A DNA stretch of 64,000 bases from Ptychomitrium polyphyllum (taxonomy: Eukaryota). Position 1 is the first letter of the stretch. Every line of letters starts with the position of its first letter. Location of the stretch: positions 15,376,001 to 15,440,000 of the forward strand of contig OZ316775.1 of the NCBI GenBank assembly GCA_973851085.1, given 5' to 3'. Position numbers and translations under genes: made by a program. The notes beneath the pieces are model-generated. The model did not search any database. It worked only from the letters and a program-made list of their open reading frames with translations, and was not told the origin of the DNA. Of this stretch, positions 1 through 64,000 are shown one piece after another.

Positions 1-3000
1 GTCGGCTGCTACAAACAACTCTTCAAGTTTATGAACAAATGCCAGAACACCATCTTCGGTCGTCAATCCATTGGTGAGTGCTTTGACAGTAGAGGTTTTT
101 GAGAGTGTATCAAACTTCCCATAGCTATTTTTCTGCAATCCAACTATGACGGCAGCCCGACAAAAATTGTTGCTTTCAGCCCACAGACGCAGCTCACTCA
201 AGCACCTTTGGGCACTTTTGTGAAGGTGAGAGTCTTTAGAAGATAGAATGTCTAGAATACATCGAACAAAAATGTTAGACAAGACAATACCAACAGATTC
301 GGGGTTTGGTAACCTAGAGAGAATTAGGAGGAGGAGCTCCATTGCGAGATTCTTTCTCTCATGAGAAGAAGATAACAGCGCTCCATCAACAGCCACTCTC
401 CAAAAATTTGACAAATTCTCTTCAATTTCTTTAGTCTCTTTAACATCCTTGCGACTACCAGATTTAGCTCGCTTCTTCTTTGCTGATTCTTGAATGTGGT
501 TGTTAGGTGGAGCAAACAGGAGATCTAACAACAGAATCCATACTGAGTGCACGCGAGGATGGCTGCTCGAAGACTCCTGTATTCAGATTCCACCACAGTG
601 CATTTATTTTCCGATGGCGGTAAATACAAAAAATCTGGATGTAACTGTAGTTATCCATGCAAAGGAAACTCTGCGAAGTGCTATAAAGCAATGCGAAATT
701 CGACAGCAATGTCTACAAGTGGAAGATGTCACTAAGAAATACACCTCGAAGTTCCCAAAATCAGACAATAACAGAAATTATATGTCCGATCTCCAATATC
801 AAACCAGGCTAGCAAGAAGCAGACTGCTACCACGAGAACTGCTCTAATGTGGCATGGTATTACCTTCAAGCAAGGAACTAATTTGGCCAGGTGAGATGGC
901 TCGAACAGATCTTGTAAGTTCCCAGACTCAGGCAGAAAAGAAGTGCTCTGAGCCGGGAGCTTATCATGGAGCTGCAAAACTAACAGTAACGCCTCGGGAC
1001 TCTGACTTTCAGAATCTCGCCGCAGCCATTCATTGAAAAGAGGAGCTGCGCACACGGTCTCCCTGACAGCACTTGAAGGCAACTGAACCATTTCAACGTT
1101 GTCATAAACAGCACAAACCAACTAAGATGAACCAAAACCAACAGTAGGCAATAAAAAGCATTACAACCTAACCTAAAAACAGTAGCAAAAGTGAGTCACC
1201 ACCTTTAACATAAACCTCTGATACAAGTTTGAGTACTATCTAGAGTAGTAGGGATCACGAAAGCCAAACTGAAGTTCCGTTCATTGCCCCTAATGAAAAT
1301 GTAATGAGTAGGCGCAATTTAGAATAAGAAGATGGGGACTTGGTAAGGTATAAGTAATGAAGGAAGATACATACCCTGCTTGCAAGTTCGATTACTAGGT
1401 TAACAGCTGGCTCCCGAAGAAAAGTCTTCTGCTTGGCGAGAGTAAAGAGTTGCTCAACAATTTCTTTAGTCAATTCCCTCTCCTCTGAACTGGTGCCATT
1501 CCCAATTAACCTTTTTGCCCGAATCAAAGATCCATAAGCGAACAAGCGCCCCAATAGTCCGTCTCTAACATCCTGGGAAGCCACGAAAGCGAACAAGTAC
1601 TACTAGATAAGATTTCCGGTTTCACACCGAAAACCAAATGACTAGAACGAAGCCATCGAAACAACAAACAAAAAACTACTTTTGACACTTAAAAAGGCAT
1701 GAAAAAGGAAAGCTCCAACAACAATTGGCCACTTACGAATCCGCCCACTTTGTAATGAGCAGACCAACATAAGTGTAGTTGTTGTCCTGAGGCTATTGCT
1801 TAATGCTATAGCTAGCTATTTAAGTGTTTTCGTGCAAAGCTGTAGACACGGTTCACAAACCCTAACATGACTATGATAGACCCACATGTTAGCCTCTTAA
1901 GATCCCACTTCTAACGCTCCAGTAGGTGGCCAACGCAAAAAACTACTGGAACTATTCGTACAGATTTGTTGCCGAATTGTGCCCTCATTGAAGAAAACGG
2001 ATAATAGAACCGCTATGTGTAGGGACTACTTCGGTCCAGCGAACAAAGGACACGTTTAAATACCCTCCAACTAAAACCTCCATCATTAATTGCTCTGATA
2101 AGCCTTTGTGAGTCAATCTCAAATAAACGCTGAATTCTTCAGTATCATGGCACCATTCCCCACTTTACTATCATGCTGTGTTACGTACAAGACTGGATCC
2201 CTCTTCATTGGGCTCCGCGGCACCATCATCGAATCCAGTTTCAAAAATGCCATACTACAGCGTGCTTACCTGTTTCTTCATAGACGAAGTGACCTCCAAA
2301 TTTGACGGAATAATCCGGAGCAGAGCTTCTCCCCGGAGAACAGGAAGAGCCCCGACCACAGCTGTAAATGCTGTCGCAAATCCTTGTCGCGCACACTGAG
2401 GAGTCAACATTCTGAATTTAGGTCACAACGAAGAGCTCAACTGCATAACAAAACAAGCCAACCAGCACATCTCCATTCTCACCACAGCCGCCCGATCCAC
2501 AATGTCTAAACCGTACCCTCTGCTGTAAATCCCGAACCACCTCACCTCACGAGACGAGCCGAGTCCACGCACAAGTCGCCGCAATGCATACTGCACTGCA
2601 GGAGCACATCCCTCCAGCAATACGTCGTTCTCCTTCGCTCCCAACACCTATACACACTCCCATACTGTCCCCCATTTAGAAACCCTAAAAACGGAACACC
2701 TCAAACCCTAACACCGAAATCTCAAAAACTCCCCACGCCATACCTCGGCAACGCCCCCGCGCCCCCCGCCAGCTGCAAACTCCTCCTGCTTCGCTCGCAA
2801 TTCACACACGAGCGCCAACGCCGCAGCCTCCCGCACCGCCATGTCCAGCGACGACAGGTTCCAGTAAATCTGCATCCCCACGGGGTTGAGGCTCCAGTTG
2901 GCAACGGTGGCCGAGGCTTCTCCGCCTCCTCCCACCCGGTCGACGTCCATAGCAGCGGGCTGGCTCATCGTCTTCATCTCAGGCAGCAAAGGCCCCGGCG

Positions 3001-3139
3001 CCATGGCCGCCCCGTGGCCGTGGTCCGAGTGTGCCGCTCCCAATCGTTCAGTGGGACTACCAATGTGTTGGGATTTGTTGACCACGACAGCCTCAGCACC
3101 AACGGGTTGATGTGGGTCGAGCTTAGGACGCTTCCCCAT
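1..3139 (-). CDS. MYB-binding protein 1A / DNA polymerase V (Pol5)-like nucleolar protein; multi-exon, 3' part continues beyond the left edge
   Basis: Likely ATG at 3139 (MGKRPKLD...). Spliced exons ~3139-2744, 2647-2546, 2395-2270 and ~1573-1375 read YWNLSSLDMAVREAAALALV / YALRRLVRGLGSSRE / CARQGFA...LEVTSSMKKQ / DVRDGLLGRLFAYGSL...KTFLREPAV, matching the MYBBP1A/Pol5 N-terminus. Downstream exons were not fully resolved. Confidence 0.85.
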
Positions 3140-6075
3140 TGAAGGCTCGGACGGCAATGCGGGAAAGGGCGCGGCTGCAAAGCCCTCGTCCCCTTCACCA
3201 CCACCTGCAGGGGCGCTGTGCCTTCCTTCCTGCCTTCCTGCGGTCGCTGCAGCCTCGTGGCCGAGCGCTCGCTGCGGTTCGTTTAGGGTTCGATTAGGGC
3301 TCTGCCTCGGCGCTGGCCACGCTGTCGCCCCATCACTGGTCTTCTTCTTGGGTAAACGGGGCCCACTTAGCGTCGACAAATATAATCCCGTCCCCAAGTG
3401 CAAATCAAATCGGTGCTTTCAGAATTTTGTAGTCCACTTCCATTGTTACTGGAGAATCAGATGAAAGAAAGTGATGGATGAATGGTTCTTTCGAATGGAT
3501 GTCAGGTGTATAGCACTTGGATGAAAATTATGCCTTTGTTGGGTTCGTAGCAAGGGGGTAAGTTTGAAGTGTTTACAAATGTGGCTCTAAAGCCAAGAAT
3601 GAAAAAATAGCACTAAGAGTTTCAATCCATCTTTCAAATTATGATATGTCATAAAAGCACAACCATCTAAAAGAAAGTAGGCTTGAAAATTTATAAAGCT
3701 ACACTTGGTGTGTCATTTTGGATTATTCTTATGATTATAAACATCTTTTTGCATAATCATTTAATAATTGCCATTGTAAATGTAGAACATTTTTTGCTAC
3801 AATTCTCTTAGATCATTATTTTCTAAAACATCTATTAAAACTTCCTATTTTTAGCTTCTTTAGAGGCTTCTAATTCATCAAAATGGCTACAACTACAAGC
3901 ATATCGTCCTTTCTATGTTGGTCAAAGCAAATATAAAAATTACAACTCTTAGTTGGTGCAAAAAGTAGAACTTATATTTGATTTTCTCAGCATTTTAATG
4001 CATTTTAAGTCAAAGAATGTTAAAGAGTTACACTTGGCAAAGGAGGTGTTGAAAGCTAATATCTTTGCAAGGCTTCTTTTAAAGCTAATTGACAATTGTA
4101 TGGAAGTGGTTTGGAATTCTTCCAAAGCACCAACTTTTTATTATTATTTGATGACTTGAAAGAAACAAAATTATATGGTTTTAATATTTGAGTTTTATTT
4201 TTGTTGTCAAGGTAGGTATTTTGCATACTCTACACATTGCACATCAATTACAAAATAGGTTTATAAAATCTTATGCATATAAATGACTTATCACCTTAAC
4301 AAGAACAATTTTTAATAGAACTTTTGTGTAAAGTTATTGTATAAGAAATAACTTTGAATCTTATTTATAAATGAACGTGCTTTTGGTTTTTATTTTGTTG
4401 TTTACCTATAGCAATTTATATCAACATATTTGTAGTCTTCCCCACTCTTTTCATGATCCTTATCATTTTACAACCCTTTGAAATTTTCCCATTTTTTTAT
4501 GATAATTCATAGCATGTATAATATCTACAATACTTTTTCATTTGTTGATTGTGCGGCATTAAAAGCTTGCAATAATCTACATAAGAAATATTTAAAGGAA
4601 TTCCATTTAGTATTGCATCTCTTTAAATGGCTTCTTTACATTGTACAAGAATTTGAAATGATAGGAAATGATTCAATTGGTTGCTCAACTTTTCATTTAC
4701 TTTTTGAAATAATACAAATTTTATTTCTTCAAATACAAGTACTTCTAGACATTAGAAGTTGGAAGTAAAAATTGCTTCTTTTATTACTATGTCAACACTT
4801 TATTTGCTACATGGATTTTGAGATTAAAACCCAAGTTTCAAAAACATGTATAACTCATCATTGTTAATTCATTGCCTTTCTTAAATAAATGATAGTTGCA
4901 TTCAAGAAGCAATGAAAATTCTTTATTTTTCTATGATACATTAAAGACTCTAAGAATTTTATTAAATATTACAAATGAAAAGGTCTCCTCTATCTTTGTC
5001 TTTAATTCAACTACCTTTCAATTTTCAAACCAAAAGTAAAACAACTAAAATTTGTTAAAAGTTATATATTAAAGAAATGCAAGTGATTGTAGAAACAATT
5101 AATTGTATTAGATAAAAATTATGAGATGGATACCAAACACCTTTGTTGCAGTTTCATGCTAAGAACCTTTCGAAGTTGGTAGATTAAGCATTTCCTATTT
5201 CAAACACAGTTCAGGCGCAAGTGGGCAAACAATTCCTCCACCAGGCCAACATACTCCCCAAGTGGGGGACTCGCTCTGCCCCACAAGCCCCACGCCACTA
5301 ATGAAACTCATCCCTTTAACGATAACCACCTGTGCACACCCTCTCACCATTCGCCAGCACCCCACAGTACTAAAATACACGAAATACCATCCTGTATTCC
5401 GTACATAAATACCCTCACACGGACTTCAAGTTCACTAAGAAGACCAAAATACATGGAATACCACCATGTATTCATACTCCATACACATACGACTACGTCA
5501 AGCCACAAAATACTAGGAGTAGTCCGACACTCAACCGAAAACCCACACCAAGTAATGCTTCTTGGGTGGTTTAGATCTTCGGTCTTCAGAGTAGAAAAGG
5601 TGTAGATGATGTTGGTTTCTGGGATATGATGACGGTTTTGGGGTTGTCTATAGCCAGTGTCTTCGGAGGAGGTGGCGGTGGAGTGCAACCATTCTTTCGC
5701 GTCGCGACTTCGCCCTACCGCCATGTTGTCGTCACTGAAATTAGTTTCTAGGAGAGCGCCCGTCCTCAGCTGATAGAGGCTCAGTTTTGCTGTGGATTGC
5801 GACATTTTTTACTGAAAATGGCATATAAATGAGGTAGATATGGAATTTTTGCATCTCGAAATGGTGTTGAATTGGAGGTTTTAGTGAAGGTTTGCGGCGG
5901 GGGAAGTTTTGGAGGTATGGATTGGCGGCCGCGCCCGCGCTCACGTCCTGGCGGCCTGGCGAGGCCGGGGGTTGTTGCAGCGGAGTAGAGGAGAGGCCGG
6001 GCGGGAGGGAGGAGGGAGTTGATGAGTGGTGCGGGGGGAGAGGAGCGGGGGCAGGGGTTGCAGGGGTCAGGGATA

Positions 6076-9000
6076 ATGGAGATGGTGCTGCCGAACCTGT
6101 GGGACGCCACGGACCCGCTGATGATTGAGGCGTTCATTGGAGGCTACGGGATTCCGAGCTACGAAGCGCAGGATGATCTGGCGAGCGCGGGAGAGCAGGG
6201 CGTGGAGCAGAGTGACCCAGTGTTGCAGCGGAGGTTGCACTTGCTTGTGGAGGAGTCTTTGGAGAATTGGACTTATGGCATCTTCTGGCAGCTGTCGCTG
6301 TCGCCTACCGGAGAGTCGTAAGTTTGTACCGCTTTTCTAAATTTATTTTTGGTGAACCTTTCTTCATCTCTTTGTGTATTGATTGCCACTTTCTTCTCTC
6401 AATTCTATCAAGAGAAGCAATCAGTAGCTATGAAGCAGCCTTTTCCTCTTCTCTTGAGAATGCCGGGTTTGAGCCTTTTTAGTTTCCCACTCCCCGCAGT
6501 TTTGAGCCTCTGTGTTCTAGGTTTACAAGGTGCAAGGGAGCTGGAATTTTCTCCATACATTCTGTGCACACTTTTCAGGGTTATGGTGTGATCCCTAACG
6601 TAGGGAATTATCGTTTACGACCGTGGTTTGAGCTTCTCAATGGCATTAGCATTTATATGCTTTGTGGCTTTCGAGGACGAATCCGGGCATTTGTTCAGGT
6701 CGTCCTTTGTCTTCTTTGAAAGCAATCTCCTGTTGTGAGACTTGGTGCAGTAGTAGTTGCTGTTGTACAGTCTTCTAACACTCCGGGCAATGCTAGTTTT
6801 CATTTCAAGTGGACAAGGTCCTGCAGTTTTCAGTTTGACGCTGGTGTAATAGCAGTTGTGGACTTAGTCGTGTTTATTGCGTACATACTGTAGATTAAAA
6901 GATTCTTTCAGCGAGTATTGTCACTTGCAGCGTGAGCCTCATTGCTTACTGTGTTTTCAGTAGTACGTGAGGTTCTAGTGAATTGTGCAGTGGCGGCTTG
7001 TCTCCATGTAGAGCGTGGTCGCTGGTGAACTAGTGCGACGTCCGGGAGTAGTTGTGGTCGAGACTGAGAAACGACGTGTGGAATATCCTGCCCTATTTCT
7101 TTTCTGTTAACAATGATTGAAATTTTTGATGATTTTAAAAAGTCAGGAATGCTTTAATGATTGAGAGTTGTCCGACCCTTACTACAATTTGTTGACAAAG
7201 TCACTTAGGAGGTATGAATTTGTGAGATAACAATCCTTGTTTTAGTATGTAGTCTCGTCCTTTAAGTGGTACAATTAACTCAACCAACAGGATCCATGGC
7301 TCTTTTGGCCCATCAAGTAAACACAGTGATTTCAGATAACCTACCACAGATGAAGTGAACAACCATCTCTGGTTTTTTGTTTACCAAAAATGGCGAACGT
7401 TGGAAATCTATGCATTCTTTTGGCGCACGCCTGTTACTGCAGGTGGAAGGTATCTGTTGGAAAATGTCTGAATTTTGAGTTGACGATTTTACAATACGAA
7501 TTAGAGTAATTGGGATCCTATCTTTTATCCAAACTTGGTTATTTTATGGGTTGACGATGAAGCTGCCGTGTGAATGGCCGTTTTAGTATTGTCAGTGCCG
7601 TGCTGGATCGTATCTGACCTCATCGTTGTGGCAGAATGCTGGGTTGGGGCGATGGGTATTACAAGGGTCCCACAGACAGCGGCTTCATTGAGCCGAGGCA
7701 TACACAAACGGAAGAGCATCAGCTACAGAGAAGGAAAGCACTTCGGGAGCTGCAGGCTCTTGTTTCGTGTTCAGATGATGATGCTACTGAAGACGTCTCA
7801 GACACGGAGTGGTTTTATCTTGTTTCTATGGCTCATTCGTTTGCACAGGGAGTGGGGTATGGTTTTCTCCTTCCCGCTGTCCTTTTTCCCGGTCATTGAT
7901 TAGATTGCTTTCTCAATTTGTTGATGCATGCAGATCATATACAACTTTTGGTTCAGAACTCTGATTGGATCAACGTTATGTTGGATGTAGTACTCCTGGT
8001 CAAGCGTTGAAGTCTGGGGAACACATATGGTTAGAACGAGCGGATAAGGCCTCCAATCAAATTTGCACACGGGCTGATCTGGCAAAGGTGAAATTCATGG
8101 ATATACTCTGTCAGATAAATGGTGTACATAGTACCAATTCGCAGCAGTTGAAAATATATGTAAATCTTTTCTTTATATTGTCTCAGTTTGTGAAGATACT
8201 TCCATACTTAACTATCTTACGAAAACAACTGAATTTTAAATAGATTAATGTGTACTGTTTAAGTCTTACATGATTCACTATAATTTTGCTTCTTAATTGT
8301 CCAGCTCGTTTTTTCGCTCGTCAATTTACATGCCGATTGAGTTGATTTATGCATATAAACATCTAAAGTATACGGTGCAGACAATTGCTCTGAAAGGAGT
8401 TCAAACTATTGGATATAATTTTTTTGAATTGCGGGTAATTTAGTATTTAAGCCCTATGAATATTCTGTAGTACTAATAAAGATTGTTTGGTGGTTTTTTT
8501 GGTTTCATTTTCTTGAACAGATGGCAGGAATTCAGGTATGGTATAGATATTCATGAAGATTTGTTGTGTATGGAATTTAAAGCATTGGTTTAGTCATCCC
8601 TTGAACTCTTTTGCTGCAAAATGGGTCTAATAGCTCATGGAGGAGGTTGGCTAAGCATACAGCTTATTTTCATTGGTTTTCATGTGGCAGACCATCTTAT
8701 GTGTGCCTACTATAAATGGGGTGGTTGAGCTTGGTTCAACTGATTTGGTGAGTTTCTAATATTCGTGTGAATTATAAGAATTTCTTTGAGCACTTTGTTT
8801 TTATTTTTAAAATTCGGTGTAACCATTCCCTCAAAAATACCTTTTCTACTCGCAGATCCAGGGTCTCTGAAGAGGCTGCTCCTTAAGTGATGTTGCATAA
8901 ATCAAAGTTTTGATTGGATTTAAGTTTCCTGAGGTTAAAAGGTTCTTTGCTTTGGGGTATTATCATGGAATTTTTCTAAGTGAGTTTTGGTGGTATTTCG

Positions 9001-11025
9001 TGTGCACAAGTTACTAGTTATAATGTGTCTGGTCAGAAGGCAGAAGAGATTACTGAGTCACGTTTTCATGTAAATTACAGATTCAAGAGCGTTGGGAAGT
9101 TGTTGCGCACATTAAGATGGTGTTTGAAGAGTCAATGTGGGGGTTGAATGATACGCAAATTATGTCCCAGTCTGCACATCTAAACGATGAGCCAACATTT
9201 ATATCCCATGATGCAAGTGTACCTTTTCATCCGATGAGTATCGGAGGGGTAGCCTCTATGGATCCAGGTATGCCAAACACTGAAAGTGCGGATTTTGACG
9301 GAAGGCACTTCCACATGGAGAAGATGGGTTCTCATTTGGGTGGGCATGGCCTCAACGGGTTTGACCACATGTGGGGGCAAACAAATGATTTTCACTTTAA
9401 TGATTTACTTTCTAGTGACAATGTTGAGAAAGGTTTAGAACAACTGCCCATCTATAATAGTTTAGGTAGGTTACCTCTGCAAGAAGAACAGCTCCCCATT
9501 TTAGCGTTTAGTCCTAGTCCATCTAATAAATACCTAGAGTCAGATTCGAGACATCCGATTTTCCAGCAGGATAATGTAAATTTACATCTTGAGCACAGGC
9601 CGGCATCTATGCTCTTACTGGATCAAGCACCACAGGCGAAGCTCCAGCCATCACACACCTTTAAGCAGCATAATAGTGGCTTCGAAATTGGTGAAATGTA
9701 TAACCCTACAGGACAGACACAGATGATGAGACCAAAGGAGCCCAGTGAAGATCAACAGTTGCATGTTCCCCATGTGGGTGCTGTTGAAAGGTCTTCAATA
9801 CCTGAGAATCCAATGCCTGTTTTCAAACCGCTTCCTCAACCAACGCCGCCGCAAATTTCAAAGATAGCTGGACCTTCAATTGCAGCGAACGGCTTGGCTA
9901 CTACTGATCACAAGGACCAGGATAGTCTTGAATTAGATCCCGAGGTCATACCAAAGGACAGTATTGTTGAAGCTCCAAGGCTCCCTCGCAAACGAGGCCG
10001 GAAGCCTGCCAATGACAGGGAAGAGCCCCTGAACCATGTGCAAGCTGAGCGGCAACGGCGAGAAAAATTAAACAAACGGTTCTATGCACTTCGGGCTGTT
10101 GTGCCAAATGTTTCAAAGGTAAAACTTCTCTTTTTTTGTAGGGAAAACTGATGATCTGTCTGCTAGTATAGATTGATTCCTATATCGTAAATTCTGTCAT
10201 CTATTAGACTATTGGTCTGCAACTGGGAATTGTGTCACATGTTCTAATTTACAATTGTGAAATACTTGAGAACAATATGGTGTCGTGTTTTGGTGTTACG
10301 TTTCTTCCGAATGGTTCTTACTGTATTCTGACTCCATATTAGTATCCTTCAATCAGATGGACAAAGCTTCGCTGTTAGGTGATGCCATTGCTCATATCAA
10401 TCACCTGCAAGAAAAACTTCATGACGTAGAAATGCACATCAAGGAGCTTCAGAAACTTGGAAGTGCTAAGCGTGAGGAGGGCTCAGAGTTTCTTGCTATT
10501 AGTGCTCCAAAAGACGTCTTACAACTGAAGCCTGAGAGAAATGGCACTAGTCCTGTGTTCGGTATATTTTCAGGTGATAAGAGGTGTAACGTCCTCGTGG
10601 ACATCCTTGGAGAGGAGGCAATGATTCGAGTCAACTGCTTGCGAGAGACCTATTCTGTTGTCAACATGATGATGGCTCTGCAAGCGCTGCGTCTGGACAT
10701 ACAACATTCGAATACATCCACCACTAGTGATGATATTCTGCACATTATTATTGTCAAGGTATTGTATTTCAAAGTTTTTATGAGGATGCTATATCTTAAC
10801 TGATGCTTCGTGAACCTTTAAATATTTCTACCAGATATATCTCTTTTATCCTTCTGACTGCTGAATGATGTGCTTATTTTGCAGATGAAACCTAGTGAAA
10901 GGTATACACCGGAGCAGTTGTCTGCATTACTTGAAAGATCCTGTCAAACTACTGGGTATATGACGAAGCGAGAAGATACGGACATATCTTTGCAAAGACT
11001 TGACACCTCCCACCAACCTCAATAA
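6076..11025 (+). CDS. MYC2-type bHLH transcription factor (bHLH-MYC_N/JID + bHLH + ACT-like), copy A, 8 exons
   Basis: Exons 6076-6317, 7635-7856, 7991-8087, 8521-8535, 8691-8747, 9081-10118, 10357-10758 and 10885-11025, all GT-AG and frame-consistent. Motifs: [92 protein letters not shown]. An in-frame ATG at 6022 is an alternative start. Confidence 0.93.
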
Positions 11026-12225
11026 TCCTTTACCCTTGGTGTATAAAAGGATGTGTATAGTGAACTGTCTCCATTGCAGTTGTGGTTTACAGGTGTAGAA
11101 AAATTTAGCCCATTCTTAGCAGTATTTAATTAGGTTATAGAAATTATTTTGGGAACGTGTTTTCCAACTCAAATGTAGATGCTTCTCTTATTAACATAGA
11201 AGTGCCTCATTGATTGTCGACTTATATAAAAAGTTGAAGGTTAGCACTTCTGTTTTTTGTGTTTGTTGCAGTGCTTGGTTCATCAAGCATTTCTTATATA
11301 GCTTTTTGTTTTGTGGGACTAAATTCCTTACAGGTACGATAACGTTCTAGTTGTGTTTACGTTGTAACCTTCAGGTTGGTGTTCCTGTCTGCTTTGGTAG
11401 TTGCGAGGCAAGCCCCGGATGCCACTGGTTCTGCCCTTATGATGCTGAAAGGGTGAACATCATTAGGCTTACAAGTTTTCATGTATTAGTGAAGTATTGT
11501 TAGGCATTGACGAAATAGAGGATAAGGGTGGCCATCTCATATACATTTGGTTCAGCAAGAAAAGTGCATAGGAAATAAATTGAGTTGAGTTGTCCTAATG
11601 TTACATCTATGCATTGGTAAAGGTAAGTACCACTTCCTGTTACACATACCACCTACCGTATAAAGTCGAGAAGGAAAAACTACACCCTTTGTGTACTGAA
11701 CCAAGGTAAACATGCCATTTACTTTACTGGAGGTTTGAGATCTTTTCCACAGAAATTTTACTGAGTATCCTTGACTCGAAATCTTTCTGGTGATCAACTG
11801 TCAAGTTGTCTATCACTTGCCAAAAAACCAATCCTAAAAATGTGATTTACAGTGCATGATGTGAGTAGTCACAGTTTAAGAAGTGAAAAATTAGCACAAA
11901 AATCTATGCTCCCCTTCACCCAATAGAGGAATTTAGCTGTCCGGTGACTACAAAAGCTAAATAGGAAACCTTGTGCAAACAGTGTCCGGTCCTAGGTGCT
12001 GTCCGCTCATAGGCACGTTCACCTTACCTATGTGACAACAACTACCAAGTACTGAGTGCGGCTGAAATCAGAAAATGCTGTCACCATGCAAATCTCATTC
12101 AAACAACCAACAACCAATTTAAATCTGTACAATAACATGTTTAAATAGACGAAGAAATCCCCAAAGAGGGCACCTCAAAGAATGAGCGTCTATAACACTC
12201 TAATGAACGTAAGGAGCACAGATAA

Positions 12226-15200
12226 TTAAGCAGCAACAGACCAAATGCGAACACATGCATCATCTCCTCCGCTGGCTAAAGTTTGAGCATCTACGAACAC
12301 GAGGGCCGACACACCTCCTAAATGAGCATTTCTAATCGATGTACGAGCAGAGGCAGGCTTTGTAACATCGTAGACGTAAATGGAGCTATCAACTGATGTT
12401 GTAGCAACCTTGGAGCTATCAGGAGACCATGCCACAGCATTGATTCGTGCAGTGTGGTAGAGCATGTTCTTCACCTTCACCTGCAAGTGTCAGAAAACCA
12501 GACATCAATATTGGACCTCTAAAATATAGGATACTGCACGTTGACGCCAACTTCCATGAAATCAAGCTAGAATAATAGCGAGTTAAACTTCAACAAAATC
12601 TCTTATGAAGTACTCTTCCATTTTTCTATCCATAAATTGTCAACTTCCTTGCCACTGACAACACAATCTAATTTCAGAAATTTGGTGTCTTGTATTTTTA
12701 TCTGCCTCATAAGTTTTCTATATTCAGAGCTACTTCTTAAATGAATTCAGAAACTTAGAAGACTGATAATTCCTAGAAGGCATCTTCTCTAACTCCGAAC
12801 ATGTTTATTTACATCGTTAAAATTTTCCCCTCAATGAATATTCAAGTAAACCAATTTTCAATAATCTCAATCTAACAAGTAATGAAATGAAGCACAACAG
12901 CAGGTAAAGGATTGTGTGAACTTTCCTCCCTAGTGATGCGGTCCCAAACCACAGCCTCCCTGTTCAGGTCTCCAGAGGCGATCATAGACCCATCTGGTGA
13001 GTATCGAACGGCTGAAATCTCCCCACGATGCTTCTCTAGAACTGCCTCCTGATTTAGAGTGTCACCCTTCACAGAGTACACATATAGCTTCCCATTTCGA
13101 CCGCCCACTACTGCTTCATCACCATCTGAAGACAGCGCAGCGGCTGATCCAACGTAGTCAACGTCGATCGATGATACAACCGTGCCCTGGCGTATGAGAA
13201 TTACCGACTTCTCTACTGGCACTATGGCTACCTCTGGGCACTTGGAGGCTACATCCAAATCTCGTGGTAGTTCCCCAAGGTCTAGAGCTTCCGCTTCCAA
13301 GTAAGCATCTCCTGGTAAAGGAACACGCCGAAACTGGAAAGGTCGTCATGTTAGGATCTGCTTTATCCCAGACATCTTACAGACTGCATTAACGAAGGAA
13401 GAAATTTTGGTAATCGGCTATTTCGATAATAAATTAGAGGAAAATGACAAAGAGTGAGTCCGTAAAAAGGTAAGGCAAACACCTTATGATCCATGCCACA
13501 AGTCATTAGCTCGCTTCCTTGAGCAACCATGTAAGTAGCAGAGTTGATGGTTCCGTTTTTCGGCAACCGTCCAAGGTACCCAGACCCCACTTTCCACTTG
13601 ATGATAACTCCATCATAGCTACTCGAGTAAAGCGTCAAAGATTCTCCCAATTTTGCGACTGTGAGGGCCGTGATGCTCCTCAAGTGTCCAGACAACGATC
13701 TTGAAGGCGTGCTTGGATTGGACAGAGAAAGATAGTTGATCGCTCCACCCAAAGAGATTGTAACAATGTGCTCGCCCATCCAAAGACAGCCAACTTGCAT
13801 ATCTTCAACTTCACCAATATCAGAAAAAGAAAATGTTGTAATTACCTCTCCGGAGCCTTCTGCTGATATATCCCAGATCTTGGCAGTTTTGTCTGCTGAT
13901 ACAGTAAGCACCTGATTACATTTGTCATCAGATATCAGGCACGTTTACAAGACTTGAACAGCTGGAGGACCTTCACAAACCCATACCTTACAGGTTTTTG
14001 GTAAAGAGAATGCAACCATAATACCTCCATCACACCTGAGGGGGTTTAAATTCACCTGCTTCCCATTGGGACTCCAGCTGGCTGCATAGATACTGCCGCT
14101 GTGGCCGTCGTCAGAAGAAAGTGTTCCGAGAAGTTCACCAGTTTTTCCATCAAAGAGGAAACCATTCTTGTCGGAGCCAACTGAAAGAAACTTGCTACCA
14201 TCAGGAGAAAACCTGATACAGTTTACAAAATTCGTGTGCTCTCTGCAACGCCCAAGCAACGATTTTGGCTTTAGTCTGCTTATATCATGCTTGGGCATAT
14301 TCATAAAGTCTCACCACTGACATATCTTTCTCTAGCACACAGACGCAGAATACTAGATGAGGGAAGCTCAACTCTCTCGTTTCATCCACAAGCTTAGCAG
14401 ACACTCTTTCTCAGCTGTTCTTTTCACCACTTCTCCACAAGTCTGGCCTAGAGTTTGATGCAAATCTACTATGTGACATTATGAGAACATATGAAAAAAA
14501 ACAGATGATTCTAGAGTACTCTCTCAGGAGACCTAGTGCTTGCGAACGTATTCCACATTCTATCAACTATCAAGAGCTCTCACAAAAGCATTATGTCAAA
14601 AGCACTCTCTTTCTCTTTCTTTCGCTTAAATTGCACGTGCCTGAAAGATGCCTTGAACCGGAAAGGAGGGCCCTCGTAGAAATTCACGAGAAAATCTTCT
14701 CCACAAGTTATAATGCGAAAGGGACGAGTTGGTTTGAAAGCACAGCTCAACACCCGCTTCGAGTGTCCGTCGAAATCTCCAACTGTGGATCCAGAATCCC
14801 ACCTACAAGCAACATACATACCCATGTAAGCGCTTCCACCAAATTTCCCAAAGTACATAAAGGTGCAAAAACGCAGGGTCACAATCATATCTCCTCTCAT
14901 CACTCTAATCAATGACGTTACAAAGGGTTTATGAACGTCTTCAGCTATAACCTTGTCAATGCAATGGAGAATGTTAAGCCAACACCATTAAAAATAAGTT
15001 GCCATTCAAGACAAGACAAAAACCTAATCCGGCGAGCCCACACTTGCGGAATGCCTTCCCATGAAACTTACGTAGCAAACTTTCACCCCAGTTGCATAAA
15101 ATTCCTAACCAGCAATAGCATTGCGTATTACACTTCCAGGAAGATTGAGCTTAAGAGCTTCCGTACAAAAATGCTTTGACGAACGTCGAGCCCTTGCCGT

Positions 15201-15558
15201 CGCCACACACCACAATCCGTTGCCCATCAGGTGACCAGTCCAGATCATCGATGGATCCCGACAAAGCTCGGATCTCAAACCTCAGAGTGCGGTCCTCATT
15301 CCTGGCCCAAACCCTCACAGTCCCCGACACATCGCCCGACGCAATCCATTCCCCGTTCGGCGAAAACCTGGCCACAGTGACGGGATAGCCGTGTTCTCCA
15401 TACACCTCCACCTTCGACGGGTCCTTCAAGCTGCGAATGATCACGGATCTGCCATTGCAGTACACAACCGACCCGGACTTGGGGTCCCCAGCTACCAGAA
15501 TCCCTCTCCCCCGCTCCGTCCCCGGCACGCTCGCATACGTTTCCGCCAATTGTGCCAT
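12226..15558 (-). CDS. AIP1: Actin-interacting protein 1 (WD40 repeat, WDR1 family)
   Basis: [19 protein letters not shown]...[80 protein letters not shown]; multiple WD repeats over several exons. Confidence 0.95.
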
Positions 15559-15802
15559 CAAGTTCAACCCCTCCTGCACACTCCCTGCAACAAACACCTT
15601 GGGGATTCGATCCACGTACTGCTTGAGCTAGGTGGCGCCGGATCGAGCATCCCAAACCCAAACTCATAAGAGAGAATTTTGTGAATGCATTGAGGGAGTG
15701 GCCCAAAGCGCAAATTTTAGAGGTCCTAGCGGAGTTCCCGATTTGGATCCGTCGCCACGTCGAGCCTGACAATGAGGATCTGGATTGGGCGCAGAAAACC
15801 GT

Positions 15803-15811
15803 AAACCCTAA
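15803..15811. promoter_or_regulatory. Telo-box (AAACCCTAA) upstream of AIP1; similar TTAGGGTT(T) at 3283, 31845 and 58223 near other 5' ends
   Basis: Exact motif near gene starts; telo-boxes are known plant promoter/5'-UTR elements of housekeeping genes. Confidence 0.5.
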
Positions 15812-17001
15812 GCCCTAATGGTGCCAATCTTATCACTTGGTGGCATTGCTGGTGAAGATGGGTTATGGGCAGGTCCGTTTCGTGGCACACACGAGCATGC
15901 ACATGCTGAATGATTGATAGATAGATTGGTTGATTGATTTCGTCGCTGCGAAGGCGAGACCTATTTAGCTACTTGCCTCGAGAGGTGAGGCTTCCAGACA
16001 ACGGTATTTGTAGCACGATGAGGCACGTTGTGTCGGAAGAAATCATTAGTTGATTCTGTGGTCGTGTTACTCAGCTACAGTAACCTTAGGTTCAGGTGTA
16101 TGCGTAGTCCGGAAAAGGAGGCGAAATTTTCATTCAAGGTAAACTGTAAGTTGGTTCATGGAGTTTTCTACATAGAACGGTTGTGCAGTGTATTTGCAAG
16201 AATTCGGTGCTGCTTGGGCCATGCTAAGTGATTGTAGGTGGACGTGATTACGTTGATAAAATTTCCTCAGAAAACGAAGTGTGTACGACTAAGCTATGAA
16301 TCCAGTATATTAGTATACTTGCGTGATCTCATCATGGTCATTACAGCAATGCAACAAGAGAAGATTACATACGAACTCTGCAGACACATAATCAGAGGTG
16401 TCCACTTTGATTACATTAGAACATGCTCCTTATCACAGTCCCAAACAGTACCAGCAGCAATCCCTAGCTTCACTAACCAAGTTCGATCCTGCAATAGAGC
16501 TCAAATACTAGAAGAAAACAGTCGAACAACAAATATTGTCTATGATTGCTCAGGCTTCATCATTCACAAATTGAACAAGTGAGTATTCTATCAGCAAGCT
16601 GATGAGAAGGGACACGAAAGAGCACAATGTCAGTGCTCACAATGCCTGGTGCAAGTACTGCTCAGAGTAGGCCTGCAACCAATTTCTTAATGTAACTGCG
16701 AATGAAGGTAAAGGTTTACACAATGTGATTGGGAATAACCGCATAATGTACATATACTGCCCAACCAGGACCTGCCAAAGATCAATCAGGTCCTCTGTTG
16801 GATACTTGGTAGTTTCGTATCATGAAGGCAGGGTTTGGAGTCGACTCGCCTCGGCAATCTCCAACTAACAAACTCACTCAAATTATTAATAACTGCAACT
16901 TTGGACAAAACTTCTGTTCCATGCCCATTAAGGGCCAACTCATATTTGGCAGTATGGTCAATGATAGACAACTAATCTTTGAAATAATTCAAGGCAGGGG
17001 G

Positions 17002-20000
17002 TTAATGTGACCGTCTTGATGAGCCTGGGTTTTCTGATACTACATGAGCGTCATCCTTGGTAGCACACCTGTGAGGTTGACATGACCTCTCAAGTATGGC
17101 ACATAGCTGCTCCTGTGTGTAATGCTCCGTTGGCTCAATCTGCAGACGAACAACCCAAAAGTCAAATTCACCTTCAAATATGGAGATACACCAAAAAAGA
17201 AAGACTACATCAAGATTAAAAACGCAGTCATCCTCGGATTGCTTTGTCTCACCTTCACAATAACAATGTGTAGGACCATGTCTTTGGTAGTGGAGGTATT
17301 TGAGTGCCGAATTTCCATCCGTAGCTCTTGTAATGCCATCATCATTTGAACAAGAGCGTAAGAGTCCTTCAAACAATTGATACGAATCATGGCTTCTTGG
17401 CCAAGAATGTGCACATCAATAGTGGGTTTCGTCCCACTTAATGAGTTTCCAGACATTGAGGTGCTGTTAGCACTCCCTTGTGGCCTTACACTCAACCCGT
17501 CTTTTGCAGGGTTGTTCATTGAACTCCTGGCAATTGAGAGCGATTCTTGCGATTTGTCACTCGAAGCAATGACATGACTTTTGAGGTCCTTGATTTGAAC
17601 TTCTGCCGATTGAAGCTTGCTAGACAGCTCGTTAATGTACGCAATGGCATCCCCTAACAGAGATGCTTTATCCATCTGATAATACCAAACAAAGAGGGGA
17701 AAAAACCAGCCAAACTTTATTAACATATGAAGCCAAACAAGCTAGAAGACAACAGAAATGGAGAAATGATACACGTAAACAAATGGATTTCATTGCGGAG
17801 AACTAAATATACTCCCAACTCGCCAATAATTCGCCTCAGAAGGTGTAAATTGATATAGAAGTAATCAGTCAAAATATACAAAGCTGATCGCTAAAATGAA
17901 TTGCGTTGACGGCCATGAATAGAATTGTATCTATGAAACAATCAATTAGTGACTTGCGTGCAATGCAAGAAGCTAAAGAGCGCTCACCTTGGAAACGTTC
18001 GGCACAACAGCTCGCAAAGCATAAAATCGCTGATTGAGTTTCTCTCTCCTTTGCCTTTCTGCCTGCACATGGCTTAGTGGCTCCTCCCTGTCGTTGGCCG
18101 GCTTCCGACCCCGCTTGCGTGGAGGTTTCGTACCAACATTCAGACTAAACTCCACTGCACTACTCTCTTTGAAAGAGATTTCAGCTTCTGATTCTTGGCA
18201 ATCGTGTTCTGACTGGTCAAAACTTGAACGCCCACTTGTGCTAACTGGAGGCCCTGATATCGTAGTCTGGTTTTGCTGGGAAGGTTTATAAACAGGTTTC
18301 GCTTTCTCAGCCACAGGCTTCGTGGCCTCTGTATTTATCCCTGAAACATGCACCTTCTCTTCTTGCGCTGGAAGTTTTGTTCCCATAGATTGTCTAAAAT
18401 CTGGAGTATTAACCAAGACCTGATTGAATTCCCCTGCAGTAGTCTTTTGAGGGTAGGCATATGAAGAGTGTACCTTGACATGTGGTAGTGATGAAGGTCT
18501 TTGCTCATCAAAAGACAACCTGTCAACACTCTGCGGAATGCTTCGGTGGTTCGCTTCGGATACACTGGTTCTACTTAACAGATTTGATGTAGCAGAGAAA
18601 GGAAGTTTCCCTTCCTGAACAGGTGGTCTCGCGATAGGATGATACATGCGCGATTGCCCTTGATCTTTCTCAACAGTGTCAACTGACACCACATCATTAA
18701 ACTGCATGTCTTCCGATTGTGACCAAAGATAGTCCAAGTTATCAAAACTAGTGCTTGCCATCGAGGACCCAATCTTTTCGACTGAGACATTCCTCCCTCT
18801 GTAATGTGCTTCATTATCTTTACCAAGACCAGAACCTCTACTGGCTACGCTTGGACTGGACGTCAACACACTTGTGGTGGCCAACGACATGACACTTGGA
18901 CTAGGCGGGAAGAAAGTCGCATCACTGTCCATAAGCAAAGATTGAGCCATAACTTGACTTTGCTTTGCTCCCCAAGATGGTTCATCAAAGACCATCTTAA
19001 TATTGTGAACAACTTCCACGTTTTGCCTTATCTGCAACCAAAGCGAATGAGGTGGTATATTAGCAGTTGCCAAAAAAGATTGTGACCATTTTCAGAACTA
19101 CTTCGGAGCTTGACGGAGAACATTCTTGATTTGTGTAAAACTAGGAAAAATCGCAACGCTACGTAGTTACGTCGGCTTCTTTGCCAGCAGCGTAGTGTAG
19201 CCTCTACTCTAATGTACGATAAATAATACTCCAATTTCCAACCATGTGCATTCTGTAGAGCCCAACTCACCATTTCGTAAGAATTAAAATACACCTTCAG
19301 AGCATTGAATAAATGACTATTGTATAGTAAACGTTCAAAAAGCTATGTATGACTTAGATAGCTGCAAATCCATCCACAACCTGGCAGAATAGCTTACAAA
19401 ATATGAATTATTAGGACATATTTAACTAAGACTAGGTTCATCCTTTTAAAGCAAGAATAATCGTAGATTAAGGATCAAACCACTTCCAATAAACTGCATT
19501 GATAACCTCTTAATAGCTAGGGCGCGAGCTCCTTCAACTCACCAGATCTGTTGATCCAAGCTCCACAACGCCAGTCTTCGTTGGAACACAGATGATTGTC
19601 TACAGACACACAATAAAACTACAGATAAGAATCTGAAAAAACAGATCGGACATCATGCAGAAGACATCTGCACTTCGTGTCTTATAGATGAAGCTCGCAA
19701 GAGCATCGATCCGTCTCAGTAGAAGCATGCGAACGTAGATGACTTGCACCATCAACATGAAAAAACTGATACCCAACACATGGATATCATCATATTATAA
19801 ACCTCGGATAATAACGATTGCTTGGGTCCTGACAATACCTGAATGCCGGCCATCTGCATTTGATGAAGCACCAAAATAGATAACAATGCCACCAACCAGA
19901 ATCTAGTCAGTCCCAAGGCTTTAATTTTTCCTTTATCAAATTAAGTGCTTGAAATTGACGGGCTTTCTGGAAGTATATAGTCTCCTATGATCATTGCAAC

Positions 20001-22092
20001 CTAGAAAATCCAAAAAGCTGCAGAAATTATTTACAATGGGCAACAGGGAGAAGAGCAGTACGAAATGACATATAAAGTGAAGACGATAAGCTTAGACACG
20101 CTCACAAATATAAGACTCTGGACAGTCAATTCTGTATGAATTCAAAACTCCGTTTCGAACAAATTAGTTTACTAGCACTCTCTGCAAAAACACAAATCTT
20201 TACGTTTGAATGAAATTTTTAGACGAGGTCAGAGCCCCCACAACAGTTGTAATCAAACGCATGGGAAACATATAAACTCCTTGTGTCTATACAGCGCGTG
20301 GAACATGCACTTCCTGTTTAAAATACGGGAAATGGGAACTCCGACCTTATTACTGTCCATGTAGCCAGAAACAACTTAACAAAAAATCTTAGTTACGCCT
20401 AATTTCCAACGGACAATCACAACTCCACAATCGCCATGCTACATCAGAAAATAGGATAGTAAAGTTGTACCTTGGCCAAATGAGATCGTGTACAGACATT
20501 ATTGGGGGCCTTGTTTGCCTCAATCAGCCACACAGGACTATCAGTTGCCAATGCTCGGCCAGGAATCCTGCATCGAAAACGCTTTACCGGATTAAGAGAG
20601 GTGAAACTAGCACACATACATATAATCGACGACTTCAGTGCCGTGACAATACCCAGGATCTAGTAAAGAAGCCCGAAAAGGCGAAGCAAGTTAACAAGAG
20701 AAGAAAGAAGTTTGAGTCTTACCCCACCCCATGGGCAAATGAGTGTGACATAGAGACGAGGTAGAACCACTCCGTATCTGTTACATAATCACTGATGTCC
20801 TCTTCAGAATTGCTCACAAGAGACTGCAACTCTCTTAACACTTTCCGCCTCAGCTGCTGGTCCTCTTCACTGCCCCCCTGCTCTATACGCTTCATGTCAG
20901 GAACCTCATTCTCTCTTGGACCCTTGAAATACCCGTCGCCCCAACCCAAAATCCTGGAACAGACAACACTGGAACGTTAACATTCTTGCCAAGGAAATGA
21001 GAGAGGTTACGAATGCCAAAATAGTCATTCAAGAAAGTTCAATCCCCGGCCCATAAAAGACCAAAGTTCCTAAAATTCACGTTTTTGCTTCAAAATCAGT
21101 AATCCATAGTTGCAAATGACCACACCAACAGATACTCCGCTGGCAACAACACGCATCCGTTACAAGTTACATATGTTAGACCGGATCTATTCGGATTATA
21201 TCATTATGGTGGGTAAAAGGTTAGGAATGGTCGATGCTTGGTCTGACGATTGTAACTTCACGACTTTATAGAATCACTTTGTCCAGAAGGGGGTAGGGGT
21301 CTGAACAGAAAGGAAAGGCCAACGCAAAGCACCCTTCCTGACGTCATGGATGCCGTTATTGGAAGTTCCAAGTAAAGTACTGAAGAAGGGCTCTAATGGG
21401 CCGCTTGAGAAGTGTAGTCCATAAAAGAGGCAAACACACTCCCACAGACGTTTAGAGTTGGACAGTCCCCAAAACTGAAGAGGCTATAATGGACTAGAGA
21501 AGATATTAAAACAGCATTAACAGTGTCGGAATCTGGAGTAATAGCAACTCCCTCAGCGATGACACTCAAGGTCATATGAAAGTTGCTGAAGCTCGCACAA
21601 CGAACATGCTACCGTTGAAAAGTATAAGAAAAACTTGCACCCCTATCTCCACAACCGGAGCCCAGGATACACCAAATACTACACTACTCCCGTATGTGCG
21701 CATGTTCGGCCTTCCCGGTATAAAAAAATCAATTCCTGCCTTGAAAATTTTTCTCAGAGCTCAAAATTGCAGAAGCTCTGCAACTTGCGCACACAACCAA
21801 ACAATAATACTCATATTGAGAGGACGAAGGAGGTGACTTACAGTTCTCCACTAGGCGACGTCGAGAGCTGCCAGAAGATCCCATACGTCCAATTCTCCGC
21901 CGACTCCTCCACCAGCGAGTGCAACCTCCTCAACAGCACAGTCTCACTCAACTCCAGCCCCTTCTCGCCTGTGCTCGCCAGATCATCCGGCGCCTCATAG
22001 CTAGGGATCCCGTAAGCAGGCCCCATGAACGCCTCGATCATAGCCGAGTCCCCGGCGTCCCAGAAGCTCGGCACCGCCGTCTCCATCATCAT
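17002..22092 (-). CDS. MYC2-type bHLH transcription factor, copy B, 8 exons
   Basis: Exons 22092-21842, 20953-20723, 20567-20471, 19853-19839, 19599-19543, 19031-17988, 17675-17253 and 17139-17002, with the same exon phases as copy A. bHLH reads [48 protein letters not shown]. Confidence 0.93.
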
Positions 22093-23164
22093 TACCCTAA
22101 ACTGAAAACTTACAAACCACCACACAATCCTCCCACCACATCCCCCCCAAAAAACCCCAAACCTTCACCCAACCCTCACCCCATCTCCCCCTCCACTACC
22201 CCCCACCTCACACCGCTCCCAGCAACCCCCAGCGGATTCCCATCCATTGACCTCGCTCGCTCTCGGAAATTCCACCCAAAACAGCCACCTTTAAGTCAAC
22301 CCCAAAGACGAAACACAGCAGCATCAAGCTCACATGGGCACCCTGTGAACCAACTGAATCCCCACAACCAGCGAGATTCGTTTCCGCGCACATGCATTTG
22401 AGAGGTAAAGCTCGTCAACTCGGTGCAGTTTGCGAGTGCGAGGCCGCAGAGAGAGATCGGGGTCAGTTGGGCACCATTTGCGCCAATTCGAAGCGCAACT
22501 GGAAGCTCGGGGGGAGCGCGGGCGCGGCCGTGCGAGGGGCGCAGTGCGAGGATTTCTGATCTGGCGGGTGCAACGACGATCGCATTGTGATGATCTGCTC
22601 GGGCGCCTGTGCAGTGCCGGGCGCGGCCTCCTGCTTTGGTCTGTAGCGCCGGACCAGGTCTACTGTATTGGTTACGCCATCCGTATCGCCTCGCCGTGGT
22701 CGAGGTATTCGTATCTCCTCGTTGTCGTCGTGGTGGCCGAATCCGTATCAGTGCGGGGCTGGAGTGGCAACGTGGGAGGCGCATGGGATGGGCGTGGGAT
22801 GTACATCCATCCATTCATTCATTGTTGCGCACATGAAGTCTGCCAGGTTTCCACCCCTCGCTGCTCGCCGGTGCCACGCTTGGACCCAGTGGAGATTTAC
22901 TCGTGGCCTGGGAGCTGGCATGGTTTCTTTTTCCTCTTGGGAAGTAAGTGAATGCATTTTATCTTTGCAAGAAAGGTGTTGTTACAATATCAGAGAAGTT
23001 GATTTTGAAATTAGATATTAATGTTCTTTTTCAAATGTTTTATATTTTTGGGATTTTTTCTAATTTTTAATACTTTTTCTAAATGATTTTAGTTATAACT
23101 TTTCAGCCCTTTGTGATAATTATAATGATGAAAGATGCAAAACATTAGACAATAGTACTTCTAA

Positions 23165-23232
23165 TGGTTGATGTTGATCTTTGTTTCTTGTATTCATGTG
23201 GTTGATGTTGATCTTTGTTTCTTGTATTCATG
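23165..23232. repeat. Perfect 34-bp tandem duplication
   Basis: TGGTTGATGTTGATCTTTGTTTCTTGTATTCATG x2. Confidence 0.9.
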
Positions 23233-25528
23233 TATTTGTGATGACATTATTATGTGGCTTTCTTTAGAAAATAATAAAATAAACATGCATATTAAATGAA
23301 AAGTATGTTGTTATTTTATGTAATGAATTAATGTCATTCATTGCTTTTAATGCAAATAAGCAATTGATCTAAATATACAAGTCACATTCATACTATCCAT
23401 AGCTTACAATACAACAAATACAGTCTACCAATTGAACTATACATGGCATAATATACATAAGTCAAAGCCACATAACCTATCAAATCAAAATACATGGCCC
23501 ACCTACTTCAATTGTACGTTGACTAAAAAGTTGTATGATCCATCTATTTCAGTTGGGAATCCAACCTCTTCAAATCAATGAGATAGAGACAAATGACAAT
23601 GTTTGTACAACAACTGACAGTGGCAATGCAAGCGTGATAGAAAAATATAGACAGCTAATATGTGATATTGATATGAGTGATTAATGACGTCACTAGCAAA
23701 TGCAAGTGTGATAGAAGCTTGTAGATCTCTAGCACTTGATAATGATGCAAGTAATCAATGTGGTTAGATCTACATAATATAACAAATTAAAATGCACATT
23801 CAGTAGATGGTAAAGGAATAATAAGAACAGGTATTGTAAGCCATATCTTGGAAGGAACTTGTAGTTTTGAATACCATTAATAAAAGAAGCTATGCATATA
23901 TTGATGTTTATATGAAGACTAAAGCATTGTGACAAAGATGTGGATTTAGATTATGCAGCATAGATGTTTAAGCTTACTTTATAATATGTAATCACTATTT
24001 ATTTATATTTACAATATTAGATTCTTCTTGTTTTTAAGTATAGTAGATGGAACATTATAGATTTGATAAAAATGTTATTATCATAATAGCTTAAATTAGA
24101 TACTACTAAAAATTTTAAATTCTAATTTTTAAATTAAATTTTCCTTAACTGACCATTAACTATCAAAAAAATTTCATAGATTTATATGTATTAATTTTGA
24201 AAGTTTAAATGTAATGTTTTAAGATATATCAAATGTAAGGGTATAATTTTAAAGAACTTTGTTCTAAAAATAGATCATATTGTTGGTTTTTTTATGCTAA
24301 ACATTCGAAAAAATATTGTAATAAATTTAATATGGATTAAAATTGCAATGGGCTCCTACATGTTTGGTGATGTGTATAGTATGGTTATATAAAAAATTAT
24401 TTTTGATAATACTTCCTAAAAGAGATGGAAATAGATACTAAACTCTACTTTGAAAATCCATCTAATATATAATGTCATTTTGTATATTGATGTATGACCA
24501 TTTAGAATTAGTGTTTGTTTCAAAGTGCTTTGCCATTGACATTTGAATATGCTTCTTTTAAATTCTATAACATATAAATTTTTAAATAATAAAATATTTT
24601 ATATTAAAAATAATGATCATGCTATGAATTACAAGGTAACCATTTCAAAAACATATCTTTGAGATTTTCTTACAAGCACAAAAAATCTACATTATTGCTT
24701 TTAAACTTTCATTTTATATATTTTTGGATTATATAAAAGCATACTTAGGCTCTAAACAAAACAAATTTTGATTCATAGATATTGCAATTTGGTGATAATT
24801 TTCTAATTTAGTCAATTTGTCATTGAGTTGATTCATTTGCAAAATAGCAAGTTTATTATTTTTTACATATTGAAATTAATGCTGAATTTTTAATACTAAT
24901 TTAATGATAAATTTTACCATTAGAAGAAAAAAGATGGTATTTTTTCTATTAAATTATAATTATCATGTTTTAAAATTTTAAAATCATATACAATTTTTAA
25001 TATTGAAATATAACTAAAACATTTAGTGATAATTCAAGTATAAATGCTAGTGAATTTATTTAAACCAATCTACTATTTATTTATTTTTTAATTTTTTTTT
25101 AATAGTTTAATAATATAGATGAATTGATGCAACTATGAGCTTTTAAATTATATTCTAATACAAAATTTAATAAAGCTGGTACAAAACAAAAAATAATTTA
25201 AAATCTAAAATTTTAATGATATTATATATATGTTCATTTAATGAATTAATAACAATTCAACGTCCAACAACATCTTATTTAGAACAATCATTTAATATTT
25301 AAGATTTATTTTGTGGTAAATTAAAAAATATAACTTTATTGAGAAGTTTGTATAAACTGAATATTATTCTTTGTTCCACCAAAATTTGGTTGGAATTTTT
25401 TTAATTTGATTATTAAGAAAATGAACACTATATTACTACATTGTAACCTATGCCCATGAAATGTAAGATAAAGGATTTTTATTAGACATAATATCTTTTA
25501 TTTGATCCACAAAATGCCTTATTAACAA

Positions 25529-25652
25529 AAAGAATGAATATAATATCATTAAATAACTTCTTGCTAATGTATGTCACGCACACATCAGCTCAAAGAATGA
25601 AGATAATATCATTACATTTCTTGGTGATGTATGTCATGCACACATCAGCTCA
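25529..25652. repeat. Imperfect ~62-bp tandem duplication
   Basis: AAGAATGAA.ATAATATCATTA...ATGTATGTCA.GCACACATCAGCTCA x2. Confidence 0.8.
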
Positions 25653-26995
25653 CGGGTAGAATACATCATCATTTTATTCATGTTGGTCCTTTTCAAAAGT
25701 GATTTTTTTGGTCCTCTGTTAATATTAAACATATGTGCAAACAGAGTTTAAGCAATAACATCACGTCAAAGAATTCAACTTTGTTAAGCTATTTGTTTTA
25801 ATATCCAAATTTTTTTTAATGTTTTTTTAATATTTTGACTTCATAGAGAGGGATGTTCTATGCAAAACGCCCAACCGCATGCGTGTACTTTTATTTTGTC
25901 ATTACAAAGCTAGTGCCTTGCCGTATGAAACAACTATAATACTCCAATTTAGTGCACAACTTCAACTTAAGTACACTGTAAAAAGCCAATGGAAAGCCTC
26001 CACGTCGTAGTTTTTCATTTTCAATGAAAGCGGCCCGAGACTGCGTACTTCACCTTTCATTTGCTGATATTTGTTTCCCATTGTCATGTGGATGACCTCA
26101 TGACACAAGCCTAACTTGCATGACTTCCATGGGGTCCCCATGGTCTTACGTAAGGGTCACAACTGTGACTCTCGAAGGGCCCTGTCAGGAAAATTTCACC
26201 TACAGTACAGTTAATGCTTGGGACCACGGTTGCCGAGCCTCACCCATAACCACCCGAGCTACAGTTGCCGCAGGGAGCTTATATGCGCAATGCCGTGAAC
26301 CAGTTCCAAGACAAACCTGTCAACACAGCAAGCAAAACTTCCAAGAAAGAGAAGGCTCTCTCAAAACGCTCCTTAATCGGAAATTCAGAGGACGCACACC
26401 TGAAACCGTCACGAGTCCCCCATAAACCACTAATATCTACGGCCTTGATGTTTTAAGTTCACGAAATCTTGAGAAGTCTTGATTGCAGTTGGACATGTAC
26501 ACAGTAACCGCTTGGTAGTGTGAAAGGTTGAAACTGACAATATCAGGCCTTAAAATAGAGACTGTGAAGTGAAATGTTCTTCCCTGGTAGACAATGTCGT
26601 TATTGGGTGCAGCTACGGTTTGGGGTTCACGATCCGCAGTTGACACTTTGGTAATGCTGGTGTGATACCCGACTAAACTCAAATGTGATATCCGATTTGT
26701 TTATATGTTGTATACCGTCTATACCTGGGAGGGTATGTGTAGACATGTAGATCACTGCGTTGTGAGCATGTCGAGACTTATTGTGTTTGTGTTTTGAAGA
26801 TTTTGCTGTGAAGGGAGATGGTGATGGCGGTGTAGTTTGCCGCTTTGCATGTTGATGGCGAAGACCTAAGGAATTAGAGTTGAGAAGGCAATCTTGCATT
26901 GGTGTGAAGCTCTTGTTGAAGGTGTTTGGGAGGGATTTTGAGGTGTTTGGGGGGATTTTTTGTTGTTGTGGCGGTGTGAGTAGTTTGCGTGGGAG

Positions 26996-29637
26996 ATGGC
27001 GCTCAAGTTTTTGAACAAGAAGGGATGGCATACGGGTAGTTTGCGGAACATTGAGACGGTGTGGAAGGCGGAGCAGAAGCATGAGGGGGAGCAGAAGAAG
27101 CTCGAGGAGCTTCGGAAGCAGATTCAGGATGAGCGGGAGAAGTCGGAATTTCGTCTCATGCAAGAGCAGGCCGGACTAGTTCCGTAAGTGCTTCTCTTGA
27201 CCTGGATTCAGGTTTTCGTTCGTGTTGTTCATGCAGGTGTTCTTTCGGTCGTAATGGAAGTGCCGATTCATTGTGTTAGGGTTTGCTATGTGCGTTCCTC
27301 GTTGTTGGTTCACGCAGAGAGATTTGGTAAGGACGATGAGAAAGGAGATTTCACTTGCGAGAAACTCTTTTATATGTAGCTCTGGTCTAGGGTTTCCGTG
27401 TTCAATTTCGGTGCAGGATGTGTTGCTCGCTGTATTGTGGTATTGTGTAGTTAATAATATGGCGTACGACGAAGACAAATGCTTATTGTCTTCTTCCGTT
27501 TTACCTCTTGTGTACGAGAGTCGGAGTGAACTGTGGAGGGCATTCATGTTGAATCGGTGTGTTCTTGTGATGCAGGAAGCAGGAGCGGCTAGAGTTTCTG
27601 TACGATTCTGGTCTTCAGGTTGGGAAGGTTGCCCAAGCAGATGAATATCTTCTAGGGAAACCTGTGGAAGAGGCTGTGCAGCCTGAGAATGATGTTGGAC
27701 AGGTAAGAACCTCTCATAATCTCGAGGGCTTTACAATGGACAAAAGACCTAGATGTGTATAGAATTACCATTAATTTTTCCTGTACAGAAGAGGCCATTT
27801 TTTTGTGTGTGGCGCTCTTTTATTCTATGTCATATTCATGGTGGTCAACTTAAACCCGTGCAGGTAGCAGCTAAACCTGGTGCATTGTTTGTCGAGGAGA
27901 AACCTGCCTCGGCAAACGATTCCTGGAGGAAGCTGCACTCAGATCCCCTTTTTTTGATCAGACAACAAGAGCAAGCAGCGATTGCAAAGATAAAGAGCAA
28001 CCCAGTGAAGATGGCGGAAATAAAAAAAGCTGTAAGTATGTTCTCTTACCTCTTGGTTAGGTGATCGAATACATAAGAACACGTGTTAGGGTAAACGTTG
28101 CGGTTCATCGATGTCATCAAATCTGGTTGTGCCATTTCTACAGGTGGAGATTACGAAGAAGCTGAAGGAGGAAAAGAAAAATAAGCGGAAAGAGGCTAAA
28201 CGTGAACGCAGAGAAAAGAAGAAACAGAAAAAACTGCGGTTAAGCAGCAGTGAAGATTCCTCAGATTCAGACAATCCTCGAAAGAATATGAAGCATGGGC
28301 ATGAGTCGGATGCGGATGGTGATGCTGGTTATAAAGATAGGAGGACGCAAGTTTTATCTCGCAATCTATCCAGGAGCCCATCTAGGAGTCCGACCAGGAG
28401 TCCGACCAGAAGTCCTGTTCGAAAGGATCGTCGACAAAGCCCCAGGAAATTGAGGAGTCTGAGCAGAAGTCCTGCTCGGAGGAGGGATTATGGCCAGAGC
28501 AGATTAAGGAGAGATGATTTGGATTCTAGGGGTCCTTTGAAGAGTGAAGGAAGGCACCGGGAACATGATTTCAGTGATCAAAGGCTGAAAGAATCTAATC
28601 ATCAAGATTTTAGACCTCGTGATACTAGAGATCAGGAAAGAAGACCCAAGTCCTCGAACAATGGTTCTGCGGATGAAGATAAGAGGAAGCAAGTTTTGTC
28701 TCGCAATCTATCTCGAAGTCCATCCAGGAGTCCGACTAGAAGTCCTGTTCGAAAGGATCGTCGACAAAGCCCCAGGAAATTGAGGAGTCTGAGCAGAAGT
28801 CCTGCTCGGAGGAGGGATTATGGCCAGAGTAGATCAAGGAGAGATGATTTGGATTCTAGGGGTCCTTTGAAGGGTGAAGGTAGACTTCGGGAACATGATT
28901 TTAGTGATCAAAGGTCGAAAGAGTCTGATCATCAAGATTATGGAAAGAGAAAGAGAGCTCCATCAAGGAGTCTATCTAGAAGTCCTGTTCGGAGGAGCAG
29001 AAGTCCAGCTCAGCTGAGGGATTATGGTCAGAGTAGATCAAGGAGAGATGACTTGGATTTTAGGGGTGCTTTTAAGGGTGAAGGAAGGTACCGGGAACAT
29101 GATTTTAGCGATCAAAGGCTGAAAGAATCTAATCATCAAGATTTCAGATCTCGTGGTACCAGAGAACAGGAAAGAAAACTTAGGTACTCGAGCTATGGTT
29201 CTGATGACTTAGTACGCAATGATACGGCTGTGAGGGAGAAGAAGCTGGGTGCTGAACATGAGGGAGTTGGAAAAAAGGACACGAATGGTACTACTCTTGA
29301 TGTCCCTGCCAGGCCAACGAACAAAGGAAGACCTCCCAAGCCTGGGCAGCTGTCAGATGCCGAAAAGACTGTACGGTTAGCTGAGATGCAAGCTAATGCT
29401 GATGTTCATGAGGAGCAGAGGTGGCAACGTTTAAAACGTGCCGCTGATGCAGATGCTATGGAAGTAAAGCGATCCGAAAAAGACAAGTCAAACGAAGAAT
29501 TTCTAGCTGATACTCAGAAAAGCATCTTTGGATCAGAGAGGGCTAGTGCCTCCACTATTGAAAAAAGTGTAAAACGGCGGGCACATTTTATCGAGAGGTC
29601 AAGTGCAGATAACGAAAAAAATGCTTTCAGGCGGTGA
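26996..29637 (+). CDS. CWC25: Pre-mRNA-splicing factor CWC25-like (Cir_N + CWC25 domain, RS-rich tail)
   Basis: MALKFLNKKGWHTGSLRNIETVWKAEQ, ERLEFLYDSG, NDSWRKLHSDPLFLIRQQEQ. Exons 26996-27183, 27576-27702, 27864-28031 and 28144-29637. Confidence 0.9.
28348..29200 (+). repeat. Internal tandem duplication in CWC25 last exon (~340-nt unit, two long copies plus a partial third)
   Basis: QVLSRNLSRSPSRSP...RDYGQSR.RRDDLDSRGPLK.EGR.REHDFSDQR.KES.HQD recurs; the near-identical nucleotide blocks start ~28348 and ~28690, and the RDYGQS...HQD block occurs three times. Confidence 0.9.
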
Positions 29638-31899
29638 ACGGATGGGTAAGCTAGGATTCTGCAATTCGGCAGCCTATGATTTCCAGTTTAATATATGTCG
29701 GAGCATTCTAGCTTGTTGTTAAGGAGCACTTAATTCTTGGAGGACAGTTAGCACCACTGAGTATTCTAAGAGGCTCCTGTTTCTTGAGGCTTTGTTCTCA
29801 CATTGCGTTCAGTATCCTCGGCTTGCTGCTGTGGAACTTTCACAAATTTGTATATGCTGTTTGTGTTCGACTAGGTGGAAGTTTTTGGCAAGAATTTTAT
29901 GGATAGAGGGCTCCTGCAGGTGCAGTTCATGCATATATACGAGAAGAAGTAATTGATATCTTATTTGCCCTGACCATGCTCAGAAACCTTAAACTTTTGT
30001 CCTTTGTAATGCTTTTTTTATCTGCTGAATTAGAGGTTTGCGTGATTGTATTGCTAAGTATGCCCCATACATACTATGGGGCTTATATAATGAATGGAAG
30101 TAACTCTTTTAGGTTTTGTAGGAAGGCATTCTAATGTTGTTTTTATTTATATAGTCGTCAGATTTATCCAGTGATTCTGGATCTGATGCTACGTAGTTCA
30201 AGATGACATTAGCTCACAGTCCTGGAGCGTGTTTTCATGATGACCCATACAGCCTAATTCCTTAAGATCTAGTGGTTAGTGGTTTGATGAAGGAGAATGG
30301 TAAGTCAAGGTTTACACCAACTTGGAGTTCACTTGTTCAGATTGGGTGTTACAGTTGAAGGACTAAATTAATATAATTATTGAAAGTGAAAAAGCACTCT
30401 ATGACCTAACATTTGTTGGAATGTAACATTACTATGACCATAATCATCATATAGGTGCTTCAATATGCAAAGTATGTGCAAAGTATATGATAGTAATATC
30501 CACTCATGATGATATTCTAAATTAGCATCTATTTCTAATGCTTGACATGGCATTGAAGGAAGGCATTGAAAGAAGTAAAGTATGGCTTAAGGACAATTGA
30601 CCTTAGTGCAAATTCATTGAAATTGAGTAATTTTTCTATTTTTTAAAGATCTCTTTAATTATTAGTTTTAATTATGAACAAGTGTTTGAACAAAAGTATT
30701 TTAAAAAAATAAAGTGTAAATTTTATTTGTACAAATTCAATATTTTCTAGGATTTTTTTCTTTTCCTCCTATGTTTAAAAAGAAAATTTTGCACTTGCAT
30801 GATGTAGGTACTTCCAAATTTATTATTAGTATTTTGCAATACTTCCAATAAATGATATTCACCAACAAATCAAAAGTTACAATATAGATTTAATTTTCAT
30901 CTAAGGTATTAATCCATATTAATGTAGTTTAGTTCATATAATATCTTAACATGGTTTATAAATATTTTTGTTGGTTGAAGATATTTATTTTTATGCACAG
31001 ATATACACATGTATTTGTGCAATAAAATTTCACAAAAGAAACAAATACCAATACATGGAATTTAAAACATAATTTACTGTTTATATCAATCATCTAATTA
31101 TTTGTTTAAAGCACAATTTATAATATTTTGTAAACAGTATTAAAGTTTAGAAACTCAACAAATCATTGAACAAAACATATATCATATAGTAATATGTGAT
31201 TATTATCCAAATGAGATGACAAATTCGATGATAATATGAATAAAAAGCTTTGAAGAATTTTATAAACATCTCCAATTTGGAATTACAGAATTGCAAGCTT
31301 CTGAACAAAATAAAAGTAGAAAAGCAAAAGTACGCTATTGTAATGATTTTGACATGACATACGCCGATTATAGGTGTCCTTTTAAATGGAATGGCTATCG
31401 TGGATAGTATTGGGTTTGGGGTGCGGTGATGGTTTCAAGTATGCATCTCGTGATGGAAATACGCGCACTTTCCGGTGCACAAACAGTAGGATCCGACCCG
31501 ATCGGGTTGGGCGGCAGTCGGCGGTTCTCAGCGGCGAGCAGGGCTCGAACTTGGCGGCCACCCAAGCAGAAGAGCGATTCACAAGCAGGGCAGGAGTGCG
31601 CCTGCGGCACATGTGGAGGGCTTGGGGTTTGGTCGTTGCATTGCAGTGCGGGGCCTTCACGCGGGGCAGGCCTTACGGGAGGAGACAGTCTTCACGGCAG
31701 CTTGCCAACACTCCGTCGGGCTTGCCTGGGCAGCAAGCGCACCGTGCATTTCGTGGTGCGCGCAGCGTGGAACTGTTAAGGCGGGCTCTTGTGACAGAGG
31801 TGGATGAGCATCGTCCATACTAGGGTCTCTGCCATATCCATTTTTTAGGGTTCCGCTACGCGCGTTTCTATCTGCAGGAGTTGTGTGTGAGGTTTCAAG

Positions 31900-34460
31900 A
31901 TGTATAACGGGATTGGATTATCGACGCCGCGCGGATCTGGTACGAATGGTTATATTCAGACGAATAAGTTCTTCGTGAAGTCGCGGCCGGTGCGGTCGGA
32001 GGCGAAGGAGTTTCAGACCGGCCAGGGCGCAGGCGGCGTGCTGCGGAAGGCGAACAAGGATATTCTGGAACACGATCGCAAGAGGCGCATCGAGCTCAAG
32101 CTGATCGAGCTGGAGGATCAGCTGGTGGATCAGGGCTATCCGGACGAGGAGGTGTTGGAGCGTGTGGAGGCTTTGCGGAAGGGTTTGGAGGCTGCGGGGG
32201 CAGAGGATGGCGATGATGCGTCTGCAGGGGTCGAAAACCGGTATGTCGTTTTTTGTGTTCTTGACATGTCTGTAGGTTCGTTTTGGAAGTTGAGAGAAAG
32301 TGAAACACAAATATCTTCAGGAGGCACTGCTTGTAACGAATGGGAGATGACATATTTGCTATTCTGAGGTTAAATAAGTAGTATTGCTTGGGATTGCTTG
32401 GAGACTGAATCGGTCGATTTGTTGTGTCAGGTCATTATGAGCATGAATTAGTATGCTAATGCGTATGTCTCAGGATGCTGTCTGAGCTACATAAGCATAT
32501 CAGGTTCGGAAGTATTTTGGTGCTCTAGGGTTTCGGAAAATTAAGGGCCTTGCTCACTCTGATTTGCGTGTGATTAAACTCTGAGCAACAGCCAAGGCCG
32601 TGTTTCAGGAGAATAGGAACGTAAAATGTATACGGCTTGAGAATTAAATGTATGTATCATAGCATTATGGTGCATCCTCGGTTGTGTAGTGGGTAGATAA
32701 ACTTACTAATTCGCGTTTTTTAGCTTCTTTTGTGTCATGCGGTGATGTAGTGGTTGGGATGTTTTCTTATTTTTTGTCCTCGGGAGAGTGTAAGCGAAGC
32801 TAGTTGGACTGTTACGGTATTCTCAGAGCGCATTTATAATGGCTGAGATTGTGAATTCTGATACGGTCGGTGTGGGGTTCTTTGTTTGTGTTGTTGTTGT
32901 TGTTGTAGTTATTTTTGTAGTCACTGTTGTGGCTCCTGTTGTCCATTGCTACAACAGAGGCAACAACAACAGCGACATAAACAAAGATCCCCTGACAGTG
33001 GAGAGAAACGGAGGAAATTTATATGTACAAGAGATTGTATAATGTACATATATACCGTATGATATATGAAGACCGTATATATAGTTCACATAGGTGTGTT
33101 AGCTGTGCATTTGATTGAAGCTTCGTGGCGTATCATAATGGTGCATCCAGGATGTGGTTCGGTGGTTGCTGGATCAAAGGGTATGTTCGCATTTTCTCAA
33201 GGGTCTATTATGAGCATGAATTAGCATGCTTATGCACATATCACATTATGCCTACATAGGGCATATTAGGGACTCCTGCGCCAAAAGAGAAACGTGTACT
33301 GACATGTTATTTGTACTGTGTGTTCTTGCAGAGTGAACTCAACACAAAGCCACCACATTGCTGCGCAGAAAGAAAAGCAATTGGAGACAATGAGAGATGC
33401 TCTTGGGTTGAAAGAGGTCAAGGAGGGTGAAGCTTTCGATCGGGATTTGCAAGAGCAGAAAAAGCAGGAGCGAATAATGGCAAGGGAAGAGAAAGACCGG
33501 GAAAGACGTGAGAAGCAGGCTGCTATTGAGGAGGAAGAAAAGCGGCAGAAGAAAGAGCAGCGCCGTGAGGAGAAGCTCAGGCAACGGGAACAAGAGGAGG
33601 AAGAGCATAGACAGAGAAAACGTGATCGCAAGGCTCGAAGAGAGCAGGAAGAAGAAGAGCGACAACAGAAGAAAAAAGAAGCAAGGGAGAAGAGAGAGCT
33701 TGAAGACGAGGAGCGGCATCAGAAGAGGAAAGAGTCGAGGGAGGATAGGGATCCGGAGGACGAGGAACGATATCAAAGGAAGAAAGAGTCGAGGGAGAAG
33801 AGGGAGCCAGATGACGAGGAGCGACATCAGAAGAGGAAAGAGTCTAGGGAGGACAAGGCTCCGGAGGATGAGGAGCGATATCAAAGGAAGAAAGAGTCGA
33901 GGGAGAAGAGGGAGCCAGATGACGAGGAGCGACATCAGAAGAGGAAAGAGTCTAGGGAGGACAAGGCTCCGGAGGATGAGGAGCGATATCAAAGGAAGAA
34001 AGAGTCTAGGGAGGACAAGGCTCCGGAGGATGAGGAGCGATATCAAAGGAAGAAAGAGTCGAGGGAGAAGAGGGAGCCAGATGACGAGGAGCGACATCAG
34101 AAGAGGAGGGAAACGAGAGAACCGGAAGATGACTACCGACCTCTGAAGAGGAGGGAGACGAGGGACCTGGAAGATGAGGAACGTCCTCAGAAGAGGAGGG
34201 AGACGAGGGACCTGGAAGACGAGGAACGACCTCAGAAGAGGAGGGAGACGAGGGACTTGGAAGATGAGGAACGTCCTCAGAAGAGGAGGGAGACGAGGGA
34301 CCTGGAAGACGAGGAACGACCTCAGAAGAGGAGGGAGACGAGGGACTTGGAAGATGAGGAACGTCCTCAGAAGAGGAGGGAGAAGAGGGACCTGGAAGAC
34401 GAGGAACGACATCAGAAGAAGAAAGAATCGAGGGAGAAGAGGGAGAAGAGGGAGCACTAG
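31900..34460 (+). CDS. CWC21: CWC21/SRRM2-like splicing factor (cwf21 domain) with long charged repeat tail, 2 exons
   Basis: MYNGIGLSTPRGSGTNGYIQTN...ILEHDRKRRIELKL. Exons 31900-32240 and 33332-34460 (CG|A = Arg, GT-AG). Confidence 0.9.
32874..32992 (+). ncRNA. Intronic long foldback (pre-miRNA-like or splicing-regulatory hairpin), candidate
   Basis: 32874-32905 pairs with 32961-32992 (32 positions, one mismatch, three G:U). An inner stem CTGTTGTGGC/GCTACAACAG closes a 14-nt loop. Confidence 0.45.
33705..34430 (+). repeat. Coding minisatellite in CWC21: 54-nt (18-aa) units followed by 45-nt (15-aa) units
   Basis: DEERHQKRKESREDKAPE / DEERYQRKKESREKREPD alternate, then EDEERPQKRRETRDL repeats about 5-6 times. 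Confidence 0.95.
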
Positions 34461-35366
34461 GTCTCAAGGATACGGTCCTTCAACCCTTTTTGTACATTTT
34501 ACAACACGGAAGAATTTGTAGGTTGTTTCAGATAAGAAATTCAGGGTGAAGTGAGTTCTCCAGTGCTTCATGGTTTTTCTTACAAGATGTAGAAAGGAAG
34601 TTAAGTGCGTGATTGATACTCAGTTTAGCAGAAGAGATGCACTTGGCATCCCGTTTTGTAGATTAGGAAAAAATCGGATTCTGATTGCTCTTTTGTTAAC
34701 TAGCTGCATGTCAAGGTGATCGAAGCAGATGTTTGGACTGAATTAGCTAGGCCCTCGTCTTGACACGCTTTAGTCTGAAAACTTGTACAATGCTTCAGTT
34801 CCTTTTTTGCACAATTGAACTTTTTGCACTGTCTTTGATATGTCTGGGAGTTTGTCATTACTGTGAACGGTTCACATAATTGGAGGCCTGTGATGCAGCA
34901 GAGTAACTTTGGGAAATTAAGTCATAGCATGCTCGAAACATCCTAGGCCGTGCACACTTAAATGAGGATGACACTTTTTATTAGAGTTCAAATTTTGATT
35001 TCATAACGCAAGTTTTAAGTTCATGACGCAACAGTTGCCATTCCGCTGCGACCATTGGGTAACAAATGTGATGATCATTACAATGTAATTCTGTGACTGC
35101 GAGTTCTCTTTAAGATTCAATGTAGGCCTTGGAGCAAATTTGTGCACTACCAAAACATCCGTTCAAGATTCCGAGGGTATAATCTCAGATTAGTTTTTAT
35201 ATTTTTTGGCGTAAACAACTAAGAATAACCTCAGGTCGTATTTGCAAAGTGTGATCTAAAACCAGCAAGGGCTTTCTTATTTCGCAGTAAAGGAGAGACT
35301 AATATTGTTCATGCTTATGTGCATACAATCCACAATATATATACTTGTGTGTGTATATGCAATCTG

Positions 35367-35482
35367 TAGAATGTATACAAAAGCAGCAAACTAGAAGTTT
35401 TGAAAATTTGTTCTTGCTTGATATAGAATGTATACAAAAGCAGCAAACTAGAAGTTTTGAAGTTTTGTTCTTGCTTGATATA
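35367..35482. repeat. Near-perfect 57-bp tandem duplication
   Basis: TAGAATGTATACAAAAGCAGCAAACTAGAAGTTTTGAA..TTTGTTCTTGCTTGATA x2. Confidence 0.9.
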
Positions 35483-38014
35483 GGTGCAGATGCTTGGTAT
35501 AGGTATAGACGTGGAAGCTTTTGACCTACACTCTAATCTTATTAATATGACATTTGATTATGTAACAATCTTATCTATACAATACATTTTTGTGCAAATT
35601 GATCTAACTAGTTCAAATTCCCTTTATAACATGACTATGATACATTGTAATATAACAATAAAGACCATCCATTTATCACAAAGATAATTAATGCTTAATA
35701 TAAATGAATTTTATCTAAATTAATGAATATTTGAAAAAATATATGATACTTCATTTATTGATTCTTTGCATCATAAGTATTGCTGCATCTCAATTATTCC
35801 TTGCATCATATGTGTTGTTGCATATTGAAATCCTAACTGCTAAGGTTCCGCAACATGACCATAAGCAATTGGAAATAGCCATGTATTGTTTAAAACTACT
35901 TTAGTTCTTCAATAAGCGCTATAAAAGAGCCAATCAACAAAAAAAATATATACAAAAATTGTTAGATGCCCATTATAATAAGTAAATCCAATTGAAAATC
36001 TTATGAAAACTTCTAAGTTTAGGACTAGGAAATGGCTACTAGGGCTTATATTGCAACTAAGGTTGGTTGCCATTTACAAGCTTTGCAAATATTTAATATT
36101 TTACAACCACAACAATATATTTCTATACTTATTATGGTCAAATTTTGAAAACTTCAATAATACAATATCAAATGCCATAAATGTTCTACAATAAAAAACA
36201 CAATATTTTGATTATACAACTTTTTTCTTGTTTCTCAAACTTGTCATATTAAAAAGGGACTATAATATATTATAGTTTGTGGTAAGATAATAGAAAAGGT
36301 TTGTTGTCTAGTTTTAGAGAATAAACAATGTTAGATGCACTATGGTATCTTAAAGCATCCATTGATATTTAATTAATACCTACAATTCTTTTTAATGATC
36401 TTAATTAAATTAATATACATAATAGATAAGTAATAAATTTTAAATTATTTATAATTACTTTATTTTTATTATTCAAATAAACACCATTAACTTCAAATCC
36501 TATTTATACTACAAAAATTTCTCTTGCAAAATTTATTTTACACTAAACTATACTAAAAATGAATTGAATTTCAAAGATTTAAATATTGAAACAAACTAAT
36601 ATTTAAGAATAAAACTTGACAATACTATAAATATTTTCACATTTGGCAAGGTTGGTGATCTACAACGCCTACAAATGTGGAGTTTTGACAAGAAAATTAT
36701 GGTCAACATTCTAAATTCAAAGATGATCAATTTTCTTCATTTTTTTACAATCTTTAGACTTAAAGGCCTTAAATTGGGAAAAGTTGTTTTGATTGGTAGT
36801 TTGTTATTGATAAAAACATAATTCTTCAACACCTATAGTCATATAAAGGTTTTAACATTCAATATACTTACTAATCCACATAGAATATTCCAACATTAAT
36901 TCTTTACATTGGCAAAACTTCCAAATCCTTTATTAAAGAATCCTTTCATGAACTTTAAACTTTCAAAGATATAGAAATGCATCAATAAGCATTGCAAGCA
37001 TTGTAAAGAATGATAATGCTAGCTTAGTTCTAAACCAAGCTAAGCACTATGTGATCCGGCTCCCACAACCAATGCGCTCCCAAAAGAGTTCTTAGAATAT
37101 TCGAAGGCCAAGCGAGCAATCCAACCTTCCAGGAAGGAGCAACCTCCCCGCACCAGATGAAATCTAACACAAGGCCAATCGACACACCCCCAGTACTACA
37201 GCAGTACCAAATACCAAACACTTATTCTGAATACTCGCCGTACTGAAATCCTTGCAATTGCATTAACAATTGCCAGAGTAATATTTCGGTACTGACACAA
37301 CACTGCAAAAACGTGGTCAATTCTTCGACGATGTTCATCCATCCACGTAGAAATGCTCCCATATTTATCCATAAATAGCTAACAATCATCCAACCAATAC
37401 AGCAGTGCTACTAATACATTCACGGCCGTGTAGTAGCACGAATGTCCCGGTATTGATCCTACGTTGTAATACGTAATTATATTGTTACGGTATTCATCCG
37501 GAAGTTAGAAGTGCTACTGTAGTATTCATCCGACCCTGGTCTTCGCATCGTATCGGTAATTCATCCAGGATAATTCATCCGTCGCAGTTGGGGAGACTCG
37601 CACTCGGCGTGAGTGGCTGCGGAGGTGCCGGTGGGATGGCGGAGCCGGTGGCCTCGGAAGCTGAAACGCATCGCAATGCGCGACGCCGTGGCACGCTCGG
37701 CGCAGCCAAGTGAGGCCACTTGGCACCACGCTGCCGCCATCAAATCCATGGTGTCCGCGACGGCCAATGATTTCAGCGACGTTGACGATTTCTGCTCAGG
37801 CGCAGATGGATGTGCGATGGCTGGACCGCAGCTGATCGATCCGCTCGCTGTGAAGCCATAGCACCATTCCTGACGTAGCGTGAACTTGCTAGTTCGACGT
37901 GCATCTCATCGCGCACTTTCAAGGGTTGTGTACTGGTCCACTAGGTGGGGAGGCAGGGACTGAATCTTCTGGGTGTGTGTGGGGAGGTGGCGTAGTGGCG
38001 GAGACGTTGTGCAG

Positions 38015-41000
38015 ATGACTGTGAAGTTGGGGGGAGTAACTTACAACTTGGGCGAGGGTGGAGGTGCTCCAGGTATGCGTGTATGTATGGCGGTTGGGTT
38101 GATTGAACTTCATGGATTTCGTTTGTTGTTTTGCACCTTGGATGGGACACCCACCTGTAGTTTCCGGTGGTTCTGCTTCGGTAGGGTGAATCGTTGTCAC
38201 GACGTTGTCGTCTTCGTTTGTTTCTAGTGTTGGGTCGAGAATTCCGAAGTGATGAAAGGTGTGGTTTTGGAAGTGGATTTTGGAATGAGAGCAGCGGTAC
38301 TTTGTTTCGATGTGACCTAGTGTTGGATGAGCAGGTTGTTTGTTATTTTGAGTGGGTCAAGTTTGAAGGGTTGTACCCTTTTTGTTTACCGGTGTTCTAG
38401 ATGATTGGACTGGCGTGACTGAGTTACTTTGCGTAGACTGAAGTAGAGTCTCTTTTCGAAATGGCAAAATTCTAGGGGTATGTTTCTCATGTCTTTGAAG
38501 CTTAGTTGTGGTTACTGGCTGAGTTGATTCTCGCGAATTCGCTTTCGCTCCGCCTTCAATTTCCATGAATTTGCACCTTTAGTTTCTAAAACAATCTGGG
38601 CTATTTATGTGAATTTTTCGTAAGCAGGAGATTAGCAACATTCTACTTTGTGAATCGAACGACGCATAAAAGTTCTAAAGTTTTGTTGTGAATGCTTGCA
38701 ATGTCCCACAGTTCGGTTTTTAACAAGAAATGGCTTTACCTTTGTTAACCAGCTAGGTACTTACACGACGTCTGACTAAGATTCTTTTCTCGTCACCTTG
38801 GAGAGCTTTCCTACTCTCTACAAGAATGTGAACGAAATCGACAAGGAGACGCCGAAGCTTATGGCTCTGAATTCCTGCGCCGAATCCTTCCTGTAGTACA
38901 CAGTACAACAAAAATCTCTGCCTTCGACTTGAGAATCACCCCATCTAGCTCACACCTAATGGCGACCACAGAGGAGCCCGCAATCCCGAATGGAGACTCT
39001 ATCCTGCAAGACGACTTCGAAGCCCCAGTGCTGGCCGAGTTTCCTCTCGGATTACCGCCCACAATCGGGCCCTTGCCACGAGTGAACCCCTTCCACGAAT
39101 CGAACAAGTGGCCGCTCTACCAAGTGGTGAAGACCATTCTGCTCATCCCGCTCCTTCTCCTGCGCTTGTGGTGGATGGTCTCGCTCATGGCCTTCGCCTG
39201 GGTGTGCATCAAGGTCGCCCTCATTGGCGTCTCCGATCCCCTGTTCAAGCCCTTCAACCGTCTCCGCCGGTCCTTGCTCTGGAGTTGTAGGGTTGTGGCG
39301 AGAGGGGTGCTGTTCTGCATGGGCTACTACTACATCCCTATCAAAGGAAAGCCCGCGCACCGTTCCGTGGCGCCCATCATCGTGTCCAACCACATCGGTT
39401 TCGTGGATCCAATCTTCGTTTTCTACCGTCACTTGCCGGTCATCGTCTCTGCGAAGGAGAATGTGGAAATGCCCATCATTGGCATGTTTCTTCATGCGCT
39501 GCAAGTAGGATTCTACGTCTTGATTTTTTCTCTTTTTCCCCCATCCCCTTTCAAGTCTTGTTCACCGGTAATGGGGTTTGGGTTTTAGGGCTTCGTGTAG
39601 ATGTTGTTTTTTCATATATTTTTGTTGTTTGCAGATTATTCCGGTGGACCGAGTGGATCCTCAGTCTAGGCACCATGCGGCTGGGAACATTAAACGGAGG
39701 GCGATGGACAACAAGTGGCCGCATGTTATGTTATTTCCAGAAGGTACTACTACGAATGGGAAAGCAATCATCTCGTTCAAAACAGGGGCATTCTCGCCTG
39801 GGTTGTCTGTGCAACCCATGATCATCAGATACCCGCACAAGTATGTGAATCCGTGTTGGTGTGACCAAGGGGGTCCGCTGGTCGTTCTGTTTCAGCTCAT
39901 GACCCAGTTTGTTAATTACATGGAGGTATGTAACAGGGCTGCCACTACTTTTGGATTTGTCAATCTGTTATGTTCAACTCTCTTTTGTGAAGCTGCGATT
40001 CGAATGTAACTACGAAGAGAGGAGCTGGTCTACATTTTCAGCTAGTACAAGGATGCTTAGTACCTGCATAAGAGGGATCGTAAAGATTTTGATCACTCTT
40101 TTAGGTGGAGTACCTGCCGGTGATGTCGCCAACTGTGAAGGAGATGAAAAACCCTCGTGAATTTGCAAATAGGGTGCGCAGTGAGATGGCCAAAGCTTTG
40201 GGCGTTCCCTGCACGGAGCACAACTTTCTGGACATTAAATTAGCGATGGCTGCTCAGAAGCTCAAGCAGCCTCAAGGACGGTCATTGATTGAGTTTGGAC
40301 GCATGGAGAAGTTGTTTAGGCTCGACTATAAGACGGCTCAGGACTACCTGGCAAAGTTCAGTGCTATCAACGTTTCACATAGGTACTTGACTCTCGTGCC
40401 CACCATGTGCCCACCTCCCTTACATGTACTTGATTTGGGTATGAACAGCAGCATAAGGGATGTAAGTTTTCTGTGTGCTTCTAAATTCACTCGTTCTGAT
40501 TCAGTTTTCTTCTTGCGGTGATTGCAGTGGCTATGTTACCTTCGATGAGTTCCTTACGGCACTTGACCTTCCCCGTACACCAATTACTGAGCAGGTGTTC
40601 CATCTTTTTGACAAACAAGGGCACGGCTCCATAAACTTTCGTGAGGTACGAAAAATATATCTCCTTTCAACTTCTTCTTTGAAGCCAACTTCGAGAATGA
40701 AATCAGTTCGGTTATGGAGTAAGTTTATTTTCAAGCACTATGTGTTGGCAGTTTCTGGCAGGGCTTGCATTTGTGTCAACCCACACGTCATTCTCAAGTA
40801 CGATGAAGGCTGCATTCAAGGCATGCGATACGAATGGCGATGGCACCCTTTCGCGTGACGAGGTGGAGACAAGCTTGCTCGCAATCTTTCCGGAACTCGC
40901 TCCAGTAACGGTAACGTTCGCTATTACACGCCTTATCGATTCTGTTGCTTTTCTTTGTTTGCAAATCCTTCATTTCTACCACAAACTTCGTCCACTCAAG

Positions 41001-41209
41001 AATGTGCACATAGACTAAGTCGTGAAACTTTTCCGACTGGCTTGCAGGTGTTGAAGCTTTTCGATACCTTGGACATAGATCGTGATGGCAGCATCAGCTG
41101 GGAGGAGTTTAGTAGTTTTCTGCAAGGAAATCCGGAGTATCTGGCCATCATTATGGCTGCACACCCTACTTTGCTGCAGGCACCCAAGCCAGAAGATCAA
41201 AGTCTGTAA
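38015..41209 (+). CDS. LPEAT2: Lysophospholipid acyltransferase with C-terminal EF-hands (LPEAT2/LPCAT-like)
   Basis: PlsC motifs SNHIGFVD and FPEGT; EF loops DKQGHGSINFRE, DTNGDGTLSRDE, DIDRDGSISWEE. Exons 38015-38072 (tentative), 38897-39504, 39635-39925, 40105-40382, 40527-40645, 40752-40910 and 41048-41209. The alternative start is ATG 38959. Confidence 0.88.
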
Positions 41210-42256
41210 AATAATATCCGGAATCCTTCAGATCAACCCTTCTGTGTCCTTGAAGCTGTGAAGTGGAAGAAGTTGAAGAAGGGGATGCAGCTCTTCAAGC
41301 TTTCAAGCGTTTCAATCCATTCAGTTAGCCTTCACGACGAGAGCTTCTTTTTATTTTAATCTCTTTGATGTGAATATTCGAATATTGAGCAATGGCGATT
41401 GATTTTTGAAGATGGGATCCAAGTCGATCTCAGCTTGAGAACGATTTCCTCTTTCAGAGTACTAGTGATTTTGATAGTTTTATTGGAGCTCATAATTTTG
41501 GAAACAGACACGTATGTGCTGTACTAAGTTATACTCTTTAGAATTGGAACATGATTCGCTACCTGTCTAAACTTATTACAATTTTGCCATGTCAAGTCGT
41601 GAGTCAGCAGCCATATATGGAGCAAATGCCTTGGTAATGACAGGCTTTTGATCTGCTGAGAGGCACAGCTTTCACATGGTATGAAATCTGCTTAAGTTGT
41701 ATTTTATGATGTGATTTTCCTGTAAATTCTAGGTGCCTATTCTGAGATTTGTACATCAATCCTCTTTTACTTAAAAGAAAATACGTGAGTTTGCTTATGA
41801 ATTATGATTGCATTTTTACACCATTTAGTTGGTGGTCCATCCTGGTTTTCGTTTAGGTGTTTGGTCAATCCTGTGGTGCCTCATTCAGGACTATGAGGGC
41901 AGGCTATGGTGCTGCATTTGGGCCTTCTTTAGGTCCCAGCCTCTAACCTTTGTGTTTTTACCATGTAATTTTCTGACGATGGGTGCAAAGGGCATTTGTG
42001 ACTCTCAGCTACACATCTTGACTATAGCTACATAGCTCCTGCCTAAAAAGGAGGTCAATTGTATAAGTGGAAATTGTTGTAACTATGCAGAAGGAATCAA
42101 TCTTTCAATAATAAAAAAGACAATAGTCTTTGAAATCCACTCCCTTGTCAAGATATGTCATTGTAAGTTGTCAAAACCACTACTTGCAGATGACATGAGC
42201 ACAACCTGAATTCTATTGTTGGCCATATGCCAACTCATTCAAGTATGTAATGATGT

Positions 42257-42310
42257 GAGAATTCATTTATGCCTTGGAGCTGAGAGAATTCATTTATGCC
42301 TTGGAGCTGA
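42257..42310. repeat. Perfect 27-bp tandem duplication
   Basis: GAGAATTCATTTATGCCTTGGAGCTGA x2. Confidence 0.9.
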
Positions 42311-42399
42311 AAGTATTCAGATACTATTGTGCATTTGTTTACAACTAATATTATAACACAATAGTAGGTGTGAAGTTTCCATGGACAATTTTGACCACT

Positions 42400-45300
42400 C
42401 TAAAAATTTCTACATTTTAAGACAATCTTGACAAATTTGGAAAACAAAGACAATTACGTAAAAAAAACAAAACCACTCTTTTTTTCATTCTTATTTATCT
42501 TAATTGAAAACATCTTTACTTTAAACCTCTTTTCAAATAGAAAATCAAAAACAATCACTAAGTGAATAATATGAATTGATATTAAAGATGTTATTAAATT
42601 AAAAATCTCAATGAATTTTGAATTTTAGATACTAGATCTTCTTCAAATTGCACCCATAATCATTCACTAATTTTTCTTCAAAAAACAAATCCATGTACAA
42701 GAATGTAAATAACATTTTTTTAATATTTTAATATGATTGTTATAAGGATTAAATGTCTAAATAAATTTAAAATTTGAAGGTGTATTATTTCAAATTGGTG
42801 AAGTAAAAGTAAGTGCACAATAGGAATATTAATTTAAATATCATTTGTACAAAGTATAGATACAATATGCATGTTTAAAATTAAAATATGGATGTATATA
42901 TACATTAAGCATATATAAAAGAGCAAAAAGCTAGAGCATAAGTATTTTAAATATATATATTACTTTGTATAAGGAGCATTTTAAAAGAAGTTATAAATGC
43001 ATGTGATGCTTAAACAAAATAAGAAATATATATTGTACATGTTTAGATATTATGCAATTGTATTTACTCAAATTTTTTTAATTGCAAAGGTGATTAAATG
43101 TCAATTTATCACAATAGGTATATGAAAATTAAACATTTAATTCTTCAATTTCCATAGCAATTGTAAAAACTAAATATTGAAAATTGAAGTATTTTTATTT
43201 AAAATTAATACTTTTACTATTTTACAAAGATTGATATGCAAATATTAAAGTATAAATTTGTATGACTATACTTAAAGTTTTATAGCTTAAAATTAGACCA
43301 ATATTGAAGAATCATTGCCTTTAATTGTACAAATACCAAACATTTTTGGTTATATACTAAAGTTGTATAATACATCTTAGAATTGAAGTTATACACTAAT
43401 TATATAGTATGGATGATAACTTATATATTGAAGTGACAAATTTTAATAAAGATGTGATTTTTAATGTATTAAAGATTTATTTGAAGCAGTGTAGAGAAAA
43501 AATTATCATCAATTATTTTGTGCAATCTATTTTAAGATGTTACCTATTTGAAAAGAAACCATTTGATGGCTACATGATGGTTGTGTGGAGCTTAAAAGAA
43601 ATATAAGATTTAAACATGTATAAAATTACATATTACAATTTAACCACTTGTAAACTAGCAATTTCAACATTCCATCAATTTTTTGTAAATTTTATAAGTT
43701 TTGTAAATAGATACTTTGTACACATAAAATTTATGAAAGTAAATGTACTAATTCATGTTTTTTATGACATACAAAATTATTACTATTATCAATAGGACAA
43801 CATTTTTAAGAAGCTTTTAAAATTAGGAACATAATACCATTAGCAATTTAGTGAATCAACAATCATTGAGAATATAATTGCAATCGAATTTGCAATGTAA
43901 TCATTCACATAATAAAACATCATTGTTTGCAAAAAAAACTTCCATACTTTTAAAAGTAAAATTCAAATAAAACTTTAAAATCTTGAAAACTAAAGATTAA
44001 ATTGTTAATCAAATAAGAAGAAGTTTGGAACATAAAAAAATTGAAGCAAAAAGGTAGTTAATGATTTAAAACATTAATAAAGTTGGATGTTTGAAATGAA
44101 AAAATTAATAAAAATAAAAATATCAAATGTAAAACTAAAATATCTAAAATACAAAATAACAACTTCCAAATCAAAGTCAAAATGCCTTAAAATGATAATC
44201 TTGCTAGTGGAATGGAGCTTTGAAAATTCTCGCAATAGATGTGGTGGTTTTTTACAATTTAAGATCATGAATTGCAATAAAATCTTTATTAGATTTAGTT
44301 TTCTAAAATATAGTACCCTTCATTCTTTTATAAATTTATGAAAAAAACACTTTAAATGGTACAAAAGCAACTCAATGGCCTCTCATTTCATATCTCTTTT
44401 TTCTCCTTCTATTTAAACTTTCTTCTCTATGCGAGTTGATTGAATATAATTCTTCTTATTTTTTCTTAAACAATAAGTATTTGAGATTATGAATGTTTGT
44501 CGTTGAAACATTATTTTTTGCCAAGATGTTGTATGAATATGCTATTTCTATTTTAATTATAATTATCATCTATGCATTTAAAACAAATCACAAGTGGAAA
44601 ATTAATGCCTCTACTATTTCATGTCTTATTGACCAAAGATACTTCTTTTTATCTTTTAACGACTTTAGAAATAAAAACAATACTTCAAATAGAAAAAAAC
44701 AAAATAATCCAAAAGTTTCTCTGATGGGCATAAATCTTTATTTTTACATAATATCAGCTTAGCAAAGAATTGAAATTAGTTTAAAAAGTAAATACAAAAA
44801 TAACACAAACAAAACCAACTAAATTTGTAAAACTATAATTTCTCAATTTCCAAAAAGAAAATCAAGAAAAGCCAAAATTTAGTAATTATTTTCTAAATGT
44901 GTATAGAAGATAATAATGTGTCTTTATTTTTACAATATTTACTAAAATTAAATATAAATTAAACAAGGTGATGTACAATTCAATAATAATTTAAATAAAT
45001 CCACAGGCTTATCACTTGTTGAATCCATTAAAAGGTTTGTAATTTAGTTTTGAAAACATAATAGAGTTAATAAAAATTTGAGAGCCTATAATAACTAAAA
45101 AATGATTCAAATATATTAAATCTCATTACTTTGTCGTCATTATTTTAAAAGATGTATAATTAGTTACTTTGAATGTAGCTTTTAGGTTTTTATGTGTACA
45201 CTAGTATAAAAAAGAAAGCTTGTAATCCTCTCCATCTCTCCATCTGTTTGTCAGCACATAAACCTGGATGTTAATTTATACTTAATTTTATTCATTTAAC

Positions 45301-45600
45301 ATATTGAAAGGAAATTTTATGTAATTATAAGATATGAGCACATTTATGAACAATGGAGTATCTAGCAAGGTGTTTCATTCTTGGACAGGGCTTTGGCAAA
45401 AATAACAAAGATGAGAACTAAAACATAGGATGTTTTTTGATTCTTTTTAGATAAAAATGATTGAAAAAAATTCTGCCTTATATACTATTAGACGTTCAAA
45501 ATACATTTGATTTTAATATGTGGAAATTTAAAGAATAGTTATGAAAACAAGTATAAATGTGTGAATGTTTTTCATAACATAATACAATGTTCCCATTATG
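42400..45600. other. Very AT-rich, CpG-depleted intergenic block (similar blocks ~23.9-25.5, 35.5-36.9 and 54.0-57.6 kb), possibly decayed repeat DNA
   Basis: Composition judged by eye; no recognisable transposon ORF or termini. Confidence 0.4.
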
Positions 45601-48600
45601 CTATAACCATTACTAAATACTTACTTCATTTAGATACACGCCCACTTTACACTACATGCCGTCTCCATGCTTACAACATAGAAATAGTGTAAGGTTGTCT
45701 TGCACAAGTCTAGTGCAAAAGTATTTCTTCAAGCATTGTCCAAAGCACTGTCTGTTTCTCAATCAAAAAGCTTCATTTTTAGTGGCACAAGACGCAAGAG
45801 TGAAGACCCTCAACTCCTTTACAGAATCTAGTTTGCAGGAAGAATGTGACAGCCCTGCAGTTCCGGTGGCAGCAAGCATAGGTTAAGGATCTGCTAAAAG
45901 TGTGCGTGGGAATATCTTCTACAAACGGCGGCATGACTGCTCATTATAGTAGCTTAGTGTCATTGCAATGCAAGAAAAAGTTCTCCTCTGCAGCACTTGG
46001 GAAATACGGAATCATCCCTAACATCTGCATTCTGTGGATAACATTTTTATCTTCCAAATTCTGACATGTCCACATTGAAACAGGTTAACAGAACTCTCAA
46101 AGACTGGAAGTCTAGAACCTCCTAGGTATGGGCCCCAAGTTGATCGTGTGTGTACTCTGGCTAGCCACGACCACATCCATTCTGCTTACATCATAGCAGC
46201 TCTGAATGGAAGCAGTGTTTATGACAAGCTCAATAATTGTTGTTGCCCATAGTGATTAAAATTAGTTGGTTTTTAGCATTTTCAATCATGAAGAACTTAT
46301 CAGGACTGTACATTTGAAGTATGTATGATTGGGATGTGCCCATAGCAAGTAGCACATGTGATGGTAGCGGTCTTGGCTAGAGTAAGTTATGTAGAGGTAG
46401 CTTACTGGAATGATTATTGGAGAGCAGTATCATAGTGGCAATGAAACATGACAGTTTCCATCATTTTTGAAGCTTATTATTCTACTCAAACAGAGTAAAT
46501 GGTCCACAAGGGAACAACATGAGCAAGAGCATAGGAAATCTCTACACCTCTCTGCATGCATCAGAGAACCTATAGTTTAATTTATCTGGAGCACTTTCAC
46601 GAACTTACTGCTCAGACATGGCATAGGAAGCAGGCACCTTCCAGCCTGGATTGTTGGTTTGCAGGCCCTCAGACCATCTCCAGCATACACACGCCAGAAT
46701 CTGAAAATGAATGTTTTTGTTCATATGGAATAAATATTTGAAAACATCATCATCACATGCACATACAAAAATTCACATTTTAAAAAACTAAAAATAGGCA
46801 CTAAAATTATAGGTTTGGACATTGGATAACAAATCCACATTCTTTGTAAGCATGTTTATATGAGTAGTTTGAAGAGAAGCACCAAATTTTTTTGGAGCTA
46901 AAGGAAACTCATTCTTCACATCATTTATATTTGCTAACTAGTTCTTCTCAAATCCAAAAACTTCATGGTATTCCTCAAATTCTATACATCAACATGTTTG
47001 CATGGGATGTAGTTTTGAAAATTGAGAAGTTTTGGTGCATACTTTATGTGGTTTGAACCTTTTTGTAATCAAACAACTATATGACAAAACAAATTGTCAA
47101 ATATTGAATTTGATTCTTTCATGAGAAGAATTTTTGCTTAAAGAATAAAATTATTTGTAATGTTTGTTGAACAATCTAATGATAATTATAATTTAGACTT
47201 CAAGCTCCGTTTTCTAGAGGATCTAAATACTGCAACCTTCAATTAACAAAAGTTTCAATTTAAATATGTTATGAACTTCAAAGTTATAAAATGTAAAAAT
47301 GACTATGAAAAGATGCTACTTAGTTTTATATTTTGTAATTTCTTCATGATTTTAGGTATATTTTTTTGTATTAAAAAGAAACAATAATAGCTTTGCACTT
47401 GAAAATTTATAAAAATTCAATAAACATTTAGATGTTACAATAAATTTAGGATAGGTAAATGATATAATGAATAACTTTGATATGATCCTTTTCTTGAATT
47501 TCTTGAAAAGCTTTATGGCTTATTAAATGCTACTAAGTGTTAGTGAATCTTAGTTCCAATAGGATTGTGAAAGGGTTAAAGTACTTCCAAGGGTGGTGTC
47601 AAATTATGACTACAGATCATTATTCAGCATTTGGCATTTGATTGCAACTTATGTATACAGTACATACCATTTGATAGTTTGGACATATTTTTTACTTTCA
47701 TTTTTATAATTTGGAGTACACAGAATATCACTGTCAGCTACATAATCTTAAATGATAATAATATATATGATAAAGGCTGGAGATGCTGTAACATGAAAGC
47801 TATACCAAACACATTTAAAAGATAAGTTATGTCACAGCTGCAGAGTAGTAAGTTCTGGTCTGCTGCCAGCCTTCAGGTGACTCCCATGTGAAGCAACTTG
47901 GATTGCAAGCATGATCTAAGCCAAAAATCTTAACAATCATATGTAAAATGTATAAGCCAAAAATCTCAACAATAACTTGTAAAATGTGTAATAGAGCACA
48001 CAGAACAATTCAAAAAAAGTTAAAACAAAAATAATTTACAAACTGTAGAGAGAGCACTAGCATGTGTGCTTGAAAAGCCATCATGTAATGCATTTCTGCA
48101 CATGCAGTTTTAGTGGAAGCACAAAAGGAAAAAGTTGCAAATATGGGTTCATATGGGTGGGATTGTAGTCCAGACAAAAGAGGACAGCACTCTCCCAATC
48201 TGCCATTGTGGTCTTTCCACAGGCAGCTGCCTTGTGGACTAGACAGTCAGGTGCAGCTGCTATGATAGTACCCATTATCATCACAGTACAGATTGCCGTC
48301 ACTATGTCTGAATTGAGACAGGTGAGCCAATACGAAGCAGTTAAACAATAATAAAATCATGGAACACCACCTTCCTCTTCATCATATTATGACATTGTTC
48401 TCTCCATGGACCTATGGATTTCAAAGCCTGTTGGAAAGTTTGTGGAGAATGTAGTTCTAAAAATCAACCTAATTTGTCTGAAATGTAGTTCCTATGCAAA
48501 TAACCTTCAAAATCCAGATACATGTGCAAGTCCATAACACCAAACACTACTTTAAAGAAGCATAATAGATAATTAGGCCAAGTGATTTGCATTTCTACAG

Positions 48601-51157
48601 TAGGAATCCACAGAGCTGTTAGTAATCTTTCATCTTATTCAGGCTTTTTCATGGCAGATATGGCTGCCATATGTAACCTTAGCAGTAGGCTGTCTTAGCG
48701 TGCAAACCTAATACCTTGTCATGCACGTTTGATAGTTTTGTATGTTGGTTATGATCTACCTAACCTGTAGACCTGGAGGTATTGGGGCCACAATACCTGC
48801 CATTATCTGCTACTATCGGTAAGCTAATAATCATCTGAATCCATGGAGCCTGCCAAATGTATGGTATATCAGATTGTGCATTTCTGGATGGCTGAGCCAG
48901 TGTGATGAAGAAGCAAGAAAGGGAACATGACTGTCAGATGCTGAGTTGTCTGTCTGGCACAGAGAGATGAACTTGTGATGTGCTGTGTAAGTTAATGTCA
49001 GATTACTAAGTTTATAATATGGGCCCAAACTTCGTCCAGATAAATTTCTGAAGATAAATCTCTAGATATATTGTTGCATGGAGTCCCTGCATGATCATGC
49101 ACTGCCACTAATTGCTCAAACAGGTAAGCTACTCAACAAGCTCCTTGTAGCAGTATTGTCTTCATGAGACAAACCTCAAATCAATGTGAAAAACTGAAAT
49201 GACAACTTCTGGCTCATCATAGATTTGCAGGCGAGATCCTAAAACTTGAATCTGATAAAACGGGATAAATTCCATGGATTAAAAAAAAAAACTCTCTGTT
49301 TAGAGTTTTATAAAATTGCAAAAACATAATGTTTACACTTCTCAAGCAGACAGGCGTTAGAGTGGCTGCTATGAAGCAAGCCTAAAAAGTAGCTCGGTTC
49401 AATGAGACTCTTGCTGCCTTGAAAGTGCGTGCACCAGTACTGCATAGCCGCCTTTTGCCCCGCGTATTAAATGAAAAGCTCCAGCCATGAACGAGCGGTA
49501 CACCAGAGCCACCTCTTCACGACTTCCAATTCCCCAACACCATCAAGAAACGGCGAGCCTAGAGGCCCCCTCAGATGCTCACACACACCAGGCATTACTT
49601 CTTCGGTTAGCAAGATCCCACTTCCTGTTCACCAACCATTATCACATCTTATTTCCCTCCCCCCTGAAACGCCATTACTGCCACCCCTTGTCATTACCCT
49701 GCCGATAACTGTAATATGATTCTCCCAACTCAAGATCCTTTTACGCAACACCGATACTGCACCCCAAAACAGACTTAATCTACCGTAATACCGATTATGC
49801 GAAGTATGTGCACAGTGATGGTATCCGATACCGACAGAATCTACACCCTGAGCTGATTTCATGCCGTAATATGCCAGTTTTTGGAGAGAAGTAACGGTTT
49901 TAGGTATGCAGCCCATGTACTCTTCCGTTGGCGCAAGTACTAACGAATTCAGTAAATGGATGTATTTGATGATATGCTCATGGATGGGAAAGGGATCTCA
50001 GGGATTCAGTATTTGTTTGTTGTTGGAGCAGCAAAGCAGCAGCTGCACTTGCTTGCTTGTTCTTCTGCACGCTGGAGCAGTGGAGCTAATGTTGTGTGTC
50101 AGACACTACCTTAACAGAATGCGCATGATTCTTGTTTGTTACTCGAGCCAGCCGACATATTCTCTCTCTCGTTCTCTGATGCTGCAGTTGTACAGTCCAG
50201 TTTAACTGCTGCATCCTCCTGCTGCACATGGCTGGAAGCTGGCGGAGCTTCAGCTTCTACTTCTTAATGCTTACCTCCAACTTTCTGTGTCATTGGAGAA
50301 GAATGTGACGTTTTTCGTGGCGGTAGGTTACTATTTTCTTAGCTGTGGATTAATAGCAGAAGCGGCGGCACGGTTTGCCTGATTGTAATTGAAGTAGACC
50401 TTAAGTTTCGAGGACATTAGAAATGGTTGGACGTAGAGCGCGGGCGATCGAGAGATGTCGATGATCGTTCGTGAGGCGTGGGAGTTAATTGGTGTAACTC
50501 TGTTCTCCCGAAAGTCGTACTAAGATGTAGAACGAATTTTAGTTTTTGAAGTGTGGCGAGTGAGCTGGACGAAGTGACGACGTTATTTTCGTGTCCGTCC
50601 TGTTGAAAAGGAATTGGCTCTAAGTTCCGGCTACTGTGGAAGGATTACTTCGAGCTCTATGGGAGAGAGAATGTAAGAAGCCGCTTAGGTTTGTGATTCT
50701 GTCACAAGGACGAAGAGGGGAGGTGGAAGGGAACAATGGCTTCAGGTCCTGAGGAACCGATTCTTTAGATTTAAGCACAGCGCCAGAGGAGAAGATGCTT
50801 TCAGCATTGTCTTTGACGGGGATCCCTTCTTGGATTGAAGCAGAACCTTGGAGTTGCACTGGCGCTTGGACTTGCTAATTTTTTCCTCGCGATGCATCTT
50901 CGTCACTGGATCTTCACAATATCGTATGTGCATCTGGTGCTCACTGAATTCTGACAAGAGGTTGGAAGCGCAGCGAGGTCGAGACGGGAGTTGAAGTAGG
51001 ATTGATCTGGTCTTAAGACGATAAGTTAAGGCTACCAAGCTCCAAAACGATTCACAACGGCTAATGCAGCTCTTCCGATTATACTCCCTGCCATTTTACT
51101 ATCGACTCTGGTTATTGTTGCACGAGGCTGTGGCTGTGCATAGGTGGAGAAGCGGCG

Positions 51158-52318
51158 ATGGCGATGATCTGCTGGAGCTTTATTATGGTGCTCTTGCTGA
51201 CTCTAACGGCACTTGTCGCCCCTTGCCAACCTCTTTTCCAACCTCCGGCAGGTATGTTGAGTCTCGGCCTCCTTACCTTCTGTCACCCCTGCTTTCTCGT
51301 ACTCCTGTTTATGTCGTTCGGAGAGAATTTGTGTCGAAACTGGAGTATCGTCCAATCGTTTACGGACAAAGCAGACGCGGAAGGTTGTATTGAGTTTAGT
51401 GTTGATGCGTATTTGAAATGTCTTTTGAACTAAGATAACACATGGCGTCGTCGCTAGTCCACGAGGTCAACGTGATACAGTAAGAATCTTGGGCACTGGC
51501 AGTTTTCACAGACTGATTCTATCAGAAACTTAGGTTGACCTTAAGGTGACGAGTGCAGTGAGCGTCACTAAGTAGGAGCATGAATATACGGTATCATTAG
51601 TTTCCCTGTTCTCAAAGCTTTAGATTGAGTCGCGCCAATGTAACTTCAATCTGATGTACGTCTTAATTGTACAGAGAGTAGGTCTAATTTTTTTTGAATG
51701 GAGTTAGCTGGAAAGATTTTTTCCAGTGAGCTGATTGCGCTGTTTGCTGAATGCTCGCCTTGTGTAACAGAGCCATATCACTTGCACGCGAGAGGTTTGG
51801 AGACCTCAAAAGCTGCGATTGAGAATCAATCTCCTCATTATGTGAGATTTTTTACCTTTCATGGCGCCCTTTTGAAATTTGAATTCAAATCTCAGAAAAA
51901 TTCCACTGCTGAACCTTTTCTTACTAGAATTTGTGTCGTCTCTAGACTGATCGTTGTAGTGATTCTTCATAGTAAGGTTCTCGAAGGTTACTGACGTCAT
52001 TTTCCGGCTTGATTTATGCAGGTCACAGGAGGCTCCGATGTGGAGCAAAGTTGGAACGTGCTCGTGGGCCGACGAGGTCGGTTCCGGAGACTTGTCCAAC
52101 GCGGCAACGATCTGGTGTGCGACCAGCAACTGAATTGCAAAAGGGGTGGAACAGTGAGCCAGTCAATTGATTCTGATAGAGTACGAACTCGTGAAATTCT
52201 CGCCAATTACCGACTGCCTCGAGTCAAGCACATGGCGCACTTGGACTCCGACCGAATGGTCCCAACTGGCCCCAATCCGTTGCACAACAGCAACCGATCT
52301 CAGGTCATATTCCCTTGA
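51158..52318 (+). CDS. CLE: CLAVATA3/ESR-related (CLE) peptide precursor; signal-peptide exon plus CLE-motif exon
   Basis: Exon 51158-51251 encodes a hydrophobic signal peptide MAMICWSFIMVLLLTLTALVAPCQP and ends G|GTATG. The CLE dodecapeptide RMVPTGPNPLHN lies at 52253-52288, followed by SNRSQVIFP*. Internal exon structure is uncertain. Confidence 0.88.
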
Positions 52319-55300
52319 CCACTCGCTCGTAGTCCCACCAATTATCTCCAACTTAAGACCAAACCTGATGGACCAAGCCCTAAACCAGAGAAGATGCGGC
52401 ATAAAAGACGTCGTTAATTCTGGAGCTGCTGATGCTTTGTTTATTTTTCCAAGCGTGTGTTCATGAGCAGCAGATCGGATTCCGGTCATATTTCGAGCAG
52501 TCGATCCCTCACAAATGTATATATACTGAGTACCACTCATTCATCAATGATAAAATTTTGTAAACTTGCGGACACGCTCGACTTTCGTCATCATCCCTGC
52601 ATTACGAGAATGGTCTTAGGTCGCTGCTTACGATTTAAATTATGAATGGTGGTCATTGACGTTGTTTAACGAGACTAAGAAGCTATTTCTACTGATATAC
52701 TTTAGACCCATTTGCACTCATGAAACGGCGAAGATCACATAGCAACACAAATTTTTCCAAGCGTATGGACTCATTGTGACACTAGTTTACCCTTAGAAGC
52801 TTCCAGCCATTTGTAGACCACATTATTTACCAGTGTTTTGTTGTTCGTATGTTGCATATTTTGTACTCGTAGATGATTTATTGTCTTGTCTCTATGCAGG
52901 TGGCAGATTATAAAATGTGATTTGATGATATGACCTACTTGCCAGTGCCCTGTGAGTTTTACAGGAAGCACTCTCATGAGCTGTGAAAGACCACCAATAG
53001 GAAAAGGGAGTCTGATTTAATGTCAATGATGCAATTGAAGCAGTTACAGGCCCACTCTTCTGATGTTCTAGTTCTGCCACCAAATATGTCGGATCTCCTT
53101 GGTCACTCAATTGAAGGCTAAGTATGACGATTGTTGGTGGCCGTTGCACCTCCTTCACCACGTATGCCATACAATACAAGGGTCATAAACATGTATCAAC
53201 TGCTTATGGAAACAGGCAATCATGATTAAAATAATGCTCAAATTGATTAATATCAATTTGAGACTCGCAAATCCATTGAGCGTCCTACAATTTGCAGGTC
53301 ATTCTAATGTGCAGCTTTCTAGAACTTCGGTCAAAAGATTCTTTGTTTGTCTGCGGACAATGATGCACTAACTACAGTACCTAGACATAAAGTGGTACTC
53401 CTTGCAGAACTGCCATTGATGTAAGTTTGGACCTCATTTCCATGGACATTAGTATATTATCACCTTGACACAGAATGAGCTATTGATTCTTGCTGCAACA
53501 GAAACTTTCCATTATTGTTGAAAAATATTAGCCCAACGAATTCACAATCACTTCAACTGTAATCTCAATTTGATGGGCACTATTATGAGTGCCCCCTGAG
53601 CCTGCTACATTCAATGTGGTGATCAGATTGGAGGGAAGTTAATAAATACTTAAAACTGTAAGGATATGGTACACTATACTGTTTATGAAATTTGGACAAG
53701 TGAAAATAGATTGTACATAAGACAGTACACGTAAAGCAAAGGTGTTTCAAGTGTGATGGCTTTTGTTAAGGACATAAACCAGCACGATATAAAGTTCCAT
53801 GGATGTGACAATGCCAACGTCCTCTCTCTCAATCTTCAAAACAATCAAACAATGCCCTACAATGGTGTTCCTTGCTTTATGCTAAATAATCAAATAATAC
53901 ATAGTGCAGTGATGCTCCTACACTAATAGTGTATATGTACAGTACATGATAGTTGCATATATAATCTTGTGTATATATGCGCTCAGTACTTGGTGCTCAC
54001 AAATTTCAAACATTGATTTTCATGTGTATAATGAAATATACTAAAACTAAATCCAAAACAATAAATGAAACATAACGAATTTATTTATAATTTATGAGTT
54101 TGGTAAGGTGTTGCTAGTCTCAAAGTTAGTGTTTATATAAAATTAACACACTAACCAATAACAACAATTTTAAACCAATGAAAAATAAGAATAATATATT
54201 GTAGATGCCAAAATTTGCTTATGTATTCTTTTAAAATCATCCAAAATCCTTTGAGCTAAATATAGTTAATTTGTGTACTATGATTAAATATTTTTCTAAT
54301 TAATGATAGATTAAAAAAATAAACTTTTAATTGAATATTTAATTTATAATACAATTATTTAGTTTAAGAAGATCTGAAGAAAGTTCTTGTAAACTAAATA
54401 AATATAGAATGGTTGATTGAAACTTAAATTAAAATTCTATGTTTTATTTGTATACCAATCAAATATTATATTATATTTTGAAGCTCACCATACAAGAAAA
54501 AGTGAAATTGTTGAGTTTAAAAATCAATTTATTCTGCCACTAGTTTATTAAATAATAGCTCAAAATTAGATCTTTTACTCATAATGGTTTATACTTAGAT
54601 ATGAGAGTTTTTCTTTTAATTAATTAAAATGATAAAGATAAATAAAAGTATTATTAATTCTTTTCTTCTTAAAGCACTTCATATATACAACTCATTTATC
54701 TTATTTTAAAAAAGAATTAAATAATTCAAATAATATTGATATGTGGTTTATCAATTAACTCATATTAAATTATTTCTCATTTGTACAAATTTAAACATGC
54801 ATTTAGCATATTACTTGTTCACAAAAAAAACAATCTAGAAGGTATAGTGATGTAAAGTGCTTGTAGTTTAAATTGTAGGCATATGAGTGTTTATTTTATA
54901 GTTTTAAGTATACAATCAAATTGATAGTAGTTTGATTTTATTTTAGATTTTATTCTAATTAAGTTATTGAAAAAACTTGAATGAATGGATTAAGTAGAAG
55001 TAAATGAATATTTAAAAGATAATCATGTGGTTTGCATGATATTGAGTTTTCAAGCGGCAAAAATGATAATAATTTTTCATTGGATTACATGGTGATGGCT
55101 TCTCTATTGGTTGAAGCGTTAAATGGAATTGAAATTTTATATAAAAGAAGGTGGAATGTTATGGCATTTGAAATAATATTGGAATGAGAGGTTATAGTGT
55201 GGATTTGTATTAATGAAGTATTTAAAGTGGATTTGAAAATACAGAGATATCTTCTAAGAGCTTAGTATATTGGAATTTACCTAGAAGATATTGAAATATA

Positions 55301-58300
55301 TTATATATTTAGTTTTATAACATCTACTTTAAATATTAAAATTAGTAAAAATTGGATTATATGGTTTTATTTATTGTACGTGAAGAAGAATGTTCTAGAT
55401 GTAAATTATAGAATTTATGTTTTTAATGAGATTTACTCATAAAATACAAAGTTTGAAGGTTTGGTGTTCATTATGATAAAAATTGTGAATGTTGAAGTAG
55501 AGGGAATTAATAGATCAAACAAAAATATTTAATTGAAATGTACTCTTAAGCTAGAAGGAAAAAGATATGAGTACAATACAAGAGTTTTAATCTATTATAT
55601 ATATAAGTAAACCTTTGTCTTTATTAAACAAGCGTATACACATCTTAACAATAAAAATGGAGATTCAATTTAAATACAAATTTTTTAATAAGTCATACTA
55701 TCATATAGCAAATGAATACAACAATATTCAACATCATTTAAACACTCGAATCAATCTTCTTGGAACAACAAAGCTTAATCAAAATCAATGACTATAGAAA
55801 TTTTATAAAAATATATATTTGTTTTAAAACTTAATTATTTATAATAACAAAAATCAACAAAAATTAAAGCAACAATTTACTTTTTGTATTTTAAGTGTGA
55901 TAAAGCAAAATTAAGAAAAAAAAAACTTTGTAATAGGATGCAATAGATTTCAAATAAACCTCTTATAAGGTTTAATTTTGGAAGGCTAATCAAAATTGCA
56001 AATTAAAAAAATATCTATTATATTGGCATCAAGTATTATATTGGTACTAAATTGTAGAACTCCATGTAATGAAGATCTACACTTATTTCCATGCACATCC
56101 ATTACACATAATTAAAGCTATTATATAAACAAGGTATTTTAAGGCCTTGCAACAATTGCTATTTTTTTACACAATTATATAGTATAATTGCAATTTAATT
56201 TGTATAGTCTACAGGCTAAAACAAAATTAAATAGAAATGAAGCTAAGAAGATTTTCATTACAATATTTTATTGTACCATGAGCAATTATTCTTGGAATGC
56301 CTTCTCATCATTTGTACATGAGAGCCCTATTACGTTTAGAACTAAGAGGCTTTGAAATAATTATTACATTATTTTTAAATTGAAGTAATTATTCAAATAA
56401 TTGAAGAGGCATAAAGGTTATCAAAGGTTTTATTAAAAACACATTCTTTCAATTGCTACACAACATCATTAATTGCAATAACGAATTCTTGAATAAGACT
56501 AGATTTTCCAATCAATTGCAAAAAATGGATCAAATTTTTATACAACTACAATAATATTTATGTAAGGCTATGTAGTTTTATAAACAATTAAAATTGCCCA
56601 TTTGATGTGTAAATTTCAAGTCTTAAGCATATCAATGCTTATATGTTATGATTGTGATTCATTTACATTACAAAATCCACTTTATTAAAATAGTAGATGG
56701 ATAGGTAATGATATGCAACTTTATAATTTAAAATATAAACTCAATCTCTTAAACAACTCTTAAAAAATGACATCAATATATGTGTTTTTTAATGTTCTTT
56801 ATGCAATATATTATTAAAAAAAACACTTACATTTTTACACGAGTTTGCCAATATTTAACAATTAAAAAAAAAACAAGGCATTAAAATTCAAAAAAATTAT
56901 ACAAAACTTTCAATAATTATATATAGATATATAAATTTTAATTAAAAATTATATAAATAAATATAATGGTAGGATAATTTTATCAAATATTTCCAAGGAC
57001 AAATAACTTATTGTTTATATTTGTTTCTTTAAAAAAAAATTGACTTATTAATAACCAAGCTACGAATAGAAGAGATTCAAGTATTGTTTTAATATAGTAC
57101 TTTTTATTCACTTTGAAAATTAAAGAGCCATTTCATATATGCTACATTTTTTATCTTGTCATAATTTATAAACTTTATTTACATAGTTATTAAAAAAACT
57201 CATAACTTATCTATACAAATTGCAATAATTAAACAATATTTTAGTTCATTTGAATTTCCTTGGAATATTTTTCCTATAAGCTTAAAAACTCATTTTTTTA
57301 TAACAAATATACTTAAATGATTTTTAATTTTTTTTTTGAAACATTTAGAATTAATGGCCAATAATTGCTACACTACTATAGTTTAACCTCAATAATACAA
57401 CACTTGATAGTATGACAATTTAGATTTTGTAGCACATCGATTTCCTACCAAATGTTCTAGTTTAAAGTTCTTCCTACAATATAACAACAACACACAACAA
57501 TACAATATTTAAATATCTATTTTGTCATTTGTAGAAGTAACATAGGTATGTTCATTCTAATAATAATATAATATTGGATAAAAGAAGACAACATATCATT
57601 TATGCACAAATGGAACCACAAAATGGAACCTCAAAATGTGCTAATGGAACCCCTTGTGGGAACTTACGGGAACTTACGGGAACCTGAGAGAACTCAATGC
57701 GAATTAACTAAATTCAGTAACACTACGACATTTGTGTTCGCAGGCGTGGTATATTGAAGAGAGGGAACCGTCCACACGGCGGAATGCCAAAGAAGGTGGA
57801 GCGTGGTGTCAGCCACGCAGGGGGAAAGCGTTGGCACCAATGATGGGGTTTGGTGCTAAAAGGGCGCGGGGCGGAGTTGAGGCGGAGCATCAAGGCTGGC
57901 AACGCATAATTCAAATTTAAAATTTCACATGCGTCTAGGTTCTCGTCCCTTTCTCCCGCTCCTTTGCATAATCCCATGCAGGCCGAGGCCCTTCATTGCC
58001 ATTCTTCTTCGAAACCCTCGACCATCCTGCCATCTTTGCGCCAGGCAGCCCCGCACGATCTGCGATCCTACCTCGCCACACTCTGGTAAGTCACGCCATG
58101 TCGTGCCGTGCCATGTCTGCTGTACTGCATTCGCTCTGTGCTTCTGCATCTTCTATCGTCGCTCTCCTAGGGTCTGGGAGCTCATTCACTCTTATAGATC
58201 TTGTTGGCGGTTTCATTGAGGCTTAGGGTTTCGGATGTTGTAGCGAGTTGACGTCAGAGGGGATTAATGCTTTTGGTTGTAGAGGTTGTTTGAGGTGAGG

Positions 58301-58462
58301 ATGGAGGATTGGTTGATGGATGTGTGGTTTGGTTTTACTGTTGATTATGAGCTCTCAGTAGCGGTTCTTGTGAGTAGGAGCTGGAGGACTTAGTGGCGAG
58401 GTTTGAAGATCGAGGGGGGTTGATGGTTGGGACTTGGATGTCTCGTGTTTGAGTGGTTTCAA

Positions 58463-59050
58463 ATGCATCCCCCTCTTACGCTGCACAAGCATCCCGCCTG
58501 TGCCGAGGTACTTTCTGCCATTGAGTTGGGGTTTATTGTCTTTTTATACCCCTTGGAATTGTGTAGTGCATCGCGGAGGTGGGGATCCATCGGACAGACA
58601 TATTGAGTGGATGCCGGTTGGATTGTGGTAGGTGATCGTGAATTTCAAGAAATGTCATGAGGATCACCCTGTGCAGAAGTTCTTTGGAGCTTGCAACGAC
58701 CTGAAAATCCAGTTGGACAAGTGTTTCCGAGAGGAGGTCTGAGATCTTGTGCCGCTCTCTTTTTGTATGCACTGGTGTTGCAAATTGCAGTGAGATTGGA
58801 TTGATCGTGTTTTTGAATGTTGGAGATCTCTGCGGCCAGAGTGGCTGAGAATGTTGGCCGCAGCGGTTTATTTGAGGTTGAGGGCATGAGAACTCATACT
58901 CTGTGTTGTGTCATCTGTCCTGGTTGTGATGTGCAGAAGCAAGTGAAGCGGAAGGCGAATTTTGAGACAAGCAAGCAGCTCAAGGAGAAACTCAGAGCTA
59001 GCAAAGCTGCAAAGTCCCCTTCGGAGTTCACGATGCCAGCCTCAGCATAA
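58463..59050 (+). CDS. CMC2: Twin CX9C mitochondrial IMS protein, COX assembly factor CMC2-like (Cmc1 family), copy a, 87 aa
   Basis: Exons 58463-58507, 58632-58736 and 58937-59050 (45/105/114 nt, GT-AG, phase 0) give MHPPLTLHKHPACAEVIVNFKKCHEDHPVQKFFGACNDLKIQLDKCFREEKQVKRKANFETSKQLKEKLRASKAAKSPSEFTMPASA, with two C-X9-C motifs. Confidence 0.9.
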
Positions 59051-59140
59051 TGGAGCTGGTTTCTGGTGTTATGTGGTGATCTGCAATTGTGTCATCAGGG
59101 GTGTCATGCGGCAGGGAATTTGTTCAATCTGTAGTTGGAC

Positions 59141-60011
59141 ATGGAGTCTGTGACATCGGATGCAAACGATTTCACTGGGGAGAAGCAGCCTGAGAATAAA
59201 GCACCTGAGGCAGCCACACCATCAATCGTGTGGGAGAAACGGCCTGTCAGTAGGAAACCTCGCATTATCTTGGCAGCCAGTGGCAGTGTAGCTGCCATAA
59301 AATTCGGGATCCTTGCAGATAGCTTATCAGACTGGGCAGAAGTAAGAGCAGTAGCTACAAAACCTTCGTTGCATTTTATTGACAGGAAGGGCTTGCCCGC
59401 TAGTGTAAAGCTGTACACAGATGAAGATGAATGGTCAAGCTGGAGCAGAATTGGAGACAACGTCCTTCATATCGAGCTAAGGAAGTGGGCTGATGCCATG
59501 CTTATTGCACCTCTCTCTGCAAACACGCTTGCCAAGGTAAGAAACCTTGGTCACCTCAACCTGTATATCCCATTTCTGCTTTTTCCAATCTGTATTTGCA
59601 GGAATGTGTCTATTCTGTAATGCGTTCTAGGGATCGCAACTTTTCTCCATATGCCACATTACGATAAGAGAAGTAGTATGCCTACCTAACTCCAACGATA
59701 CACAGGTTGCGGGAGGTTTATGTGACAATCTTCTCACATGCATCGTACGAGCTTGGGATTTCTCAAAGCCCATGTTTGTTGCCCCTGCTATGAACACGTT
59801 CATGTGGACCAGCCCTTTTACCTTGCGACATCTAACGGCACTCGAGGATCTTGGTGTTACTGTCATCTCACCTATTTCTAAGAGGCTGGCATGTGGAGAT
59901 ACAGGGAATGGTGCTATGGCTGAGCCCGCGTCTATTGATTCTGCTATGCGGTTGTCAGTACTATCTGACCCTATTATCCAGTCGCTTCCTGCACCACCTC
60001 GCACCATCTGA
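59141..60011 (+). CDS. HAL3: Phosphopantothenoylcysteine decarboxylase (HAL3/CoaC flavoprotein)
   Basis: Exons 59141-59536 and 59706-60011: RIILAASGSVAAIK, VLHIELRKWAD, IAPLSANTLAK|VAGGLCDNLLTC, FVAPAMNTFMW, KRLACGDTGNGAMAEP. Confidence 0.95.
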
Positions 60012-61840
60012 GGATTCATCTTTTCCGGTCTAGATTTTCCAAATATGTTTCAGCTGTGATTATAATCGATGCATATCTGTTGGTAGTTTGAATTCCGGAC
60101 AGGCTGCAGTGGCCAATTTCGGGTTTGGCTTGGTTGCCAGATCATGGACTTCGTGTAGGATACAGCGGGCTAGGTTGAGTGTCGTGTTTGCAGAACATTG
60201 ATTTATTATACTTTTTTGCATATTTCATGCAGCAGCTTTCAGGTTTGGAAACCCTTCATAGCCAGAAGTTTATAATCACTGTCTTCACCACATGGTCTGT
60301 ACGGTTTTTTAAATATGAGTTTGATTAAATATTTTTTAAATATGAAGTTTTTTCAAATGCATAGGAACCAGCCACTCGCTGCAGTATCGACAGCAAAGAC
60401 TAGTGACTTGTAAGAAGTAAAGGAATAAATTGGCACATTTCCAAATCATTATAAAGTGGTACCTGGAGAAATATTTTGAAATTCTCTGTTTGTGAAATAA
60501 CTTGGAACATAGAATTAGAAATTTCGCCTGAATTTGATAGTTTGATGGAATGGATTAGAAATGAGTTTTTTTTTATAAAGTGATTTTTTGAAATGTTTGC
60601 ACTGCATTGTTTTGGTCGATATTGTTATGAGGGGGTAAATTTCATTTTTTTATAAATGATGCTTGAAATGAAGGTCGTCATATATTTTCTTAATACGTTC
60701 TATTTTGTATCAAATCTACAATAAGTAGAATTCTCCTATGCTACATATACAATGTAAATAAGTCCTTTATAATTAACCATTTATATCCTAAAAACTTAAA
60801 AATAGTCTACTTTTATGATTTTGTACTTTTTAATTCCGGAATTAAAAAGTACAAAATTAAAGTCAATTCCATGTAATATATGTGGAAAACTGAATTGATA
60901 ATCTATTTATATTTTGTTACAATTTACTTTTAAAGTTTTGACATGTTCAATATTTAAAGAAAAGGAGTATGAAAGATTAATGTACTCTAATTGATACATT
61001 TAAATTTTTTAGAAGAAAACTCCTTGCTTATCAAATGACAATGAAAAAAGAAACAAACTATGATTTAATACTTTTGTAAAAGTTAGGTTTTTGGGATATA
61101 TTTACGTACTTCACTTTGTATAGTTGCACTACACTTTTAGAATTAAACATTACGAAATATTCATAAACATTCCTAAAACACTTCAAGATCATAAAAAATG
61201 AATACATTTCTTGAATAGAAAACGTCAATAAAAATTTCATAAACATGTAGAAAGTATTACTTTTGCAATACCAGTATGCAAGTACAGAATGATTAGACCA
61301 CCTCAAGAATAAAGCAGCATCGAGTTCATTAGGCCTGAAACCACAGAGCATGAGAGGTCACCAAAATGAAGTCCATGGGGGAACAGAGAATTGCAAATCA
61401 CTTGAGGGCCTTTGTAATCAGAAGTGTGTTAGTTCTAACAGCATCAAGCCATCGTAAAAGGCTAGTCGAATTCATGGTCACATATAAAATTTCTCCACCA
61501 ATACCCGAGATTTACAGACATGCAGTTCCCTTTTGCAAACTGCAACTCCTGCATGGATATTCGAAAGGTGGTCAACACCATTTTCATAAACACGTTCAAG
61601 ATGAGAATGACCAGTTAGTGTCCCAGGTCGTCAAATTGAAGCCTTGAATACCAAGGAGAGGGGAAAAAATGGCAGGATAATCCAGTATCCATTACAGAAT
61701 CTGCAGCTGTACAAATTAGGACCCTTTGCTTGTGCAGACTTCAGCGCACACGTTCTTTGCTGAGCGCTGGGACTATCCATAATCCACGTTGTACAAAGTT
61801 GAATCCTAAACGTATGACCCTGGATGGTTGAATGGTGGTC

Positions 61841-63271
61841 CTACATATCCGCTACAGACCAGAGGTAAGCCTCCAGATCAGTTGCTTGTTTCTCAGCCTT
61901 GGCTTTGAACATTTGACTTTCAAATCCAGTGCTCCGGTCGACACCATCCCAGTGCCGCCCAGGTTTGATTCCATACCGATTCATCGGAGCTCCAACACCT
62001 CGTTTCAGCCAACTGTGTGCAGGGATATCCTGAGGTATTATAAAGCCCGATTCCTTCATTTCCTCTGATGCTCCTAAATCCACCAACTCAGCTGCCGGAT
62101 CCTTCCGTTTGACAAGATGTGCCATAGGATCACCAAATCGTATCCGCTCTTTAAACATCTTGTCAAGTTCAGGATCATCGCGAGACCGTGCAAATGGCTT
62201 AGCTTTCTCAGCTTCAAACTCTGCAAGCTTTTCATCAACTTCTCGTTTTTGAGCTAACCCTTTCCCCCATTCGAGGGGTTTAACTTCAGGTTTACCTGCA
62301 CCCTGTTGCTGCCTCATTAACTCCTCTAAACCCTCCAATCGTTTTCCGCGTTTATCACGGTAGACTGTTTCTGCTGCCCGACCTCCGCCATCCATCTCTT
62401 TCAACCTTCTGGCGTCCTCCTGCTTCTTCTTCCTAAGCTCAGCTGCACGCTCTGCTTGGTTTTTAATAAGCCCTGCTTGCCTGCCATCGGTCATCCTCAC
62501 AGGTTTCCGTCTAGACGGTGAAGAGTCCATGGAATCTTTTGACTGTGGTGGAGGCATTCTCCGTGGAGGAGAAACATCAGGGGTGCCTGCAGTCCGGTGT
62601 CTCCTCCTGGGAGGAGAGATGTCCTGCGATTCAGGTATCCTTCTCGAAGAGGCATCGAGGGTGCCTGTAGTCCGATTCCTTCTCCTGGGAGGAGAGATGT
62701 CCTCTGACGGAGGTACCCTTCGCGGAGGAGAGGCACTGGGTGAGCCTGCAGTCCGGTTCCTTCTCCTGGGAGGAGAGATGTCCTCTGACGGAGGTACCCT
62801 TCGCGGAGGAGAGGCACTGGGTGAGCCTGCAGTCCGGTTCCTCTTCCTAGGCGGGGAGATATCCTGAGACGTACGCTCTCCTCTCAGAGGAGAAGCATCA
62901 GCGGAGCCTGCACGAACTGTAGCATTAGTCTGCACTTTCCGTTGAACATCCACTCCCGGCACCGTACTCCATCCACTCCCGTCATCTCCAATAGACATAT
63001 ATGGTCGGTGTTGCTTAATCCTGTCCATTTGATGCATACGCTTCACTTCCACGTCTTCAATCACTTGAGGAGCGTCAACTCCCTCCACTTCTGGCTCGTC
63101 CGAATCCTCGTCAATAATTTTCTGCCAGGCTGCATCATTGTCTACTATGATCAGCCCTGAAGGCACCTTTGCTGCTGCTGCTTTCCGCTTCTTCTTCATC
63201 TTCTTCGGTTGCTTTACCTCGTCCCCAGCTGACTGGTACTTTTTCAGATAGTTTTTCAGTGAAGTCGCCAT
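61841..63271 (-). CDS. BUD13: BUD13/CWC26 RES-complex splicing factor, intronless, 476 aa
   Basis: MATSLKNYLKKY, DxSPPRR repeats, AETVYRDKRGK, EWGKGLAQ, PFARSRDDPELD, RFGDPMA, NRYGIKPGRHWDGVDRSTGFE, AYLWSVADM. Confidence 0.95.
   Translation of the reverse strand: MATSLKNYLKKYQSAGDEVKQPKKMKKKRKAAAAKVPSGLIIVDNDAAWQKIIDEDSDEPEVEGVDAPQVIEDVEVKRMHQMDRIKQHRPYMSIGDDGSGWSTVPGVDVQRKVQTNATVRAGSADASPLRGERTSQDISPPRKRNRTAGSPSASPPRRVPPSEDISPPRRRNRTAGSPSASPPRRVPPSEDISPPRRRNRTTGTLDASSRRIPESQDISPPRRRHRTAGTPDVSPPRRMPPPQSKDSMDSSPSRRKPVRMTDGRQAGLIKNQAERAAELRKKKQEDARRLKEMDGGGRAAETVYRDKRGKRLEGLEELMRQQQGAGKPEVKPLEWGKGLAQKREVDEKLAEFEAEKAKPFARSRDDPELDKMFKERIRFGDPMAHLVKRKDPAAELVDLGASEEMKESGFIIPQDIPAHSWLKRGVGAPMNRYGIKPGRHWDGVDRSTGFESQMFKAKAEKQATDLEAYLWSVADM
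62550..62872 (-). repeat. 81-nt (27-aa) tandem repeat in BUD13, about 4 units
   Basis: DISPPRRRNRTAGSPSASPPRRVPPSE; GGAGAGATGTCC recurs at 62691 and 62772. Confidence 0.9.
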
Positions 63272-63350
63272 GACTACTATTTGCAACTAACGGATAAAAC
63301 AAGTCTCAAGTTCCCAAGCACAGGACCACAGATACCAGAGCGCAGCTCCG

Positions 63351-63933
63351 TTATGCTGAAGCAGGCTTGTTGAACTCTGAAGCAGACTTTGCAGCTTTGC
63401 TAGCTCTGAGTTTCTCCTTGAACTGCTTGCTTGTCTCAAAATTCGCCTTCCGCTTCACTTGTTTCTGAAGATGAAAGAGTGCAAACTATGAGCTCTCACA
63501 AAACCCAAAATTCACCGTTTGGGCCAACAATTCTAATCACTTTGACAGTAAAGGTCTCAATCATTCACAAGCATGATTCATCTAGTTCCACTCCAATTCC
63601 AAACCCCTAAAAAGTGCATACAAAAAGAGCGCGGCACACGATCAGACCTCCTCTCGGAAACAATTGTCCAACTGGATTTTCAGGTCGTTGCAAGCTCCAA
63701 AGAACTTCTGCACAGGGTGATCCTCATGACATTTCTTGAAATTCACGATCACCTGCCACAATCCAACCGGCATCCACTCAACAACCGCCAGAGACCACAA
63801 AAACTCTCTATCCGACGCACGCACAACTCCGCAATCAAGAGCACCACAACCTCTGAGAAGAAAACCCTCACTCAGTAGCAGAGCGTACCTCGGCACAGGC
63901 GGGATGCTTGTGCAGCGTCAGAGGAGGATGCAT
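63351..63933 (-). CDS. CMC2: Twin CX9C CMC2-like protein, copy b, 87 aa
   Basis: Exons 63933-63889, 63752-63648 and 63464-63351 (45/105/114 nt). It differs from copy a at 5 residues (K/N, L/F, P/A, T/N, M/K) plus synonymous changes. Confidence 0.9.
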
Positions 63934-64000
63934 TTGTACCACTCAATAACCAAACCCCCGACTCGTGAAACTTCACCACCAACTGTACTCCAGCTCCTAC

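What the first reader, a model, noticed from the sequence alone, without database searches (positions are those of the whole stretch)
58463..63933. Duplicated CMC2-like micro-gene sits immediately upstream of two unrelated genes (PPCDC and BUD13): candidate pair of bicistronic units
Seen: two intact 87-aa twin-CX9C ORFs with identical exon sizes in inverted orientation. Copy a stops at 59050, 90 nt before the PPCDC ATG (59141). Copy b stops at 63351, 79 nt before the BUD13 ATG (63271). This leaves essentially no room for a 3' UTR, poly(A) site and new promoter. Both CMC2 starts are in weak context (caaATGc) and both downstream starts in strong context (gacATGg, gtcATGg). The copy-b spacer has no ATG. 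Known precedent: CX9C/CHCH mini-ORFs occur upstream of unrelated ORFs (human CMC4-MTCP1; a plant conserved-peptide uORF upstream of Mic1 homologues), and Arabidopsis CDC26-TTM3 is bicistronic. Inference: a promoter+CMC2 cassette was duplicated and now drives two different second cistrons by leaky scanning or reinitiation. That would link a COX assembly factor to CoA synthesis and to splicing. Caveat: exon 2 has two out-of-frame ATGs (AAATGTCATGAG), and copy a has more in its spacer.
Basis: partly seen in the sequence, partly recalled or inferred. Interest (0 to 1): 0.9.

Follow-up and report, generated by a model that had tools for sequence, protein, structure and literature searches.

The report
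Moss two-gene transcript gains new partner
In this moss, two intact copies of a tiny gene for a predicted mitochondrial protein (CMC2) end 90 and 79 bases before two unrelated genes; spliced assemblies from three other mosses hold CMC2 and the first partner (a coenzyme A enzyme) together, so this is likely an old two-protein messenger RNA whose duplicate likely captured a second partner, a splicing factor.

Summary
Observation confirmed: two intact 87-aa twin-CX9C CMC2 genes, inverted, end 90 nt before PPCDC and 79 nt before BUD13. The window is a Ceratodon-like moss.

PPCDC is the ancestral partner. All 5 moss loci that reach past the CMC2 stop carry PPCDC 75-287 nt downstream; 0 of 30 non-moss loci do. 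Three of the five are spliced, cDNA-like contigs holding both ORFs. Sphagnum accessions are adjacent, and a liverwort (Riccia) gene model fuses the two. A fern keeps them unlinked.

The CMC2 start has a pyrimidine at -3 in 7 of 7 moss loci and a purine in 33 of 33 others, which fits leaky scanning. But 5-9 AUGs precede PPCDC, so reinitiation or extra isoforms are probably needed.

CMC2-BUD13 is derived: the duplicate ends about 28 nt past the stop, and the pair has consecutive locus tags in Ceratodon. No RNA evidence exists for this arm. Physcomitrium's annotated CMC2 is unlinked to either gene.

Short-read contigs do not prove single molecules or translation of the second ORF. No functional link between COX, CoA and splicing is shown. 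No report found in 10 literature searches. New variant of known plant bicistrons.

The parts
57900..58085 (+). Probable start region and non-coding first exon of unit a (inferred)
   Evidence: A 12-nt exact match (57907-57918) and weak colinear similarity to the leader of spliced contig L001; GTAAGT donor at 58086 seen in the sequence. TSS not mapped.
58086..58400 (+). Probable 5'UTR intron; acceptor at 58393 or 58400 (inferred)
   Evidence: Donor in the sequence; an AG at 58392-58393 has a counterpart in copy b; the L001 leader aligns from the AG at 58399-58400.
58463..59050 (+). CMC2 copy a, 3 exons (58463-58507, 58632-58736, 58937-59050), 87 aa, twin CX9C, start context caaATGc
   Evidence: dN/dS 0.02-0.05 against L001, L002, L010
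59051..59140 (+). 90-nt spacer a; two AUGs inside and one overlapping the CMC2 stop; no poly(A)-like hexamer of the 7 tested; no stable fold
   Evidence: z 0.83; colinear with the unspliced 75-nt spacer of L001
59098..59115 (+). 18-nt element identical in the L001 spacer, containing an out-of-frame AUG whose frame overlaps the PPCDC start by 13 nt here; role unknown
   Evidence: 0 of 1000 shuffles reach the score, while dS between the two species is about 1.1; found in 1 of 42 loci
59141..60011 (+). PPCDC (HAL3-like flavoprotein), exons 59141-59536 and 59706-60011, 233 aa; second cistron of unit a
   Evidence: exon 1 is 94% identical to Ceratodon KC19_1G046200
61841..63271 (-). BUD13, intronless, 476 aa; putative second cistron of unit b
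   Evidence: 80% identical to Ceratodon KC19_1G045700
63272..63350 (-). 79-nt spacer b, AUG-free; first about 27 nt homologous to spacer a, the rest unrelated (duplication breakpoint near 63324)
   Evidence: first 28 nt, 0 of 1000 shuffles reach the score; remainder, 171 of 1000
63351..63933 (-). CMC2 copy b, 3 exons (63933-63889, 63752-63648, 63464-63351), 87 aa, start context caaATGc
   Evidence: 13 of 264 coding bases differ from copy a
63934..64000 (-). Leader of copy b, homologous to the leader of copy a up to the window end; promoter outside the window
   Evidence: 53 of 63 aligned bases match

Best explanation
CMC2 and PPCDC lie 75-287 nt apart across mosses and share spliced contigs, so they likely form an ancient bryophyte bicistronic mRNA, and an inverted duplicate of the CMC2 cistron likely captured BUD13 as a second downstream partner. 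Mechanism (inferred): one promoter upstream of CMC2 makes one mRNA that ends after the second ORF. Some scanning ribosomes start at the weak CMC2 AUG and make the 87-aa protein. Others pass it and reach the strong second AUG, either directly or after translating the 2-15-codon out-of-frame mini-ORFs inside CMC2 and reinitiating. In unit b the path is nearly clear. In unit a the extra AUGs, one in a conserved 18-nt element, would keep PPCDC output low. Origin (inferred): in a Ceratodon-related lineage, a segment from the CMC2 leader to about 28 nt past the stop was copied, inverted, to within about 50 nt of the BUD13 start, which would leave BUD13 dependent on the copied unit. The pairing is most simply promoter sharing between housekeeping genes, not pathway coupling. 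Odds by step: CMC2-PPCDC on one mRNA about 0.85; PPCDC translated from it about 0.7; BUD13 arm also bicistronic about 0.55-0.6.
For: (1) Spliced contigs L001, L002 and L006 each hold CMC2 plus complete PPCDC, spacers 75, 287 and 107 nt. L006 differs from genomic L010 by clean loss of CMC2 intron 2 and the PPCDC intron. (2) Of 42 loci, 35 reach the CMC2 stop: 5 of 5 moss loci have PPCDC next, 0 of 30 others have PPCDC or BUD13. (3) Each of 5 Sphagnum CMC2 accessions has a PPCDC accession 1-2 numbers away. The Riccia fluitans model R1flu_002825 joins Cmc1 and Flavoprotein domains. (4) Six further CMC2/PPCDC record pairs have equal or near-equal contig lengths (2537, 1623, 1637, 4535, 1025, and 1492 = L001), which suggests shared contigs (inference). 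(5) The -3 base is a pyrimidine in 7 of 7 moss loci and both window copies, a purine in 33 of 33 other loci. The residue before the start Met in N-extended models implies the same: Leu in Riccia; purine-start codons in 27 of the 37 scorable representatives among 149 examined. (6) The second AUG has purine at -3 and G at +4 in 5 of 5 units checked. (7) Both ORFs are under strong purifying selection. (8) Ceratodon CMC2 and BUD13 have consecutive locus tags in two assemblies.
Against: Short-read contigs can merge overlapping same-strand transcripts, so single molecules are not shown. No RNA of this organism or of any CMC2-BUD13 unit was seen. AUGs are not purged: 9, 9, 8 and 5 precede PPCDC in the window, L001, L002 and L010, and the avoidable CAT-GA AUG in exon 2 is kept in 5 of 5 moss sequences. 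In Arabidopsis the second ORF of 7 of 8 tested readthrough RNAs was rarely translated (PMC9768141). The -3 contrast is one clade against the rest with redundant loci (5 versus 14 distinct contexts); 7 of the 37 scorable representatives also imply a pyrimidine; 2 of 5 other long ORFs checked in this window have a pyrimidine at -3. In Physcomitrium the annotated CMC2, PPCDC and BUD13 lie on contigs of 22.4, 17.2 and 25.6 Mb, so they are unlinked as annotated. In Ceratodon no CMC2 model next to PPCDC turned up; PPCDC is 4-5 models beyond BUD13.
Confidence: 0.68

Rival explanations
1. Two overlapping monocistronic genes. PPCDC and BUD13 have their own start sites inside the CMC2 gene or spacer; the CMC2 mRNA ends inside, or reads through, the second gene without translating it. 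The 18-nt element would be a core-promoter motif.
For: Many AUGs before PPCDC; the conserved element sits 25-43 nt before the PPCDC ATG; assemblers merge overlapping RNAs; readthrough RNAs in Arabidopsis are mostly NMD targets with untranslated second ORFs.
Against: No poly(A)-like hexamer in 4 of 5 spacers. Spacers of 75-107 nt persist across saturated synonymous divergence. The weak CMC2 start is confined to linked lineages among the loci. A CMC2-only mRNA running over the PPCDC intron should be an NMD target (established knowledge). Spacer b lacks the element.
Confidence: 0.17
2. One promoter, alternative isoforms. Retention of CMC2 intron 1, or splicing that skips the CMC2 start, gives a PPCDC- or BUD13-producing isoform, while the fully spliced isoform mainly makes CMC2.
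For: L006 retains CMC2 intron 1 while its other two introns are spliced. Five Sphagnum-type records begin inside intron 1 and continue through spliced exons 2-3 (P0016, P0017, P0020-P0022). The last 29 nt of intron 1 are 97% identical between the copies against 69% for the rest of it. An AG lies 7 nt before the PPCDC ATG.
Against: L001 and L002 are fully spliced and still carry both complete ORFs with the spacer intact. Retaining intron 1 adds sequence and AUGs rather than clearing the path. Partial splicing is common in assembled contigs.
Confidence: 0.1
3. Only unit a is a real bicistron. Copy b is an ordinary inverted tandem duplicate that happens to abut BUD13, which keeps a separate start site.
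For: No transcript evidence for unit b; the spacing in Ceratodon is unknown (only locus tags are adjacent); other inverted duplicates occur in this window. This rival overlaps with the first for the BUD13 arm.
Against: Only about 50 nt of non-duplicated sequence precede the BUD13 ATG; spacer b is AUG-free; adjacency is shared with Ceratodon despite 20% BUD13 protein divergence.
Confidence: 0.3

Closest known systems
Arabidopsis CDC26-TTM3 bicistron (seen as passages in the reviews PMC7943633 and PMC9768141; the original paper was not read)
   Same: A small conserved protein that is monocistronic in most eukaryotes is encoded upstream of an unrelated metabolic enzyme in plants.
   Different: Different genes; the CMC2-PPCDC link was found only in mosses and one liverwort; the first cistron here has two introns and exists twice with two partners; no experimental proof here.
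Conserved-peptide uORF homology group 8 (CHCH/twin-CX9C uORF upstream of Mic1-like ORFs; PMC2075485, passages read)
   Same: A twin-CX9C mini-ORF upstream of unrelated main ORFs, with different partners in plants, nematodes and arthropods and free-standing elsewhere; explained there by transcriptional fusion.
   Different: Group 8 is a 61-62 aa PF06747 protein; this is an 87-aa PF08583 (CMC2) protein. There the partners differ between lineages; here two partners coexist 4 kb apart in one genome.
Green-algal bicistronic loci translated by leaky scanning (PMC7896298, PMC11892635; passages read)
   Same: Short first ORF, short spacer, weak first and strong second start context, spacer frame not conserved.
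   Different: Algal loci are depleted of AUGs before ORF2; the PPCDC arm is not. CMC, PPCDC and BUD13 terms gave no hit in 7 supplement files of PMC7896298.
Vertebrate STREMI-SLC35A4 'bipartite origin, bicistronic transcription' (PMC13303939; passages and section 13 read)
   Same: A mitochondrial microprotein upstream of an unrelated, intronless ORF; no direct functional interdependence.
   Different: There the second CDS is proposed to have retroposed into the first gene; here the breakpoint suggests the first cistron was copied to the second gene.

Membership tests
CMC2 (Cmc1-like twin-CX9C COX assembly factor) | PF08583 match above cut-off | tested here: met
   32 and 31.5 bits against a cut-off of 22 on exon 2 of each copy; the close Physcomitrium relative is named COX assembly mitochondrial protein 2 homolog
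CMC2 (Cmc1-like twin-CX9C COX assembly factor) | Two CX9C motifs intact | tested here: met
   C13/C23 and C36/C46 in both copies
CMC2 (Cmc1-like twin-CX9C COX assembly factor) | Intermembrane-space location and role in complex IV assembly | not testable with these tools
   Inferred from family; plant CMC2 is listed as a putative homologue in PMC5877523
Eukaryotic bicistronic mRNA | One mature transcript spans both ORFs | tested here: inconclusive
   Three spliced contigs of relatives span CMC2 and PPCDC, but they are assemblies; nothing for BUD13 or for this species
Eukaryotic bicistronic mRNA | No separate start site or poly(A) site between the ORFs | not testable with these tools
   Needs CAGE and 3'-end data; only a hexamer scan was done
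Eukaryotic bicistronic mRNA | Both proteins are translated from that transcript | not testable with these tools
   Purifying selection on both ORFs shows function, not the template
Leaky-scanning bicistron (green-algal type) | Weak ORF1 and strong ORF2 start context | tested here: met
   5 of 5 units; -3 pyrimidine in 7 of 7 moss loci versus 0 of 33 others
Leaky-scanning bicistron (green-algal type) | AUG depletion before ORF2 | tested here: not met
   5-9 AUGs before PPCDC in 4 of 4 units; unit b has 3 in the part inside the window
Conserved-peptide uORF | Upstream peptide under purifying selection and linked to the same main ORF across species | tested here: met
   dN/dS 0.02-0.06 among moss CMC2s; linked to PPCDC in 5 of 5 informative moss loci and in Riccia
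Conserved-peptide uORF | Peptide-dependent control of the main ORF | not testable with these tools
   The peptide is equally conserved where it stands alone, so its conservation does not imply cis control
uORF homology group 8 (CHCH-Mic1) | 61-62 aa PF06747 peptide upstream of a Mic1-like ORF | tested here: not met
   87 aa; PF08583 found, PF06747 not reported; partners are PPCDC and BUD13

The most novel reading that the evidence does not exclude
An intron-bearing CMC2 cistron has headed an obligate bicistronic mRNA with PPCDC since the common ancestor of mosses and liverworts, and acts as a portable promoter-plus-leaky-first-cistron module. Its duplicate took over expression of the splicing factor BUD13, and in some relatives the original copy is decaying, so a partner swap is caught mid-course inside one 5.5-kb locus.
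Probability: 0.4. Interest if true: 0.82.

Novelty: new variant of a known kind. Interest (0 to 1): 0.68.

Why it matters
Validated nuclear bicistrons in land plants are few. This one appears to be old, bryophyte-specific and unreported in the library searched. It also offers a natural experiment on how such units arise and change partner: one near-identical first cistron, two second cistrons, one spacer loaded with AUGs and one free of them. That allows a direct test of leaky scanning against reinitiation in transformable mosses and liverworts. It also warns annotators: these loci get split, fused (Riccia) or may lose the small ORF.

Tried and rejected
No whole genome is held, so copy number, the promoter of copy b and synteny could not be read. 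No RNA holder was listed for the window; this is no evidence either way. Whether this genome has other PPCDC or BUD13 copies remains open. A profile search of 50% representatives (best 150 of 759) gave no further PPCDC or BUD13 fusion among the 14 longest or most extended models scanned; four had unrelated partners (Kelch, PI4K, GRAS, oxidoreductase), so a fused model shows adjacency only. Spacer folding: no structure beyond shuffles in 4 of 4 (z 0.36-0.98), so no support for an IRES-like fold. Stop read-through or a real fusion protein: rejected because spacer length modulo 3 is 0, 1, 0, 2, 2. An intron in spacer a: not supported, the spliced L001 spacer is colinear. Processed retrocopies as the source of L001, L002, L006: unlikely for three divergent lineages, and L006 keeps one intron. 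BUD13 as a fresh retrocopy: considered; not supported, since full-length BUD13 calls on longer unannotated contigs suggest, by inference, that an intronless BUD13 is common. Assembly artefact: rejected. Earlier findings of this scan: none by sequence, words or place. PMC2817420 was checked for inverted tandem duplicates in moss and gave nothing relevant.
Full report
Observation. Pfam assigns Cmc1 to both exon 2s, Flavoprotein to PPCDC exon 1 and Bud13 to the minus-strand ORF. Copy a stops 90 nt before the PPCDC ATG and copy b 79 nt before the BUD13 ATG. DNA contigs of run X1 cross both junctions, so the layout is not an assembly error. The organism is a moss near Ceratodon: BUD13 is 80% and PPCDC exon 1 94% identical to the Ceratodon proteins. 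No whole genome and no RNA run were available.

Which partner is ancestral. A scan of metagenome contigs with a bryophyte CMC2 alignment gave 42 loci. Thirty-five reach the CMC2 stop. All 5 moss loci among them have PPCDC as the next ORF, 75-287 nt downstream; none of the other 30 has PPCDC or BUD13, and 28 of those have at least 500 nt of downstream sequence. Many of the 30 are redundant copies from a few seed plants. L010 encodes a CMC2 identical to the named Sphagnum protein P0006. Each of five Sphagnum CMC2 accessions has a PPCDC accession one or two numbers away. A Riccia fluitans gene model joins CMC2 to PPCDC; such fusions show adjacency only, but the neighbour is the same one. In the fern Ceratopteris, CMC2 is on chromosome 30 and the PPCDC genes seen are on 2, 33 and 39. 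The link therefore likely dates to the moss-liverwort ancestor (over 400 million years, recalled). Against universality: the annotated Physcomitrium CMC2, PPCDC and BUD13 lie on three different chromosomes; an unannotated upstream copy there was not testable.

Transcript evidence. L001 (1491 nt) and L002 (2040 nt) carry an intronless CMC2 ORF, a spacer and a PPCDC ORF without its intron. L006 (2118 nt) matches genomic L010 except for clean removal of CMC2 intron 2 and the PPCDC intron, and keeps intron 1. Synonymous sites between these lineages are near saturation, so they are three independent cases. Six CMC2/PPCDC record pairs share contig lengths, one of them L001 itself; this is inference. 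These are assemblies, probably of short reads, and could merge overlapping RNAs. No comparable evidence was found for BUD13.

The BUD13 arm. Similarity between the copies runs from the window end through the leader and CMC2 to about 28 nt past the stop; the remaining 50 nt or so before BUD13 are unrelated to spacer a. Ceratodon CMC2 and BUD13 have consecutive locus tags in two assemblies (045600/045700 and 043200/043300), with PPCDC four to five models further on. The order agrees with this window read backwards, so the duplication likely predates the split from Ceratodon. The copies differ at only 13 of 264 coding bases (dS 0.07-0.16) while most intron sequence is 68-69% identical, which suggests conversion or strong constraint. 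Whether the promoter was copied cannot be seen, as it lies beyond base 64000.

Mechanism. The base at -3 of the CMC2 start is a pyrimidine in 7 of 7 moss loci and both window copies and a purine in 33 of 33 other loci; two loci had no readable start. The residue before the Met in extended protein models points the same way. This is a single-clade contrast, and weak contexts occur elsewhere in this window, so it is supportive, not decisive. The second AUG is in strong context in 5 of 5 units. Weak-then-strong is the signature reported for algal bicistrons, together with AUG depletion (PMC11892635). Depletion is not met for PPCDC: 9, 9, 8 and 5 AUGs precede it; most open frames of 2-21 codons, and in the window and L010 one overlaps the PPCDC start by 13 nt. 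One of these lies in an 18-nt element identical between the window and L001 and absent from the other 41 loci. Unit b has only the CMC2 AUG and two internal ones. I therefore commit to leaky scanning past the CMC2 start helped by reinitiation after the mini-ORFs, with PPCDC held at a low rate. Read-through and IRES-like folds found no support. The rivals are an internal promoter with overlapping transcripts and isoform switching from one promoter.

Function. Nothing ties COX assembly to CoA synthesis or splicing. A change of partner, possible decay of the PPCDC-linked copy in a relative (P0007, inferred) and unlinked genes in vascular plants fit promoter sharing among housekeeping genes better. 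The same lack of interdependence is reported for STREMI-SLC35A4 (PMC13303939).

Comparison with what is known. It works like CDC26-TTM3, like the twin-CX9C group 8 uORF and like algal bicistrons. It is not a group 8 member. Ten full-text searches showed no listing that describes CMC2-PPCDC or CMC2-BUD13; I saw listings and abstract starts only, and searches listed fewer papers than matched (30 of 452 and 30 of 538 for the two widest). Read as passages: PMC7896298 (plus a term search of 7 supplement files, no hit), PMC2075485, PMC11892635, bioRxiv 10.1101/213736, PMC5877523, PMC9768141, PMC7943633, PMC2817420; PMC13303939 as passages and section 13. Subscription papers, preprint supplements (such as the Physcomitrium sORF lists) and uORF catalogues were not seen and may list this pair.

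Verdict. A real, conserved feature. The CMC2-PPCDC bicistron is likely and appears bryophyte-specific; the CMC2-BUD13 unit is a plausible derived capture that lacks RNA evidence. New variant of a known kind; interest 0.68.

Noticed in passing
P0297, P0170, P0296 (Marchantia Mp6g03380): One locus id covers a 226-aa PPCDC and a separate 161-aa BSD2-like protein, and an older model fuses them. This may be a further read-through or multi-ORF unit downstream of PPCDC.
   Followed up: partly
The PPCDC-linked copy may be decaying in a close relative; the pairing is inferred from lengths only.
   Followed up: partly
window 58603-58771 and 63613-63781: The intron ends flanking exon 2 are 94-97% identical between the copies, against 68-69% for the rest of the introns. 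This suggests a gene-conversion tract or conserved splicing elements; the 3' end of intron 1 has no pyrimidine tract.
   Followed up: partly
window 63773-63648 (-): In copy b an ATG inside intron 1 is in frame with exon 2; in copy a a TAG closes the same frame.
   Followed up: no
window 58937-59050: Copy a has Leu at residue 65 where copy b and all 5 aligned relatives have Phe, a slight hint of relaxed selection on copy a.
   Followed up: no
window 6072-22090: A second inverted duplication: two bHLH-like genes (9117 + and 18995 -) face each other around a WD40-like gene, with further inverted matches at 6072-6323/21836-22090 and 7632-7859/20720-20956. Gene labels are recalled, not tested.
   Followed up: no
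window 28111-29637 and 31900-34460: Two repeat-rich ORFs that look like CWC25- and CWC21-type splicing factors lie in the same window as BUD13. Labels are recalled, not tested.
   Followed up: no
window 60818-60857: A perfect 40-nt palindrome in the AT-rich gap between PPCDC and BUD13.
   Followed up: no
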